Positions 1 through 64,000 of a stretch of DNA of 64,000 bases are shown here, piece by piece. Origin of the DNA: a virus; IMG/VR virus record IMGVR_UViG_3300030107_006047, positions 8,061 to 72,060 of that record, one strand, 5' to 3'. The position numbers and the translations under genes were made by a program. The notes under the pieces were generated by a model that was not told the origin of the DNA, did not search any database, and worked only from the letters and a program-made list of their open reading frames with translations. The stretch's first letter is position 1; each line of letters begins with the position of its first letter.

Positions 1-1
1 G

Positions 2-244
2 ACCTTCCCTTATTATGACCGTGGTCTCGGGGTGATGTTACAGAACAAGCAACACCGCAGAGACATCTGTAAGGAGAGGGGCCTTACTCCAGTTGAGGGT
101 GACTGGGATGTTGAAAGCGAATATTCAAAGTGGGACAGTCGCGTTGATCAAGAAACCAAAGAGTATGAACAATACTGCGAAAGGCTTGACAAAGACCCCG
201 CATTCAAAGATTTTAGAAAACAACAAGACTTAGGTCTTATCTAA
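2..244 (+). CDS. Hypothetical phage protein, 5'-truncated (likely the small gene following the portal)
   Basis: Frame is open from base 2 (TFPYYDRGLGVMLQNK...) to TAA at 244; next gene has an AGGAG RBS. Confidence 0.6.
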   Translation, partial: TFPYYDRGLGVMLQNKQHRRDICKERGLTPVEGDWDVESEYSKWDSRVDQETKEYEQYCERLDKDPAFKDFRKQQDLGLI

Positions 245-254
245 GGAGTATCAA

Positions 255-920
255 ATGCCAGTAGATCCTAAAACCGGAGAGAACCTGCCATATCCAGGTG
301 AACCCGGATACGATCCGAACGACCCACGACAGCAAGCGGCAATGGAGGCAGAAGCAATGCCTCCTGGTGGCGAAGCAATGCCTCCTGGTGGCGAAGAGAT
401 GCCGATGGAAGGTGAGGTAGAAGAAGTCGATCAGATGATGGCTGATGATGCAGCAATGCGTGCTGATGCAATTGCAGCCTCTGCCCCGGAGCCTTCTAAG
501 CCGTACACTGTTCGGGCGATTCAGACTTTGGTTGATCAGTTTAACGATACTATTGATGCTCTTGGTGGCGAGGATCTTCCAGAGGTTGAGTTCATGTCCC
601 CCGAGGGAGAGAAGCGCTGGGAGCAGCCCCTTCCCCCCTCTGTATTTGTACCACTTGTTGCTCTCACCGAATCTTTGAAGCTTATTGGTGGCGGCGAGTA
701 CCATGAGAAATACGGATTTGATCCAATGGAACTGACCGATGACACGGCTCTTCGGAAGGCTTCAGGTCAGCTTGGCCGCATGGCTAAAGACAAGGATCTT
801 TCTGATATGATGCAACAACCGATTGGTGGTGCTGAACAAGACGCTGAGATGCCCGAGGAAATGCCCCCTCCCCCTGGTGGTTTTTCTGATGAAGACGACA
901 TGCTCGCAGCAGAGATGTGA
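255..920 (+). CDS. Acidic Pro/Glu/Met-rich hypothetical protein of the head module
   Basis: AGGAG RBS, 221 aa, low-complexity ends, EAMPPGG x2. Confidence 0.75.
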   Translation: MPVDPKTGENLPYPGEPGYDPNDPRQQAAMEAEAMPPGGEAMPPGGEEMPMEGEVEEVDQMMADDAAMRADAIAASAPEPSKPYTVRAIQTLVDQFNDTIDALGGEDLPEVEFMSPEGEKRWEQPLPPSVFVPLVALTESLKLIGGGEYHEKYGFDPMELTDDTALRKASGQLGRMAKDKDLSDMMQQPIGGAEQDAEMPEEMPPPPGGFSDEDDMLAAEM

Positions 921-988
921 TTGGTTGCTATAAATCGAAACTAAGTGTTAGAGTCACTTTATGTTTGTGACAAATTTTGGAGAAAAAC

Positions 989-1909
989 ATGGATAATGCC
1001 GAAGTTGGGTCGGTTCCCGTTGAACCTGTAGCAGATCAGACCGAGAACCTTGCGGACTTGGTTGATGTTGCTGCAGAGCCTGTTGATGTTAGTGCGAATG
1101 ATTCAGTCGATACTGGTCAGCCCACATTTAAAGCCCTGGATGCGCAGCTTGATTCAATCGATGAGCTTAAGCACGATGGCTTCTACAAGGACATTACAGA
1201 AGATCACATCAAAGAGCTTCCAACTGTTGCTCGCCGTATTCTTCACAACTTTCGCATTGATAAAAAGCTCCAAGAAAAGAACCACGCCTCTGAAATCAGT
1301 AAGATTAGCAGCAAGATTGAAGAGCGCGAGGCCCGCCTTGCAAAGATGGAGCGAGAGTTTGCTCGTCGCCAGGCGGAGTTTGCCGCAGTCGCAGAAGATC
1401 CAAAGCTAAAAGCTATCCTTGATCAGCCTTCAGATAAGATGCCTGACATCTTTACCGAAGAAGGGATCAACGCAAGAATCCAAAGAGGTATCGCAGAGGG
1501 GGTTCGCAACATCCTCAAGCCGATGCAAGAGTCAGCACAATCAAAAGCAAGAGAGACAGCCTATCTCGATTTTCTCGAGAAACATCCTGAGATGAGGAAC
1601 ACAGAGTTTAAGTCTGAAGTAGCCCGAATGGTTCGGACCAGACGAGACACTGGGGATCCAATCAAAACTCAGGATGCATATCAATTGGTAAAAGCCCGAA
1701 GAATCCTCGCTGAAAAGCAGGCAAAGGCATCCCGTGAAACCAAGGCCCGTGCGCAATCAGCTCGGCGTATTGGTTCAAACACCTCCCGTGGTCGTCCAGG
1801 GGAAGAGGGAATCCCAAAAGACGTTATGAAGCGTGGCGCTAATGCTATCGCTAATTGGCTACAATCAAACCCTGAAGCTGCAAAGAAAATTTCAGCGACC
1901 TTCTCTTAA
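989..1909 (+). CDS. Putative capsid scaffolding protein
   Basis: Directly upstream of the major capsid gene; acidic N-terminus, coiled-coil middle; GGAG RBS before ATG 989. Confidence 0.7.
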   Translation: MDNAEVGSVPVEPVADQTENLADLVDVAAEPVDVSANDSVDTGQPTFKALDAQLDSIDELKHDGFYKDITEDHIKELPTVARRILHNFRIDKKLQEKNHASEISKISSKIEEREARLAKMEREFARRQAEFAAVAEDPKLKAILDQPSDKMPDIFTEEGINARIQRGIAEGVRNILKPMQESAQSKARETAYLDFLEKHPEMRNTEFKSEVARMVRTRRDTGDPIKTQDAYQLVKARRILAEKQAKASRETKARAQSARRIGSNTSRGRPGEEGIPKDVMKRGANAIANWLQSNPEAAKKISATFS

Positions 1910-1929
1910 TTCAAACTTGAGGCCCCAAA

Positions 1930-2973
1930 ATGGCAACTACCGCCCTTACTATTGGTAATGAACTTCTTTCGACGACGATGCACGTCCTCATGAAGGAGTG
2001 GCGCGACGGTGTACACGAATCCGTTGCGTTTCTTGAAGCGCACGACCGTGTTCACGGCGCTGGCAACCCCACCCAAGCTGGCGGAACGCGAATCGTTGTT
2101 CCTCTTGGCTTTGGTGAGCACTCCACCACAACCCGCCTTCAGACTGGTTTCGAGCGCATTGACCTGAGTGTCTCCGATGTGTTCGTGCCTGCAGTCTACA
2201 ACTGGGCTCATGTTGTGCGCCCTGTTGCGATTTCTTCTGAGGAAGAGTTCATCAACCAAGGCGACGCGGCTGTGCTCTCTATCCTTGAGTCTCGCGTGAA
2301 GATGACTGCAAACGCTCTCAAGCGTGAGTTTGTCAAGCAGATCGTAGACGGAAGCCAAACCGGCTGGGAAGACTGGGGAACCTTAAACGGTGTCGATAAC
2401 ACTGCCGGATACCTCGAAGAGGGTGCTGTGGGAACGGGTCAAACCAACTCTGTTGGTGGCGTTGCCAAGAACACCTACTCGGACAAGACTGGTTGGAACA
2501 ACCAGATCTTTGATGGTGCTGGTTCCTTCAACGCTAACGGCCTGGCTGGTCTTTATGACCTTCTTGTCGAGATTAACGCTGTGAGCCCCAATGGGCCCCC
2601 CAACGTGATTCTTGCTTCACGCGCAGGCTTTAAGAACTTGAAGCGTGCCCTGTCTGCTCAAGAGCGATACGTCGATCAGAGCAAGCTTGACGGTGGCCGG
2701 ATGGTTCAGTTGTGGGACGGCATCCAAATCGATGTCGAGTACAACATGCCTACGGCTGGTACGACCACTGGAACTGATCCAATCAGCTTCTACTTCCTGA
2801 ACCTGAACGACCTTCACGTCATGTGGGATCCGAAAGGATACTTCGACCTGTCCGACTTTGAGACTGTGTCTGGTGAGTACGATGTCCGCGCTGCGAAGCT
2901 TCGTTGCCGTGGTCAGCTTATCGCTAAGCACCTTGGCTCTAGCGGTATGGCATTTGACCTGGAAACGTTCTAA
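1930..2973 (+). CDS. Major capsid protein (HK97 fold)
   Basis: 347 aa; GGTRIVVPL, AVYNWAHVVRPVAIS..EE..NQG and LESRVK pattern typical of phage coat proteins; C-ending high-expression codons; followed by terminator. Confidence 0.88.
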   Translation: MATTALTIGNELLSTTMHVLMKEWRDGVHESVAFLEAHDRVHGAGNPTQAGGTRIVVPLGFGEHSTTTRLQTGFERIDLSVSDVFVPAVYNWAHVVRPVAISSEEEFINQGDAAVLSILESRVKMTANALKREFVKQIVDGSQTGWEDWGTLNGVDNTAGYLEEGAVGTGQTNSVGGVAKNTYSDKTGWNNQIFDGAGSFNANGLAGLYDLLVEINAVSPNGPPNVILASRAGFKNLKRALSAQERYVDQSKLDGGRMVQLWDGIQIDVEYNMPTAGTTTGTDPISFYFLNLNDLHVMWDPKGYFDLSDFETVSGEYDVRAAKLRCRGQLIAKHLGSSGMAFDLETF

Positions 2974-2982
2974 TATACCTTT

Positions 2983-3011
2983 GACAGGGGCCATTCCGGC
3001 CCCTGTCTTTT
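2983..3011 (+). terminator. Rho-independent terminator after capsid gene
   Basis: GACAGGGGCC-ATTCC-GGCCCCTGTC-TTTT. Confidence 0.8.
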
Positions 3012-3050
3012 CATCGCCATAAATATCGAAAGAGCGGAGGATATTAAAAA

Positions 3051-3590
3051 ATGGCAATTCATAAGATTGATGGTGGCCCTGGTGGCGAAACCAATCATTT
3101 TCCAAAAAAGTTCGTAACTCTCTACACTGCAGCAGGCATCGCCATTGCTAAAGGTGACTGGGTTGCGATTGATCTTGACGACTCCACAAACGGTCTTGGT
3201 GCCTCTGTTGAGCAAAGCACAGTGGCGCTTCCTCAGTTGGTGTTTGGTGTTGCTACTGAGGCGAAAGCACTCAACGACAGTGGAAACATTCGAGTCCAGG
3301 TTGCTGGATACTACGGCCATGAGGATGGCTCTTCGGCAACTCTCGCAGCAGGCGAGGGTGCAAACGTAGAGACCAGCGTGGCTGCAGGAGACTTTATCGT
3401 TGCATCCCTCACGACTGCAGGTCGGGCTCAAGAAGTCGATAACAATGCAATCGTTGTCGGAAACAGCCAAGCAAATATCCAGACTGCAATGCGAATTGCT
3501 CGTGTTGGTATTGCTTTGGAAGCCGCTGGAGCTAACAACTACGGCGCAAACGAGACCGGCGTTATGATCATTGACCAGGGTTACTTCTAG
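3051..3590 (+). CDS. Putative capsid cement/decoration protein
   Basis: Follows the capsid gene; Ala/Gly-rich beta pattern (IAKGDWVAI, FGVATEA, VAAGDFIV, VGIALEA). Confidence 0.65.
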   Translation: MAIHKIDGGPGGETNHFPKKFVTLYTAAGIAIAKGDWVAIDLDDSTNGLGASVEQSTVALPQLVFGVATEAKALNDSGNIRVQVAGYYGHEDGSSATLAAGEGANVETSVAAGDFIVASLTTAGRAQEVDNNAIVVGNSQANIQTAMRIARVGIALEAAGANNYGANETGVMIIDQGYF

Positions 3591-3631
3591 TCATAGAACT
3601 CCCACCTCGGGGTTCCCTTAGCCCCACCCTT

Positions 3632-3675
3632 CCGGCGACTGGGGCTCCCAACTCCCAGTCGCCGGTTTTGTTTTT
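3632..3675 (+). terminator. Rho-independent terminator
   Basis: CCGGCGACTGGG...CCCAGTCGCCGG followed by TTTTGTTTTT. Confidence 0.75.
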
Positions 3676-3685
3676 GTGAGGGCTC

Positions 3686-4999
3686 ATGAACTTTAAAGAA
3701 ATCAGGGAAGAAATAAACTCTGCCCTTGACTACAACCCAGACCTTTCGGCCTATAAAGACCAAGCCTCTCGGGTAATTAATCGAAATTACCTGCAGATTA
3801 GCAGTCAGCATCAGTGGCTTTTCTTGCAAGATCTTAGGTCGTTTCAGCTAAAAGCTACGATTAGCGGAACAACAACGAGCATCAACGTCACCATTGATGC
3901 CAGTAATCTTAGGCTTGTGACGGCTGCTTCAGGCACCCCTTTCTCTGAGGAAATGGAAGGCCAGACCTTTGTTGCCCCTGATGGGACAGAGGTCGATATC
4001 GTAAGGGTAGCAACCGCAACAACTCTTTACCTTGCGGCTGAAGTCTCGGCGGCTGCTGCAAGCGCGAGTTGGACTATTCGCTTTGATAGATATGCTCTCC
4101 CAAGTGACTGTGTCGAGGTTCTTGGGGTGATGTCTCGAGAAGATGAGCGTGGTCGCCTTAGCTTTGTAAATATGCGAAAAGAAGAGGAGCAGTTTCTCGA
4201 TAAGGACGTGACGGGCGATCCCCTTGTAATGATCGAGGAGGAATCGAATGAGTTTCAACGACCCCCAGATCAAAAGCCCTCGCTTACCGTAGACAATAGC
4301 GGAAGCACAAATGCTCTTGCCGGAGATGTAACCTATCAATATTGCTATACGATTGTGTCTCAGGGCCTTGAGAGTGCGCCATCGTTGGTTTCTGAGGCAA
4401 CGACACAAAGCAGTACATCGTACCAAACCATCACTGTTAGCAACCTGGAGGACTTGAGGTGGTCATCTGACGGATCAACCTACAGGGAGTCTGGAAAGAG
4501 GAAATACCTTTACAGGCGAGACAAGACAAACGGCACTCGGTGGGTGTTGGTTGCCAAGATTGACGCGACAACAACAAGCTACACCGATGAGACCGTCTTG
4601 CCGTCATCAACGTCTGGAACGAGCACATACGATTACGATCAGGTGGTTAACTTTTATGACTCAGGTCCTCGTCAATACGTCCGATTTTGGTGGACGGCAT
4701 CTTCCGACAAGACATTTGAGATCCGATACATGCAGAGACCACGAAGAATGTCTGCCGACTACGATGTCCCAGCGTGGCCTGTTCAATATCACCACCTCCT
4801 TGTGTACAAGTCTTTAGAGGACATTTGTCTTCAGAACGGAATGGCTACTCACAGCCAGCTTTATTCAAGAAGGGCGGATGAGCTGCTCCTTAGAATGAAA
4901 CAGAAGTATTTGAGCCGTTCAGATAGAATGTTTGTGCGAAGAGGGTTCGACAAGGATCTTCTTGAGGCTGAGCGCTGGGGTATTCCTACAAAGGTTTAG
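3686..4999 (+). CDS. Head-tail adaptor (tail tubular A-like) with inserted beta domains
   Basis: N-terminal helices ending WLFL, YALPSDC and C-terminal D-VPAWPVQYHHLLVY motifs typical of adaptor proteins; position after head genes. Confidence 0.7.
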   Translation: MNFKEIREEINSALDYNPDLSAYKDQASRVINRNYLQISSQHQWLFLQDLRSFQLKATISGTTTSINVTIDASNLRLVTAASGTPFSEEMEGQTFVAPDGTEVDIVRVATATTLYLAAEVSAAAASASWTIRFDRYALPSDCVEVLGVMSREDERGRLSFVNMRKEEEQFLDKDVTGDPLVMIEEESNEFQRPPDQKPSLTVDNSGSTNALAGDVTYQYCYTIVSQGLESAPSLVSEATTQSSTSYQTITVSNLEDLRWSSDGSTYRESGKRKYLYRRDKTNGTRWVLVAKIDATTTSYTDETVLPSSTSGTSTYDYDQVVNFYDSGPRQYVRFWWTASSDKTFEIRYMQRPRRMSADYDVPAWPVQYHHLLVYKSLEDICLQNGMATHSQLYSRRADELLLRMKQKYLSRSDRMFVRRGFDKDLLEAERWGIPTKV

Positions 5000-5001
5000 T
5001 A

Positions 5002-7398
5002 ATGAAAACTGCTACATTTCAAGTCGCCAAACTTCGGGGCATCGAACAACGATGGCACCCAGAACCGGGTACTGCCGACCGCATCAGGGACATGACATGG
5101 GACCCAAAAGACGGTTGGAAGGATTGTGGTGGATCAATTGAAATTGCTACTACTTCATCAAGCAATGAGGCAGATAACTTGGCGGGGTCTGGTTCTGCTG
5201 CTTCCTACTCTTCTTCCCAAAAGAATCCGTTTGAAAACCAAGGGGAGATCATTAGTATTCACTGGTTTGCGCAGCACAATGGCGCAAGACAGTGGCTGAT
5301 GTGGGAGGATGCAGACGGGCTGCTAAAGTATTTCAACGGTTCTCTTGCGGACAGAACAGGGACACAGAACCCTTGGACGACAGTGGTAGACATCTTCGGT
5401 AATGACTTGCCTGCTCGAAAAGTCTTGTCTACCCCGTATGCAAGAACACAGTCCCAGACATGGGGCGGAAGGATTTATTTTGCTAACGGCTACGACGAGG
5501 TCATTGTATTTAATGGAAATCATGTAGAAAAAGCAGGATACACATCAAGACCAACACCGCCCTCCGCAACGGCTCTAAATGGAATGGGCTCTGACGGTGT
5601 GCATGCTACTGTTTTTTATTCGAATGGAAACGACGTTAACCCCAAGGAGTACCATGACCTCGAGGGCGTTGGTCTTGGTGGCCAAAACATGGACGCAGAC
5701 TCGGTAAAGGGATCCATCCTTGCCAGTAACACCAATGGCGTAGATTTTGGAAAAAGAAAGTGCGGCTATCGCTATAAGGTCACTTACCTAAACAGCCGTG
5801 GAGCAGAGTCTGCACCATCAGACGCCAGCGGTCTTTGTTTTTTTGAAAACGGAGGGGCTTTTTATAGCTTGGATAAGTGGTGGACCGATACCTTTTCTAG
5901 GGTCAACGAAGACGGAAGAACCTTTGTAAGCGTAGACATTCCAAAGGGCCCGCCAGGCACTGTTGCGAGGAGGATTTACCGTACAAGAAGTCTTTATAAT
6001 TCTTCGAGCGAGCTAACCTCCAGGGGGCAGGGCGATGATTTTTATTTTTTAGATGAAATCCAAGACAACTACACAACGATTTTTGAAGACGGGAAGCCTG
6101 ATCAATACCTTGGTCCACTTTTATTAGAAGATGACTTTGGCCCGATTCCTTCTGGAGTCACGATGATGGCCTCATTCAAGAACACCATGTTTATGGCTGG
6201 TCATTCTGGAAGCGAAGTCGTCTATAGCGCCCCGTTGCTTCCAGAGATTTTCCCTGTGGACAATGTCTTTTTTATTGGAGACTCAGACGAGGGGCCGATT
6301 ACCGGCATGTACTCTACAAAAAATGCGCTCGTTGTGTTTAAGCAAAAGGGCGTTTATTTGATAAAAGGAGACCCGCTGAACGGATTTGACGCCGTAACCC
6401 TTACCAAGGACGTTGGGTGCGCCTCTCCTAAAAGCATCGCAGAGCTTCCCGGTATTGGTCTTGTCTTTCTTTCAGAAGACGGAATCTACCTTCTCAAAGG
6501 GGCCCTGGAAAACACAGGAACTCCCACCGGCATCGTCAATATCGGAACACCTATTCCAGACTTACTTAAGAAGCTCAATACGTCAGCACTGCTCAATGCG
6601 TGTGGGACCATTTACCATAAAGACAAAGAGTACTGGTTGGCGGTGCCGACGCTTGGATCGGAAAAGAATGATCTTGTTCTGGTCTACCATTACGAAGTGG
6701 GAGCATGGAGCTATAGAGAGAACTTTCCAATTGGATGCATGGTGGAGTCTAGAGACCACAGAGGGTATTTGTTTTATGGAAGCAATGCGTCTGGCGCTGA
6801 AAGCGAAACAAATCCAGGCGTTACAGCGCAGGGGGTCTACGCCTACAGTCGTGGGGCTAAAGCTCGAGGGCACTTTTACTCAGGCCCATACGCCACATCA
6901 GATATTCGCAAGGTTCGCCCGCTTTATGAGACCTCTTCGATTGATTTCGGCAGCGTGTACACAAGTGTCCAACCGGCTCACGTTATCGTGTATGCCGTCG
7001 CATATGGCAACAACGATCTTCAGCTTAACTACCGTGTAAACAGGGCCGTCTCTCAGCTTAGATCTTCAGAACAAAGCTCTGACCAGCAGGACCCAAATGA
7101 TCGCCAGTCTATTTATGGGGCCGTGAGTGACGCAGAACGCTCAAACACATATCCTCCATCAATACCTGCAACATGGGGGCCCAATAATGCCAACGCTGGG
7201 TATTGGGCTAATGCCAGGCCGGTTCCAATTCGGTTTGACGTAAGCGCTGCTTCTTCTGGACCAGCCCGAGAAATGCAATTCACTTTTTCTCCCTACAGCC
7301 GACAGATTCAAATCGTTGGTTATGACATTGAAGTGAAGCTCGGAGAACAGAGAAATATCAAGCCCCTTAATGAGGCGCTTGCCACATCAAGGAGATGA
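5002..7398 (+). CDS. Tail nozzle / stabilisation protein (tail tubular B or P22 gp10-like beta-propeller)
   Basis: 798 aa; GRIYFANG, FKNTMFMAG, GPITGM..LVVFKQ..VYLIKG, DVGCASPKSI, VFLSEDGIY, LVYHY...W blades. Confidence 0.75.
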   Translation: MKTATFQVAKLRGIEQRWHPEPGTADRIRDMTWDPKDGWKDCGGSIEIATTSSSNEADNLAGSGSAASYSSSQKNPFENQGEIISIHWFAQHNGARQWLMWEDADGLLKYFNGSLADRTGTQNPWTTVVDIFGNDLPARKVLSTPYARTQSQTWGGRIYFANGYDEVIVFNGNHVEKAGYTSRPTPPSATALNGMGSDGVHATVFYSNGNDVNPKEYHDLEGVGLGGQNMDADSVKGSILASNTNGVDFGKRKCGYRYKVTYLNSRGAESAPSDASGLCFFENGGAFYSLDKWWTDTFSRVNEDGRTFVSVDIPKGPPGTVARRIYRTRSLYNSSSELTSRGQGDDFYFLDEIQDNYTTIFEDGKPDQYLGPLLLEDDFGPIPSGVTMMASFKNTMFMAGHSGSEVVYSAPLLPEIFPVDNVFFIGDSDEGPITGMYSTKNALVVFKQKGVYLIKGDPLNGFDAVTLTKDVGCASPKSIAELPGIGLVFLSEDGIYLLKGALENTGTPTGIVNIGTPIPDLLKKLNTSALLNACGTIYHKDKEYWLAVPTLGSEKNDLVLVYHYEVGAWSYRENFPIGCMVESRDHRGYLFYGSNASGAESETNPGVTAQGVYAYSRGAKARGHFYSGPYATSDIRKVRPLYETSSIDFGSVYTSVQPAHVIVYAVAYGNNDLQLNYRVNRAVSQLRSSEQSSDQQDPNDRQSIYGAVSDAERSNTYPPSIPATWGPNNANAGYWANARPVPIRFDVSAASSGPAREMQFTFSPYSRQIQIVGYDIEVKLGEQRNIKPLNEALATSRR

Positions 7399-7399
7399 C

Positions 7400-8269
7400 A
7401 TGGCTTGGAAGTATAGGCAGGAGTTCCATGAAGAGGGTGATGCCATTATCCCAGACGATTGGATTGAAAACCAAAACGAGTTTGTGTCCGAGTTCAATGG
7501 GTTTCTGGACAGGGATAACTTTAGAGACAACGGGTTTAGTAGGCACAATGGCGTAAGCACCTCGTCTGATCAAAACGCTCTGCCGGTTGTTGCCGCGAAC
7601 ACATTCAATGATTTTTATGTATACGCTAAATCGACATTTACCGTGCTTGATCCGTCTGAAGAGTCGGTACAAATGCTGGATCTTGGAGGAGACAAGGAGT
7701 CTGTTGGGTGGAGTTCCAAGGGCGTCGCGTGGAGAACATCTGCACTATCGTACCCCTATGATGACGACGCAGAGACGCCGGAATTAGACATAACCCTGTC
7801 AGACGGTGGCCTCTTTATTGTGGAGTTTTCTGCCAACTTTAAGTGGTTTGGAAGGGATGAGTATCTTCAGAAAGACGTAAACGGAAACCCAGAAGCAGCC
7901 TGGGGCGGGATTCACAATCCATCATGGGGTGATGGTTCTGAAGGACACCTTTGGGATGTTTATGTTCCAGACGATGACCCAAATGACCGGGTGGGACCGA
8001 GGCGCATGTTCGCCTGCATAAAGTTTAGAGTTGTATGCAACGGTGGAATTATTGCTGAGTCTGGTTGGTACGCGAATCATGTCCAGCGCAACTCTGTGTA
8101 TCTTGTCGGAGCGGCCCCGGTAACGGCTGGAAACGCGCAAGTTAGGGTTGAATATAAGCTTGCGTATGTTGATAATCGTATTCCGGGTGAAAGCATAGAA
8201 AGAGCCGGGGTAATTCAGCCTGTTCGTATGTTCGAGCGTGAACTCATCGTCAACCATAGGAAGCGGTAG
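7400..8269 (+). CDS. Putative tail protein
   Basis: AGGAG RBS before ATG 7400; in the tail operon; beta-rich C-terminus. Confidence 0.6.
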   Translation: MAWKYRQEFHEEGDAIIPDDWIENQNEFVSEFNGFLDRDNFRDNGFSRHNGVSTSSDQNALPVVAANTFNDFYVYAKSTFTVLDPSEESVQMLDLGGDKESVGWSSKGVAWRTSALSYPYDDDAETPELDITLSDGGLFIVEFSANFKWFGRDEYLQKDVNGNPEAAWGGIHNPSWGDGSEGHLWDVYVPDDDPNDRVGPRRMFACIKFRVVCNGGIIAESGWYANHVQRNSVYLVGAAPVTAGNAQVRVEYKLAYVDNRIPGESIERAGVIQPVRMFERELIVNHRKR

Positions 8270-8270
8270 C

Positions 8271-9263
8271 ATGTCGAGAGTAAACATTAAAGACATCAAC
8301 CCCGGAAACGTTCTCGATGTAGCGGATGTTGGGGACACAATAGATTCGTGGGTTTCAGCCACAACTCCAACAGGAAACGCCGCCGTTGATGGGGGTATTG
8401 GTTCAGACAACATTCGAGACGAGGGGATTGATCGGCGCATGTTTTTGCTTAGAGACGTTGTCACTACTGGTGGCAGCACTGAAAGCAACGCCGGAACCAA
8501 TACGAGCGGGCAGACCGAAAGCAGTGGCTGGGACTATATTGTCCAGGGTGGGCGGTGTGACGGTCAATGGGGGATATACAATCCAAATACCAGCACTTCT
8601 TCTACTGATACAATCATTGGGCCCCTGACGTATAGCTCTGCGGACAATCACATGATGATTATTCGGTATTCTTTAGATATCGCAGAGGCTCCGAGCTTTA
8701 CCAAAGCTATTGGCGATTATTGGGGTTCTGGGGGATACTCTAAGTCGTGGAACATGAAGACTAAGATTCAGACCCGCCTGGTCTGGATTGAGTCCTCTTC
8801 GCGCCCAACAAACAGCTCTATCTGGAACGTAATGCCAGTAACAAGAAGGGTTATCCAGATGGGGCCGTTTGGGTTTCAGGCACCTATTGCGGAAAGCGAC
8901 GACCAACTTGGTCTTCCAAACCTGGATACGTCCACATACAACCACTGGTTGAATAGCCCTGATGATGACAACTATTCCCAGGCTGCTGGCATATTTGCCG
9001 ACAAAACTCGACTGCGCGGGAACATCTGCGCAAGCCACGTTTTTGATTCTGTGAACATGATGTCGAACGCTGGAAACTTTCCCTCAAGTGGTTCCGCTGG
9101 TACACACCGTCGCACCGGCTACCACACGTCGGGCTTTACTACCACTAACACTACGACGCTTTGGATTGGCTTGCAGGTAAGGGTTGATGGTTGGGACGAT
9201 AACGATTCGGCGAAGGTCGCAATAAACAATGCAAGCCTTATCGCTAGAACCTTTGTGAGGTAA
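8271..9263 (+). CDS. Putative tail protein
   Basis: Starts 1 nt after previous stop; Ser/Thr/Gly-rich; beta-rich C-terminus. Confidence 0.6.
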   Translation: MSRVNIKDINPGNVLDVADVGDTIDSWVSATTPTGNAAVDGGIGSDNIRDEGIDRRMFLLRDVVTTGGSTESNAGTNTSGQTESSGWDYIVQGGRCDGQWGIYNPNTSTSSTDTIIGPLTYSSADNHMMIIRYSLDIAEAPSFTKAIGDYWGSGGYSKSWNMKTKIQTRLVWIESSSRPTNSSIWNVMPVTRRVIQMGPFGFQAPIAESDDQLGLPNLDTSTYNHWLNSPDDDNYSQAAGIFADKTRLRGNICASHVFDSVNMMSNAGNFPSSGSAGTHRRTGYHTSGFTTTNTTTLWIGLQVRVDGWDDNDSAKVAINNASLIARTFVR

Positions 9264-9266
9264 AAC

Positions 9267-10157
9267 ATGCCAATTCAACCACCAGCAAAACCTGTAGATG
9301 GAGATGAAGTTCAAATTAGCTTCTTCAATGATGTTTACACAGAGAGCGAGGTGTACCTCAACAAGGCTATTAAGCCATTTGCAGACTTTAAGAGTACCGC
9401 TACCGGCACAAGCCCGGTTGTCAAAACGCGCCACATTTACAAGCCTGATTTTTATGGAAGCCCTTCTACTAGGTGTGAAGCGGTAAGTAGTGAAACCTAC
9501 TGGAGGCAGTTGGGCCACGGTATCGAGTACACATCGTTTCACCATCCAACAGCTAGCACCTCAAAAACAAAAAGATCGACGAATGGCTGGGTTCCGGTGA
9601 GGAACCTTGGGGCTACGATACACATTCAAGAAAACAACACACCCGTGACCATCCTTTCCAGTTTCTATGCATACGAAATGGGTGGCGCTTTGGAGGGGTG
9701 GGGAGACGGTGTTACCAATTCTACAGGAAGTGGAAGCTACAGAGCGCTTGGCACGTCACTTGACGGAAAGCTTGAAATGGAGTGGTGCGCCGAGTTCGTT
9801 CTTTTTATTGATGGAGCCCGCGTAGACTACACCGACCGATTCTTGTACGCATCTACGGCTTGGCAGCACATGCACTCCAGAAAACAGTTTTCTATTGTGT
9901 ATTCAAAGACTCTAAGCGCAGGCATTCACCACATAAACATTATGTGCAACGTGAGGTCCTTGAAGGGAGCGCCTGGAATGGGGGCGGACGATGAAGCCAG
10001 CTCAGGGTCTATCATAGCGCCTACTGGCATAGAAAATGTTGATGGACTTCGTGGCTACAGAAACACGGCGCAATCCCAAAAAAGGTTCCCTTCCGCAGCC
10101 TGGAAACACATCATGGTTGGCGGCAGGAGTCTTATTGTAGATGTACACGCGCTATAG
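9267..10157 (+). CDS. Putative tail protein
   Basis: GAGG RBS; same architecture as the two preceding genes. Confidence 0.6.
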   Translation: MPIQPPAKPVDGDEVQISFFNDVYTESEVYLNKAIKPFADFKSTATGTSPVVKTRHIYKPDFYGSPSTRCEAVSSETYWRQLGHGIEYTSFHHPTASTSKTKRSTNGWVPVRNLGATIHIQENNTPVTILSSFYAYEMGGALEGWGDGVTNSTGSGSYRALGTSLDGKLEMEWCAEFVLFIDGARVDYTDRFLYASTAWQHMHSRKQFSIVYSKTLSAGIHHINIMCNVRSLKGAPGMGADDEASSGSIIAPTGIENVDGLRGYRNTAQSQKRFPSAAWKHIMVGGRSLIVDVHAL

Positions 10158-10200
10158 TTAGTATAAAAGCACTCATACTTCATAGGATAAAGAGAAAAAC

Positions 10201-10482
10201 ATGGGACTTCTCAGTAAAAAACGATTGAACAACATCCGCAAATTTTGGAACAGCAACTACAGAGGACAGAGCCTTGTTCCTCAACTTTTGAACCATATCG
10301 ACGCGCTCGAGAAGCAGTTGAAAGACGGTGAGATTAAGGTTCGAGTTGGAGCAATCGAGGCAACTATCGATGCTGGTCCAGACGGTAAGTTCGGAACAAA
10401 GGACGATGAAGTTAAACTCAAGCGTGCCCCCCGAAAGAAGAAGCCAGCAGCTAAGAAGAAGCCAGCAGCTAAGAAGAAGTGA
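10201..10482 (+). CDS. Small basic protein with AGPDGKFGTKDD loop and KKKPAA tail
   Basis: 93 aa ORF filling an operon gap; 18-bp tandem repeat encodes KKKPAAKKKPAAKKK. Confidence 0.7.
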   Translation: MGLLSKKRLNNIRKFWNSNYRGQSLVPQLLNHIDALEKQLKDGEIKVRVGAIEATIDAGPDGKFGTKDDEVKLKRAPRKKKPAAKKKPAAKKK

Positions 10483-10485
10483 TCT

Positions 10486-10887
10486 ATGGCTAAAGAAGCG
10501 CCAGAAATAGAGAGAGGTAAAGCAACAGCCGCAGGGGCCACTATAGGTGCGCTGGAGGGGATTGGTCCAGCAGCCTCAACGCTTGCTGCTACTACAGCGG
10601 CCCTTCCTATACCTGGAGCCCGAATCGCAGCTGGCATGGTGCTCGTTGGCGCTGCTATCAAGGGCGGGATTGAAGGTTATCAGGATGCAGAGTCAAGGCG
10701 CTTGGCGAAGATTAGAACAAGCGCGATCAAAGAAGACAACCAAGCTCTAAAAGCAGCAAAGTCTGCGTCCGCTAAGAGGTCTGGCGGAGAACCGAAACCA
10801 ATTAAGTCCTCGGACGATCAGTTGTTGATGGAGTCGATTGGCGGAAACACGGCCTATGACGCCCACCAAAAGCAAGTGTACGGGTAG
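10486..10887 (+). CDS. Putative small ejection/pilot protein
   Basis: Gly/Ala-rich hydrophobic N-half followed by helical tail; first of the internal virion cluster. Confidence 0.55.
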   Translation: MAKEAPEIERGKATAAGATIGALEGIGPAASTLAATTAALPIPGARIAAGMVLVGAAIKGGIEGYQDAESRRLAKIRTSAIKEDNQALKAAKSASAKRSGGEPKPIKSSDDQLLMESIGGNTAYDAHQKQVYG

Positions 10888-10895
10888 GAAGAAAA

Positions 10896-13397
10896 ATGGC
10901 TAGAAGAAACAGAAATAATGAGCTTACTATCTCCACTTTGGATGAAGATGACGACGACATCCTTGGGTCGCTCTACGACGATGATGATTACTCTAGCTCA
11001 GCCTACGCCAAGATCCTTGCCTCAAGGGATCCAACGATTGCGGCAGCGCAAGAACTGCAAGAGGCTAAGAAGAAGAAAGAGGTTGGCCGAACAACTGCCG
11101 TCCTTTCGGGGGTTGACGCCCTTGCGAAAGGTCTAAGCTTAGCCTTTAGCCCTAAGGCAACATATGCGCGTCAACGAAGAAGAGAGATCCTACAAGGAGA
11201 GGACACAACCTTCGAAAAAACATTCCGCCAAATGCAGCCAGCCCTTTCAGCATCCGATGCTGCCATCGAAGCCAAGCGTGGGCAGACGGAAGCGGCAGGA
11301 GGAGAGGGTGGAAGCCGAAACCTGAAACGACGGGTCATGCTTGACAGGGAAGCCGATAGGCGCTCACAAGCCTCAAGGGCAGAAGCGGCTAAGATCGCAA
11401 GCGAAGCATCCGAAAGAGCAAAGGCTGCAGCCCAGAAAGAACTCGCTTCTATTGCTGCCTTCTTTGGTGACAGTTGGGGCTTGTTCCTTGATGGCCTAAT
11501 GAAGTCTGGGGCCCAAATTATGTCGGCGGTTGGTGCGCAAAAGGCTTACCAAAGAACACAGGATCTGCCAGCTTTTCAGGCCCAAATGAAAGAAGCGTTT
11601 GGTGGCGAGATGTCTGAATCAGAACTTGCGTCACTTACTCGGGTCATGTCTGGAATGAGCCAGGATGAGGTTGATAAACTCGAATCCAGGTTGAAGGAAA
11701 GCGGCTTCGCTAACTATGAGCCGCCAGCCCCCGCTGCTGATGCTGCCCCCGCTGAGACTCCTGCTGAGACTCCTACTGGGACTTCTGCTGAGGAGGCTGC
11801 CCCTGCTGAGGAGGCTGCCCCTGCTGAGGAGGCTGCCCCTGCTGAGGAGGCTGCCCCTGCTGGGCCAAAAGGGGCTCCAGCCAACACGATGGCACAATAC
11901 CTCCCTAGCCGAACCGAGGGCAATGCGTTCCGAGCTTGGTTTAGGGAGAACCACCCAGATAAAGCGGACGAAATCGACCTGTCCAATACAGGCAGACATA
12001 ACAACAGCTACATAAGAAAAGCCTGGGAATACGCGGGTCAGGATTACTTAGATCAACTGGAAGCTAAAACCCCTGCCGTCACTGAGGGCGGAACTGAAAC
12101 CCCTGCCGTCACTGAGGGCGGAACTGAAACCCCTGCCGTCACTGAGGGCGGAACTGGCGAAGGGGCCCCCGCAGGGGAAGCCGCTTTAGAGGTGTCTCCA
12201 CAAGACGCGAACTCGCAAGAAGGCGCAGCGGTTATCGAGGCCGTCCAAAACGTTACCGAGGAGGAGGCTAAAGCAGCCAGGGATCTTCTCGACCAGCGAC
12301 AAAGGGACTTGTCTGGAACCCCCGTTGAGGGTGAAGAGGATGGTGGGTTTTTACGCAATGTCTCTGACAGGTTCTCTCAATGGAGAGAAGAAAGGCGTGC
12401 TCGTCGCGAGCGCTCAGATAGAGCTAATGAGCTTCTTGATAAAGCAGAAAAAGAAGAGGCTCAATTAGAGCGCTACATGGACTCACAAGAAATGTCGGAA
12501 GATGAAAAGGAAAGCTTCCGAGAGTTTATGACCAGGCACCTACCCGATGATGACCCAAGAAAATATCGCAGAGAAGCTTCCGAAGAGCCGCCTGCTGAAG
12601 AGCCGCCTGCTGAAGACGCATTTGCTGGATTTCTGGGTGCCCACAAGACAGATACTACTGATTGGACGGGACGCCCTCTTACCAGGGAAGAGATTGCGCT
12701 CAAACAATTGGAGGCTTTTAGGAGGGGTACACCCACCCCGGAAGAGTTCCATGCAGACTGGGGCACTACTGACTACGACGATCTTGATGTTGAGCAGCCG
12801 CTCACCCAGGAACAAATAAAAGCGAAGCAGCTTGATGCGGCCATGAGGGGCAGCCGTGAGCGAGATCCTGATACCATAGATGCCGCTGAGCCCTCTTGGG
12901 CAAAGACGGACTACGAAGAACTTGATGTCGAACAGGGAACAGCGCCTCCTGGTCCTGACAACAAGATTCTTTCAAGCCAGATTCCAAACCCAGAAGCCGC
13001 CTATGAGTACTTCAAGACTGGTGCCATCGAAGAGGAAAGCCCGGCGAGGTATCTTGATGCCCTTCGGATGGCCGGAATGGCTGCCGTGAGGCAGGGTGAC
13101 ATCGATACACACGGTCGAATCTTAGATGAGATTGCTCGAATCGAGACCCCAGACCCAGCAAATCCGTGGCCTGCAAGTGAGATTCAAGAGCAGGGACAGG
13201 CTTACCAGTTCTACCGTGCTGGAGCTATCGCGAAGGACAGCCTTCCAAGGTATTTGGGAGTGCTTCAGTTGGCGGCAATGGAGTCCATGAAAGAGGACGA
13301 CCTTGATACTCAAATGCGTATTTACGATGAGATTGATAACGTTCAGGCTCAAATCCAGATGATTCAATCCATCATTCCAAGAATGCCGAGGCCGTAA
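10896..13397 (+). CDS. Putative internal virion/ejection protein with tandem repeats
   Basis: 833 aa, acidic and helical; EEAAPA x4, TPAVTEGGT x3, duplicated C-terminal helical unit. Confidence 0.65.
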   Translation: MARRNRNNELTISTLDEDDDDILGSLYDDDDYSSSAYAKILASRDPTIAAAQELQEAKKKKEVGRTTAVLSGVDALAKGLSLAFSPKATYARQRRREILQGEDTTFEKTFRQMQPALSASDAAIEAKRGQTEAAGGEGGSRNLKRRVMLDREADRRSQASRAEAAKIASEASERAKAAAQKELASIAAFFGDSWGLFLDGLMKSGAQIMSAVGAQKAYQRTQDLPAFQAQMKEAFGGEMSESELASLTRVMSGMSQDEVDKLESRLKESGFANYEPPAPAADAAPAETPAETPTGTSAEEAAPAEEAAPAEEAAPAEEAAPAGPKGAPANTMAQYLPSRTEGNAFRAWFRENHPDKADEIDLSNTGRHNNSYIRKAWEYAGQDYLDQLEAKTPAVTEGGTETPAVTEGGTETPAVTEGGTGEGAPAGEAALEVSPQDANSQEGAAVIEAVQNVTEEEAKAARDLLDQRQRDLSGTPVEGEEDGGFLRNVSDRFSQWREERRARRERSDRANELLDKAEKEEAQLERYMDSQEMSEDEKESFREFMTRHLPDDDPRKYRREASEEPPAEEPPAEDAFAGFLGAHKTDTTDWTGRPLTREEIALKQLEAFRRGTPTPEEFHADWGTTDYDDLDVEQPLTQEQIKAKQLDAAMRGSRERDPDTIDAAEPSWAKTDYEELDVEQGTAPPGPDNKILSSQIPNPEAAYEYFKTGAIEEESPARYLDALRMAGMAAVRQGDIDTHGRILDEIARIETPDPANPWPASEIQEQGQAYQFYRAGAIAKDSLPRYLGVLQLAAMESMKEDDLDTQMRIYDEIDNVQAQIQMIQSIIPRMPRP
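11789..11860 (+). repeat. 18-bp coding tandem repeat x4
   Basis: GAGGAGGCTGCCCCTGCT x4 (EEAAPA). Confidence 0.9.
12068..12156 (+). repeat. 30-bp coding tandem repeat x3
   Basis: ACCCCTGCCGTCACTGAGGGCGGAACT(GAA) x3. Confidence 0.9.
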
Positions 13398-14107
13398 TGC
13401 CTCGCATTGGAAGCACACGAAGGCGGAGGGTTCAAGACTACTCTTTAGACCAATTGTCTGACGAGATTCGTGATCGTGTTCTCACATCTGACTCTGTACG
13501 CGCTGAACATATTGAGGTTGGCAGTCTTCGTGGTCAGTTGCCTGGTTCGTCGATTTCGTCTTTAAGTGGAGAAAAGATTACGCCGGAGTCTATTTCAGAG
13601 TCGAGGCTTTCTCAGCTTCTTCAAGACAAGATCAACTTGGCAAAGGATCTGGCTACACAAGCTATTGGCTTGGCGTCCTTCAAGTTTCAGCAGCAAATCG
13701 ATGACCTTGAGGGCGCTCTTGCCGCACGCATTGAACGCGCCGCTGCTCTTGCTTCCAGCGCCATTCAGCCGGGCGCTCGTGCTTTTTTGCATTCCTTGAA
13801 AGCAAATACCGCACAGTTTGGCTTCACCGTTATTGCTGCGGATACAACCATCACCTCAACCCAGGCGACTTTCTACAATGTCTCAACCGGCGGCGGCGAT
13901 GTAACGATCACCCTTCCGAGCGCTACGACGTGCCAAGGCTTGATGTTAGGGTTCAATAAAACCTTGTCCGCAAACAGTATGATTCTCGATGGGGCGGCCT
14001 CTCAAACCATAAACGGAAGCACCACAAAGTCATACGGATCTCAATATGACGCGGTTGTAATCATATCAAACGGTAGCAACTGGAATATCATATCAAACAG
14101 ATCTTGA
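13397..14107 (+). CDS. Fibre/spike-like structural protein (coiled coil plus C-terminal beta domain)
   Basis: C-terminal VTITLPSA...QTING...SQYDAVVIISNGSNWNI motif common in phage fibre proteins. Confidence 0.6.
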   Translation: MPRIGSTRRRRVQDYSLDQLSDEIRDRVLTSDSVRAEHIEVGSLRGQLPGSSISSLSGEKITPESISESRLSQLLQDKINLAKDLATQAIGLASFKFQQQIDDLEGALAARIERAAALASSAIQPGARAFLHSLKANTAQFGFTVIAADTTITSTQATFYNVSTGGGDVTITLPSATTCQGLMLGFNKTLSANSMILDGAASQTINGSTTKSYGSQYDAVVIISNGSNWNIISNRS

Positions 14108-14156
14108 TGAGACATTACGGCTCTCGTCTTATAGAATCAGACTGAACGAGGTTTCT

Positions 14157-16037
14157 ATGTCCTACGGTGTCTCGCCACTCTTTAGTCCAATTTACTTCCC
14201 CCAAGCTAGCCTGGCTTCTACATACATGGCCTCGTATTGGAAGGAAGCCCAAGAACAATACCGTGAAGAAAGGAAGGCGTTGCTCCGTGCCTTGGACACA
14301 AGAAGTCTTCGGATTGTTGCCGCTAAGGCTCAAGAGTCGCTGGATGAAACCCTTCGGTTTATGACCGAGCTTCAGCAAAAACAGGTAGAAGAAAGAGGGT
14401 TGGTCACCAGAACTTGGCTGGATCAGAATGCTCAAAACATTCGAAACTATCAAGACGCACAAGCCTCGATTTCACAATCTCGGATTACACAGGTTGGGGG
14501 GATTGAAAAGCAAAGGCTTACTTCTCAAAGAGAGCTTCGAAGAGCTACGCAGCTTAGTGTCGAAGCAGAGACAGCTATAGCCCAAAATATTGCCAAGACG
14601 ACGCCCCACAGGGGCCTTAGCAGACAGGGTTGGAGCGACCTGTGGGTAGATGAAGACAGGACACCTAGTCAAATGCCAGCGAAATGGACCGAGCAGGGCC
14701 TCAAATATGAAGCCTATTTGGCAGACATTGAGAACAAAGAGCGAACATCCGATCCCGTAAGAGAGCAGTATTTGGCTGTTCGTCTCTGGGAAGAGGCTGT
14801 GGAGAAAGGCGATCTCGCTGGGGCCTCTCGGGTTGCCGCGCTTGCGACTGGGCGAACAGTTGAAAACATTCCGGTTCTAAGGAATGGACAGGTTTACCTT
14901 CGAACAGATCTTAGGCGATGGTTTACTGATTTGTATGGCCCGATAACTACGGCAGACACGGCGGCGTCGAGAAGGGTTATTTCAAGAACAGGCGGTGTAA
15001 GTCGTGCCGATATGCCAGGTTTAGATGAAGTAATGACTATGTCTGGCCTGGACAAAAACGTTGATTTGTCCCAGTACCGAACCAGAGCTGACGAGCTTAG
15101 GGAGCTAATCAGGGGCTACCAGCGGGACATAAAGGGGCAAGAGCAGGCCGCAATGATGGTTGTTTCTGGCACTGCCGGATTGAGTCCCTGGACATCGGGC
15201 CCAAAGTCAATGGTCCCGGCTACGCGGGTAATCGACACTCTTGGGGGTTTGCTGCGTAATGACCGGCCAACAGCCAAAAGAGTTCTGGACGAGGTAACTC
15301 GCGGTAACTTTGACGTTAACGTGCCTCTTGCTACATTTACTACTTGGGCAGAAGATGCGATTCAAGCCAGGGTTTCTGGTACTGGAACCGCAAAACAGGG
15401 TCGTCTGGGAAACAACGTTTTAGATTACCTGTCCGCTGAGCTTTCAGCTATTGCTCAAGAGGCGAAGAGGGCGGCTGACGTTCAGCAGGTTGAAAATGTA
15501 CGAAAAAGGTTTTTGAGTCTCGGAGAGTCTATCAACAGCCCCCTTGTCCAGGGCCAGCTTGTTGGAATTCAAACAGCAAAGGGGAGAAGCCTTAGTGATG
15601 TTTTCAGCGGAATCGAATCAAGCATAGGTGTTCAAGGAATGGATGTGGCTCAAAACATCCGAATCGGCGCAAACGGAATGAGCCGCCTAATATCTAAATC
15701 CCAAACATCAATGCCTGAACAGCAGTCCGAGCTTGCCTGGCTTCCCTACCAATACGAAGACAGGCTTTCTTCTATGTCAGACGCAATGGCTTCGGGCGAT
15801 ACTCAGTCTTATGCCCAGCAAGCCGAGCAGTTTAAATTAGATCTTGAGCCGCTGTCTGCGGATCTTGCTGGCGACGCCGGAGTTGCTATTCGAGATCAGA
15901 TCGGTGTTGCAGAACAAAGCGGCGACTACGACACGCTAAACAAACGGATGGAGGAGCTTAGATCTGTTATCCAAGACTGGATCAATGCTGCCGCCCAAGG
16001 CAATGCAGCTCTTACCCTGGAGGGTGACCTTGGCTGA
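14157..16037 (+). CDS. Putative internal virion/ejection protein
   Basis: 626 aa, helical, Q/R/E-rich; GAGG RBS; position before giant protein. Confidence 0.6.
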   Translation: MSYGVSPLFSPIYFPQASLASTYMASYWKEAQEQYREERKALLRALDTRSLRIVAAKAQESLDETLRFMTELQQKQVEERGLVTRTWLDQNAQNIRNYQDAQASISQSRITQVGGIEKQRLTSQRELRRATQLSVEAETAIAQNIAKTTPHRGLSRQGWSDLWVDEDRTPSQMPAKWTEQGLKYEAYLADIENKERTSDPVREQYLAVRLWEEAVEKGDLAGASRVAALATGRTVENIPVLRNGQVYLRTDLRRWFTDLYGPITTADTAASRRVISRTGGVSRADMPGLDEVMTMSGLDKNVDLSQYRTRADELRELIRGYQRDIKGQEQAAMMVVSGTAGLSPWTSGPKSMVPATRVIDTLGGLLRNDRPTAKRVLDEVTRGNFDVNVPLATFTTWAEDAIQARVSGTGTAKQGRLGNNVLDYLSAELSAIAQEAKRAADVQQVENVRKRFLSLGESINSPLVQGQLVGIQTAKGRSLSDVFSGIESSIGVQGMDVAQNIRIGANGMSRLISKSQTSMPEQQSELAWLPYQYEDRLSSMSDAMASGDTQSYAQQAEQFKLDLEPLSADLAGDAGVAIRDQIGVAEQSGDYDTLNKRMEELRSVIQDWINAAAQGNAALTLEGDLG

Positions 16038-18033
16038 TACTGGTTTAGATTTAGACGCTTTAATGGATGCGTTAGACGAGGGCACCCCCCCTATTCCTCC
16101 CGCTGTAGATGTTCAACCTGCTGAGGTAGCTGATGCTAAAGACCCTGTTGAAGAAACTCCTACTGTCCCTGCTCCTGTCCCCGAGGGCGCTCCTTCTGTT
16201 AGTGGTCCTGCAGATGTTCCTTTAGGCACAGAAGTCCCCGCATGGTACACCCCTCCAGCAGGGCCGTTGGGGCCAGAGGTTCCCCCCTGGATGGAAGAGG
16301 AATACGCAGGGGAGGGGCCAGAAGAAGGCTGGGTTCCAAGCAAAGGCGGGTGGTCCGTATACAACGAAAACATCCTAAACAACCCAAATGCTTTGTCGGT
16401 GGTTAAGCAAGACGTTGGTCTTGCCGACTCGCTTCTTTCTGTTCAGACACAGTCTGAAATAGATTCTCTCAAGCCTCTGTTTCAGAGCTTTTATTCTCAG
16501 GTCTACGGCGGCAGTGCCCTGCAAGACTCTGATGGCCAGGCAACCCCAATGGGTTCCTTTCTTAGCTCTTATATGGATTTGCTTTGGGGTAGGGGGCATG
16601 TATATCACCCCGATTGGACCCCAGAGGGACAGACTGTTCAGCAGCCAGTTCCGAGAGGCACTACCGGCAGGACGGGAAAATGGGAAAGGGCTATTCGCCC
16701 ATGGGACTGGTTTGATGCAGAGATTGGCGAGGTTAGTGCAGGGAAAAAGAAAGCACAGGCCGCCGAAATGCTTTCGTATATCAATGACGGAAACATGATG
16801 TCTGCAGGGCATGTGGGTTCAGGCTCTGAAGTCCAGTCTTGGTATAGCGACAAGCAAAGTGATCGTTTTTACACCTTTGCTTTTTGGCTTGAGGAGATGG
16901 ATCGCAGGCTGACACATGACAACAAAACAGCCCTCTCAGAATACGAAGACATCATGAAGATGACAGAGAGGGGTGTAGAGCCTTCTGGGGGAAGGGGTCA
17001 GGTTGATGAGCTTAGAAGTAACTACGAGCGAAACTATGCTGCGCTAAGCTCTTTCAATCTACTTAAAAAAGCCTTTATTAGGTATTTTAAAACCCCTGAA
17101 ACAATCGGTATAAATATTCGTGCGCGTGTTCGTGGGGAGCCGATGGGGCATGATTACGACAGCGCGGACGCTAAAAGTAGTTTTCGAAGCAGTGAAGAGC
17201 CGTCTAACTTTACAGGCGTTCTTGAGGGTGATTCCTATACGCTGTATCCGGTTTTTAAAGCACCTAAAACTCCGGGTCGGTTTCCAAACTACGAGGGCAG
17301 AATTCTGCCAGCCGGTGTGATGTCTGGGGGCGGCGGTCCTGGTGGTCTTTACCTTTCCCGATGGGGTATTGATGGCGCTCCGAAATTCGTTGCCGACCAG
17401 TACATGGAAGGAAGAAAAGCCCAGGTCGGCGCGGCTCTGCAGGACTTTTACGGGGAGCAATCGGGCTTTGACGAGTTCGCAAGAATTAACGAAATCGGCA
17501 ATAAGATAGTAGGCTCTCTTCTCAAGGCGCAGCCCGAGTTTCATGATGTTGCTCTCGATGACTACCGAAGGAGTCTCGGCATTCTGGGAAGCAGCGCCGC
17601 ATTGGGGCACTCGCTTTCCTTTGACCGCCGGGCTCTTGGCAGCGACGGGGAGTTGCGAAGATATGGCGCTTACAGGACTCCAGAGCTTGGAATGTATGGT
17701 GCCGCTGATGCTGAAGATGTAGCCGTTGGCGACTACACATACATTGGTGAACCGTGGGAAGCAGACGTGGATGCGATTCTTCCCGAGATAATGAACTTAA
17801 CCGTTACTGAGGCTACCGTTCTTGTGCGAGGCATTAGGGCTGTTGCTCAGTCTTGGGAAAACCAGGGCGCTAGGCGAAGGTTAAATATTGACGGCCAACC
17901 GAATGCCCAGAAAGAAATCAACAAAATGTTCCAAAATGCTTATCTTTGGGATTCTGCTACACTTACCCACATTGCAGACATTATCGAACTTGAAAGAATG
18001 AATCATGTTCGGTTAGGTCACGTTCAGTATTAG
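16030..18033 (+). CDS. Putative internal virion protein
   Basis: TTG start after GGAGG overlapping previous stop; Pro/acidic N-terminus. Confidence 0.6.
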   Translation: MADTGLDLDALMDALDEGTPPIPPAVDVQPAEVADAKDPVEETPTVPAPVPEGAPSVSGPADVPLGTEVPAWYTPPAGPLGPEVPPWMEEEYAGEGPEEGWVPSKGGWSVYNENILNNPNALSVVKQDVGLADSLLSVQTQSEIDSLKPLFQSFYSQVYGGSALQDSDGQATPMGSFLSSYMDLLWGRGHVYHPDWTPEGQTVQQPVPRGTTGRTGKWERAIRPWDWFDAEIGEVSAGKKKAQAAEMLSYINDGNMMSAGHVGSGSEVQSWYSDKQSDRFYTFAFWLEEMDRRLTHDNKTALSEYEDIMKMTERGVEPSGGRGQVDELRSNYERNYAALSSFNLLKKAFIRYFKTPETIGINIRARVRGEPMGHDYDSADAKSSFRSSEEPSNFTGVLEGDSYTLYPVFKAPKTPGRFPNYEGRILPAGVMSGGGGPGGLYLSRWGIDGAPKFVADQYMEGRKAQVGAALQDFYGEQSGFDEFARINEIGNKIVGSLLKAQPEFHDVALDDYRRSLGILGSSAALGHSLSFDRRALGSDGELRRYGAYRTPELGMYGAADAEDVAVGDYTYIGEPWEADVDAILPEIMNLTVTEATVLVRGIRAVAQSWENQGARRRLNIDGQPNAQKEINKMFQNAYLWDSATLTHIADIIELERMNHVRLGHVQY

Positions 18034-18046
18034 TCTTGGAGAGATA

Positions 18047-21000
18047 GTGTCAAACGGGAACGACGACGACATTCTTCTGGAGGGAATGACTGGGTTTGCT
18101 GAAGAGCCTGTTCTTGGCGGCGGAGTTTACCGTGGAGAGCTTGATCTTACGGGTGAATTAGACACCTCTCCTGCAGAAATGTTCGAGGATGTTGATGTTG
18201 TCGGGTCTATTAGGGACTTTGAAGAAACTTACAGCAAAGCTGCAACACCCGTTACCTATATCGAACAAGAGCAAATAAACGATCAGCTTAGAGAAGCTAT
18301 TGAAATGCAGCTAAGGTCTACCCGGCCTGGGCACGAAGATGACTGGTACAAAGAGCGGGTCGAGAAAAGAATTCATGACCTAAGCTTCGTCCATGCCAAC
18401 TATGCTCCTGATCCTCCTGAGCTTCCAAGTGTTAGCTTTCTAAAGAACCTATACCAACAATACCCAGAGCAACTCAGGTCAACGTATCGACCAGATAGCT
18501 CGGTTGGTCGTGTTGTTTCCGCTATCAGCACCGACAAAACAGATGAACAAATCCAAGAACTGATTGACAAAACAACAGTCAGTGAATGGCCGAGCGAGTT
18601 TACCTGGGGTGGCGGTTTCGTCAACGCTATGCAGAGGGGCCTTAGCCGAAGGGTTATCGAGGTCGAGGCTGGCGCTGATAAGCCTGGAAGCGAGATGCGG
18701 TGGGAGCACGGTCGGAAAGTATCCAGAGAATACGAAGCCATAATGGATGACCAGGGCTGGGGGGCCGGTGTAGCCAGGATGTGGGCAAACGGTCCCAGCA
18801 TGGATGAAAACGACGCCTATCGTGCGGGCCTGTTTCTCGATGAAGACGAGGCAACCGCACGAGAACTGGTTGTTTCGACGGGTCTTGGTATGACTTTTGG
18901 CGCTATGGTTAGGAGCAAGCTTGGGTACTTGCTTCCTAGGGCTGGCGTTTGGGGTAGACGCACTTTTGGCTTGAGGGGTGCCGTAAAAGGGGCGACAGCA
19001 GGATCTTCGGGCGGCCCTATCGGAATGACTATTGGCGCTGTTATTGGCGGTTTTGTTGGATACGGCGCTGGAAAGGTCTGGGGAAAAGTGGACGCTGAAG
19101 AGTTCTTCAAGCCCGTTCCTGCTTTCCCTCAAGACGAAGATGATGACGGGTGGTTCTTTGCCCTTCCAAAAGGCCTGGTAGATCTGTCTACAAGAACTCT
19201 TGTATTGACCGGCTTGGCGGACTCCGCTGTTGTTCCGATTATGGCCTCCAGCAATGAAGAGGCAGATCGCATGAGAGACATTATCGCGATGTCTCGGCCA
19301 AGCGAAGCATGGGAGTCTCTTGTTCATGAATATCGAACAGCCCGCGACTCTGGAAGGACAAGCGAGGAGCTAAGAGAAGAACTTAGGCCCCTCATGGGCG
19401 GCATGGTTAGAAACGTTGCGTGGGCCGATCTTCCCGACGCCGCACGCCATGCTGATAACCTCGACTTAGAAACCGCGATTGAATATGCGACAGCCAACAA
19501 AGACGTTGGAGATATCAACGCTCCTAAGTTTACCTTTCAATACTTTGTTGGTTTAGCTAATGAAGGAAATACCGGCAAAAAGGGTCTTCAAAGGGTCCTC
19601 CACAGCCTTCCTATTGGTCAGATTCTAAACCATGTCCCGCAGATTATTGTTGGTGACGAAAGCCGTCCTGGTTCGATTCCTTCCGTTGATACCTTCATTG
19701 ACGGCGTCATGGTTGCGGCAAGAGACACTGAAGAAGCTTACGCGCTGACCGGAACGGACACAACTCGGGATCTTGCTACCGGCTTCGCCGAGTTGATGCT
19801 TGAAAGAAGAGAAGTGGGCGGCACGACTCGCTATGTGGAGAATACTCCTGGTAAGCTCTTTCGAGTTCTGTCTTCAGTCCCCGAGCTGTACATGGAGATG
19901 CGGCTTCCGTTCGACATCCCGCTAACGCCCGCGTCTCGTGACGCAAGGTACAACCTTGGTATTCGAGATCCTGATGTCGGATATTGGGCCAATTTCTTTT
20001 CTAATGTTGAGACGGGGGAGATGGGGCTTGCTCGCCATGTGACCGACGAGATGATTTCTCGTGGTGTTGACAGGCAGTCTTGGCAATACAGGGGAATCGC
20101 TACCGGCGGTGTAATGGCCGACTGGCTGGTGTACTGGGAGCGCCCAATTATTTCTGGAATCGGGATGCCCACAAGGGCTGGATTGCGAGGGTATGGCGCT
20201 TGGAAGCAATACAAAGACAATCCTCTACGATTGCAAGCAGTTACCGCCGCCCTTTCTCCGAGGCTTTACGCCTTTAGGAACAAAGTAGATGTTCAAAACA
20301 CTCAAGCCTGGGCTAATGTTTCCCGGTTTCTTGGTGAGGACACGGGGCTCGAGGGCTTGCAGACCCTCAAGGGAGGGAAGGCTTCAGACGGCTCTGACGT
20401 TGTTCTTGGAGTTAGGGAATCCGGCATTGTAGACAGAATGATTGAGGCGATGGAGCAGGGAAAAAGCTTCGAAGACGCAGAGGCTTCTCTCCCCACCTAC
20501 AGAGACCATGATTGGTATACAGTCCAAAGCCACTTGTTATCTGAAGGAGTGAAGAACGGAGTCATAAAGGGCGACGATGTCTGGGCTGTGGTTCCAAAGC
20601 CGATGAGAAGCCAAGTGATTCAGGTCATGGCTGCGGCTGGTATTGAGCCGTCTTCTGCCATTAGGGCTCTGAACCAGTACATCCTTAAGGCGAGAAAGAT
20701 CAACCTTCATGCCATGGAGAAGCTCCTGACCGAAGGCACTCCAGAGATGATTGCTTTTCGGGGTAGCGATCAGTACAAGAACTTAAGGAATGTCTTGCTT
20801 GAAGCCGTTGGTAGCGCTGGCGGAGCAACAGACCATGTAAATATCTCTATGCCAAAGCTCGAGCTTCAGGCTTGGATTGCGGCCCTTGATCCTCAAAGAC
20901 CCAACATTAAGTCGATGGAGGACTATTTCGATGCTTTGCGTATTGAATTAGAAGGAGCCGGAGGCCCTCCCCCGACTAAAGGTCCCAAAGATCCACCAGT

Positions 21001-24000
21001 GGGCGGGCCCGAAGATCCACCAGTGGGCGGGCCAGGAAAAGACACATTCGACGATGTTGGCCCAACAGATTCTCCTCGAGATCTTTTGCCTGCTCCGAAA
21101 TCTTTTGAAGATCAGTGGGAGTTTATTCAGGTTCTCGAATCTCCCAATGGCGGGTATTGGAAAAGGAAGGGAGAGGGTCCTGCGGTCACCAGCCCTCTTT
21201 CTCACCCAGAGCTTGCTGGAGGAAAGGGCGCAGACGCGATTACTGTGTTCAGGCATTCTCCAGTTCTTGGGGAAACACCTGCGGCTGCCGGTGACTGGGT
21301 GGGCGCAAGGATTAAGCCCACGGGAGTATGGGGAGATCACTTTAATCCGATAATGCACGCATCCAGGGGTGCGGACCACCCGGCGCTAACCCTTTACAGC
21401 GCTATTGATGGAAATACTTACAAGTTCACCATTGCCGCTACCAGCAGGGCGTCGCAGTCAAAGATAGGTGACGTTCCTGAGATGTATAGGACTTTGGTGG
21501 CAGAGTCTTTGGCTGAGTTCAAGCAGCATTTGGATTCTAATCCAGATGCTGAGTACGTCTTTATTCCACAAAAATCCAAGATGAAGATTGCTTATAAGCC
21601 ATCGGGACAAATAGCTTTTCGCGACCAGGGTTACCCTGAAAAGACCTTCTCGTTCTACAAGAAGTGGGCAAGAGATCTTGGTCTTGAAGAAACGACAGCC
21701 TGGTATTACCCGGAAAAAGGGAGCTACCGCGAAACTAAAGCGTTTCGTATTCCGTCCAAAAAGCTTGAGAAAATGCAGGAGCAGGCTGCGCTTGCAGCAA
21801 AAGATCCAAGCGTAATTCCTCCGTCTGCTGTTCTTGAGCATCCAAAGCATTGGTCGAAAAAGAAAGTAGACTTCATTGAGTCTTGGAGGAAGTGGGCAAA
21901 AGAGAGCGGAATGGACCCGCTGATTTCGAAAGTTTCCGAAACATTCATGCAGATCCTTCCGAATCGGGCGTTTGAATATCACAACCTTTATTTTCACCCG
22001 ACCAGTAGACACCTTTATGGCTCACAAGCATCTGCCAGAGGAAGCGGTATAGACAGCGGCATCCCTTACGCAGTGAAGCTGTACTTTACGTCGAAAGCAA
22101 TCAAATACGACCCAGAAACTTCTCCTTTGGCAAAGATGACGAAAGAGGAGATCGCTGAGGATGCACGAAAGTCCTTCCAGGCTTGGAAAGACGACAAGCT
22201 AGCAAAACGGAGGAAAGAAAAAGGTCTTGATCCGCCAGGATCAGATGACTATCTTGCTGCCAATTCAGATCTTAGGGCGATTGAGATTAATGAAATCATA
22301 GAAGTGCTCGGCCCTCATGTTGCCGAAATAAGCCGAAGAATGTCGGAAAGGAGAGAATCTGGCGCGAGAGTGCCGGTTGAAGATGATCCTCATTGGCAGA
22401 TTGACACTGACCACGCAAAATACTGGGGCGTATCAAATGCTGGAGAATGGGTTGAGAACCAAGTTCTCCAAACCGGCGTCGCCGCCAAAACGACTGATGT
22501 TGGCTATAATCCTACACTTATAAGAAGGGCTGTAAGGCGAGCAAGCGACGCAATTGCGCAGAGCGAATACAGCCTAATCAAGGTAGCGCATACGTTTGTA
22601 CACGAGATGACGCATGTCCTTCACTACTCAGTTCTTTCAGAGAAGGAACTGAAGGCCCTCAGGAGAGCATACGTTCGTGAACGAGATGCGGGGTTTCCAA
22701 ATTGGAGAAGAGCTAGAGATTTTAAGAAGGATTTGAAAACAGAAAGCGCTTTCGGTGAATGGCTTGCAGACACTGTTTCAGATTATTGGATTACCGGAAA
22801 CGCAAGCAGGCACGGTTTGTTTACCAAGGAAGAGGCGGGGCTTCTTCAATCAGCCATCAGAAGAATGGCTCACTGGTTCAAACAACTATTTGGTTGGAGG
22901 AGCCAGACCATTCGGGGAACGGCACCTCTCGATACGTTCCCAGAGGAGATCATCGATCTTCTTGAAAGGCTTACAAAACAGGCGCTTGAAGGCGAAGAAG
23001 CTAAAGCGGGATGGGTTGATGAAACGGTAGAAATTAGACCAAAATCAGAGCTTCGTAGCTGGTACTCAGAAGACCTTGGGCCTGTTGCGTCTACGCGCCG
23101 TACAGGCCCTCCGCGCCGTGGAAACGAGATTCCTCGTAAGGATTGGGACGAAAACTGGCAAGACAAGCCCGCGATAGAATCTGCGCGGTGGTTGAGAGAT
23201 CAAGTAGATAACGATCTTCAAAAAGCAGTATTAGACAAAGTCATAGAAAGCCTGGACGAAACAGGCACAGATCCAAGAAGCACGTCCGTAAAGACGTACT
23301 TGTCAGACCTCCCTGGATTATCTGGTCGGTATCATCCCGACAGGGGTTGGGTTTTGCTCGACCCGGCTCGGTCATCTTGGCAAGAAGGTGGCATGGTTCA
23401 GGTGGCAATCCATGAATTAGTGCATGCGGCTACTGTGGGTAAGATTGAAATCTACCCGGACTCGATCCAGGTGAAGAGGCTGGACCGTCTCTTTGATGAG
23501 GCTAGGTCACAGGTTTTTACTCCTGCTCACAAGACACGTTCTTATGGGTGGAATGACCGGCTGGAGTTTATTGCGGAGGGTCTTTCAAATCCTAAGTTTC
23601 AGGATGAGCTTCGCTCTATCAAAATCAGCGATGAGCTTGCTTCAGAGCTTGGGATTGCAGATCCAAATCTCTGGGAGGGCTTGGTCGCTATTATTAGACA
23701 ACTCTTGGGTCTAGGCGAAAACGACCAGTCAGCACTCTCAGGTCTTCTGAAGGTCACAGACGACATCGCCCGTATGGACATTGAGCCGAAGCGCTCTATG
23801 AGCTGGATGGATAGGTCTAAATACGAGCCTCCGCCACCCGCAAGGATGGAAGAGATTCTTGACACGATCTTAGACGAAAAGTCAGCACAACAGGCGGCCA
23901 CTGCTAACGCCCCTCTTTGGGTAAGATCTATTCAAGAAATGCCAGAAGAGAGGGCGCTTGACGCAGCCGAAAGCATTGCTGCGAACTACGCTCCTGTTGG

Positions 24001-27000
24001 CTCAAAAGAGTACGAAGGCATTGTTTCATACATTGTGACAGGGGGACGAGAGGGAAGGCTGAACAGAAAAATCTTGGCTGACTTTGAACCAGGAACCCCA
24101 GCATCGACTCCATCAACAGGGCCGACTCCAAGGTGGCGAGTGTTTTACGACACAAAGGTTGAGGGTAAAGACGGAACTACCAAGCTTGTTTCTTCTGCAG
24201 AGGTTTGGAATAGCGCTGACGCAGACGCGCTGTACCACATAATGAAGAGCGGCAACATCTTTATGATCTTCAACAACGGCGGAAAGCTTCTGCGCCGATT
24301 CCTTGGCTCAAGAGACTACCGTCACTTGGTTAGAGAGCTTGATACCAAGGGGGGCCGAGACAGGCTGTCTCCAGATGGAGAGCGTGCAGCCAAGAAAGCA
24401 TTCAAGGCATACATTGAAACAGGCAAGGCAAGCGGCCCACTACTGCCGCTGTTTGATCAGTTGTACCTGAATCTCCAATCGTACTGGCTACGCCTGTCTA
24501 AAGACAGGTCCATTATCGCATCCCCTGAAATTCGAGGATGGTTTGATGAATGGCTTGCCCCAGACTTAAACCTAAGACCCCTTGCTGCTGAGATTACGGA
24601 AAGAGTTTTGACCAGATTCAAGCAGGTCAGAATTGCAGAGCCCGAAGATCTTCTGAAAAGATTGGAAGAGGGCATGGTCGGCCTTATGGGCCGAAAAGAA
24701 GAGTTTTGGCGCGTTCCTTTAGATACGCCAACTGTCAGAAACGCTCTTGGCATTACTGACTACACCAAAGAAATGGATGTCGTTGACGCCTTTTCTAGGG
24801 CTGTTGGGTATGTGGCTGGTGAGCACGCCAGGATTATGTCTGGCGCTGAGAAGATGTTTGACCTGACCACCCGAAGCCACGTTCCTGCAAGCCGGGTAAA
24901 GGCTATCCACAGGGATGCGAATCGTCGCGTTTACCAAGTACTTAATGGAAAGGTCGAGCACGGAACAGGAACAGGAAAGCTTGAAGGAAAGGTGGTCGCA
25001 GTTCTTTCTCCGGCACAAGCTGCATCCTTTAGGGTCTTTCTAAGATCTCTTAGTGCTGAGGCTCTTGGTAATATCCTTCCAATCCACCTTCTTGATGAAT
25101 CTACTGACCTTACCCAAATATCGCTTGCTGACATGAACACCATCATGGAAGTCGTCATTGATATTGAGGCGGGTGTGGCGGCTTCAAGAACGCACTACTC
25201 TGAGCGCATTTCGCCAACCCTCGCTGTTGCGATGTGGAACGGCCTTAAGCAAATGTCGATCAACTCTGAGAAATACTCCGACCTAATGAAGTCAGTATCA
25301 GGTGGAATCCGGTCTCGATTCTCAGAGGCTTCCGATCTTGAAGATCTTGGTCCGTTCCAGCGACAAGTAGTAGAGATGACAACCAGAGAGTTGGGCGGCA
25401 TTCCAAACGAAATGCTCAGGTGGCTTATTGAGTTCAGGAAAGGGAACAAAGACGCTACTCTTCATGAAATGTATCTGGCAATGAAGAACCAGCTAGAAGC
25501 TCCAGTCAAAGTAGAGCTTGTTGAAAAGATTATGGGAAGGCCAGCCACGCCAACAGACAAGGGCTCTAAAGGCTGGCTTGTAGAACTGGAAAGGTTCCAC
25601 GGCTCACTGGAGGCCGACCCAGAAGGGCCCCCTCTTGCGGCTAGCAGGCGAAGGGATGCTCTTTTAGGCAGGGTAGACGATGAGGTTCAGTATGAAGATC
25701 CTACTGGCGGCGACATAGCAGGGTCATTCTTGGACCATGTATTGGAGAACCTTTCAGATCTTCAAAGCATGATGGAGCAAGAAAAGCTGTCTCACCCGGT
25801 ATACGGGCGGCTTGCAGAGGAGGATCATCATTCCCTGCAGATCCTTCAAACCTACAAAGACAAGCTTAAGAAGTTTAGAGAGGGTCAGGAGAAAGGCGCT
25901 CCGAGAGAATCCTTGGATAAGATCTTGTCCGAAGAAGACTTTTCTGCAGTCGAGGACGCCCTTTATTACGTTCTCGACAGAATCAGAAGGCAGAAAGACA
26001 GGATCAGCCAGAGGGCTGTAAAGATTGGTCGCGCTCTTTCTGGTGACACTGACTTTGCCGATTCTATCTTCATGAAGAGTTCTGATGTTCAGGGCGAGTA
26101 CTACGTCATGTTTTATGAAGGCAGATGGCTTGAGATGTTCGAAGCCTTTGGCACAAGAACAGGCATGGCCACTGGCTTCGAAAAGACCAGAGGTAAGGCC
26201 CCAGAAATAGACCCCGGCACCGCGCTTGTTCATATGATTGCAACGCTTAGGGCTGATGAGATTCTCGAGGGCCTTGCCGGAGTGATGGCCAAGTATGGTA
26301 TCGCGAAAGATGTTCGAGAGCTTACTTCTAACTACTCTGCTGCAAGAGCCATTGAAGGGCAGTACAGCGGAATAAACAGGGATCTGTTTCACGGTCGGAT
26401 TCAGTATTACATCGACGGAATACTGTCTTTCCAAATGAGCGCCAAGAGATACCCCTATGCTCCAATGTACACTGCAAAGGCGGGGGATACCCTTGAGAGT
26501 ATTGCTAAATCTCATGGTGTGACAGCTAAGCAGCTCGCCATGTGGAACGGCCTTGCTGTTACGGATCCCTTGGTGGCCGGGCAAGCAATAAGAACAGCCG
26601 ACCATAAGATGCTTTTAGAGCAGCCTCGCGCTCCTTTTACCGAAAAGCTTGCCCCTGTTCTTCCCACAAGAGAAACAAGAAGAGCGAAAGAACGTGGAGC
26701 GCCGGAAGACTTTTACGGCAATGTCCACGATCTTGAGGCTTATACACAAGCGGTAGACATTATCCATAACTGGGGCTTTAAAACAGCTAAGGAAGGGTTT
26801 GAGCTAAGAACGTTGCCGGATGGCAGTAGGGTCTTTGCCCCGAATTCGGTTTGGAAGCATCTTGATAATGCGCTCGATAGGGCCACGGGCGCTGGCACTG
26901 CGCGTGGGGTTGTTGCTCACAGGGTTGATCCTGCTCCGCTTGGTGTGACCGACTACAAATGGTCACCTGATGCCGAACGAAAGATGGCTCTTGGTAGGGC

Positions 27001-28522
27001 TGTTGATTCGCTTCAAAATATGTTCCCCTCCACCTTTGCCAGAATCAAGATGGGAGTGACGACAGGAATCGTTCTTCCGAACCCCGCTTATTTCACTGGT
27101 GTTTTCTTGGGAGCAGGGTTTCAGGCAATGCAAGGCGTTGGTCCTGTTGGGTTCTTTAAGATGATGAGAAACCCAAAACAGACTGGTGCGGTGATTGCAA
27201 GGCTCTGGAAAGAGGGATCTTTTGCGCCAGATGCTCCCCCAATTGTTTCAAAGAACGGTCAGATTTACACCGTTGAAATGCTTGCGCAGCTTGCAGAAGC
27301 TCACGGGTTGAAATCCAGCTTCATTCATGCTGAGACGATGAAGGCGATTGCGTCGGATATTCGTGAGTTCCATCCTGGCTTTTGGAACAAGATGAGAGTT
27401 GGTCGGTGGGCAAAGAACTGGCAGAAGACACTTATCGAAAGCGCCACCGCACTGGATAACTATTGGCGTGTTTCAGTCTTTATTCATGAAATAAGAATGG
27501 GTAAGTCCCCTGCTGCTGCTGCCGAAAAAGCCCGGCTTGTTGGTTACGACTACGCGGCTCTCACCAAGTGGGAGAAGAAGTTCGCCAGAAATACGATCAT
27601 GTTCTACTCGTACATGCGCAAGAACATGGATCTGTTCTGGGACACGCTTCTAACAAACCCGGAACGGCTGATCGGTCAAATGCGGCTCTTGAGAGGGATC
27701 CATACGGTCTGGTTGGATGACGACCCTCAGATTGTATTGAAGGACTATCTTCACGGAAGGCTGCCTACTTATTTCAAAGAGACCACAATAAATACGCATA
27801 AGTACAGCCAATGGATGTTCATCTCACCTCCCCTCCCCATGATGGACGCGCTCAACATTTATATCGACATATACGATCTGATTGCGTTTAGAGACGAAGA
27901 GGCGATGCGAGGGCTTGCCACAAGATCCGCTCCTTGGGTGCAAGCACCATTTGTTATGGCAACAGGAAAAGACATTTTCTGGGACAAAGAGCTAAACGAA
28001 TACAACAAGATTCCGTCATGGTTGATGGAGATGGATCTTGCTTTGACGGGCGGCGGCCTCATGTATGGAGTATTCGGCGCACAAAGAAGGCCCCATAGCG
28101 ATCTTAGCAGGGCAGACATTTCGGGAGAATCTGAACGCGGCTGGTATCACGCAAGGAACGGTAGGGCCTGGTGGATCTGGCGAAACCTTCTGCAGTTTCC
28201 TGGCGCTGGCCGATCTATGGACACCATTTCATATATGGACCGAGCGAACCTTGGGGCTGTCGAGGCTTCCGTCCGTACCGCCCGTTGGGCCAGGAGGACT
28301 GGGGCGGAAAGCGGTTGGTGGTCTGGGGTGCCAGAAATGGGCGAAGGAGACACCATGGGGCCAAGAACCGGCCTTGCGTGGAAAGACGAGTTGGCTGGTC
28401 TGTTTGGGTTCAAGCCTATTCATGTTCCTCAAAGATCACACCAAACGGCTGTTGATAGTATTAGAATGCACAAAAGGAAAAAGCAGGTTTTGGCCCGAGA
28501 ACGTCTATCAGAAGAAGACTAA
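18047..28522 (+). CDS. Giant polyvalent internal virion protein (two zincin-like HExxH motifs, LysM, C-terminal LPD38-like region)
   Basis: 3491 aa; VHEMTH (nt 22601) with downstream EWLAD; IHELVH (nt 23411) with EFIAEGLSNPKFQ; LysM YTAKAGDTLESIAKSHGVT...NGL (nt about 26468-26593); YDY..LT..EK...MFYSY near C-terminus. Confidence 0.8.
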   Translation: MSNGNDDDILLEGMTGFAEEPVLGGGVYRGELDLTGELDTSPAEMFEDVDVVGSIRDFEETYSKAATPVTYIEQEQINDQLREAIEMQLRSTRPGHEDDWYKERVEKRIHDLSFVHANYAPDPPELPSVSFLKNLYQQYPEQLRSTYRPDSSVGRVVSAISTDKTDEQIQELIDKTTVSEWPSEFTWGGGFVNAMQRGLSRRVIEVEAGADKPGSEMRWEHGRKVSREYEAIMDDQGWGAGVARMWANGPSMDENDAYRAGLFLDEDEATARELVVSTGLGMTFGAMVRSKLGYLLPRAGVWGRRTFGLRGAVKGATAGSSGGPIGMTIGAVIGGFVGYGAGKVWGKVDAEEFFKPVPAFPQDEDDDGWFFALPKGLVDLSTRTLVLTGLADSAVVPIMASSNEEADRMRDIIAMSRPSEAWESLVHEYRTARDSGRTSEELREELRPLMGGMVRNVAWADLPDAARHADNLDLETAIEYATANKDVGDINAPKFTFQYFVGLANEGNTGKKGLQRVLHSLPIGQILNHVPQIIVGDESRPGSIPSVDTFIDGVMVAARDTEEAYALTGTDTTRDLATGFAELMLERREVGGTTRYVENTPGKLFRVLSSVPELYMEMRLPFDIPLTPASRDARYNLGIRDPDVGYWANFFSNVETGEMGLARHVTDEMISRGVDRQSWQYRGIATGGVMADWLVYWERPIISGIGMPTRAGLRGYGAWKQYKDNPLRLQAVTAALSPRLYAFRNKVDVQNTQAWANVSRFLGEDTGLEGLQTLKGGKASDGSDVVLGVRESGIVDRMIEAMEQGKSFEDAEASLPTYRDHDWYTVQSHLLSEGVKNGVIKGDDVWAVVPKPMRSQVIQVMAAAGIEPSSAIRALNQYILKARKINLHAMEKLLTEGTPEMIAFRGSDQYKNLRNVLLEAVGSAGGATDHVNISMPKLELQAWIAALDPQRPNIKSMEDYFDALRIELEGAGGPPPTKGPKDPPVGGPEDPPVGGPGKDTFDDVGPTDSPRDLLPAPKSFEDQWEFIQVLESPNGGYWKRKGEGPAVTSPLSHPELAGGKGADAITVFRHSPVLGETPAAAGDWVGARIKPTGVWGDHFNPIMHASRGADHPALTLYSAIDGNTYKFTIAATSRASQSKIGDVPEMYRTLVAESLAEFKQHLDSNPDAEYVFIPQKSKMKIAYKPSGQIAFRDQGYPEKTFSFYKKWARDLGLEETTAWYYPEKGSYRETKAFRIPSKKLEKMQEQAALAAKDPSVIPPSAVLEHPKHWSKKKVDFIESWRKWAKESGMDPLISKVSETFMQILPNRAFEYHNLYFHPTSRHLYGSQASARGSGIDSGIPYAVKLYFTSKAIKYDPETSPLAKMTKEEIAEDARKSFQAWKDDKLAKRRKEKGLDPPGSDDYLAANSDLRAIEINEIIEVLGPHVAEISRRMSERRESGARVPVEDDPHWQIDTDHAKYWGVSNAGEWVENQVLQTGVAAKTTDVGYNPTLIRRAVRRASDAIAQSEYSLIKVAHTFVHEMTHVLHYSVLSEKELKALRRAYVRERDAGFPNWRRARDFKKDLKTESAFGEWLADTVSDYWITGNASRHGLFTKEEAGLLQSAIRRMAHWFKQLFGWRSQTIRGTAPLDTFPEEIIDLLERLTKQALEGEEAKAGWVDETVEIRPKSELRSWYSEDLGPVASTRRTGPPRRGNEIPRKDWDENWQDKPAIESARWLRDQVDNDLQKAVLDKVIESLDETGTDPRSTSVKTYLSDLPGLSGRYHPDRGWVLLDPARSSWQEGGMVQVAIHELVHAATVGKIEIYPDSIQVKRLDRLFDEARSQVFTPAHKTRSYGWNDRLEFIAEGLSNPKFQDELRSIKISDELASELGIADPNLWEGLVAIIRQLLGLGENDQSALSGLLKVTDDIARMDIEPKRSMSWMDRSKYEPPPPARMEEILDTILDEKSAQQAATANAPLWVRSIQEMPEERALDAAESIAANYAPVGSKEYEGIVSYIVTGGREGRLNRKILADFEPGTPASTPSTGPTPRWRVFYDTKVEGKDGTTKLVSSAEVWNSADADALYHIMKSGNIFMIFNNGGKLLRRFLGSRDYRHLVRELDTKGGRDRLSPDGERAAKKAFKAYIETGKASGPLLPLFDQLYLNLQSYWLRLSKDRSIIASPEIRGWFDEWLAPDLNLRPLAAEITERVLTRFKQVRIAEPEDLLKRLEEGMVGLMGRKEEFWRVPLDTPTVRNALGITDYTKEMDVVDAFSRAVGYVAGEHARIMSGAEKMFDLTTRSHVPASRVKAIHRDANRRVYQVLNGKVEHGTGTGKLEGKVVAVLSPAQAASFRVFLRSLSAEALGNILPIHLLDESTDLTQISLADMNTIMEVVIDIEAGVAASRTHYSERISPTLAVAMWNGLKQMSINSEKYSDLMKSVSGGIRSRFSEASDLEDLGPFQRQVVEMTTRELGGIPNEMLRWLIEFRKGNKDATLHEMYLAMKNQLEAPVKVELVEKIMGRPATPTDKGSKGWLVELERFHGSLEADPEGPPLAASRRRDALLGRVDDEVQYEDPTGGDIAGSFLDHVLENLSDLQSMMEQEKLSHPVYGRLAEEDHHSLQILQTYKDKLKKFREGQEKGAPRESLDKILSEEDFSAVEDALYYVLDRIRRQKDRISQRAVKIGRALSGDTDFADSIFMKSSDVQGEYYVMFYEGRWLEMFEAFGTRTGMATGFEKTRGKAPEIDPGTALVHMIATLRADEILEGLAGVMAKYGIAKDVRELTSNYSAARAIEGQYSGINRDLFHGRIQYYIDGILSFQMSAKRYPYAPMYTAKAGDTLESIAKSHGVTAKQLAMWNGLAVTDPLVAGQAIRTADHKMLLEQPRAPFTEKLAPVLPTRETRRAKERGAPEDFYGNVHDLEAYTQAVDIIHNWGFKTAKEGFELRTLPDGSRVFAPNSVWKHLDNALDRATGAGTARGVVAHRVDPAPLGVTDYKWSPDAERKMALGRAVDSLQNMFPSTFARIKMGVTTGIVLPNPAYFTGVFLGAGFQAMQGVGPVGFFKMMRNPKQTGAVIARLWKEGSFAPDAPPIVSKNGQIYTVEMLAQLAEAHGLKSSFIHAETMKAIASDIREFHPGFWNKMRVGRWAKNWQKTLIESATALDNYWRVSVFIHEIRMGKSPAAAAEKARLVGYDYAALTKWEKKFARNTIMFYSYMRKNMDLFWDTLLTNPERLIGQMRLLRGIHTVWLDDDPQIVLKDYLHGRLPTYFKETTINTHKYSQWMFISPPLPMMDALNIYIDIYDLIAFRDEEAMRGLATRSAPWVQAPFVMATGKDIFWDKELNEYNKIPSWLMEMDLALTGGGLMYGVFGAQRRPHSDLSRADISGESERGWYHARNGRAWWIWRNLLQFPGAGRSMDTISYMDRANLGAVEASVRTARWARRTGAESGWWSGVPEMGEGDTMGPRTGLAWKDELAGLFGFKPIHVPQRSHQTAVDSIRMHKRKKQVLARERLSEED

Positions 28523-28588
28523 TATGGAACATGGTCTGCAACGTGCTATTATTTTTTCGATTTCTCATCCCACTTAGGAGATTCTTTC

Positions 28589-29059
28589 ATGTCCCAAATT
28601 CCAGAAATGATGGGTGGCCGCACCCTCACTCACGACATCCCCACCACAGGCGACCTTCAGATTGTGGCCGGAAAAGGCCTTAAGCTTTCCGGTCAGACTG
28701 CGATGCTGACGGCCCTGGCAGGGGCTACCAACCTTCTCTCATTCAAGGGCGAAGGCATCACTATGGCTGCTACTCATACCTTGTTGGTTACGGGAACCGC
28801 TGCTGCAAACCAGACTGTCATCACATCTAACTTTTTGATTGTTGACCCTACTGACAACAGAAACCTGGACCTTCCGGCTGAGGCTCTTTGCACTGGACTT
28901 CTCCTGGTCATCTTTAGCGCTGCAACCCCAAGTTCTTCTGAGACAATTACACTTCGTAATGACGGTGGAGACACAATCGCTACGATTGAAGAAGCCGAAG
29001 CTTGCTTGGCTTATTGCGACGGAACCACTTGGCGTGGACTTGTTGGCGGCGCAACCTGA
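28589..29059 (+). CDS. Small structural/fibre-associated protein
   Basis: AGGAG RBS; LDLPA...GL...ETITL...YCDGTTW beta domain resembling the C-terminus of 13397..14107. Confidence 0.6.
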   Translation: MSQIPEMMGGRTLTHDIPTTGDLQIVAGKGLKLSGQTAMLTALAGATNLLSFKGEGITMAATHTLLVTGTAAANQTVITSNFLIVDPTDNRNLDLPAEALCTGLLLVIFSAATPSSSETITLRNDGGDTIATIEEAEACLAYCDGTTWRGLVGGAT

Positions 29060-29091
29060 TTTGTGCTCATCACTCTCTTTAGGAGGCCGTG

Positions 29092-29526
29092 ATGGCTGAT
29101 CAAGGCTTTATTGTAAACGACGCAGAAGTAACTGCAATCGGCACAGGCTACGCTTCAGGCAAGGCTATTCTTCTTCATGAAGACTCGGCTATGGACGCAA
29201 AGTCTAAAGCTATGCCTGGTGCCTGCTACTTGTCTCACATTGAGCTTCAGCTTGATGAAACAAGTTCCACGGTTGCGGAAGTGTCGTGCTTTCTGACCTG
29301 GGATTCTTCTGGAGACGATCCAATTACTGCCGAGGCCGCAGGTCTTTCTGTTCATGCTGGCCTTACAGACACTAGCCTTAGGTTAGTGTCTGTGGCCATG
29401 GATGTTTGGATTACCGCGCCCGCGACACAAACGTCATCCGGCAAGGTTTATTTGTTTATGAAGTGCGACGCAGGAGCAGTAACTCTTAAAAAAGCCCGCT
29501 TATATTGGGTGATTCGGAAAGGTTAG
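29092..29526 (+). CDS. Hypothetical beta-rich virion protein
   Basis: AGGAGG RBS; in late operon. Confidence 0.6.
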   Translation: MADQGFIVNDAEVTAIGTGYASGKAILLHEDSAMDAKSKAMPGACYLSHIELQLDETSSTVAEVSCFLTWDSSGDDPITAEAAGLSVHAGLTDTSLRLVSVAMDVWITAPATQTSSGKVYLFMKCDAGAVTLKKARLYWVIRKG

Positions 29527-29529
29527 ACT

Positions 29530-30390
29530 ATGGGTGGGTTTTTCAATCGGTTTGATGCTACAAGTTCCAGTATTCGAGCAACAGACCTTGAGGTCGATGG
29601 AACTACTGTTGTTGTAGATGAGACCAACAATCGGGTTGGTATTGGGACGGCTACTCCGGCAACACAACTGCATGTTTCTAAAGACACTGACGGAGAGTTT
29701 GTAGCTCTAAAGCTCACAAACGAGTCGGATGCTAACGATACGACCGGAAAGGTCAGCCTTCAGTTTGATCTTGAAGATACAGGCGGAAATGCTGTTGATT
29801 CTGCAAAGCTCTTGGTTTCCAAAGAAGCCGCGTTCACCGCAACAGCTTCTACTCAAGACGCCAAGTTTGAGCTGCAGCTTTCAGAGAACGGAACCCTTGG
29901 AACCAAGTTTACTGTCGAGTCGAGCGGAGATGTTGTCATTCCTGGCGACATCGAAATGACGGACAGCAGTGCGATTGTTGACTCCAACAACTCCAAGCTT
30001 TTGAAGTTCTGTTCTGTTGGCAGCGCCGTCAACTACGTTGAGGTTGAAAACGCAGCAGACGGTACTGCTCCTGCAATCAGCGTGCTGGGAGACTCAACCA
30101 ACATCACAATGTCCTTGAAACCCAAGGGAACTGGCGGTGTGAGGATCTTTGGGTCTACTGCCGCAGCAGCGTCTCTTCTTCTCAACGAGGATTCGGACAA
30201 CGGTACGAACTTTATGAAGTTCCAGGCCGCTGCGAACATCGTGTCTAACCACACCTATACTTGGCCTGCCGCAACGCCTGCTGGGGATAGCATCCTAAAA
30301 ACCAATAGTGGTGGCGACCTTTCATGGGTTGACGAGGCTCCGCCTCCAAACGACCTCAACTTAAATCTTCACATGCAAGTTTTTTCATAG
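29530..30390 (+). CDS. Tail fibre-like protein
   Basis: NRVGIGTATPATQLHV, LKPKGTGGV and YTWPAA...LKTNSGGDLSW fibre motifs. Confidence 0.7.
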   Translation: MGGFFNRFDATSSSIRATDLEVDGTTVVVDETNNRVGIGTATPATQLHVSKDTDGEFVALKLTNESDANDTTGKVSLQFDLEDTGGNAVDSAKLLVSKEAAFTATASTQDAKFELQLSENGTLGTKFTVESSGDVVIPGDIEMTDSSAIVDSNNSKLLKFCSVGSAVNYVEVENAADGTAPAISVLGDSTNITMSLKPKGTGGVRIFGSTAAAASLLLNEDSDNGTNFMKFQAAANIVSNHTYTWPAATPAGDSILKTNSGGDLSWVDEAPPPNDLNLNLHMQVFS

Positions 30391-30399
30391 GATCACGCA

Positions 30400-30753
30400 A
30401 TGGCTACAATCAGTAAGGAGCTTCTTAGCGGAAGCACCCAGGGCAAAGGAATCAAGGTTACGGGCACTAACACTGGTGCTGCTGTTACTGTTCACACGGC
30501 GGTGAGCGGTACAACCGACATTGATGAGGTTTGGCTGTGGTGCGCCAACCAGCATTCTGGTGCGGTTGAGCTAACTATTGAGTGGGGCGGGACAGCCGCT
30601 GACGATTTAATCGTTATCGATATCACTGAGGACGCCGGTCTTGTGCAGATCGCGCCGGGCATTCCCCTTCAGAACAGCCTCGTTATAAAGGCGTTTGCAG
30701 CCCAAGCGAACGTGATCAACATCTTTGGATTCGTAAACAGGATGGACATCTGA
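30400..30753 (+). CDS. Small virion protein (paralog of 32669..33055)
   Basis: DEVWLWCAN...ANVINIFGFVNR. Confidence 0.7.
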   Translation: MATISKELLSGSTQGKGIKVTGTNTGAAVTVHTAVSGTTDIDEVWLWCANQHSGAVELTIEWGGTAADDLIVIDITEDAGLVQIAPGIPLQNSLVIKAFAAQANVINIFGFVNRMDI

Positions 30754-31754
30754 TGAGTAGGCGTAGCCGATTTGATGTTGGGCTATACGCCCCAAGGGTT
30801 AGCCGGATCCCCACCTTTATTCCAAGACGTGGCCCCAAAACCCCTGCTTCTGGCGGCGGGAACGCTTGGAAGGATTGGGTGGATTTTGATTTGTCCAAGA
30901 TTGCTGACGTATCTGAATGGAAGAAGATTGAAGGCGATGGGATCGGTGATATTAACGTCACAGCCGCAATGTCTGGCGACCAACTACACATTACGCTTCC
31001 TGATATTGGGAGCAACTACAACCTAAGAAACCAGGGCAACCAACAAAAGGGGCTTTGGTTTATCAAGAAGGTAAAGTTTGCTCCCTGGGCAAACCAGGCG
31101 ACTCCAGCAGGGGAGGCTGCGAACAGCTATCAAAGTGAGAGCACCCTTTTCAAAATGGAGATGCAGTTCGATCATACCAACGGACCCATCAACGGAACTT
31201 CCGACCAAAGCTACGGCCACAATGTTCACGCTGCATGCGGTATTATCGCCTACAGTTCTGATCAAGGAACAGATCCTCCGTTGCCCGGCAGCAGCGCTGA
31301 GTACGCTGGCGTGTATGTTAGGAAGCACAGGGCGCAAGATCCGAACACGTTTTCGCACGGCACCCAAAAGTTTAGCATGTATCAATCTGGCCTTTTTTCC
31401 CGTCTGGGAAAAGCCCCAGGGGATGGTCGTATTTGGAGGAACCAGGACGGAGCAGACGCAACATCGCATGATGCTATCGTCTTTCAAGCGGGAATCTCCA
31501 CCAACATTACCACCCATCCTATTGGATCTTACAATGAGAACATGCCTTGCGGCTCTTACGCGACAACGACTCCTTTCGGCCCAATGGTAAAAGGAACGGC
31601 GCTTTCAAACAACTCTACTCGTTTTGGAGGAAAGCACCTCTATTTGGCATGCTGGTTCGGATTTGATACAACGAGCCAGAAAGGCGGGGTTATTCGCATC
31701 AAAAAACTGAGGTACTTGCTTCAGCCTCTTGCTGCACGCGCCGCACTGGAGTAG
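30753..31754 (+). CDS. Hypothetical protein, possibly receptor-binding
   Basis: 333 aa, TGATG overlap with previous gene, beta-rich. Confidence 0.55.
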   Translation: MSRRSRFDVGLYAPRVSRIPTFIPRRGPKTPASGGGNAWKDWVDFDLSKIADVSEWKKIEGDGIGDINVTAAMSGDQLHITLPDIGSNYNLRNQGNQQKGLWFIKKVKFAPWANQATPAGEAANSYQSESTLFKMEMQFDHTNGPINGTSDQSYGHNVHAACGIIAYSSDQGTDPPLPGSSAEYAGVYVRKHRAQDPNTFSHGTQKFSMYQSGLFSRLGKAPGDGRIWRNQDGADATSHDAIVFQAGISTNITTHPIGSYNENMPCGSYATTTPFGPMVKGTALSNNSTRFGGKHLYLACWFGFDTTSQKGGVIRIKKLRYLLQPLAARAALE

Positions 31755-31757
31755 TTC

Positions 31758-32045
31758 ATGGCTTCAATATGTTTGTTTGAGACAACTGGCACAAGCGCAG
31801 CCGACGATATCGTCGCCGCTGTAGAGGCCGGGGAGTTGTGGGGAGTAAACATGGGCTCCACATCTAAAAGTTCTTCCTATTCTAACTATGCTTTGGTTGA
31901 ATGCACTTCCAACCGGGCTCTTCAAGTTACGGATTCGATTCCAGATGATGTCCTTCTTCGTATCGTTCAAGACGAAGTCCCCAGTTTTACAGATGCTGGC
32001 ACCAACGAAAAAGCGTGGTATTTACTGGGGATGAATGGGGGCTAA
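31758..32045 (+). CDS. Hypothetical protein
   Basis: GGAG RBS; operon packing. Confidence 0.6.
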   Translation: MASICLFETTGTSAADDIVAAVEAGELWGVNMGSTSKSSSYSNYALVECTSNRALQVTDSIPDDVLLRIVQDEVPSFTDAGTNEKAWYLLGMNGG

Positions 32046-32048
32046 TGA

Positions 32049-32240
32049 ATGGAACAACGTGTACGAAAGCTCGAAACTGATGTAGCAGTCCTTGGTCAGC
32101 GCGTTGACACCACGGAGGCTGAGGTGTCGGCTATTCGAGAAGACATTCAAGGCATTAAGAAAGAGATCCACAAGGCACAGGGGCTGATCCTTGCGACGGT
32201 GGTGATCATGCAATGCATCGCGATCTTTATGGAAGGGTGA
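32049..32240 (+). CDS. Coiled-coil plus C-terminal TM protein (XhlA-like, putative holin/lysis)
   Basis: Heptads RVRKLE..V..L followed by one hydrophobic helix. Confidence 0.55.
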   Translation: MEQRVRKLETDVAVLGQRVDTTEAEVSAIREDIQGIKKEIHKAQGLILATVVIMQCIAIFMEG

Positions 32241-32241
32241 T

Positions 32242-32403
32242 GTGGAGGCGGATGTAGTAGCGAGCTACCTGGACTTAGGCATGACTTGCGGCTTCATTGC
32301 GTACCTCATCAACACAAATCGACGACAGGGCAAAGCCCTCACGATGATGACCCGAAAGTATGAAGAGCTTTTCGAGCGGGTGCTAAAGAAGGAACGTGAG
32401 TGA
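32242..32403 (+). CDS. Small holin-like membrane protein (not in ORF track)
   Basis: GTG start, 53 aa MEADVVASYLDLGMTCGFIAYLINTNRRQ...; N-terminal TM then charged helix; fills gap exactly. Confidence 0.5.
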   Translation: MEADVVASYLDLGMTCGFIAYLINTNRRQGKALTMMTRKYEELFERVLKKERE

Positions 32404-32659
32404 AGGCTCGACCAATCCTTTGTCCAACATGCCCCCGTGGGGCTGGATATTAGTTTATCTTGCTGGCGGCTCTGCAATAGGTGTTGGCGGTCTTGAGCTT
32501 ACTCACAGTTCTCATAGCCAAGAGAATGAATGCCCCGATCCAGGCTTTGCTCTTCACGAAGCGGAAAAAGAAATAGACGAACTAAGAAAGGCTCACGAGT
32601 CAATGGTCTCCAGTATTGGTATGATTTCTGGGTTATTGTCTCAATGCCAACAGCAATAG
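32396..32659 (+). CDS. TM plus coiled-coil protein (possible lysis accessory)
   Basis: WGWILVYLAGGSAIGVGGL hydrophobic segment then coiled coil. Confidence 0.5.
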   Translation: MSEGSTNPLSNMPPWGWILVYLAGGSAIGVGGLELTHSSHSQENECPDPGFALHEAEKEIDELRKAHESMVSSIGMISGLLSQCQQQ

Positions 32660-32668
32660 GAGGTTGAT

Positions 32669-33055
32669 TTGGCAACCTATACAAAGTTAAATCTGTCTCC
32701 AGGTGGCACTGAGGGTGATGGAAACCCAATCCCCATCACAGATACCAGCGGCAACGGTTCTTTTATCCATGACACATCCAACGATGAAACCAAACAGGAT
32801 GAGGTTTGGCTTTGGGCTGCCAACATTCACACTGCGGATGTACAGGTGACTCTTCATGTTGGTTATCTCAACTCTGGCTCTGCTGCTGTCACTGAGCAAA
32901 TGATTGTCACTCTGCCATCTAAGTCAGGGTGGACGCTGATCTTACAAGGCATTCCCCTCCGGTCTAGCGGCTCAACACCTCGTCGTGTCGCCGCGATTGC
33001 TGGCACCGCTAACGTGGTAAATATTGTAGGTTACGTCAACAGGATCTCTTCGTAA
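32669..33055 (+). CDS. Small virion protein (paralog of 30400..30753)
   Basis: AGGAGG RBS, TTG start; DEVWLWAAN...ANVVNIVGYVNR. Confidence 0.7.
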   Translation: MATYTKLNLSPGGTEGDGNPIPITDTSGNGSFIHDTSNDETKQDEVWLWAANIHTADVQVTLHVGYLNSGSAAVTEQMIVTLPSKSGWTLILQGIPLRSSGSTPRRVAAIAGTANVVNIVGYVNRISS

Positions 33056-33291
33056 TGAAGTGGCAGGATGACAGAGCCTACACTGACTGGCTAGTAGAAC
33101 AAGAATACGCTGTGGTAAAGGGCGATACGGTTTCTCCGTATTTGAGCAATGGCGTAGTTCTTTATATGCATGAAGCATGGGCCGCTGGTCATCAAGAGGC
33201 AGTTCAGCCTAAACCGCTAATATGCCAATGCGAGACCTGCAGGAATATTAGAAATAGGAAGGAGGACGATGGCGCACTTCTCACTGGATGA
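33055..33291 (+). CDS. Hypothetical protein
   Basis: TAATG coupling; CQCETC motif. Confidence 0.55.
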   Translation: MKWQDDRAYTDWLVEQEYAVVKGDTVSPYLSNGVVLYMHEAWAAGHQEAVQPKPLICQCETCRNIRNRKEDDGALLTG

Positions 33292-33757
33292 GTTTGTTGG
33301 GGCAATTCAAGAGGCAGTAGTCAGGTCTACGGACATCGCTGAAACGCATGAGCTGAATCACATTCAGCAAGAAGAGTACTGGATTGACACTGGCGAAAAG
33401 GCTGATGACGGTACTCCTATTTATAAGCCACGCATGGTGACAGTCCGGCTACCTATGTGGGAAGACGGCAAGCAAACCGAAAGGGACATACAGGTCCCCA
33501 TGCAGACCCTTGTCACAGGGCAGTCATTGGCTATTGAGGCCCTCACTGTAGAAATGGATGTAGAGCTTCAAGGTATGGAGGACGGGGCCGACATCGGATG
33601 TACCCACAGAAAGCTGAAGATAAATCCATCTATCGGTGGAAATGGGTGGTTTGCTAAAAAGCGGAATACTGCTAAGATTTCCATAACTTTTAAAGGGCAG
33701 GAACCTCCAGAAGGTTATGCTCGAATTGATAATCAACTCATCAAACTGCTTCCATAG
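33269..33757 (+). CDS. DUF2589-family protein (short type)
   Basis: L..FVGAIQEAV, VP..TLV..SLAIE.LTVEMDVEL, AKISITFKGQEPPEGYARI. Confidence 0.7.
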   Translation: MAHFSLDEFVGAIQEAVVRSTDIAETHELNHIQQEEYWIDTGEKADDGTPIYKPRMVTVRLPMWEDGKQTERDIQVPMQTLVTGQSLAIEALTVEMDVELQGMEDGADIGCTHRKLKINPSIGGNGWFAKKRNTAKISITFKGQEPPEGYARIDNQLIKLLP

Positions 33758-33766
33758 GAGAAAACA

Positions 33767-34405
33767 ATGGCAGATGGCCTTGTAAAAATGTCCGATCAGT
33801 TTGGCGGTTTGCCGATGGACCAACTGATTGGTGGTCCTTTGAAAGCAGCCTGTGACTCTCAGGTTCAGCTTGCCAAAGCAACCGCTGATTTTATCCAAAA
33901 CGTTGGCCTTGAGACTGATGCCAACGGGGTGATGAAGGCTCGCACGGTGGACTTTACCTATTCCAAGCCTGTCAACGACGGCAATGGTGGGTATACCGAG
34001 GTCACGAATCAGCTCGACGTGCCCATTCTTGCGATTCTCAACACTCCTTCTCTCCAAGTGAAAGAGGTTGAAGTAGACTTCACGATGGAAGTGAAGTCGA
34101 GCACGTCATCCAAATCAAGCCGGGACTACGAAGCTACTCTTGATACAGAAATCAAAGCAGGCTGGGGTCCGGTTAGTGTTGATGTAAAGATTCACGGATC
34201 GGTTTCTGCTAAGAGCGAGAATGCCCGGTCTTCTGACAACTCAGCGAAGTACAACGTCAAGGTCATCGCTCGCGACGACGGTATGCCAGAAGGTCTGAAG
34301 CGTTGTTTGGACATCGTTCAACAGGCGATTGCAGAAAAGCCTCAAGCTGGGCCTCCTGTGAACCAGCCCGTGAACCCACCAGCACCCTCTGGGAGGAATG
34401 GATAG
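33767..34405 (+). CDS. DUF2589-family protein (long type)
   Basis: FGGLPMDQLIGGPLKAACDSQVQLAKATADFIQNVG, VPILAI..PSL.V.EV.VDFTMEVK, RSSDNSAKYNVKV.A....PEGL. Confidence 0.85.
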   Translation: MADGLVKMSDQFGGLPMDQLIGGPLKAACDSQVQLAKATADFIQNVGLETDANGVMKARTVDFTYSKPVNDGNGGYTEVTNQLDVPILAILNTPSLQVKEVEVDFTMEVKSSTSSKSSRDYEATLDTEIKAGWGPVSVDVKIHGSVSAKSENARSSDNSAKYNVKVIARDDGMPEGLKRCLDIVQQAIAEKPQAGPPVNQPVNPPAPSGRNG

Positions 34406-34762
34406 ATGGCTTTTTATACTGGTAAAAATTCAATCACCCAAACCGACTTCATCCTTACAGACAACGATGTTGACGAGAGCGCTGTTGATGACGTGTTTGG
34501 TGGCTCGGCTACGGTCTACAGCCTGTACATTGAAAACGCAAGCTCGTTAGCTCACCTGAAGATCTACGATACCGCCGACCCCGTGGTTGGAACCACGGCA
34601 CCGGACATCGTTCTTCAGGCCGTGGCTTCGGAGGAACTCATGTGGCAGATTGTTGACGGCCTTGCCTTTACAAACTTTAGCTATGCCTGCGTTCAAGAAG
34701 ACGGAACGGGCGGTACTACCGCGCCGGCAGGAACTGTAAAACTCCACGCGGTTGTGAGGTAA
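34406..34762 (+). CDS. Small beta-sandwich virion protein (paralog of next gene)
   Basis: GSATVYSLYIEN...HLKIYD...VGTTAPD. Confidence 0.65.
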   Translation: MAFYTGKNSITQTDFILTDNDVDESAVDDVFGGSATVYSLYIENASSLAHLKIYDTADPVVGTTAPDIVLQAVASEELMWQIVDGLAFTNFSYACVQEDGTGGTTAPAGTVKLHAVVR

Positions 34763-34764
34763 AC

Positions 34765-35130
34765 ATGGCCCTTTCTTTAATTGGTGTAATTGCAGATGCG
34801 GGCAGCACTCATGCAGTACAAACAGACGCTACCGCTGAGGTTGATACTTTGAAGGCGGGCAGCGGTACGCTTTACAAAGTAGAAATCGACAACAGTGCGA
34901 ACAACGTTGCTGTGTATGTGAAGCTTTGGCTGCTTACAAGCACGGTTACTGTTGGGACGACCGATCCTCACTACATTTTTAAATGCCCTGCGTCGGTTAC
35001 CCGCGTGTATTCATGCCCTAAGGGTGCGGCGTTTGCTACCGGACTTAAGGCCGCGTGCGTCACAACGGGTGGAACGGCTGGGACATCCAACCCAACCAAT
35101 GATGTGATCTACAGGATTCTGTACACTTGA
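34765..35130 (+). CDS. Small beta-sandwich virion protein
   Basis: GSGTLYKVEIDN...YVKLW...VGTTDPH. Confidence 0.65.
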   Translation: MALSLIGVIADAGSTHAVQTDATAEVDTLKAGSGTLYKVEIDNSANNVAVYVKLWLLTSTVTVGTTDPHYIFKCPASVTRVYSCPKGAAFATGLKAACVTTGGTAGTSNPTNDVIYRILYT

Positions 35131-35167
35131 TGTTACTGAATCGGGAAATTGGGCTTAGAAGTAAAAC

Positions 35168-35374
35168 ATGAAGACCTATAAGAGCGAGTCGTACAGGATA
35201 AGGTCTTTTGAAACCAAGAAGATCAACAAGAAATCCGTGACGATTGTTCGGACAAAAGTTAGCGGCACGACACGGCCTCCTGGTCAGGAGCCTACGAAAG
35301 GTTCGAGTCGCACGGAAAGATTCGCCTTGTTGCCTGGTCAGGAGGCCAACCATGCTGTTGAAGAAGGGAAGTAG
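35168..35374 (+). CDS. Small basic hypothetical protein
   Basis: 68 aa ORF filling the gap before the endolysin; weak RBS. Confidence 0.4.
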   Translation: MKTYKSESYRIRSFETKKINKKSVTIVRTKVSGTTRPPGQEPTKGSSRTERFALLPGQEANHAVEEGK

Positions 35375-36158
35375 GGGGCAAGAGGTAAAAGACGTACAGG
35401 CCCTGCTAAACGATAAAGGTTACGGACAAATCGGTGTCGATGGAATCTTTGGACGAGGCACGGAGAAGGCCGTTAAACGCTTCCAGAAAGCGTCAGGTCT
35501 GTCTGCCGATGGAATCGTAGGGCCTAACACCCTCAAGGCTTTACAAGCCGCTGAAGAGCCAAAGCAGCCTGAAGTGTCTGATGAGCCACCACCTATCATT
35601 GGTGTGTTGAAAGAAAAGGGCTACGAGGTCTACACCGATGGCCAGATCAACACGATTGGTGTGCGCTCAAACAACCCGATCTCCAATAGCTTCGATGATG
35701 AGATGCACTTGGTGTGGGTGAAGAACGGATTGTGGCAGCACAAGAAGTACAGAATTACCACGGACCCAGGCACTTATTGCTTAGAACATCCTGAGGTCTA
35801 CGGTCGTGCCGCTGGCACGGCCATCATGGTGCCTGGTTCCTACCGCGCCTACAAGTGGGATATGCACCGTGGAAAGTATGAAACTCTGTGCCAGAGGGCA
35901 TCGCCCATCCGCGTCTGGCGTGATGGAAACCGCGATAATATACTTGATTTCGGACACGAAGATGACCTCGGAACCGAGGGGTGGTACGGCGTGAATTTGC
36001 ATCACGCAGGGGCTAACTCTACGCGAGTAGACAAGTGGTCGGCGGGCTGCCAGGTGTTTGCCCGAATCGCAGACTGGGAGGAAGCGGTTAAGATCTGGAA
36101 GGCATCGGAGGCTGAGGTCTTTACTTATACCCTCATCACCGAAGATGACCTGTCTTAG
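35352..36158 (+). CDS. Endolysin with N-terminal PG_binding_1 domain
   Basis: GGAGG RBS at ATG 35352; LKKGSRGQEVKDVQ..L...VDGIFGRGTEKAVKRFQ..GL.ADGIVGPNT; C-terminal TTDPG...GVNLHHAG...WSAGCQV. Confidence 0.85.
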   Translation: MLLKKGSRGQEVKDVQALLNDKGYGQIGVDGIFGRGTEKAVKRFQKASGLSADGIVGPNTLKALQAAEEPKQPEVSDEPPPIIGVLKEKGYEVYTDGQINTIGVRSNNPISNSFDDEMHLVWVKNGLWQHKKYRITTDPGTYCLEHPEVYGRAAGTAIMVPGSYRAYKWDMHRGKYETLCQRASPIRVWRDGNRDNILDFGHEDDLGTEGWYGVNLHHAGANSTRVDKWSAGCQVFARIADWEEAVKIWKASEAEVFTYTLITEDDLS

Positions 36159-36166
36159 GAGACGTA

Positions 36167-36388
36167 ATGGAAAAGCTCAAAGAACTTTGGAAAAAGCTCA
36201 ACCCTAAAGTGGCCCTGATTGGAGGAGTCGTGGTTATCTCGACCTCTCTTGGCACTTGTCATCTCATGGATTCAGAGGATAAACCAGAGGCCCCTGCCGC
36301 TGAAGAAGCTCCCGCTGAAGTTCCTGAAAAAGAAAATGAAGTTCCTCCTGCTGAAGAACAGGAAGGGGACGCTGCTCAACCAGCGTAA
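36167..36388 (+). CDS. Small membrane/lipoprotein-like protein after endolysin
   Basis: Basic N-terminus, hydrophobic stretch ending SLGTC, acidic Pro/Ala tail. Confidence 0.55.
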   Translation: MEKLKELWKKLNPKVALIGGVVVISTSLGTCHLMDSEDKPEAPAAEEAPAEVPEKENEVPPAEEQEGDAAQPA

Positions 36389-36399
36389 AGAAGAGAAAG

Positions 36400-36442
36400 A
36401 AAAAGAAGCCCCGCTGGCAAACACCAGCGGGGCTTTATTTTT
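36400..36442. terminator. Bidirectional terminator between convergent arms
   Basis: A-rich tract, AAGCCCCGCTGG/CCAGCGGGGCTT stem, T-rich tract. Confidence 0.85.
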
Positions 36443-36481
36443 AGCAAACAGCCTGGGAGGGACTGCTTGTAAAGCATATCA

Positions 36482-37132
36482 CTACAACGTGTCAGGCTTT
36501 GCCTTTTCTTTCCCGACATTTTCAAATGTATCGGTCGAGACTTTCTCTTTAGCCATCACACCAATCAAGTCTTTCAGCAGCGACTTCAGCTCGGAATCGT
36601 TACTCGAGTCACCTTTTGCAGCGAGCGCATCAAGAACCTCAGTTGGGAGGGCCTGTGCCTTCACGTTGACGTTCATGGCTGGCGCTCCGTTGTGATACTG
36701 AAGATCATCCTTGTTCAAGGCATCAACCCACTTGCATGCAAGCATCACCGACTCCATATTGTTGGAGTCTTTTCGGATGTCCACTTCATATTCAGCAAGC
36801 TTCCATTGACCGTTTCCTTGGGAGTGAGAAATGTTCTTCTCCATATGCTCAAGGCAGAGCCCAATCTGGTTGGCAAACAGTGCTGCCGACACATTGCCGA
36901 GGGTATGCGCCAGTTCCCATTTAGCGGAGCGGAGCCGAGAGCGGTGGTGTTTCCAGGCTTTCCGGGTCTTGGCGTCGATTTGGTTTAAGTCCAACACCTG
37001 ACGGACAATAGCTACAAGCTCAGATGACTGAAGCACCATGCTCTTTTTGTTGTCTTCATTATTGTGCTTTGGACCAACGGTTCCAAGCTTCCGCTTTTGG
37101 TTTTGATCTTTGATTTCTTCAAGAAGGCTCAC
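36482..37132 (-). CDS. Hypothetical protein
   Basis: 216 aa, overlaps the recT stop. Confidence 0.7.
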   Translation of the reverse strand: MSLLEEIKDQNQKRKLGTVGPKHNNEDNKKSMVLQSSELVAIVRQVLDLNQIDAKTRKAWKHHRSRLRSAKWELAHTLGNVSAALFANQIGLCLEHMEKNISHSQGNGQWKLAEYEVDIRKDSNNMESVMLACKWVDALNKDDLQYHNGAPAMNVNVKAQALPTEVLDALAAKGDSSNDSELKSLLKDLIGVMAKEKVSTDTFENVGKEKAKPDTL

Positions 37133-38049
37133 GGTTCATCTCCTAAATATTCTAATGCAAAGTCGTCTTCGACTGGTGGCGCGACATCTGGTTTAGCCAG
37201 CACCTCTGCTGCCTTGCTTTTCTTCTTCCGTCGCTTGGTTTTCTTATCTACTTCAACAGAATCTACATCGATTGGCTCCATTGTAGCAATGAGTTCTGTC
37301 TGACCTTCCTCTTTTAGGTCATCAAGGACAGGCTTTGGAATGAACAGTTCTTGGTCTTTGCCGGTGATGTCGGCGCTCGTGTCGTGCTCAAGAACCGTCT
37401 TGGCCTCTGCAGTCAGTGGCAAGTACTTGCAGATGCGTCGAATAACTGTCTTGCGCCACATCTCTTCGGTGTGGCTTTTCCATGGGCCGCTTCCTCCGCT
37501 ACGAGAGTTGTCTCGAATCTTTTCGATTTGATCCTTTCGCATCACCTCGACCTGTCGTTGCCCGTCTTTGAAAAAGCACACGGCATAGGCAAGCTTTGGC
37601 TCACCGACCTCTCCGTCATAGCTGGGCTTGTGCCTCAGCACTTCGCCCTCTTCAAGATCAAAGTAATGCTCAAAGGCTTCGCCTTCGTGTACAACCCTGG
37701 CTACAAAGTTAGCGATCTCGCCTGACCGGCGAACCAACTCCATCAGCCCGGTATAGTCAATCCACAACTCGGCATCGTGAGTCTTCTTTCGCGAGTTCCA
37801 GATGGGAACAAGGTGCGCCCTGTGTAGCACTCCACCAGCAACAAGGTTGAGTTGGCAGGCTTTGGCAAGGGCCATGTAAATCGATTGCGGTGAGCAAGAC
37901 AGAAGCCTCTCGTTCTTGGCGGCCTCAAACATTGCCAAAGAAACGATGCGATCTACGTCCGTGCCTTCGGGTGCAATCTTTCTTAGGACTCCCTTTTTTT
38001 GCTCAAGGTAGTTTCCTAAGTTCTTTCCAGGTGAAATCTCAGTACTCAT
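37129..38049 (-). CDS. recT: RecT-family ssDNA annealing protein
   Basis: LLSCSPQSI..A, AHLVP, IDYTGLMELVRRSG, GPW..HTEEMWRKTVIRRICKYLP. Confidence 0.92.
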   Translation of the reverse strand: MSTEISPGKNLGNYLEQKKGVLRKIAPEGTDVDRIVSLAMFEAAKNERLLSCSPQSIYMALAKACQLNLVAGGVLHRAHLVPIWNSRKKTHDAELWIDYTGLMELVRRSGEIANFVARVVHEGEAFEHYFDLEEGEVLRHKPSYDGEVGEPKLAYAVCFFKDGQRQVEVMRKDQIEKIRDNSRSGGSGPWKSHTEEMWRKTVIRRICKYLPLTAEAKTVLEHDTSADITGKDQELFIPKPVLDDLKEEGQTELIATMEPIDVDSVEVDKKTKRRKKKSKAAEVLAKPDVAPPVEDDFALEYLGDEP

Positions 38050-39005
38050 TTGTTTGTTCCTATAATTCGAAGCACCCTTGAACCGGGTTTTTCTTTAACG
38101 TATTTGTCGTACATCTCGGGGTTCTCTTCCCGAAACTTATTCTTATCAAAGACCTTGCTTGGCTTGTTTGGCTTCCACGTTGCAACGCCTTCGATGCCTA
38201 TTGCTTCACCGATGCTGAATCGGATCTCGTTCTCTATCTCTTTCTTTCTCGCTGCCAGTTCGTTGTATTGTTTCTTCACCTCGAGAAGCTCTTCGCGGAG
38301 CTGCTTGTCTTTCAACGAGGCTTCTTTCAGAAGCTCGACATCGGGCTTGTTGTAAAGCACGCTGAGCAACCTCCTTGCGTCGTCGCTTCCATCGGGCGGC
38401 GGTGGCTTATGGCCGACAACATGCTCGTCCCACCACTCAGTGGCTATGTCGAGGATTCTCTTGCCGAGCGCCTTGTCTCTATCAATACGATAAACCCTAA
38501 AGTCATCAAGACCAAAGTACGTGGCAATATCCCAATACGGTGCGTCCGTGATCTCCATGTAGACACGCATTTGAATTTCGACATCAAGCGGTACATCTGT
38601 TCCCCCGTCGTCTCCCCAGCCTTTTCTAAATCGCCGGGTCTTGGCATCCATCCCAAAGGTTGTGCCGTTTAGTTTGACGAGCCTGTCTGGCGTCCCAAAG
38701 ATCTTATCGTTCCCTGGGTGCCAGAGCAGACCACTGTCAACAAGCTCAGCACCTTTGCCAAGCCTGTTTTCGTACATCTCAACGACGTACTTCTCCATGA
38801 TTATGCCGCGCTCTGCGGCCTGCATGTCTCGGTTTTCAGACGGTGCTTCAATCCCAACTTTGTCTGCCCATAACGAAAAAGCGCTCTTCTCAAAGCATCC
38901 CAACTTTTGAGACTTCTCCGCAGATGAACAGATGATGCAAGCAACGTCGGTTCCACCGAGACCCCGCTTCCTCTCCCTTAGCCATTCTTCTCTCGTATTA
39001 TTCAT
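38046..39005 (-). CDS. YqaJ / lambda-exonuclease-family nuclease
   Basis: REEWL.ERKRGLGGTD, GTPDRL, MDAKT, VP....IQ..YM; adjacent to recT. Confidence 0.9.
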   Translation of the reverse strand: MNNTREEWLRERKRGLGGTDVACIICSSAEKSQKLGCFEKSAFSLWADKVGIEAPSENRDMQAAERGIIMEKYVVEMYENRLGKGAELVDSGLLWHPGNDKIFGTPDRLVKLNGTTFGMDAKTRRFRKGWGDDGGTDVPLDVEIQMRVYMEITDAPYWDIATYFGLDDFRVYRIDRDKALGKRILDIATEWWDEHVVGHKPPPPDGSDDARRLLSVLYNKPDVELLKEASLKDKQLREELLEVKKQYNELAARKKEIENEIRFSIGEAIGIEGVATWKPNKPSKVFDKNKFREENPEMYDKYVKEKPGSRVLRIIGTNK

Positions 39006-39012
39006 TGATTTG

Positions 39013-39050
39013 ATCCTATTCACTGATAGTATGTATGTCAATAGTTGACA
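39013..39050. promoter_or_regulatory. Leftward sigma70-type promoter with back-to-back TTGACA palindrome
   Basis: Minus strand TTGACA-17-TAGGAT; TGTCAA-TAG-TTGACA inverted repeat at 39036-39050. Confidence 0.65.
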
Positions 39051-39110
39051 GTCGATGAGCACCAGTTAATCGACAAACTATTGAAACTGTGATGTTTTTA
39101 TTTTACAAAG

Positions 39111-39359
39111 GTGCTTCATATGGTGTGCGAAGATTACAGAAAGGGGCTTCCTAATGCGAGCACGAGGGCTCTGTTTGTTGATTATCTAAATCAAAAACTT
39201 GAAGAGCTTGACCTCAGCATCACGGTTTCTCACCTGAGAGAGCTTGAAAAAGGAAGAAGAATACCAAGCCTTGAGCTTGCGTTAGGCATCGAGAAGGCAA
39301 CAGGGGGTGTTGTCTCCGCAAGAGAGTGGCCCGGCCTTAGCTCAAAGATACGGCGCTAA
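39111..39359 (+). CDS. XRE/Cro-like HTH regulator
   Basis: ITVSHLRELEKGRRIPSLELALGIEKATGGVV. Confidence 0.8.
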   Translation: MLHMVCEDYRKGLPNASTRALFVDYLNQKLEELDLSITVSHLRELEKGRRIPSLELALGIEKATGGVVSAREWPGLSSKIRR

Positions 39360-39578
39360 TCACCCCTCAGGTAAGTCTTGCTTCTTCTTGTAGGCTTCAA
39401 GCATTCTGTTTAGAGCCCACTTTGAACCAAGCTTATAGAAGACCCTGAGTTGCTCTCGAACATTCTCGTAGGTCTCTCCTCGAAGAACGGTGTCTCCTTC
39501 TTTGTCTTTTAGAACCCACCCTTTGTTTGTTTGCTCTAATGTCCAGTCGCTTGGAATCCAGTTCCTCTGATCTGCCAT
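39360..39578 (-). CDS. Hypothetical protein
   Basis: GAGG RBS before ATG 39578. Confidence 0.6.
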   Translation of the reverse strand: MADQRNWIPSDWTLEQTNKGWVLKDKEGDTVLRGETYENVREQLRVFYKLGSKWALNRMLEAYKKKQDLPEG

Positions 39579-39579
39579 C

Positions 39580-40194
39580 TTAGTCCTCTTCAAAAGGGTT
39601 TGGGGTGAATGACAGCTCTCCTTGTTCAACCCTGGCAGCCGCAGTGTTTTTCCATTCTAAAACCATTTCTCTCCAGGCTTTAGACAGGTCTCGTTCCTCT
39701 TGGTGAGAGAAGCCGCGACCTGCGGCGATGCTTAGGGTGTTGTCGTTAATGAAGTCTTTTATTTTTTTATAAAGCTTGTTCTTCATTTCCCATAGAACGT
39801 AGGGAGAAACGGCAATCCATTCCTGAAGAACAAGAAGCTCCGACTCTTTAGGTAGGCTTAGCTTCTGTTCCTCAAGGTCCCCCAAGTAGGCAGCGACATC
39901 CAGCATGATGTGACACCTGTCTGTGTATTCGGTCTTGATGTTAATGAGTCTCCCCTCACATCCAAGAATGACCTCTGCACCTATTCCAACCAGCGTGTTT
40001 GCTTCTTGAGTTGATTCAAAAGATTCAAGCTCAATGGCCGCCTCCAGAAGTGCAGTTCGGTCACTTAGCGATAGCTCGGAAATGCTCTTCCATTCTGCAG
40101 GTCGAACCCTGGGTGGCGTGTGCTTGTTCAAAAACGCCAGCTGTTCTTGTTGGTTTAAAAATAAATCTATCAGTATCTCGTTGTTTGTTTCCAT
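39580..40194 (-). CDS. Hypothetical protein in replication operon
   Basis: AGGAG RBS; 204 aa. Confidence 0.7.
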   Translation of the reverse strand: METNNEILIDLFLNQQEQLAFLNKHTPPRVRPAEWKSISELSLSDRTALLEAAIELESFESTQEANTLVGIGAEVILGCEGRLINIKTEYTDRCHIMLDVAAYLGDLEEQKLSLPKESELLVLQEWIAVSPYVLWEMKNKLYKKIKDFINDNTLSIAAGRGFSHQEERDLSKAWREMVLEWKNTAAARVEQGELSFTPNPFEED

Positions 40195-40203
40195 TGCTTT
40201 CTC

Positions 40204-41523
40204 CTAAAACTCATCATCGTCTGAGCGTGACTTTCCTGGGAACGAAAGAACTTCAGTTGGGCCCCATACATAGGCTCTCTTACCCATCATTGTTGTTCTT
40301 CTTCGCTTCCATCCAAGGTTTCTGAGCACATCCGACACTCGCATTTGCGCAAACTTTGTCATCTGATTTGAATCAAGACCAAGACCATCGGCGAGGATTT
40401 CAGAAACCATCAGGTCTCGTCGGCCCAGAAGCCACTTCTCTAAGATTGGTTGCCACGGGTCAACTTCTCTGAAGTCTTCTGAAACACTCTTAAGATCGAT
40501 CTCGTTCTTGTTGTCCAGCCACCAAGGCTCGTTGTTGTTGAATGCGTTGACTGCCTCAGCCCACAACTGATCCCTGTTCGATGAGACCCAATCAAGGTCA
40601 ACCTTTCCAATCTTGACTGGCCAGAATCGACGGCTACCAGTGTTATCAGAAATGAATGACTCTTCATTTGTGGTTCCACAGAACACACAGTGTCGCTTGA
40701 TGGTCACCGAGTGGCGACCGTAGGCTGGTCGATAGTTATCAAACCCGGCTGACAGGAACGCTTTGGTTCTACTGTTGGCCCGCTTTCTAATAGAGTCCAG
40801 CTCAGCGATCTCGTAGATCCAGGCCCTGCGAATCTGGCTGTAGGCATTGGGTGATCCAATGTCCATTGGCGTATCGCAGAAGTATTCGTCACCGGCAAGA
40901 ACCCTAAACGTCGTGCTCTTTCTTGCACCCTGTGGTCCGAACAGAATCAGGCAACAGTCGGCCTTGCACCCAGGCTTTATCGCCCTGGCCACTGCGGAAA
41001 TCATCCATCTTCTGCCCATGTCCCTATTCAACGAAACATCGTCAGCCCCGACACCTTTCACCAGCCAATAGTCGAGCCTCTTCACCCCGTCCCACTGGAG
41101 CCCGTTGAGCCAATCAACAAGAGGGTTGACCCCGTTCTCCTCGCCGACAAGCCTGGCCACCTCTGCGACGGCTGTAGTGGAGACTCTCATCCCATACACT
41201 GAGTCAATCCACATCTGTATCTTTGTGTCGTCAGTGTCCTTGTATTCTTTGTCGCCACGCATCATGACGCCCTTGAACTGATCTTCCCAGATCTTTCCCT
41301 TCACTCTGGTGTCGTGAGTAAGTATGAGGTGAATGTTGCGACGGGTTGGTCGCACTACTAAATCACCATTCTTAGTTAGATATCCATCCAACATTGACGA
41401 CACGTTGGGCTGTGGTTTAGTTTTCCGGTTTGCCTTCTTGTCAGCAGAACCAGATTTTATTGCGTCATCAACAAGCGACCGCAGCGTTTTTCCATTGGCA
41501 ATTGCAGCATCTAAATCCGGCAC
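40204..41523 (-). CDS. VapE/VirE-family P-loop ATPase (replicative helicase)
   Basis: WDGVKRL, PGCKAD, Walker A GPQGARKST, WIYEIAEL, YRPAYGR, CVFCGTTN, DNTGSRRFWP, RDQLWAEA. Confidence 0.9.
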   Translation of the reverse strand: MPDLDAAIANGKTLRSLVDDAIKSGSADKKANRKTKPQPNVSSMLDGYLTKNGDLVVRPTRRNIHLILTHDTRVKGKIWEDQFKGVMMRGDKEYKDTDDTKIQMWIDSVYGMRVSTTAVAEVARLVGEENGVNPLVDWLNGLQWDGVKRLDYWLVKGVGADDVSLNRDMGRRWMISAVARAIKPGCKADCCLILFGPQGARKSTTFRVLAGDEYFCDTPMDIGSPNAYSQIRRAWIYEIAELDSIRKRANSRTKAFLSAGFDNYRPAYGRHSVTIKRHCVFCGTTNEESFISDNTGSRRFWPVKIGKVDLDWVSSNRDQLWAEAVNAFNNNEPWWLDNKNEIDLKSVSEDFREVDPWQPILEKWLLGRRDLMVSEILADGLGLDSNQMTKFAQMRVSDVLRNLGWKRRRTTMMGKRAYVWGPTEVLSFPGKSRSDDDEF

Positions 41524-41524
41524 T

Positions 41525-42520
41525 CTACTTCTCCAGCTTCATTCTAAAAATTTCTCTTGGTGATAGGCTCTTAAAAATATCTTTGGCGTAGTTGTCTCCC
41601 GCCTCATCAGGATCGGTGCATACAATGACCGGAAGTCCCTTTGGAATCTTGGCGCTCGATAGTTTAGCAAAAGAGCCAGACGTACCAGACAGCACCGCAA
41701 CATTCATATTCTCATGTATTGCCGCTGAAGAGGCTCGGAAAAGATCCGTAATCCCTTCGCAGATAAGCAACGCTTCTACCCCTTCATCAATAGACCCCCT
41801 CAACAACTTGATTCCGGCCTTGTTCCCAAGCAGCAAACCAGATGCCTCGCACCCTTTAGGCCACCGGCTCTTCGGTCTTGACTTGGTCTGGGTCACCGCT
41901 CTTGCGTGCAGGCTTGCGACCTTGCCTGTTATTTCGAAAGCAGGGGTTGCGAGCCGCCAAACAGGGGACCACACAGAAGGCCACCAGGCTGGCCACTGAT
42001 ACTCATTGCGTGTTGGAAGGGCTCTAACGATGCCGGTCTGAGACAACAGCTCAATGTCGAACTTTCTTTCCTTGAGGAAGAGCCTGACCATGTTGTCTTC
42101 CTTGCACCCGTTCATTTGGTTTAGCGGGGTGGATGCTCTCCACAAGCTTGCAACCTCGGAAAGCGACGGCCTCTTTGGTTCTGTCCTCTTGGGCTTGAAG
42201 TCTTTGTACCGTTCTGAAAGCCCGGTGCCCTCGAACCACTCGTAAACCTTTCTCTGCTTGTCTTTGTTGATGTCGCTTAGTTTTCCACCAGCTACCGCAT
42301 AAGAGACAAGGTCAACCACATCCCCCTTCTTCTGACATCGATGGCACTGCCAAGCGGTGTCCGATGCGTTCAGACCAACAGGCCCCCTCTTGTCTCCGCT
42401 CCCCCTGTTCTCTTCTCCACAGGCCGGGCAAGGCGACAGTGACCTCCCCTTCCTGATTGATATCTTTAGTCGTTCTGCAGCGACAGATATCGGCGTTCGC
42501 TTTGCTCTTTGAATCCACAT
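41525..42520 (-). CDS. DNA primase (Zn-finger plus TOPRIM)
   Basis: CPAC...CHRC..KGD zinc ribbon; ICEGITD and DPDEAG TOPRIM motifs; GGAG RBS at ATG 42520. Confidence 0.82.
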   Translation of the reverse strand: MWIQRAKRTPISVAAERLKISIRKGRSLSPCPACGEENRGSGDKRGPVGLNASDTAWQCHRCQKKGDVVDLVSYAVAGGKLSDINKDKQRKVYEWFEGTGLSERYKDFKPKRTEPKRPSLSEVASLWRASTPLNQMNGCKEDNMVRLFLKERKFDIELLSQTGIVRALPTRNEYQWPAWWPSVWSPVWRLATPAFEITGKVASLHARAVTQTKSRPKSRWPKGCEASGLLLGNKAGIKLLRGSIDEGVEALLICEGITDLFRASSAAIHENMNVAVLSGTSGSFAKLSSAKIPKGLPVIVCTDPDEAGDNYAKDIFKSLSPREIFRMKLEK

Positions 42521-42628
42521 GGTTGCTCCCCAACTTGTCACCCCCGGTTTGACCCCCGGCTAATGCCGGGGGCCATGGGGAGCCCCACATGGGGCTGGGC
42601 TGATCAGGCCCGAGACAACTCAATAACT

Positions 42629-42880
42629 TTATTTTTTTGAAATGGTGAACTCAAGTTGTTCACCGGGTCTTACTGAAAACTCGAGGTGTATGCCGGTCTC
42701 TTCCTTTGCTCTGGATGCAAGCTTTGCAAGCGTATCCAGTGAGACTGGTGGCCTGTTCCTCGTGACCGTTCCCCACAGCGTGGTGTGGCTAATGCATAGG
42801 ACATCTGCCGCGCCCCTGTACCCTCCTCCGATTTCTTCGTACAGCGCTCTGACTGCTGGTGTCGTATCTATTCTCTCCAT
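42629..42880 (-). CDS. HTH-domain protein
   Basis: GYRGAADVLCISHTTLW...VSLDTLAKLA. Confidence 0.6.
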   Translation of the reverse strand: MERIDTTPAVRALYEEIGGGYRGAADVLCISHTTLWGTVTRNRPPVSLDTLAKLASRAKEETGIHLEFSVRPGEQLEFTISKK

Positions 42881-42883
42881 AAT

Positions 42884-43102
42884 TTATCCTTCAGGGAGGA
42901 CGGCAACCCATCCTTCGGTTGCTGTGTCCGTTGCTGGTTTCTCTTCTTCATCTAAAACCATGTAGACTATGTCACCTTCTACTACATCGAGGTTTTGGCC
43001 ACACGAGATCTTCTCTAAGACCCAGCTCAGCGCCTCATCCGCGTCCTTCCCAACTCCATTGAGATGGATTTCAAATCTGTAGCGTTTCATTCTGTCTGAC
43101 AT
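42884..43102 (-). CDS. Hypothetical protein
   Basis: 72 aa between tRNA and HTH gene. Confidence 0.55.
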   Translation of the reverse strand: MSDRMKRYRFEIHLNGVGKDADEALSWVLEKISCGQNLDVVEGDIVYMVLDEEEKPATDTATEGWVAVLPEG

Positions 43103-43124
43103 GCTTTCTTCTTTTTGTTGTTGG

Positions 43125-43200
43125 TGGCTGGGGCAGCGGGACTCGAACCTGCAACTTCCTGATTAACAGTCAGGCGTTCTGCCAATTGAACTACACCCCA
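43125..43200 (-). tRNA. tRNA-Asn (GTT)
   Basis: TGGGGTG-TA-GTTC AATTGGCA GAAC-G-CCTGA CT GTT AA TCAGG-AAGTT-GCAGG TTCGAGT CCCGC-TGCCCCA-G-CCA cloverleaf. Confidence 0.92.
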
Positions 43201-43206
43201 TTGATC

Positions 43207-43734
43207 TTACCTTGCATCCCAAGATACAACTCTCGGACCACCGGGCCACCCATCATCAGGAGTATGTGGCCTGAAGATAATGATAGCGGAACCCTTAGGT
43301 GCTGCGGCAGCCTTGCTTCCGTCTGGTTTGAGAAAGCTTACCCTTCCTCGCAATAGACGAATCTCGTCTGCCTTCCATGCGTGGTCATGCCACCAGGCCG
43401 TGTCGGTGCAAGCCATAACTAATGCAACTACTGGCTTCCCCGAAAGGTGGCACTGATGCCAGCACCGCTCAACCCAGCTGCTCACATTCCTACCGTATGG
43501 TGGGTTGCAGAAGATTGCGCCGCTGGAGATCCAGTCAGTAGACAGGGCGTCCTGCCATGTATGAATGCCATGATCTGGCCCCATGTACTCTTCGCAAAGC
43601 TTGCTTTCGAAGGTGGCCGCCGCGTCAAGCTTGAAGTCAAACTCAAGGTCGAGCTTGTTGAAAAGCTTGGGCGGCGTCCTCCAGCAATCATCTTTGCTTG
43701 AGTGAATGACACTCCAAGGTGATTGCGTACTCAT
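43207..43734 (-). CDS. Phage N6-adenine DNA methyltransferase (phage Dam family)
   Basis: WRTP..LF..L..EFDFKLDAAA, FCNPPYG, TDTAWW, IRLLRGRVSF. Confidence 0.88.
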   Translation of the reverse strand: MSTQSPWSVIHSSKDDCWRTPPKLFNKLDLEFDFKLDAAATFESKLCEEYMGPDHGIHTWQDALSTDWISSGAIFCNPPYGRNVSSWVERCWHQCHLSGKPVVALVMACTDTAWWHDHAWKADEIRLLRGRVSFLKPDGSKAAAAPKGSAIIIFRPHTPDDGWPGGPRVVSWDAR

Positions 43735-44138
43735 CAGACAATGTGATCCATAAAGTCATCAACAGCCTGGTTGTGCTGGTTGACTGGGGCTCGGTGTGAG
43801 TTGCCCTGTCCCTGGCTGTTGTCCCGCATGAACTTCACCTGTTCGGCGACAACCTCTGTGGTGTACTTGTCGTTCCCTTCTTTGTCCTGCCACTTGCGGG
43901 TTTGCAGTCGCCCTTCGACGTATACCTGCTTGCCCTTCTGGCAGTACTTTGCGACGTTTTCTGCGGTCTTTCCCCAGGACACAATGTTGTGCCACTCGGT
44001 GTGATCTGTCCAGTTGCCGTCACGATCCTTGCGGCGCTCGTTGGTGGCGATGCTGAAGCTGCACACTGTGCTGTTCGCTGTTGGCCTGGCCTCCGGGTCT
44101 CGCCCAAGGTTGCCGATTAAAATTACTTTGTTGATCAT
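43734..44138 (-). CDS. ssb: Single-stranded DNA-binding protein
   Basis: MINKVILIGNLGRDPE...TEWHNIV..GKTAE...KGKQVYVEGRLQTRKW...YTTEVVA. Confidence 0.95.
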   Translation of the reverse strand: MINKVILIGNLGRDPEARPTANSTVCSFSIATNERRKDRDGNWTDHTEWHNIVSWGKTAENVAKYCQKGKQVYVEGRLQTRKWQDKEGNDKYTTEVVAEQVKFMRDNSQGQGNSHRAPVNQHNQAVDDFMDHIV

Positions 44139-44239
44139 TAGTCTTCTCTCCAACCGTTTCCGATGATGTTTGCAAATACAAACGCGATTACTATCCAAGG
44201 CAAAATGCCCATGCTTACTCCCTTTTAGGGCGGGGTGCC

Positions 44240-44431
44240 CTAACCTTTGTTGTTGTACCAAGTGTTCTGAGAATCCATCCACCTGATGGCGGTTCGAATA
44301 TCATCACGGTCTTTCGCGCTGAGGTCGCCTGATTGATCAAGCACCGTCTTGTAGATTGCGTCGCGAACGGCAACAACCTTTCTCATTCCGCGATTGACCT
44401 TGTTTGTGTATGCTGGTTTTCTATTGGCCAT
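44240..44431 (-). CDS. Hypothetical protein
   Basis: AGGAG RBS; 63 aa. Confidence 0.6.
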   Translation of the reverse strand: MANRKPAYTNKVNRGMRKVVAVRDAIYKTVLDQSGDLSAKDRDDIRTAIRWMDSQNTWYNNKG

Positions 44432-44439
44432 TTTTTCTC

Positions 44440-45864
44440 CTAAACCTCGCAGCCAAGCGAGCGATAAAGCTTGATTCTTTTACGAGCCATGCTGTTGAAC
44501 ACTGGCGAATCATCTACAACATCGAAGACAACAGGGGTCTGCTTGCCTTCTTTGACGCGCATGATTCTCCCGATGCGCTGTTGAATACGGCCCAACGCCT
44601 TGGTTGGTACTGTAAGAAATACTGTATCAAGTCCAGGCAAATCCAGCCCTTCGTCGGCAATACAGGTGGCGAAGATGACATCGATTTCGCGCTTGTCTGC
44701 TGACTCAAGAAGCTCGGCGCGTTTCTTCTTGGACAGTGTTCCAACAAGCGCAACAGCCCTGAGCCCTTCGTTTGACAGCTCCTCCGCCATCTCTTTGCAG
44801 TGCTGTACCCGGTCAGACAACACAAGGACCTGCCTGCCTTCATTGCGCACCAAGATGTCAACCTTGTCGAGAATGAACTGTGTTCTTTCATTGTCGCTAC
44901 ACATATCACTAATCAGTCGAACCCAGTCCCTCTTCCTTCCTTCAGGAATCTTCCACCCAGTGTGAAGCTGTTCAATCCTCGGTCTGCACACAAGACCACG
45001 GTTCACTAAGTCCTCTGTCTTGATCTCATGCAGGACATCGCCGAGGTGCCAATGCAAGATGTCGCTTAGGCCGTCCTGTCTTTCAGGGGTTGCTGTCAGT
45101 CCTAACCTGTACCTCTGCGGCATCGTCATCAATGTCTCACAGAAAGTGTTGGCTGGCACATGGTGGCACTCATCCACAATGAGTAATCCAAACTGCTTTC
45201 CGAAGTTGTACCTCTCTGTCCACAACCATCTCGATAGTGTTTGGAATGTCGCTACAACAATGCGCTTTGTCCCACCCTTTTCCAGCTCATTTGTTCCTCC
45301 TCCAACAATCGATGGCCGGAAGTTTAGCTGCTGCTCACACCTGTCTGCCCACTGCTTGGCAAGGTCGAGGGTGTGTACAAGGACAAGGGCTGGAGTATCA
45401 AGGGCAGCTATGGTGCCAACACCAATGGTTGTTTTACCGGCACCACACGGCGCTACGACTACTCCCTCTTTGCTTGCCTTTAGGTTTCCAATCGCGTGGG
45501 TCTGGTAGTCCCTGAGCTTGATGTGCTCTGCAACACTGAGCTTCTCCGCATCAGGGAACGAGGTCTTGTCAACCACCCTAAGTGAAGAGGGCTCCACATA
45601 CTTTGTGAGGTCGATGCATCGTGGAATCTGAATGCCGTTGCCCCACGGGTGAATGACGGGCAGTCGCTTGAATGCCTTCACCCACTCGTCTGGAAGCTCG
45701 ATGTATCTCCCCTGATTGCGAAGCCTGTGAGCCTGGATCCATTCAGGGTTCTTCAGTCTGTACTGGCTGCTGATCTCTCGAAGCACATCCTTGTGCTCTT
45801 TTATGAAGTCGGGGTGTATGTATTGAGCACCACCCCGCACGATGATGTTCTGTAGTTTAGACAT
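44440..45864 (-). CDS. Superfamily II DExH helicase
   Basis: LRDYQ, APCGAGKT, IVDECHH, LGLTATPER, EGLDLP, QRIGRIMR. Confidence 0.92.
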   Translation of the reverse strand: MSKLQNIIVRGGAQYIHPDFIKEHKDVLREISSQYRLKNPEWIQAHRLRNQGRYIELPDEWVKAFKRLPVIHPWGNGIQIPRCIDLTKYVEPSSLRVVDKTSFPDAEKLSVAEHIKLRDYQTHAIGNLKASKEGVVVAPCGAGKTTIGVGTIAALDTPALVLVHTLDLAKQWADRCEQQLNFRPSIVGGGTNELEKGGTKRIVVATFQTLSRWLWTERYNFGKQFGLLIVDECHHVPANTFCETLMTMPQRYRLGLTATPERQDGLSDILHWHLGDVLHEIKTEDLVNRGLVCRPRIEQLHTGWKIPEGRKRDWVRLISDMCSDNERTQFILDKVDILVRNEGRQVLVLSDRVQHCKEMAEELSNEGLRAVALVGTLSKKKRAELLESADKREIDVIFATCIADEGLDLPGLDTVFLTVPTKALGRIQQRIGRIMRVKEGKQTPVVFDVVDDSPVFNSMARKRIKLYRSLGCEV

Positions 45865-45867
45865 TGA

Positions 45868-46095
45868 TTAACTCCAACTCCTCAAGATGTTTGCTAACTC
45901 TTCCTCGTGTGCGTCTCTGTCTGCCTTGTTTACAGCGTCGCTGTACTTCTCCGCAGCTTTCATTAGATCCTCGATGATCTCATCTCTCGGCTCATTGAGG
46001 TACTCCAACAAATATCCTCTAAAGCAAACCTCAAGATGGGCCTTGGCCTTGAGTCTTTCTTCTGAGTTTGGTCTCTTTGGCGGCAAAGATGTCAT
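45868..46095 (-). CDS. Hypothetical protein
   Basis: ATGA overlap; operon packing. Confidence 0.6.
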   Translation of the reverse strand: MTSLPPKRPNSEERLKAKAHLEVCFRGYLLEYLNEPRDEIIEDLMKAAEKYSDAVNKADRDAHEEELANILRSWS

Positions 46096-46370
46096 GCTTC
46101 ACCGGGAGGCGAGGCGACTGCTCTGAGGCTAATGCTCACCGCAGCCTCCGCCATGAGCCGGTCTACTTCTTCTCCACCGAAGTTGAACAGCTCCTTTGAC
46201 AGCTTTTCAGATCTGCTGCTCAAGCTTTCGCAAGCATTGATCAGGCTGGTCTTTCTTTGAATTGGAAGGTCCACGTCCTTTAGGATGAGCATGACAAACC
46301 TTGGAAAGATTTGCCCCTCAAGCAGGACTTCTTCCAGCTCTTCCTTTGATATTTCTTTTCCGTTTAGCAT
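46092..46370 (-). CDS. Hypothetical protein
   Basis: AAGGA RBS; operon packing. Confidence 0.6.
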   Translation of the reverse strand: MLNGKEISKEELEEVLLEGQIFPRFVMLILKDVDLPIQRKTSLINACESLSSRSEKLSKELFNFGGEEVDRLMAEAAVSISLRAVASPPGEA

Positions 46371-46381
46371 TCTGTTTTTCC

Positions 46382-46687
46382 TTAATGAATAGGGTTGAAG
46401 GGGGTTTGATCGATAAAGATTGGCCTGCCACGTCCATCACAGGCATCAAGAGTGTTGTACCGAAACCATTCCAAGGCTTCGTCTAAGGTCATGCCTTCTT
46501 CGACGTGTGAGTTGAGGATTCCCGGCATGCTGTAAACAAGGGCCGGGTCCTCTCCGCTTCGATGACAGACACCCACGATGTGTTTGTCATAGAATGAGCG
46601 GGGCTCAAGTCTGGACCAGCAGCCTCCGCTGCTTTCAATCCATTGGAGTATCTCTCCCGGCGTGTCTCTTGTTGTTTGTTTACTCAC
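46382..46687 (-). CDS. Conserved phage hypothetical protein
   Basis: IVGV...LVYS...GMTLDEALEWFRYNT...PIFI pattern seen in many phage small proteins. Confidence 0.7.
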   Translation of the reverse strand: MSKQTTRDTPGEILQWIESSGGCWSRLEPRSFYDKHIVGVCHRSGEDPALVYSMPGILNSHVEEGMTLDEALEWFRYNTLDACDGRGRPIFIDQTPFNPIH

Positions 46688-46699
46688 TTGTTCTCCTTT

Positions 46700-46996
46700 T
46701 CAGAATGGGCAGATGTCTTCTCTGTCCAGTTCGCCATTGTCCACTTGTTCAATACAGTAGACACACAGGTTCTTCACTTCCTCGTGGTACGAGGTTCCGT
46801 CTTTGATTTCTTTCTTGACTGCCTTCTCATTGCAGGCATCACAGACAATGCCGCAGTAGTTACACAACCTGGCATCGCCATCGTGATCCGTGTCTTCCTC
46901 GAACAGATTCTCGGAACACTTCTCACACCGGGGATGGTCGTGAGGTAGCTTCGGCTCGTAGTGAGCCTCCCATTTCGCCCAGTCATGCGCGTCCAT
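46700..46996 (-). CDS. Cys-rich putative zinc-binding protein
   Basis: Four CxxC pairs. Confidence 0.65.
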   Translation of the reverse strand: MDAHDWAKWEAHYEPKLPHDHPRCEKCSENLFEEDTDHDGDARLCNYCGIVCDACNEKAVKKEIKDGTSYHEEVKNLCVYCIEQVDNGELDREDICPF

Positions 46997-47008
46997 TGCT
47001 CTTCTCCT

Positions 47009-47359
47009 TCATCCTGTGTAGACAATCTCTGCGTTGGCAATGGCTCCGGTGAGCCCGCCTGTGATGGGTCGGCATGCGCTGGCATGCATGGATAGAATCA
47101 GCCACACGTCTTGCTCAGGAAACCAGAAGATGCTGGAAGCTTTCTCGTAGTTGCAAGCCACCTCCCAGGATGGTCCTTCGAGGTACTTGTGTCGGTAGTC
47201 AGGGCTTCCCCACGGGTCAGTGTAGAACTCTCGAATGGCACGCTTGTCCTTCTGTTCGTACTCTACAAGGCAGGAGTCTTCAGGCATGCCTGCCTCCTTG
47301 GCGTTGGCACGCCATGCCGCTGCTACTTTCTCGATCTCTTTAGGTACTTTCTCTTTCAT
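47009..47359 (-). CDS. Hypothetical protein
   Basis: GAGG RBS; 116 aa. Confidence 0.65.
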   Translation of the reverse strand: MKEKVPKEIEKVAAAWRANAKEAGMPEDSCLVEYEQKDKRAIREFYTDPWGSPDYRHKYLEGPSWEVACNYEKASSIFWFPEQDVWLILSMHASACRPITGGLTGAIANAEIVYTG

Positions 47360-47372
47360 TGCTTGTTCCTCG

Positions 47373-47684
47373 CTAAAGCTTTCTTGTTGATTTCCACAAC
47401 AGCTGGTTGGCCTCTTCGCTCTTTCCCTCTTTCATTAGCTGGCTCATCTCTTTCTTTTTGATTGGCTCGGCGCAGATGATCTCCTCATGAGAGGGCCCAG
47501 CCCAAACGTCTTTCTGGATGGAAAGAACGTGGGAGTCCTCGTCATCGCTTGGCACCGATAAGCGTGACAGCTCGCACTCTAAGCCAGCCTCGGCTTCTGC
47601 CTTGGCTCTCTCCTCGTCCGGCGCTTCGACTGTGACAAGGAATGTGCGGCGCTGAACTACCGTGGCGTATACCTCAAACTCCAT
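47373..47684 (-). CDS. Hypothetical protein
   Basis: GGAGG RBS; VTVEAPDEERA..A motif. Confidence 0.65.
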   Translation of the reverse strand: MEFEVYATVVQRRTFLVTVEAPDEERAKAEAEAGLECELSRLSVPSDDEDSHVLSIQKDVWAGPSHEEIICAEPIKKKEMSQLMKEGKSEEANQLLWKSTRKL

Positions 47685-47844
47685 CACTCACCTCCTCCGC
47701 GCACTGAGCGCTGCAATACATTCCTTCTTTCGTCTCGTGAGAGACGATCTTCTCATCGTTTGTCTTGGTCCCACATTCATCACAGATGATGCACTTGCAC
47801 CAGTCGTCTGCTGTGTCGGCCTCGCCGCATACTTCGCACTTCAT
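47674..47844 (-). CDS. Small Cys-rich protein (not in ORF track)
   Basis: 56 aa MKCEVCGEAD...CKCIICDECG...YCSAQCAEE; fills operon gap. Confidence 0.6.
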   Translation of the reverse strand: MKCEVCGEADTADDWCKCIICDECGTKTNDEKIVSHETKEGMYCSAQCAEEVSDGV

Positions 47845-48035
47845 CACTCACCCCCCTCGTCTGGCTTTTCTTCTTTCCTGGTCAGCGCAACATGCATGCC
47901 GCAGTCTTCGCACCAGTTGTTTTGCTCCGAGTCCCAAGGCCCAACGTCATCGAGGACCTTGTTTCCTTGGTTGGGGTCAACCCATGCCATGAGTTGAACG
48001 GCGCTTGATCCACACTCCTTACAGACAATCATCAC
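47844..48035 (-). CDS. Small zinc-ribbon protein
   Basis: CKECGS..V...AWVDPN...WCEDC. Confidence 0.65.
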   Translation of the reverse strand: MMIVCKECGSSAVQLMAWVDPNQGNKVLDDVGPWDSEQNNWCEDCGMHVALTRKEEKPDEGGE

Positions 48036-48787
48036 TTACCCCCAAGGAGCCTTGCTCCAGTCCTGGCCTTGAGACCTGGATTGATGTCGATGTTCTGTCC
48101 GTCGCGATAGCCTGCGCTTGATGCTCCAACTCCGCCACTGTAGCTGCCCGTGCTTGGGTTATCTTTCCTCATGCGATCCCGTGCTCGGTCGGCTCGGCTT
48201 TGGAGAGCGAGAGCTGTTTCTGTGCTCTGCTCCTGGCGTTCTGCCTGCTGCTTCATTTCTCTAAGCTTCTGACCAAGACCGGCTACGCACCCTTCACGAT
48301 ACGATGTGCCTTCGGTGCGGGTGACCCAACCGTCGCGCTCTTTGATGCGGTGGCGCTCTATCTTTGTGAGCCGTTGGATCTCTCGCTTGGCTACAGAGTA
48401 GAGGTATTCCCACACTTCGAGGTCCGAGCGGTGGCCGTAGGCTAAAGCAAACGTCCGACGCTTGAAGTCGCCTATCACTTTCTCTTCTGCGTAGGGGTTG
48501 ACTATGGTCCCATGCCTGACGCTTCTAAGCACGGACAGGTTGCAGTGAGAGCCGAGAGACCATGCAAGACTCACAGCCCATGTCTGCTTTCCTATCTCAA
48601 TGGCTCGCACCTCGACTGGGTCCTCTTCGAGCATGGCTTGCTCAGAGAGAGTAGACATATTGATCGCGTGTTCACGCATGAGCTTCTGGGCCATTGCCGC
48701 AGCGGTAGCTGCCTCGTTCTCGTTGGTGCTCTCGGCAAGCGCCAAGAGCTTTCGGATGCGTGAGGCCATCTTTGCTTTCTTTGTCAT
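48032..48787 (-). CDS. DUF2786-containing protein
   Basis: RIRKLLALAESTNENEAATAAAMAQKLMREHAI; YG..SDLEV; GYRDG. Confidence 0.8.
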   Translation of the reverse strand: MTKKAKMASRIRKLLALAESTNENEAATAAAMAQKLMREHAINMSTLSEQAMLEEDPVEVRAIEIGKQTWAVSLAWSLGSHCNLSVLRSVRHGTIVNPYAEEKVIGDFKRRTFALAYGHRSDLEVWEYLYSVAKREIQRLTKIERHRIKERDGWVTRTEGTSYREGCVAGLGQKLREMKQQAERQEQSTETALALQSRADRARDRMRKDNPSTGSYSGGVGASSAGYRDGQNIDINPGLKARTGARLLGGK

Positions 48788-49092
48788 TGCCCACCCCCAA
48801 GGATTTGGTCGGAGAGTTGTTTCATCTTGCTCATCATTTCCATGATGGACTCCTCCTCTTCTTCTTCCTCTTCTTCGATGGGCCAAGCACCAGCCTTCAT
48901 GTCCTCGCGGAACTTCTGCTGGGCCTCGGCAAGCTCCTCAGCAGTGAACAAGCGGGCATCCTTCCCCTTGTAATGGTGAGAGATGTAGCCCAAGAACTCA
49001 TCCGCCTCGTCGGCGTCGTCGAACAGTGGGCCAAAGACTACGTTGGCGGTTGTGCAGACAAGCACTGCACCTTCTCTTGCTTCGACACCCAT
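48784..49092 (-). CDS. Hypothetical protein
   Basis: GGAGG RBS; VFGPLFDD..EA..FL. Confidence 0.65.
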   Translation of the reverse strand: MGVEAREGAVLVCTTANVVFGPLFDDADEADEFLGYISHHYKGKDARLFTAEELAEAQQKFREDMKAGAWPIEEEEEEEEESIMEMMSKMKQLSDQILGGGQ

Positions 49093-49418
49093 TACTCACC
49101 TCCCTTATAGAAGTCCTTCTCGAACTCGGCGACAGCTTCCTCTGCCTGGGCTCTCATGTTCTCAATGCGGATCTCTTCTTGAGGAACGAACACATGGGTG
49201 TATTCTCCCCCGCCGAGATACCCGGATGTGTGGGCCAGCCCGTCAAGGCTCCGGTCCATTTTCCGCATCAGGGCTACTGCTGCTTTCCTGTGGTTGCCCG
49301 TAGCGTTGAGCGAGTGATCAAAGGGTGTGGCCTTGTACACTCCGTCAGGTCCTGTCGCTACGATTCTGGAGCCACTGCTGTTTGTGGGTCCTCTATACTT
49401 TGTCTTAATTCCAAACAT
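49092..49418 (-). CDS. Conserved phage hypothetical protein
   Basis: IKTKYRGPTNSSGSRIVAT...NH..A motif. Confidence 0.7.
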   Translation of the reverse strand: MFGIKTKYRGPTNSSGSRIVATGPDGVYKATPFDHSLNATGNHRKAAVALMRKMDRSLDGLAHTSGYLGGGEYTHVFVPQEEIRIENMRAQAEEAVAEFEKDFYKGGE

Positions 49419-49525
49419 TGTTCTCTCGGTGTTTGTTGTTTGTTGCTGGCTCTCTCAACCAACACTTAGTGTATACACCTGTTGTGTGTTGTCATTCAAC
49501 AACAAAATGCACACACCCTCATCTC

Positions 49526-49542
49526 TTGACATCTCGTTGACA
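49526..49542. promoter_or_regulatory. TTGACA-N5-TTGACA direct-repeat box
   Basis: TTGACA at 49526 and 49537; same spacing recurs at 54724 and 55998. Confidence 0.55.
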
Positions 49543-49551
49543 TTTACTTGC

Positions 49552-49671
49552 TCAGTCTCTCATCGAGATGGCGAAAGCGATCACAGCTACAATAAGAAAA
49601 CCCCAAGCAATTACATCTACATAGATGTGCCCTTGGCTTGGTTGGTCAATGGTTTGGTACTGTATCTTCAT
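49552..49671 (-). CDS. Possible 39-aa membrane peptide
   Basis: VIAWGFLIVAVIAFAI hydrophobic run; weak RBS. Confidence 0.35.
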   Translation of the reverse strand: MKIQYQTIDQPSQGHIYVDVIAWGFLIVAVIAFAISMRD

Positions 49672-49807
49672 GTCATGCTCTATCGGGAAAGGTGCCCCCC
49701 TCCCCTTCAACGATCGAGAAAAAGGGGAGGAGGACTGGAGGTAACCACTCCTCCCTCATTGTGTATACGGGCAAAGGGTAAATTAATTTCCAGAAGGATA
49801 AAAGATT

Positions 49808-49951
49808 TTATCTCTCCAGCTCCTTTGCCATAAAGGCCCAGACCCTATCCAAGAACTCTTGGCTCGTGATTCCTATCGGAGGTGGGGTGTCGTCTTCACA
49901 TTGTTGTGTAGTGCTGTCTTCTCTTCTCTCTTGTTTGCCTTCATTCATCAT
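49808..49951 (-). CDS. 47-aa hypothetical protein
   Basis: GAGG RBS after AAAC-rich leader; MMNEGKQERRED... Confidence 0.45.
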   Translation of the reverse strand: MMNEGKQERREDSTTQQCEDDTPPPIGITSQEFLDRVWAFMAKELER

Positions 49952-50111
49952 GACGACCTCTTTGTTTGTTGTTGTTTGTAGTCAAGGGATGACTCCCTCA
50001 ACAGTAGTACTGGTGTAGTAGTCACCGAGCGTGACAAACTTTCTCAACTTTCTCTTCACTTACTACTACGATTGGCAACCAGAAAAGTTAACCTCCCGAC
50101 TAAAAAAAGTT

Positions 50112-50801
50112 TTATTCTTCAGTGGTTTCAACAACTTGCAAGTGGCTCGCATCATCCAGGTGTTCTGGCACAGGCTCTTCATCATCGAAGAAGATGTCCT
50201 CCTCTTCTGCCCATGGGTCTTCACCGATAGCTTGTTCGACATCATCAGGGCTCGACGTGTCAAGCACAGTGATCTCCGCATCCTTTGCGAACTCCCATCC
50301 GGCTGGCGGATACCACCTGTAGCGTCGCACCCTTTGGATCATAGAGCGTCGTCTCTTCCAGCCGAGAGACTCCATCACGGTTGCGAGCTTCATCTCTCCG
50401 GCTCTGCCTGACCAGTCAAGGCCCAACTCTTCTGACTCGTTGACCTCGGAGAGGATGTCTGCGCTTGAGATACCGATGTGTCTCTTGCGGAGCTTGGCTC
50501 GAAGCCTGTCTGCGAACTCTTCATCCACCTGTCGCACGTCTTGTACCATGTCCATCTGAGGCACAGCAGCCAACACACCGGAGTACAGCTCAAACTCGGA
50601 CGGCGTGATGCCGTAGCGCCCAGTCAGGTAGACCAGCAGGGATGCCATCTCAGCTTTCCCGGCTTTGGTTGTGCCTGTGTAGATAGTCCCAGAAGGACTC
50701 GCGGTGTACTTCCCTGCCAGCTTCTCGTCATGGCGTAGCGCCAAGAAGACAGCGTGTGATCCGTTCCCTGCCTCAATAGCTTTTCTCGTTTGTTCTTTCA
50801 T
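50112..50801 (-). CDS. ATPase-less paralog of the VapE/VirE helicase
   Basis: Matches N- and C-terminal parts of 40204..41523 (LRHD..L.GK, YGI, LGL, LGWKRRR) with no Walker motifs. Confidence 0.7.
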   Translation of the reverse strand: MKEQTRKAIEAGNGSHAVFLALRHDEKLAGKYTASPSGTIYTGTTKAGKAEMASLLVYLTGRYGITPSEFELYSGVLAAVPQMDMVQDVRQVDEEFADRLRAKLRKRHIGISSADILSEVNESEELGLDWSGRAGEMKLATVMESLGWKRRRSMIQRVRRYRWYPPAGWEFAKDAEITVLDTSSPDDVEQAIGEDPWAEEEDIFFDDEEPVPEHLDDASHLQVVETTEE

Positions 50802-51205
50802 TGTCCTGGCCTCCTTGTGCCTGGTTGGGTGGTGTTAGGTGTGTTCAGGGTATCCGAAAGGATCCAGTTAGGCAACTGCCTCCACGGTGACACACCGTCA
50901 TTAGCGGGTGACCAAGAGGTTACCATTGGGCAAGTATTGATACTGTCAGTAGCACTTCTGCCCATATGGGTGGCAGCACTGCCTACACCTTGGATTGCAA
51001 AAACTTCTGTGGTTACAGGTACTTGGCGCAGCCGGTTAGCCTTCCTAACCTTATTCCTTATCTTTACTCCCCCCCCTATATAAAAAACCATAGAGAAAAC
51101 AACAGGGGCAAATACCCCCCCTATATGTCTATAGGGTTTTAGGCGTGCCAGGTGGGGCAGAGGGTATAAAGTGCAGTGATTACAATACATTAGCTACTGG
51201 ATAAC

Positions 51206-51634
51206 CTATGGATTTCTCATCCAGGGTGTGGGTACAAGGGTTCCATTGGGAAACATGAGGATGATCACCTCAGGACCCTTTCTTTTCAGCCATCTACGGC
51301 TAATGCCAGAGGCCCAACGATGTGGAATAGATGCCGAGTACTTGGGTGTGACGTGAAGGTCTAATAGGTACGATGCAACCACCGTCTGACTCTCTCCAAC
51401 CGCCTTGCAGAAGGTGCCAAAGCGACCAGGCCAACCGTTGGTATCCTCGATGCGCTTGAACATCAGCCAAAGACGAACACAGCATGCATGCACCTCGTCT
51501 CCATTGCTCTCACGACAGCTGGAAGACTCGATCTCTTTGATGTACGCTCGCAATTCACGTCGTGTCATCTTCACAGATGAGGACGGAAGGAGGTAGGATG
51601 TCTGAGATGCTGAGGCGATTTGATCGGACGACAT
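51206..51634 (-). CDS. Hypothetical protein (start uncertain)
   Basis: 142 aa ORF; may start at MTRREL. Confidence 0.5.
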   Translation of the reverse strand: MSSDQIASASQTSYLLPSSSVKMTRRELRAYIKEIESSSCRESNGDEVHACCVRLWLMFKRIEDTNGWPGRFGTFCKAVGESQTVVASYLLDLHVTPKYSASIPHRWASGISRRWLKRKGPEVIILMFPNGTLVPTPWMRNP

Positions 51635-51964
51635 GAGGCTTGAGTTATTTGGATTATTTGGATATTTTGGAGATAATAGGGTCGGTAAAGCCTCCCGCTT
51701 CGCAGGAAAGGATACCGTGGGTTGATGAGGTAAAAATGAAGCGTGGGTATTGGTGGCGGGCGGCCATCGAAAGGGTGTACCCCATATTGATAGACCAGCT
51801 GTACCTACAACGCCTCGGAAACACTAAGAAAAACAATAAGTTACGCATCCAGGCTCGTAAAAACCCAACCGGCAACCCGAAGTCAGACACCAAGGGCCCA
51901 AAGCTACCGAACGTTAGGTTACTCCGGCTCCGTGCGAGAGACGAATAGCCCCCGAAAAACTGAA

Positions 51965-52110
51965 GGCGCGACTCGGTACGCTCCCCGACAAGTGCTTGTG
52001 ATGTGTTGCCCATGCTCACCAGTATAACCTGGCGCGATCTGGTACGGCCCCGAACATTCAAGGGGGCGCGACTCGGTACGGCCCAAGACGTAAAGGCGCG
52101 ATCTGGTTCG
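51965..52110 (+). repeat. 16-bp motif cluster 1 (4 copies)
   Basis: GGCGCGAYYYGGTWCG at 51965, 52031, 52065, 52095. Confidence 0.9.
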
Positions 52111-52229
52111 ACGATAGACATGGTGAGCTGTTCCCGCGTTTGAAGTTGGAAGGGGGGCATGACCGGAGACCAATCACAGCCATGCCCCGGAGTCCGGCGG
52201 GCATGATTCCACCGGACCCCTCAACCAAC

Positions 52230-52574
52230 TCAGTTGTTCTCGTCGTATTGCTTGGCAAAGCCACGGGCGATGCACAACAGTGCTTCCATGGGTGTCACTC
52301 TTTCGCTGAAGGGCTTCGTCTTGTCCCAATGCCAGTCGATGTACGGGTTCTCTTGGTAGGCATCCCACTTCGCTTGGCTCAAGATGATGCACGACCACCC
52401 ATCATACCCTGGCGCAGTGATTTGAAACTTCTCCTTGTGCGCTTTGGGAAAGGTGAACACCGCACCTGAGTCCTTGTAGGTGTAGCTGTTGCCGATGCGT
52501 GTCATCTGAAGCTTGGACTTCTTGAACCCGATCTTCTTGAATGCTGCTGCCATCTGTCGATTAGTCATTTCCAT
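52230..52574 (-). CDS. Hypothetical early protein
   Basis: GGAG RBS after GAAA hairpin. Confidence 0.7.
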   Translation of the reverse strand: MEMTNRQMAAAFKKIGFKKSKLQMTRIGNSYTYKDSGAVFTFPKAHKEKFQITAPGYDGWSCIILSQAKWDAYQENPYIDWHWDKTKPFSERVTPMEALLCIARGFAKQYDENN

Positions 52575-52626
52575 TTGTCTCTCCAGTGCCCCCCTTTCGG
52601 GGGGCGGTTTGTTTGTTGCTCTCAGA

Positions 52627-53058
52627 CTACCCGTGGGAATACGTCTGCGTCTCAGTGTTGAAGCTCAGCTTCCGGTGCCGCTGGGCGTAGTCATCTTCCG
52701 CACGAATGATGGCCGGTGTGCCGTGGCGATGGTCGTCTCTCTTGTTGTGGTAGTTACCGCCACCGCATCCATTGTGATCTGCGTTGTACATCCAGGTGAC
52801 ATACTCATCACCGAACTTGGCCATCACAGTGAACAGGTAGTGGTCACCAGGGTGGAACGAGTACGCCTTGATAGCGTAAAGCGTTGCTCCGTTGCTCAGC
52901 TTCTCGCCGAACTTGGGAAGCTCCCACCGCGTTTGCTTCTTGGCCAGAATCTCGAGTGCTTTGCTCACTTGGGCTTGGCTAAGAGTCCCGGTCATCGTTG
53001 CGTGCAACTGGCCCTCCTGTCTGTTGATGTCGGCGATTGTCTCGTGTGTTGTCTTCAT
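52627..53058 (-). CDS. Hypothetical early protein
   Basis: AAGGAG RBS at ATG 53058; EYVTW...GNY motif. Confidence 0.7.
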   Translation of the reverse strand: MKTTHETIADINRQEGQLHATMTGTLSQAQVSKALEILAKKQTRWELPKFGEKLSNGATLYAIKAYSFHPGDHYLFTVMAKFGDEYVTWMYNADHNGCGGGNYHNKRDDHRHGTPAIIRAEDDYAQRHRKLSFNTETQTYSHG

Positions 53059-53162
53059 GGTCTCTCCTTGGTTGAAGATGTGGTGGGCCGAATGCCTAAC
53101 CACATAGGTCAGGTAACTGGTGGTAGGACATCCGGCCAGAAAATAGATGAGAAAGTTTTGGG

Positions 53163-53296
53163 GGCGCGATCTGGTCCGGGCCCAGACGCTACCCGGTTCG
53201 TGCCCCGACGCTATCAGGTACGCACCCAGACAGGCGCGATCTGGTACGACGGCAGACGCTATCCGGTTCGTGTGCATACAGGCGCGACTCGGCACG
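53163..53296 (+). repeat. 16-bp motif cluster 2 (6 copies)
   Basis: Copies at 53163, 53185, 53207, 53233, 53255, 53281; periods 22/22/26/22/26. Confidence 0.9.
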
Positions 53297-53308
53297 ACGG
53301 CAGACGGA

Positions 53309-53479
53309 TCACCAGATGGCGATCACGTCTATACCACTGTTGTGGAATCGGGCCGCCCGCTCTGCCCCCTTCCTGGTTTCCCAGCTACCCGGCATCTTAT
53401 CGACCGGCTCGCCGGACTTGGGGTATCCCCACCCGATACCCCACGATCCGTCTTTCTTTTGGTATGCAAAGCACTCCAT
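53309..53479 (-). CDS. Small hypothetical early protein
   Basis: AAGGAG RBS after GCAA hairpin; 56 aa. Confidence 0.6.
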   Translation of the reverse strand: MECFAYQKKDGSWGIGWGYPKSGEPVDKMPGSWETRKGAERAARFHNSGIDVIAIW

Positions 53480-53493
53480 GGTGCTCTCCTTTA

Positions 53494-53509
53494 GGGGGCT
53501 TGCGCCCCC
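53494..53509 (-). promoter_or_regulatory. GCAA-tetraloop hairpin before RBS
   Basis: GGGGGC-GCAA-GCCCCC on coding strand; identical at 53831 (-) and 56402 (+). Confidence 0.7.
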
Positions 53510-53525
53510 GTCTGGTTTGGTTTGG

Positions 53526-53816
53526 TTAGGGTGTGTAGCGAAACATCCTACGGACATGGGATGTCCCATTGGTGTGGCTCTCTACCCACTGAGCGCGAAA
53601 GCCATACTTTTTTTCAAATGCATCTAAGAAAGTCCCCGCATCCATGTCCCCTTCCAAGTAGGCAATGGTCTTGTGCTTGTTCGTGTAAGAGTAGGGGGTG
53701 ATCTTCTCTTGAATGCCAAGGTCCTTCAGTGCATTGAAGGGTACCGCAAGCCATTCGTGGCCAGGGTCAGCATAGAAGATCAGCGCCATTGTGTGAGGGT
53801 CGAAAGGTTTAGCCAT
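53526..53816 (-). CDS. Conserved phage hypothetical protein
   Basis: ADPGHEWLAVP...ITPYSY...YLEGDMDA..F motif. Confidence 0.75.
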   Translation of the reverse strand: MAKPFDPHTMALIFYADPGHEWLAVPFNALKDLGIQEKITPYSYTNKHKTIAYLEGDMDAGTFLDAFEKKYGFRAQWVESHTNGTSHVRRMFRYTP

Positions 53817-53830
53817 TGTCTTGTCCTTTA

Positions 53831-53846
53831 GGGGGCTTGCGCCCCC
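53831..53846 (-). promoter_or_regulatory. GCAA-tetraloop hairpin before RBS
   Basis: GGGGGC-GCAA-GCCCCC then TAAAGGAC. Confidence 0.7.
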
Positions 53847-53860
53847 GTTAGGTTTGTTTG

Positions 53861-54643
53861 TTAGATTGCGAGGCCCTGGTGCCAGTCGGTAGGCTCAGCG
53901 AGGCCAGCCCGCCATAGTCGGTACCGCTTCTCCAGTGACCCGTGAACGTTGATCGCTCTTGACGGACGACCCGATCCCTTTCGGGTACCGTCGCACTGTG
54001 CGCAGCGCTGACAGTCTAGGATCTTCCCCATTTCTTCCGATGCAGGACAGCCCCGTTCGAATGGTAGAAGGGGCTCCTCTGCTAGCTTGACTCGAAAGGT
54101 ACGCCATCCCAACGCATGCGCCCTGATCGTATCCCATGGGGTCTCTGTTGAGGCCATCACAAACGGGGCCCACATTGACGCGTCAAGGTCTCGCCACCTG
54201 TGATCGTATCCTGTGATCGTCTCAGCACCTTTTGTGTGGTGCCCCCAGATCCCAACGGGTACCGCTGAGGGATTACCATACGCACCTAGCCTGAGGTCTC
54301 TATCGATGGCGATAGGCTGTAACTGGTGATCGTATCCGCCCCGATGGTATGCCTTCCAGATAGCTAGCGGGGCTTGGTATCCGATGACATAGCATGCGCC
54401 ACCTAGCGACGGTCTATGAATGCAACCGCCACAGACGGACTCATCTGCTCCATTCTTGATCGCTACATGGGGCGCAATGTCTGTGCGCATGATCCAGGTT
54501 TGGATCATCCCCTTCCGATTCGAATCGGATAGCTTTTTGTTTTTCGTTTTGCGCTTGAGCCCGGTCGCGACGCACACAATAGGTGCCCCGTCGATCTGGC
54601 TTGCTCCTTCCCATAAAATTCTACCGTCTGCCATTTTTATCAT
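53861..54643 (-). CDS. Cys-rich phage protein (Gp88/DUF7227-like, putative Fe-S or Zn enzyme)
   Basis: N.K...MIQTWI, VCGGC...CYV, LRLGAYG.P, TGY.H.W, MAS, GWRTFRV, CPAS...CxxCxxC...VHG. Confidence 0.65.
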   Translation of the reverse strand: MIKMADGRILWEGASQIDGAPIVCVATGLKRKTKNKKLSDSNRKGMIQTWIMRTDIAPHVAIKNGADESVCGGCIHRPSLGGACYVIGYQAPLAIWKAYHRGGYDHQLQPIAIDRDLRLGAYGNPSAVPVGIWGHHTKGAETITGYDHRWRDLDASMWAPFVMASTETPWDTIRAHALGWRTFRVKLAEEPLLPFERGCPASEEMGKILDCQRCAQCDGTRKGSGRPSRAINVHGSLEKRYRLWRAGLAEPTDWHQGLAI

Positions 54644-54678
54644 GCTCCTAAGGGTCTCTAGTCGTTATGACTATCTTT

Positions 54679-54707
54679 ACCTTATAGAGGTTAGGCAGGC
54701 TAGGCAA
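54679..54707 (-). promoter_or_regulatory. Predicted early promoter with TGCCTAAC spacer motif
   Basis: TTGCCT-17-TAAGGT. Confidence 0.55.
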
Positions 54708-54723
54708 TAGGTAGACTGATCCC

Positions 54724-54740
54724 TTGACAAGCCCTTGACA
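54724..54740. promoter_or_regulatory. TTGACA-N5-TTGACA direct-repeat box
   Basis: TTGACA AGCCC TTGACA. Confidence 0.55.
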
Positions 54741-54743
54741 TAT

Positions 54744-54822
54744 GGCGCGATCTGGTACGTGCCCACACAAGAACAGGCGCGATCTGGTTCGCACCCAAAC
54801 AGACGGGGCGCGATCTGGTTCG
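54744..54822 (+). repeat. 16-bp motif cluster 3 (3 copies)
   Basis: GGCGCGATCTGGTWCG at 54744, 54776, 54807. Confidence 0.9.
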
Positions 54823-54987
54823 CACCCGGACGATAGGTGAAAGGCTACATACACAAGTAAGCCCGGCCATCTGTGCACGATGACCGGGCCGCCTCTGTTG
54901 TTTGTTCCGTATCTTAGGTGACTGATAGCGTATTAGGGAGCGACCCCAATAGGTACCAGTCAAACCCGGTCAACACACAACAGCGCT

Positions 54988-55281
54988 TTACTTTTTGAAC
55001 AGTTCGCGCCCGTCCACGATCTCTAACGTCAAGCCGTTAGGGGTCAAGACCTCAGCTTCGAACCGCACAAGGTCTGCCTTGTCGTAGCACTTGCTACAAT
55101 AAAACGATACCTTCGCGGGTTCCTTTCCTTTCCAGATTGTGATCTCAACGGCCCGCTTACAGTCAAGAACAGCTCGACACTGGCCGACATAACAGAATGT
55201 TTGGTGTCCTACTGCGCTTTTGAACCATTCCTTTTTCATCTCTTTTTGGACGGCGTCTAACACTGGTTCGTTCTCTAACAT
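54988..55281 (-). CDS. Hypothetical Cys-containing early protein
   Basis: 97 aa; after GCAA hairpin; YCSKC. Confidence 0.65.
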   Translation of the reverse strand: MLENEPVLDAVQKEMKKEWFKSAVGHQTFCYVGQCRAVLDCKRAVEITIWKGKEPAKVSFYCSKCYDKADLVRFEAEVLTPNGLTLEIVDGRELFKK

Positions 55282-55345
55282 TGGTTCGTTCCCTTACACT
55301 AAGGCCGGGCCCCTTGCGAGACCCGGCCAGTGGAGTAGTCAAGCT

Positions 55346-55918
55346 TTACGCTTGACCTGACATGATGTGGATATCCTGCGGACGATAGACTTGTTTGTTG
55401 TAGACGAACCGATCCCATGTACCGGGTGCCATAGTGAACCGCCGGAAGTGTTTGATCCGGTCGCACTTGAATTCGATCCACTCTCGGATCTTAGTCTCTA
55501 CTGCTTTAGTGCGTGGCTTGTATTCACCGGGTGTCACGACCCACTTGTCAACGTGTAGCCCCGTGATGTACAGCTTGCCGCCTGTCTCTACCAGTCGGCC
55601 CTTATCATCCACCGGGACGAAGGGTGACTGTTGAGGTCCGGCTTGCCGCTTTGCATAGGCAGCCCGCACCCGATCCAATACGGCGGTCGCTTGTTCGATA
55701 CTGGTACAGTCGGGGCAGTTCGCCAGAATAGTAGCCGGGTCGATCTGTTTAGCCGCTACGATAGCCCGGCCCAACAGATCCATATAGCTGAAGCCTACCT
55801 GGATCTTGCGGTTCGTTACCTCGCCGCTTGATTTAGAGACGTGACCATATAGCCACGCGAACTGGCCGCCGCCCGATTGTGACAGCGCTTGAATGAATGA
55901 AGGAAAGTTACTTTGCAT
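55346..55918 (-). CDS. Hypothetical early protein
   Basis: AGGAG RBS; 190 aa; first gene of leftward unit. Confidence 0.75.
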   Translation of the reverse strand: MQSNFPSFIQALSQSGGGQFAWLYGHVSKSSGEVTNRKIQVGFSYMDLLGRAIVAAKQIDPATILANCPDCTSIEQATAVLDRVRAAYAKRQAGPQQSPFVPVDDKGRLVETGGKLYITGLHVDKWVVTPGEYKPRTKAVETKIREWIEFKCDRIKHFRRFTMAPGTWDRFVYNKQVYRPQDIHIMSGQA

Positions 55919-55963
55919 GTCGCTTACTCCTAAGCATGTCCGGCTTCATTGCCTGACTTGACT

Positions 55964-55991
55964 ATCTTAGCCAGTTAGGCACGGGGGGCAA
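55964..55991 (-). promoter_or_regulatory. Predicted early promoter with TGCCTAAC spacer motif
   Basis: TTGCCC-16-TAAGAT. Confidence 0.55.
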
Positions 55992-55997
55992 TAGTGC

Positions 55998-56014
55998 TTG
56001 ACATTCTGTTGACA
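55998..56014. promoter_or_regulatory. TTGACA-N5-TTGACA direct-repeat box
   Basis: TTGACA TTCTG TTGACA. Confidence 0.55.
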
Positions 56015-56047
56015 TCTTACCACCGGCCCGCACTGTGCTCTACCCGT

Positions 56048-56136
56048 GGCGCGATCTGGTTCGCAAGTACCCCACCAATAGGCAGGCGCTAATCGGTACG
56101 GGCCCGGACTGATTATCCGTGGCGCGATCTGGTTCG
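56048..56136 (+). repeat. 16-bp motif cluster 4 (3 copies)
   Basis: Copies at 56048, 56085, 56121 between divergent promoters. Confidence 0.9.
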
Positions 56137-56189
56137 CCAACAGTCCACCGCGAAAAAAGAGCAGACGCAAAGCCTGTTAGATTATTTTC

Positions 56190-56217
56190 TGGCAATCCTG
56201 CCTAACCTTGCTATACT
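56190..56217 (+). promoter_or_regulatory. Predicted rightward promoter with TGCCTAAC spacer motif
   Basis: TGGCAA-16-TATACT with extended -10 TGc. Confidence 0.6.
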
Positions 56218-56251
56218 TAGGTCAGGTAATGAGACCTAAGGAGAACAAAAC

Positions 56252-56392
56252 ATGGAAAGCTTCAAACGATGGGCCGATAACTTCTTCACCAGAGACAACT
56301 TCATTGACCTTGTGGTCATGCTTGTAGGGGGAACAGCGGCAATGACTGTCTTCTACGGGATGCTGTATGTCGCCGACATATCCACCAACTAA
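56252..56392 (+). CDS. 46-aa membrane protein (not in ORF track)
   Basis: AAGGAG RBS; FIDLVVMLVGGTAAMTVFYGMLYV TM helix. Confidence 0.65.
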   Translation: MESFKRWADNFFTRDNFIDLVVMLVGGTAAMTVFYGMLYVADISTN

Positions 56393-56401
56393 CCAACCAC
56401 A

Positions 56402-56417
56402 GGGGGCGCAAGCCCCC
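56402..56417 (+). promoter_or_regulatory. GCAA-tetraloop hairpin before RBS
   Basis: GGGGGC-GCAA-GCCCCC, orientation flips with transcription. Confidence 0.7.
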
Positions 56418-56446
56418 ACCACCTTGAGACCTAAGGAGTAGCTGAC

Positions 56447-56893
56447 ATGGACAAGAAAAAACCGTCATGGGTAGAAGGCCCCCACTTGAGAGGACGCAGG
56501 TTCACAAAGGAAAGAGAGCAGAACAGGAAGGAAAAGATGGAGAAAGCGATCAGTACCTGCGCTGACAAGATCAAGGCAGCTAACCCGTGGGATGAAGCAC
56601 TGATCTTTCCACAGGTGAACGGTGCGGTGAAGGTGGTAGCTAAAAGTGGGAAGTTTGAATTCATCGTGCTTGCCAGCGGACAACTTCATCAACTGCTGAA
56701 CACTGAAGAGCAGTCGTATGAATACTTCGAGTCACTATTTGAGGAACCAGAGCCAGAGGTCGATTGGGTCAACGGTGAGGATGCGAGGATCGCCGCCGCT
56801 GAGTCAGAACAGTGGACCCGGGACAACGATCCAGACGAGCGCTACCATGAGACGAACGACGCGATGGACAGGCTCTCCGATAGCCTGCAGTGA
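56447..56893 (+). CDS. Hypothetical protein, acidic C-terminus
   Basis: AAGGAG RBS; 148 aa. Confidence 0.7.
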   Translation: MDKKKPSWVEGPHLRGRRFTKEREQNRKEKMEKAISTCADKIKAANPWDEALIFPQVNGAVKVVAKSGKFEFIVLASGQLHQLLNTEEQSYEYFESLFEEPEPEVDWVNGEDARIAAAESEQWTRDNDPDERYHETNDAMDRLSDSLQ

Positions 56894-56970
56894 TTCCAGA
56901 CCATTGGGGGCGGGTGAAGGCTCGCCCCTTCTGGCCTGCAATCAGGCAGGATCAAACCCGGAGTAAGACA

Positions 56971-57396
56971 ATGCAACCTACATTCACCCTTTTTCACGCT
57001 GATCACGGTATCACTAAGAAGCAACTGGCCTTCATTCAGGACATGGTAGCCGGACCTCAGACGAACGACGGCTTCTTTATCCAGCAGGTGGTGATCCCCC
57101 AGGAGCTTGGGACTGTACCCTGTGGCCTTCACGGCCCTGTAATGGGAGACAAGCCAGTGACCGGCGAAGAGGTAACACTTGAGGCACGAGGGGATCGCCC
57201 ATGGAAAGACCGTCTTGTACGTCGTGACCCTCGTCAAGTGAGCTACGTTCAAGTCATTGGTATTCGCGACGGTAGCAGCTTTCAACTGTTCACCATCTAC
57301 GGGGGGCCGGTCGCACCTCAAAACCCTAACGACCCGTCGAATAAAGACATTGAAGGGTCAATAACGTTTTGGTCAGAGCATGCCTTGAGCATGTAG
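56971..57396 (+). CDS. Hypothetical protein
   Basis: GGAG RBS; LFTIYGGPVAPQNP...FWSEHAL. Confidence 0.7.
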   Translation: MQPTFTLFHADHGITKKQLAFIQDMVAGPQTNDGFFIQQVVIPQELGTVPCGLHGPVMGDKPVTGEEVTLEARGDRPWKDRLVRRDPRQVSYVQVIGIRDGSSFQLFTIYGGPVAPQNPNDPSNKDIEGSITFWSEHALSM

Positions 57397-57467
57397 GCAG
57401 GGTGGGATTAGGCCCTGTGCGTCCATCACCCTATCGGGTGGTGGGGTTCCCAACTAAGGAGTACGAC

Positions 57468-57860
57468 ATGCGGCTCAGAAATAAGCTCAGAGAGAACACG
57501 CCCGAACTATCCCAGGTCTTTTGCCCCAGGTGCGGAAGGCCCCTGATGTACAAGGATCAAGCCCTCAATGCCCTGTCACGTCGTGACAATAAGACCTACA
57601 TCTGCACTAGCTGCGGAACGAGTGAAGCGGTGAAGGACTATGCCGGCCTGGAAGATGACCTCATGCACTGGAGCTACCCAAGCGAGGGGATCAAGAAGCT
57701 TCTGAGAAAGGACCCCCGGTACAAGGCCGCTCTACTGGAGGAGTTAGAGACAGCCCAGGACAATGAGTCATGGTCTTTCATTCACAATCAAGTGGCCGAC
57801 TATAGAGAGTACAAAGAAGAGCGCGAGACCCTTGAGAAGGAGATTGCCAAGTGTGATTAG
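57468..57860 (+). CDS. Zinc-finger phage protein
   Basis: CPRCG...ALSRRDNKTYICTSCGTSEA; AAGGAG RBS. Confidence 0.75.
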   Translation: MRLRNKLRENTPELSQVFCPRCGRPLMYKDQALNALSRRDNKTYICTSCGTSEAVKDYAGLEDDLMHWSYPSEGIKKLLRKDPRYKAALLEELETAQDNESWSFIHNQVADYREYKEERETLEKEIAKCD

Positions 57861-57886
57861 AGCCACACTCAGCTAGCTCACAGAAG

Positions 57887-57921
57887 AGCCCTCACCTACC
57901 CGTGGGGGCTTTCTTTGTTTT
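57887..57921 (+). terminator. Rho-independent terminator
   Basis: AGCCCTCAC/GTGGGGGCT stem plus TTCTTTGTTTT. Confidence 0.7.
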
Positions 57922-57966
57922 GATCTATGGTGGCTGTCTTAGTAGAGGCTTAGCTCGGAGACCGAT

Positions 57967-58011
57967 AGTGCGAAAAGACACGCTGTGACAGTGTGAAAAG
58001 ACACGCTCGAC
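57967..58011 (+). repeat. Imperfect 23-bp tandem repeat x2
   Basis: AGTGYGAAAAGACACGCT..GAC twice. Confidence 0.75.
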
Positions 58012-58139
58012 AGCAGAGGATCACCCAATACTAAGCCCATGACTTTAGTGTGGAGAGAGCCAGTTCACCGGGGGGGGTGCCATATAGTATGTGCCCGTAC
58101 TTGCTCGGTAGGGTAAGCTTGGTCAGAGGCAGGTTGCTG

Positions 58140-58457
58140 ATGGGTGAAGTCAGAAGAGATGAGTTGAACTCGATAGATGAGGTGGAGATATCTGTCGATG
58201 CATCAAAGGTCTATGACATAGCGCTATCAGCATTGGTGTCTCTCATTACTTTAGAGCTTGAGCTACTCGAAGAGAGAGGCTTTAGGAATGTAGTACTGGA
58301 TGAGAAAGTTGGGATTGATGATGAGGGTGGTGAGCTTGTGGTTTTCGTAACTGTCTGCTCTGCACCACCGGATGATTCAAAGGTTGAGAGTCTTACTTTT
58401 CCAGTAATGTCTGTGGGTAAAAAGCATTGGCGTTGGAAGGGAGAAATAGAGAACTGA
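58140..58457 (+). CDS. Hypothetical protein
   Basis: 105 aa, acidic. Confidence 0.55.
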   Translation: MGEVRRDELNSIDEVEISVDASKVYDIALSALVSLITLELELLEERGFRNVVLDEKVGIDDEGGELVVFVTVCSAPPDDSKVESLTFPVMSVGKKHWRWKGEIEN

Positions 58458-59452
58458 GTGATTGGCTGGTTCTTAGTCAGCTATATCCATCAGGTGGTTT
58501 ACCGGGAGTTGTAGAGGTTCCGGTTGAGCTGGCTTTGTATGAAGAGCTTCGTCGTGAACTGTGTCTTGTTGACACTATCGTTGTGAAGTTCAGTCGCATT
58601 GAGTCTGTTGCTGGCTTGTCATCAGAGTGGTTCTTGGTTGGTGACATTGTCTGTCGATATGTTGGGATGCAAGAAGACTATGCTGATGTGATGCGTCGTC
58701 GTACTGATATGCTCTCGTACCATCATAGGTTTATTGGTCGTGCAGACTGGGACAGGATTGAGAGGACAAGGGCTCTTGCTATAGAACATCATCGTTGGGA
58801 AGTAGACCGTGTGAGAATGGATAGTCAGGATGAGTTCTCTCACAGGAGGTTTGGTCAGACAGTCATCTCTGATCCTTTCGGTAGAACACTTATCTATGTA
58901 GGTCCAAGGTCTATACGCTTCTGGGGTCTACCGTTTGAGCAGATAGATCCAAGAGAACATCGTAGTAAGTTGAAGGCTATACCAGCGTATAGAGTTGCTG
59001 CTGGTTGGTTAGCTATTCGTGTTGGTTTCTATAGAGTCATGGATAGATGGAACAGTCGTGAAGAAGAATCAGTTTGTTCTGGATTAGAGCTATTGTCTGG
59101 AGTCGATGACATTGTTCGTCGTGTCTATGGAATGAGAACAAGATTCAATGACAGACATGGAATGAATGACCGTTGTGTTCAGGTATGGATTCGTAGAAAC
59201 ATTGGTGGGATAGCTGCAAAGAAGAACAGTCCATCAAGAAAGTTCTGGGAAAGAGTCTTTGAAGAAGAAGGTCCAACAGCATCTCCATGGTTGGAGAAGG
59301 TGAGGGATCATGAATGTATGAAGTGGATTCGTTTGAGCTTGTTGGAGTATGAAGAGCTGTTGTCTTACAGCAAGTATTCAGAATGGATTCCTGGTAAGAC
59401 GTATAGAGTGGAGGTGGTTTCCAATGCGAATACACGAACTCGATGGAAGTAG
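58427..59452 (+). CDS. Hypothetical Arg/Trp-rich protein (start uncertain)
   Basis: 341-codon ORF in operon leading to rusA. Confidence 0.65.
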   Translation: MALEGRNRELSDWLVLSQLYPSGGLPGVVEVPVELALYEELRRELCLVDTIVVKFSRIESVAGLSSEWFLVGDIVCRYVGMQEDYADVMRRRTDMLSYHHRFIGRADWDRIERTRALAIEHHRWEVDRVRMDSQDEFSHRRFGQTVISDPFGRTLIYVGPRSIRFWGLPFEQIDPREHRSKLKAIPAYRVAAGWLAIRVGFYRVMDRWNSREEESVCSGLELLSGVDDIVRRVYGMRTRFNDRHGMNDRCVQVWIRRNIGGIAAKKNSPSRKFWERVFEEEGPTASPWLEKVRDHECMKWIRLSLLEYEELLSYSKYSEWIPGKTYRVEVVSNANTRTRWK

Positions 59453-59771
59453 AGAAGAAGAGGTTTATGCTGCTGCTGTTCTACTGGAGTTGCGCTCTGT
59501 GATTTCAGAGATGTATGCATTCTTGAGTAGAGAGTCTTTGACTGATTATCGTTGGAGAACATTGGGTCGTTGGTTGAAGAAGTCTCCTTCTGATTTAGAC
59601 TGGTTATGGCAGCAAGCGATGATGCATAAACGATGGTGGGAAAGAGAAGGTCTTGTTGTTCGTATGCAAGAAGTTGTTCTCTCTCTGAAGGAGCGACTAG
59701 AAGATGTTGAGCAGTCTCCTCCATTGGAGCGTCTTATAGAGCACTTGAATAAACTAGAGGAAATAAGATGA
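59424..59771 (+). CDS. Hypothetical protein
   Basis: GGAGG RBS; ATGA overlap with rusA. Confidence 0.6.
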   Translation: MRIHELDGSREEEVYAAAVLLELRSVISEMYAFLSRESLTDYRWRTLGRWLKKSPSDLDWLWQQAMMHKRWWEREGLVVRMQEVVLSLKERLEDVEQSPPLERLIEHLNKLEEIR

Positions 59772-60202
59772 GTGGTTGGGACTTTGAGGTGGTGATTCCT
59801 GGTAGTCCGATTGGTAAGGGTCGTCCGAGAGGTACGGCTGCTGGTGGATTTGTTCGCTTGTATACACCAAAGAAGACAGCTGATTGGGAGCGTTCTGCAG
59901 CACTGATTGCAAGGAATGCTTGGATGGATGCTCCGTTAGACAAGTGTGCTATTGAGGTAGAAGTTGTAGCTGTGTTTCACCGTCCAAAACGACTGATGCG
60001 CAAGAAAGATCCTGAGGGTAGAGTTCCTCATACAGCTAAGCCAGACATAGATAATGTTGTGAAGTGTGCGCTGGATATGGCGGTAATGGCAGGGGTGATG
60101 AGAGACGACTCATTGGTCTGCAAGGTCTCTGCTAGCAGTTACTACAGCAGCAAGTCTGAGGGACCAAGCTTAGAGTTTAGGGTAAGAACGCTTGACGGCT
60201 AA
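59768..60202 (+). CDS. rusA: RusA-family Holliday junction resolvase
   Basis: PGSPIGKGRPR, YTPKKT, KPDIDNVVK..LD, DDSLV. Confidence 0.9.
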   Translation: MSGWDFEVVIPGSPIGKGRPRGTAAGGFVRLYTPKKTADWERSAALIARNAWMDAPLDKCAIEVEVVAVFHRPKRLMRKKDPEGRVPHTAKPDIDNVVKCALDMAVMAGVMRDDSLVCKVSASSYYSSKSEGPSLEFRVRTLDG

Positions 60203-60281
60203 GCACTATTGAAGTAGAACTTATTTGAATGACCGGCTGTTCTCTCTGGTGATTCAAAGTACTTGTTTGTTGCTTACTCTT

Positions 60282-60322
60282 AAGCCTCCAGATTCCGCAC
60301 GAATCTGGGGGCTTTTTCTTTT
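60282..60322 (+). terminator. Rho-independent terminator
   Basis: AAGCCTCCAGATTC/GAATCTGGGGGCTT stem plus T tract. Confidence 0.8.
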
Positions 60323-60366
60323 CAAGTTGTTCTGACGAGGTATTATTGGACATCTGGAGGGTTTAA

Positions 60367-61551
60367 ATGGCAATGAAGACTCAGTTTGAGATGGACAATC
60401 CTGCCACTAAGCAGGAAGACGCTATGTCTTCTATTGATTCTCGTCGTGTAGCTGAGAACCGTAGAGTCTCGATGCTGCGAGAATACGCGAAAGAAGGTTC
60501 TCCTGGTGGTGGAATGTCGGAGGATATTTTGGAGATTGCTCCTGGTCCATTCAACACGGGTGATGAAGCTCCTGCAGTTAGTCCTCCTAATGATTTGCAA
60601 GACTTAGCAGCGATGCCGCAGGGTTCGTCTATGCGGGACATGGCTCTTGAAGAGCAGGCTCAGGGCGAAATGTCTGGCAGTTTGATTCCTTCTACTCTTG
60701 AAGTTGGTGGAATGCCGGACGATACTGTTCCGTCTGAGGTGTCTTCTCGGTTTAGCGTGGTTGGTCACGGGGAATCCATGACATTTGAGGGTGGTCGAAC
60801 GCCGTCTTCTTCTGGGTTTGCCGTAATTAGTGACAACAATACCGGCGAAACGTTTCCTGTTGTCGGTGGAGAGCAGATTCCTGGTCTTGGGCGGGTTTTG
60901 AGCGTTTCATTGTCTGGTGATGGTGGGCTTGGTGTGGAGGTTCTTAGTGAAGCCGGGCGTGGTCCTGGGACATTCTTCTTACCGCTGGAATCTCGCACAG
61001 TTGCTTCCGATGAAACGGAGCTTTTGTCCTCAATGATGGACGCTGGTCCGTCTGTTGGCATTATGTCTCCATCTCCGGGGTATATGAACGCATCATTGCC
61101 GGAAATGGGCCAGGTTGCGGCTGATATCCTTGGTTTGAACGGACTTACCGATACTCCTGCCGTAGAACCCGGTATGGCCTCCATGACTCCTGGGCAGCGG
61201 GCGGTAATGGGCACCCCAATCGCGCAGGATTACCTTGCCGGAGAGGGTTTGTTGATGGAAACCTTCCCTAAATCTCGAGATTTGGAGATTGAAGCCACTT
61301 TGATGGACAATCTTGGGTACGATGGGGTGAAAGAGCAGTATCTTCCAGAGATTGGACAGGGTTTGAACGCATTTTCGCAGCAACCTGGCATGGCGGTGCG
61401 CCCAATCCAGTATGGAGGGACCGGAGTCGTCAACAATCGGATGGCTCATTGGTTCAATGTTGGCGGAGGAAACCCCGGTGACGTTTGGATTTACTATCCT
61501 GACGCATCTGAGGGTGAAATGGGCAACGCATCGCAAGTTGTTGGGGTGTAA
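60367..61551 (+). CDS. Acidic Gly/Pro/Met-rich hypothetical protein
   Basis: GGAGG RBS; 394 aa. Confidence 0.7.
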   Translation: MAMKTQFEMDNPATKQEDAMSSIDSRRVAENRRVSMLREYAKEGSPGGGMSEDILEIAPGPFNTGDEAPAVSPPNDLQDLAAMPQGSSMRDMALEEQAQGEMSGSLIPSTLEVGGMPDDTVPSEVSSRFSVVGHGESMTFEGGRTPSSSGFAVISDNNTGETFPVVGGEQIPGLGRVLSVSLSGDGGLGVEVLSEAGRGPGTFFLPLESRTVASDETELLSSMMDAGPSVGIMSPSPGYMNASLPEMGQVAADILGLNGLTDTPAVEPGMASMTPGQRAVMGTPIAQDYLAGEGLLMETFPKSRDLEIEATLMDNLGYDGVKEQYLPEIGQGLNAFSQQPGMAVRPIQYGGTGVVNNRMAHWFNVGGGNPGDVWIYYPDASEGEMGNASQVVGV

Positions 61552-61552
61552 T

Positions 61553-61825
61553 GTGGCCAAAAAGCCTTTAACTATTGCGCAGGCGGCAGCCGCTGCGACC
61601 TATATCAACGAAAAGAAGGACGCATTGCCGGAAGGCTTGAGTGCCAACGACTTGATGAAGCAGGCAATGGAAAAGGCTCGGTCCAACATTCTGTCCACAC
61701 AGCCCGGCGAGCTTGGGAAGGACTGGACGAGCACAATCTCGAAGGTCTTCAAGGATCAGTTTAGCCAGCTCGAGGACATGAAGAAGCCGAAGCTTGCGTC
61801 TCCAGTGAAGGTGAAGCGAGGCTAA
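61553..61825 (+). CDS. Hypothetical protein
   Basis: GTG start after previous stop; 90 aa. Confidence 0.6.
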   Translation: MAKKPLTIAQAAAAATYINEKKDALPEGLSANDLMKQAMEKARSNILSTQPGELGKDWTSTISKVFKDQFSQLEDMKKPKLASPVKVKRG

Positions 61826-61902
61826 TGATGAACCCAATCACTTTCTGTATTAGTATACGATTAACTTAGTGCTTCAGACATTACAGACTCAAGGAACAAG
61901 AC

Positions 61903-62262
61903 ATGCCTGATTATAAGAAAAACACAGACGTTCGAAACTCGCCTACCCCTGACGATGCGACTCTGATGAACAACCTCAGGGGACAGCCTGCTGCTCCTTC
62001 AGCACCGCCCCAGGTGCCTGGTGCTACACCAGTGCCCTCCGCTCCTTTTGGTGGTTTGAGCGCTGAGGAAATCGGTCAGCTGCCCTTAGATGATGAGCGC
62101 ATTGGTGTTATTTTTGCTGAAGCCATGACCCCTGGAACAAAACCCCCCGAATACATGGCCGCCATAGTGACTCTGCAGGAAAGACTCCAAGCCAAGCAGA
62201 AAGCCCAGAAAAGATCACGAGCGATCTTTGGCGATAAGCCGGTCCCGCCAGCGAAGCCGTAA
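61903..62262 (+). CDS. Pro-rich hypothetical protein
   Basis: AAGGA RBS; 119 aa. Confidence 0.65.
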   Translation: MPDYKKNTDVRNSPTPDDATLMNNLRGQPAAPSAPPQVPGATPVPSAPFGGLSAEEIGQLPLDDERIGVIFAEAMTPGTKPPEYMAAIVTLQERLQAKQKAQKRSRAIFGDKPVPPAKP

Positions 62263-62264
62263 GC

Positions 62265-62408
62265 GTGCCTTCATCTAAAGAAGACAGGGCGTGGATTTCT
62301 GATAAGATTTCTAAGCTACGCAAAGAGGGCATGCCTGAAAAGCAGGCCGTTGCGGTGGCTTATGACATGAACAAGAAGAGAAGTAAAAGTGGCAGAAAAA
62401 AAAGATGA
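62265..62408 (+). CDS. Small basic phage protein (not in ORF track)
   Basis: ISDKISKLRKEGMPEKQAVAVAY motif, frequent in phage head/packaging regions. Confidence 0.6.
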   Translation: MPSSKEDRAWISDKISKLRKEGMPEKQAVAVAYDMNKKRSKSGRKKR

Positions 62409-64000
62409 CGACTCTGTTCTTGAGGAGTTCCTAACTCCTGTCTTAGAAAATCCTGAAATGGCGGGCATTGTTGGCCCTGCTCTTCTTGCTGGTGGAAAAC
62501 TCTTCGAACCAGAGGGCGAGGAGTGGTTAAAGGATTTTGATGAAGAAAAGGCTCAGGCGTACTTAGAGGAGGCAAAGGCCCTACAAGCAGGAGTGCCTCA
62601 AGAACAAATCGACGCACAAAGGGGCGCTAGTCTTGTAAGAGCGATTCCTAAGGAAGAATACCCAGCAGCAACTTTGGAATCAATTTCAAAGCGTATGTCT
62701 GAGCTAGGAAAAGGCCCCTCCACACACGACTCGGCCATATACCAGCTTGCTTCAGACAGCAGCCTCTGGAACGCGGAGGCCATCCATATCCTTGGTCAAT
62801 CCTTTCCGTATGAAATCTACCTGGCGTCAAAGGGCTTCGCGGACATCCTGAATAATAAGAGCCTGCCTGCAGCAATTCGCTTTGAGGTAAGAGAGCCCAA
62901 GAAGCTTCTCGATCTTCTCTCTGACAGCATAGGAGAAATTGTTAAAGCCCAGGCCCTTGCTGAGGAAGTTGTCAACATTCGTGAAGCCAACCTTCCCGCA
63001 ACATCGTCTGAAGCAGGCAAGCGCGTAAACAGGTTTTTGCTTGAAAAAGAAAGGGAGGCCAAACGGATCTTCTCGGAGGCGATGGCTACACTTGAGAGCC
63101 GCACAGAGGCCTTAAATGTTGAACTGCGATCAATGCAGTCAGAAATGGCTCTACTCTATGAACAGCAGGGGGGCTTCGCTTTTAACAATATGTACTCCGA
63201 GTTGTCCGGGGCGATTGATGATGTTCAAGACATAAGCGACAGGCTTTGGCTAATCTCGGAAAGGTGGACGATGACGAGGGGTGCCGCTTTTGCCAGGATT
63301 GGAACATCTGGAAAAGAGGTAGATGCCGCAACGATGGCAGCGCTTGAGAAGATGTATACGGAGCAGGCTCGTGCCCCGAGGACCGAGCTTCTTCACTGGA
63401 GCGAAGATCCTGAAAAGAGAAAGTTTTTCGATCCTAGTGGAACGCTTGAAACCGCTGAAGATCTTCTTGAGGCGGGCATGGAGTCGCGACCCTATACGCA
63501 AGACCTTTTGGGTGCTTATCAGCAGAAGAGTGACGCTGAAATTCTTGAAGAGCTTCATGGTCACATTCCAAAAGGGTCGCGAGACCTGCCTGAAAACATT
63601 CTGGTCACAAGGTATGGAGACATCATCGCGATGCTTGATGACGGTGCCGATGCTGTTGAACTGCTTGATGAAATCGATGATTTTATTTCTGCGAAATACC
63701 CGAACGCTAAGTTTGCAGGCTATGTCGCGTCTGTTACCCCGCAAACATATTATGACCTGTTTGGATTTTGGCCGAGCGAGCTGCTTACTATCGTCGAGCC
63801 AAACCAGATCACCGATGCGTGGGTCAATGCAATACACGCAGCCATGGTGTCTGAAGGGCACCCCGTCTGGACTCCAGGCCAACAGCCCGATCCCAAGCCA
63901 ACCCCTGGTCGTATAATCGAAGGCCCAACCCAAAAGAAGCTTAATGATGCTGAGCAGGTTTTCTTTCGGGGCGCTTGGGAAAACTGGGCAGATCGAGAAG
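62389..64000 (+). CDS. Large acidic hypothetical protein, 3'-truncated (not in ORF track)
   Basis: Frame 1 read codon by codon is open from GTG 62389 to the window end (about 537 codons). Confidence 0.75.
   Translation, partial: MAEKKDDDSVLEEFLTPVLENPEMAGIVGPALLAGGKLFEPEGEEWLKDFDEEKAQAYLEEAKALQAGVPQEQIDAQRGASLVRAIPKEEYPAATLESISKRMSELGKGPSTHDSAIYQLASDSSLWNAEAIHILGQSFPYEIYLASKGFADILNNKSLPAAIRFEVREPKKLLDLLSDSIGEIVKAQALAEEVVNIREANLPATSSEAGKRVNRFLLEKEREAKRIFSEAMATLESRTEALNVELRSMQSEMALLYEQQGGFAFNNMYSELSGAIDDVQDISDRLWLISERWTMTRGAAFARIGTSGKEVDAATMAALEKMYTEQARAPRTELLHWSEDPEKRKFFDPSGTLETAEDLLEAGMESRPYTQDLLGAYQQKSDAEILEELHGHIPKGSRDLPENILVTRYGDIIAMLDDGADAVELLDEIDDFISAKYPNAKFAGYVASVTPQTYYDLFGFWPSELLTIVEPNQITDAWVNAIHAAMVSEGHPVWTPGQQPDPKPTPGRIIEGPTQKKLNDAEQVFFRGAWENWADRE

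What the first reader, a model, noticed from the sequence alone, without database searches (positions are those of the whole stretch)
50112..50801. Helicase paralog with the whole ATPase core removed, next to the repeat arrays
Seen: the 229-aa protein aligns by eye to both ends of the VapE/VirE helicase (40204..41523). N-terminal: VFLALRHDEKLAGKY vs IHLILTHDTRVKGKI, and YLTGRYGITPS vs WIDSVYGMRVS. C-terminal: ADIL...LGLD...EMKLATVMESLGWKRRRSMIQRVRRYRW vs SEIL..LGLD...QMRVSDVLRNLGWKRRRTTMMGKRAYVW. Both have acidic tails. Walker A/B and all central motifs are absent, yet the ORF is intact with an AGGAGG element upstream. Inference: an oligomerisation-plus-winged-helix protein acting as origin binder/helicase loader, or as a dominant-negative inhibitor of own or rival helicases. 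With the adjacent non-coding block and 16-bp arrays it could form an undescribed initiation or exclusion system.
Basis: partly seen in the sequence, partly recalled or inferred. Interest (0 to 1): 0.75.

Follow-up and report, generated by a model that had tools for sequence, protein, structure and literature searches.

The report
Motor-less copy of a phage helicase
A marine phage carries a small, well-conserved gene that keeps both end domains of its replication helicase but has lost the ATP-driven motor, and it probably helps or controls the start of phage DNA replication.

Summary
ORF 50112..50801 (-) encodes a 229-aa protein whose C-terminal part is homologous to the winged helix at the end of the VapE/Rep-type helicase 40204..41523 (-). 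Support: BLASTP E 2e-07, profile-profile E 1.2e-18. Independent AlphaFold models give the same order of helices and strands in both domains. The ATPase core is absent and a 63-residue acidic tail follows.

The gene is not decaying. dN/dS was 0.016-0.168 in the 27 of 49 pairs that could be computed. In related viral contigs it lies upstream of every unfused helicase with at least 9 kb of upstream sequence (28 of 28). It is absent from the 4 with a fused primase-helicase. A tree of the winged helices separates paralogs from helicases on one branch (support 100/99), so the duplication is old.

The helicase resembles staphylococcal SaPI Rep, whose winged helix reads origin repeats. I therefore read the protein as a replication-initiation accessory; this is inferred, not shown.

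The link to the 16-bp arrays is not supported. They lie upstream of early sigma-70-like promoters and were found in only one sub-lineage.

The parts
50112..50801 (-). CDS of the 229-aa motor-less helicase paralog (stop codon 50112-50114)
   Evidence: ORF list. Seven full-length homologs at 42-80% identity. 47 representative clusters at E<=1e-3. dN/dS 0.016-0.168.
50577..50801 (-). N-domain, residues 1-75 (H2-11, H15-24, E32-34, E40-42, H49-63, H67-74), like the core of the helicase N-terminal tier
   Evidence: hhalign 18-68 against helicase 64-115, E 8.1e-06, score 32.8, shuffled maximum 17.6. Secondary-structure elements match helicase H61-70, E78-81, E86-89, H96-110, H116-129 at offset +46/47.
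50529..50576 (-). Low-confidence linker, residues 76-91, in the place of the helicase ATPase core
   Evidence: pLDDT below 50 over residues 76-91. No match to the helicase middle part.
50304..50528 (-). Winged helix, residues 92-166 (H94-104, H113-122, H132-145, E149-155, E158-164), basic (pI 9.97)
50115..50303 (-). Disordered acidic tail, residues 167-229, with the conserved short motifs DPW and PVP
   Evidence: pLDDT below 50. 23 D+E and 1 K+R. Invariant D195, P196, D207, P210, L221, E225, E229 in alignment A1.
50810..50816 (-). Shine-Dalgarno AAGGAGG, 8 nt before the ATG
   Evidence: Sequence read.
51104..51119 (-). Terminator-like hairpin after the upstream 142-aa gene; the paralog would then be the first gene of the next transcription unit
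   Evidence: Consensus scan; inference only.
40204..41523 (-). Parent-type VapE/Rep helicase, 439 aa (N-tier core at 41137-41343, winged helix at 40258-40455)
   Evidence: PF05272 at 3e-74. Profile hit to PDB 7pds_A, E 5.6e-62. Foldseek against 7pds, E 5.7e-29, TM 0.74, 453 columns. Model pLDDT 84.3.
41525..42541 (-). Separate Toprim (DnaG-like) primase, 338 aa, directly upstream of the helicase
   Evidence: Pfam Toprim 1.1e-06 and phrog_47 1.2e-10. Conserved next to the helicase in L001, L002, L004, L005 and L006.
51965..52110 (-). Nearest 16-bp motif array (4 copies). Context only; not shown to belong to the paralog
   Evidence: 16 matches in the window against 0.14 expected, in four clusters: 51965-52110, 53163-53296, 54744-54822, 56048-56136.

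Best explanation
The 229-aa protein is an old, selectively maintained paralog of the phage's own Rep/VapE-type initiator helicase.

Shown:
- It kept the core of the N-terminal ring tier and the C-terminal winged helix, lost the whole ATPase motor, and carries a long acidic tail.
- It travels with the unfused helicase and a separate Toprim primase across a whole family of marine phages.

Inferred mechanism: it acts at replication initiation. The basic winged helix binds phage DNA at or near the sites that the helicase winged helix reads. The N-tier-like domain, the acidic tail, or both contact the helicase or primase. In that way the protein would mark the origin and help or gate ring assembly. 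It would be a co-loader built from the helicase's own end domains. I favour a positive role, but the sign of the effect is not established.
For: Homology of both domains to the helicase, with controls, and matching secondary-structure order in independent models.

The helicase is a full three-tier relative of SaPI Rep1 (PDB 7pds): profile E 5.6e-62; Foldseek E 5.7e-29, TM 0.74. In the passages of PMC9371898 read, the Rep C-terminal winged helix recognises origin iterons, the N-terminal domain forms one tier of the hexamer and has no known function, and the C-terminal domains contact neighbouring subunits in the closed ring.

Census of 80 helicase loci:
- The paralog lies upstream on the same strand in 42 of 80 loci.
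- It is present in 28 of the 32 loci with at least 9 kb upstream.
- It is present in 28 of 28 of those with an unfused helicase, and in 0 of 4 with a ~700-aa fused primase-helicase.
- It lies 2.0-9.0 kb before the helicase. In 16 of the 42 it is within 2.0-3.1 kb, directly before the primase-helicase pair.

Purifying selection: dN/dS 0.016-0.168 in the 27 computable pairs of 49.

In the winged-helix tree, 29 paralogs and 29 helicases separate on one branch (support 100/99) with parallel sub-clades. That indicates one old duplication followed by co-inheritance.

No DNA polymerase family was hit among the ORFs I scanned in this 72,060-base genome. The phage would then have to recruit host replication enzymes at a defined origin.
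Against: There is no direct evidence that the protein binds DNA, the helicase or the primase.

The N-domain similarity is seen only by domain-cut profile-profile comparison (Prob 79-84%). BLASTP, full-length hhalign and hmmsearch did not find it.

The paralog winged helix is no more similar to the helicase winged helix of its own genome than to those of other genomes (0.253 against 0.248; 362 of 2000 permutations reach the observed value). Shared sequence specificity is therefore not indicated.

Co-occurrence may only mean that both are core genes of one phage lineage. Several loci are near-copies: 29 distinct pairs among the 40 loci that hold both.

Six loci with 6.4-8.9 kb upstream showed no paralog (L012, L016, L037, L051, L062, L078). 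L051 is fused. In L016 the expected distance exceeds the available flank.

No origin has been located in this genome.
Confidence: 0.45

Rival explanations
1. It is a negative regulator of the phage's own initiation. The motor-less protein competes with the helicase for origin sites, or joins the ring as a dead subunit. Either way it would time or limit replication, as truncated initiators do in other viruses.
For: It has the same domain homology as in the best explanation. It lacks any motor. In the passages of PMC9371898 read, Rep C-terminal domains pack against neighbouring subunits, so a lone winged helix could interfere with the ring. Precedents such as papillomavirus E8^E2 are recalled, not checked here.
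Against: Presence in 28 of 28 unfused-helicase loci and co-inheritance over deep divergence look more like an essential partner than a modulator. The gene is transcribed before the helicase on the same strand. There is no own-genome co-variation of the two winged helices.
Confidence: 0.2
2. It is a transcription factor for the early region. The winged helix binds the 16-bp direct-repeat arrays upstream of early promoters and switches early transcription off or on. Resemblance to the helicase would then be ancestry only.
For: In the window, in L001-L003 and in L018 the gene lies just downstream of the array-bearing early region. The arrays lie directly upstream of TTGCCx-N16-17-TAAGAT-type promoters. 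The repeats are non-palindromic and direct, which suits monomeric winged helices (general knowledge).
Against: The motif family was found only in that sub-lineage. Most other paralog-bearing loci, with 2.5-7 kb of upstream sequence, showed no array. The detector is imperfect, since it found only 3 of the 4 window arrays. In compact genomes the gene lies inside the replication module, 2-3 kb before the primase-helicase pair. The N-tier-like domain has no obvious role in this model.
Confidence: 0.15
3. It is a weapon against rivals: a dominant-negative decoy that poisons the Rep-type helicases of co-infecting phages or satellites.
For: Only the architecture supports this: helicase end domains without a motor.
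Against: Its sub-clades parallel those of its own genome's helicase and it always accompanies that helicase. It lies within or before the replication module rather than among accessory genes.
Confidence: 0.05
4. It is a decaying remnant of a duplicated helicase gene with no function.
For: None beyond the loss of the ATPase core.
Against: The reading frame is intact in all homologs. dN/dS is 0.016-0.168. The duplication predates the radiation of the family.
Confidence: 0.01

Closest known systems
SaPI Rep1 / PriRep5 self-loading initiator helicases (PDB 7pds, 7ola; PMC9371898)
   Same: The phage helicase is a full-length structural and sequence relative. The paralog shares the C-terminal winged helix, which in Rep reads origin iterons, and the core of the N-terminal tier.
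   Different: The paralog has no ATPase tier, so it cannot be a helicase. It adds a 63-residue acidic tail. The passages I read say that no extra loading factor has been identified for SaPI Reps.
VapE-like domain family (Pfam PF05272) and the PHROG DNA helicase families phrog_256 and phrog_1313
   Same: Shared ancestry of the flanking domains.
   Different: The defining P-loop domain is missing. The paralog hits no Pfam or PHROG family.
[not shown]
   Same: A helicase-loading factor built from winged helices without any motor; a working analogy.
DnaG C-terminal helicase-binding domain, which resembles the DnaB N-terminal domain (recalled, not checked here)
   Same: A precedent for a partner protein that carries a copy of the helicase N-tier fold and docks on that tier.
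   Different: A different fold family, and the partner is a primase rather than a stand-alone protein.
Truncated initiators and shared DNA-binding domains used as regulators: papillomavirus E8^E2, phage Mu repressor and transposase (recalled, not checked here)
   Same: A regulator that keeps the DNA-binding domain of the replication protein and lacks its active part.
   Different: E8^E2 comes from the same gene as E2, by splicing. Here the copy is a separate gene that diverged long ago.

Membership tests
VapE/Rep-type SF3-like helicase (PF05272) | P-loop ATPase core (VapE-like domain with Walker-type GxxGxxKS and the central motifs) | tested here: not met
   No Pfam hit at E<=0.1. hhalign of both paralog domains against the helicase middle part gave E 0.18-0.39. 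Only a 16-residue linker lies between the two domains.
VapE/Rep-type SF3-like helicase (PF05272) | N-terminal tier domain | tested here: met
   Only the core H-b-b-H-H is present. hhalign E 8.1e-06, score 32.8, against a shuffled maximum of 17.6. Secondary-structure match. Not detected by BLASTP or hmmsearch.
VapE/Rep-type SF3-like helicase (PF05272) | C-terminal winged-helix domain | tested here: met
   BLASTP E 2e-07. hhalign E 1.2e-18. The paralog winged-helix HMM hits the helicase C-terminus in every one of the 85 loci that hold a helicase; L003, the only other locus, ends before the gene.
Winged-helix DNA-binding fold | Three helices followed by a two-strand wing | tested here: met
   [not shown]
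Winged-helix DNA-binding fold | Binds DNA | not testable with these tools
   The only indications are the basic charge (pI 9.97; 16 K+R in 75 residues) and homology to the Rep origin-reading domain.
Iteron-binding plasmid/phage initiators (Rep_3-type and the like) | Sequence membership in a known initiator family | tested here: not met
   No Pfam or PHROG family. No PDB chain below E 0.1 with profiles A1 or A4.
Helicase co-loader / initiator accessory (functional class) | Physical contact with the helicase | tested here: inconclusive
   Only genomic co-occurrence is available (28 of 28). No interaction data.

The most novel reading that the evidence does not exclude
Rep/VapE-type 'self-loading' helicases in this phage family are not self-sufficient. 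A dedicated subunit made from the helicase's own N-tier and winged-helix domains, with the motor deleted, pre-marks the origin or co-assembles with the ring. It would be a Cdt1-like co-loader that evolved from the helicase itself. Its acidic DPW-bearing tail would recruit the separate primase or host replication proteins.
Probability: 0.25. Interest if true: 0.75.

Novelty: new variant of a known kind. Interest (0 to 1): 0.55.

Why it matters
SaPI-type Rep helicases are described as initiator and helicase in one polypeptide, and the N-terminal tier has no known function (PMC9371898, passages read). This family is a natural dissection of that protein: the two outer tiers survive as a separate gene under strong selection, and it always accompanies an unfused helicase. 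If it proves to bind the origin or the ring, it would assign a function to the N-tier. It would also add a new type of helicase-loading or gating factor to phage replication, and it would give a name to an unannotated family present in many marine viral contigs. The protein is small and soluble-looking, and it can be tested in vitro with its cognate helicase without a cultured host.

Tried and rejected
- Complex prediction of helicase 40-425 with paralog 1-170 gave no verdict (score 0.00, controls not run). It is not evidence either way.
- tblastn of the paralog against 50,697 phage records found no match.
- The first viral-contig scan, with the single sequence, found no relative. The alignment-based scan found six.
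- PDB sequence searches with profiles A1 and A4 found nothing below E 0.1.
- Foldseek of the paralog model found nothing at E<=0.001.
- The ESM Atlas search with the N-domain gave no usable hit.
- The N-domain fold could not be searched on its own. Nothing can be said about its fold relative to solved structures.
- Own-genome against cross-genome identity of the two winged helices showed no enrichment.
- The 130-aa ORF 50798..51190 (-), which overlaps the paralog start, is not conserved. In L001 that position holds a Dam-like methyltransferase. I treat 50802-51205 as non-coding.
- Tandem arrays 0.9-1.2 kb downstream of the helicase in many related loci looked like SaPI-style iterons. In L059, the one locus I checked, the array is a coding PAKKVA repeat in a small gene on the opposite strand.
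- The giant 3491-aa ORF and the ~72-kb genome size suggested an N4-like phage with its own RNA polymerase. No RNA polymerase family was hit.
- A hairpin reading of the 16-bp motif was dropped because the stem is not kept in most copies.
- Three literature searches (listings only, apart from PMC9371898) turned up no description of such a paralog.

Full report
WHAT IS THERE

The window is bases 8061-72060 of a 72,060-base virus record that CheckV rates complete. ORF 50112..50801 on the - strand encodes 229 aa from an ATG, with AAGGAGG 8 nt upstream. It hits no Pfam or PHROG family. About 9 kb further along the same strand lie a 338-aa Toprim primase (41525..42541) and a 439-aa helicase (40204..41523). 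The helicase matches the VapE-like domain PF05272 at 3e-74 over residues 139-352.

THE OBSERVATION

C-terminal similarity:
- BLASTP aligns paralog residues 88-165 with helicase 343-422 at 32% identity, E 2e-07.
- Profile-profile comparison gave E 7.6e-10. The profiles were 8 paralog sequences and 37 helicases.
- Domain-cut profiles from 32 family members gave E 1.2e-18, Prob 99.1.

N-terminal similarity:
- BLASTP, full-length hhalign and an hmmsearch with the N-domain model did not find it. The hmmsearch hit no helicase ORF in 86 loci.
E was 1.5e-05 with 8 sequences and 8.1e-06 with 32 (Prob 79-84, score 32.8).
- The same query against the helicase middle and C-terminal parts gave E 0.12-0.39. 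One hundred column-shuffled targets scored at most 17.6.

Structure models:
- The paralog model (pLDDT 63 overall, 72-85 in the N-domain) has H15-24, E32-34, E40-42, H49-63 and H67-74, then H94-104, H113-122, H132-145, E149-155 and E158-164.
- The helicase model (pLDDT 84.3) has H61-70, E78-81, E86-89, H96-110 and H116-129, then H357-365, H373-380, H390-402, E405-412 and E415-422.
- The N-terminal elements coincide at +46/47. The two wing strands coincide at +256/257, and the three preceding helices follow in the same order.

Residues 76-91 form a low-confidence linker where the motor would be. Residues 167-229 are disordered, with 23 acidic and 1 basic residue. The exception is that the nearest repeat array is 1164 bp away, beyond another gene.

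A REAL GENE FAMILY

- Seven full-length homologs at 42-80% identity turned up in the 90%-clustered collection.
- A profile search of 1.84 billion representatives found 47 clusters at E<=1e-3. Most are stand-alone proteins of 140-270 aa covering both domains.
- Some, at 436-455 aa, carry a second winged helix and a small extra C-terminal domain. Others, at 367-379 aa, have the N-domain and a diverged winged helix.
- The helicases in that list match only through their C-terminal winged helix, and all carry PF05272.
- I computed Nei-Gojobori dN/dS on the N-plus-winged-helix region. Of 49 pairs at 60-99% identity among 32 distinct sequences, 27 had an estimable dS. They gave 0.016-0.168. The other 22 were saturated at dS, with dN of 0.085-0.288.

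DISTRIBUTION

I fetched 80 viral-contig loci centred on relatives of the helicase at 45-76% identity. I then searched their six-frame ORFs with N-domain and winged-helix HMMs.

- The paralog lies upstream on the same strand in 42 of 80 loci.
- Where at least 9 kb upstream is held, it is present in 28 of 32.
- All 28 loci with an unfused helicase have it. The four without it all have a ~700-aa fused primase-helicase.
- With shorter flanks the counts fall: 7 of 13 with 6-9 kb, 7 of 16 with 3-6 kb and 0 of 19 below 3 kb. This is expected for a gene 2.0-9.0 kb away.
- L012, L037, L062 and L078 have 6.4-8.7 kb upstream and no hit.
- In 16 of the 42 the gene ends 2.0-3.1 kb before the helicase, just ahead of the primase-helicase pair.
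- Many loci are near-copies: 29 distinct paralog-helicase pairs among the 40 loci that hold both.
- A maximum-likelihood tree of the 58 winged helices puts 29 paralogs and 29 helicases on either side of one branch (support 100/99), with parallel sub-clades. This indicates one old duplication followed by co-inheritance.

WHAT THE PARENT HELICASE IS

The helicase profile hits a single PDB sequence, 7pds_A ('similar to D. nodosus vapE'), at E 5.6e-62. Its model superposes on all six chains of 7pds over about 453 columns, at E 5.7e-29 and TM 0.74. I read passages of the paper describing that structure (PMC9371898). They state the following:
- SaPI Reps are self-loading helicases that form a three-tier hexamer of N-terminal domain, ATPase domain and C-terminal domain.
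- The C-terminal winged helix recognises the iterons of the origin.
- The function of the N-terminal domain is unknown.
- The C-terminal domain is needed for full ATPase and helicase activity, and its DNA-binding motif is covered by the neighbouring subunit in the closed ring.

The paralog therefore corresponds to the two outer tiers without the motor.

MOST LIKELY MECHANISM

Shown: domain ancestry, loss of the motor, selection, and co-inheritance with the unfused helicase.

Inferred: the basic winged helix (pI 9.97) binds phage DNA, and the N-tier-like domain or the acidic tail contacts the helicase or primase. The tail carries the conserved DPW and PVP motifs. The protein would thus act when the helicase is loaded at the origin. 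I favour a positive, co-loader-like role for two reasons: the gene is kept without exception next to unfused helicases, and it is transcribed ahead of them. A negative, competitor-type role is the main rival.

No DNA polymerase family was hit in the ORFs I scanned. That fits a phage that must assemble host enzymes at a defined origin. However, the large unannotated ORFs leave this open. One such ORF appears to run across the ends of the record.

EVIDENCE AGAINST, OR MISSING

- No origin was located.
- The paralog winged helix is no closer to the helicase winged helix of its own genome than to those of other genomes (0.253 against 0.248; 362 of 2000 permutations reach the observed value). Common sequence specificity is not indicated.
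- The N-domain similarity rests on sensitive profile methods only.

THE REPEAT ARRAYS

The motif GRCGCKAYYNRGTWCG occurs 16 times in the window, allowing one mismatch, against 0.14 expected. All copies are on the + strand, opposite to the genes. They form four intergenic clusters: 51965-52110, 53163-53296, 54744-54822 and 56048-56136. All four lie within the first 4.5 kb of the leftward transcription block, which starts at the strand switch and cumulative GC-skew minimum near 56.2-56.4 kb.

Read in the gene sense, arrays C and D are each followed by four elements in order:
- a pair of TGTCAA boxes 4-5 nt apart;
- a TTGCCx-N16-17-TAAGAT or TAAGGT promoter-like element;
- a Shine-Dalgarno sequence;
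- a start codon.

The same layout occurs in L003. The TGTCAA pair occurs three times in the window against 0.06 expected, all on the - strand. Among the 86 loci it occurs only in L001-L003 and once in L043.

The 16-bp motif family is present in L001-L003 and L010, where the paralog is 41% identical, and in L018. L005/L034 and L032 have unrelated arrays. Other paralog-bearing loci showed none in the 2.5-7 kb upstream that I hold. My detector found 3 of the 4 window arrays and none in 40 shuffled loci, so weak arrays can be missed.

I read the arrays as upstream elements of early promoters in one sub-lineage. Their link to the paralog is possible there but not general.

COMPARISON WITH KNOWN SYSTEMS, AND NOVELTY

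The protein is not a member of the helicase family, because the defining ATPase domain is absent. It is not a member of any named initiator family either. The closest known system is SaPI Rep; according to the passages read, no extra loading factor has been identified for it. Working analogies, recalled and not checked here, are Cdt1, the DnaB-like C-terminal domain of DnaG, and truncated initiators such as E8^E2. Three literature searches (listings only, apart from PMC9371898) found no description of such a paralog.

I rate it a new variant of a known kind: a winged-helix replication accessory derived from the helicase by loss of the motor.

VERDICT

- Observation: confirmed.
- Function: unproven.
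- Interest: 0.55.

Noticed in passing
window 51965-52110, 53163-53296, 54744-54822, 56048-56136; TGTCAA pairs at 54724-54740, 55998-56014, 49526-49542 (- strand): Early-promoter architecture. Arrays of a 16-bp non-palindromic motif (3-6 copies, spacing 22-66 bp) lie upstream of a TGTCAA-N4-5-TGTCAA pair and a TTGCCx-N16-17-TAAGAT-like promoter. The layout is conserved in L001-L003 and the motif also occurs in L018. The binding factor is unknown.
   Followed up: partly
window 51635-51964 (- strand sense): A ~330-nt non-coding stretch between array A and the 142-aa gene. It has patches conserved with L001 and L003 and three 9-bp TTATTTGGA repeats at 51645-51671. It could be a leader, a small RNA or part of an origin.
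   Followed up: partly
window 50802-51205: A ~400-bp non-coding block before the paralog, holding two ATATAGGGGGGG boxes around a terminator-like hairpin (51104-51119). In L001-L003 a Dam-like methyltransferase gene lies between this block and the paralog, overlapping the paralog start by 4 bp.
   Followed up: partly
window 18047-28522 (+): A giant 3491-aa ORF among the virion genes. The only family hit is a LysM domain near residue 2800. No RNA polymerase family was detected.
   Followed up: partly
window 62389-63999 (+) and record bases 3-3215 (L089): An ORF open at the end of the record and another open at its start. Together they may be one ~1600-aa gene of unknown function if the genome is circularly permuted.
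   Followed up: no
window 40204-40254 (helicase C-terminus): The helicase ends in ...SRSDDDEF. From memory, an acidic tail with a terminal aromatic residue resembles the partner-binding tails of bacterial SSB and T7 gp4. It may be a recruitment motif.
   Followed up: no
window 53494-53509, 53831-53846, about 56405-56420: A repeated module of a GC hairpin (GGGGGCTTGCGCCCCC) followed, in the gene sense, by a Shine-Dalgarno sequence and ATG. Similar GGGGGCGCAAGCCCCC hairpins occur in L001 and L003.
   Followed up: no
window 43125-43200 (-): A tRNA-Asn (GTT) gene inside the replication module.
   Followed up: yes
window 39111-39359 (+); L059 12171-12413 (-) and 12428-12790 (-): An XRE-type HTH gene lies on the opposite strand just after the helicase block and is conserved in related loci. 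Many relatives also have a small lysine-rich PAKKVA-repeat protein there, whose coding repeats mimic iteron arrays.
   Followed up: partly
P0130, P0132, P0136 (442-455 aa); loci L019-L031, L036, L038, L059, L067, L070, L077: Long forms of the paralog, with a second winged helix, acidic linkers carrying a DDLPWP motif, and a small extra C-terminal domain (...LEWDAEE.IW...).
   Followed up: partly
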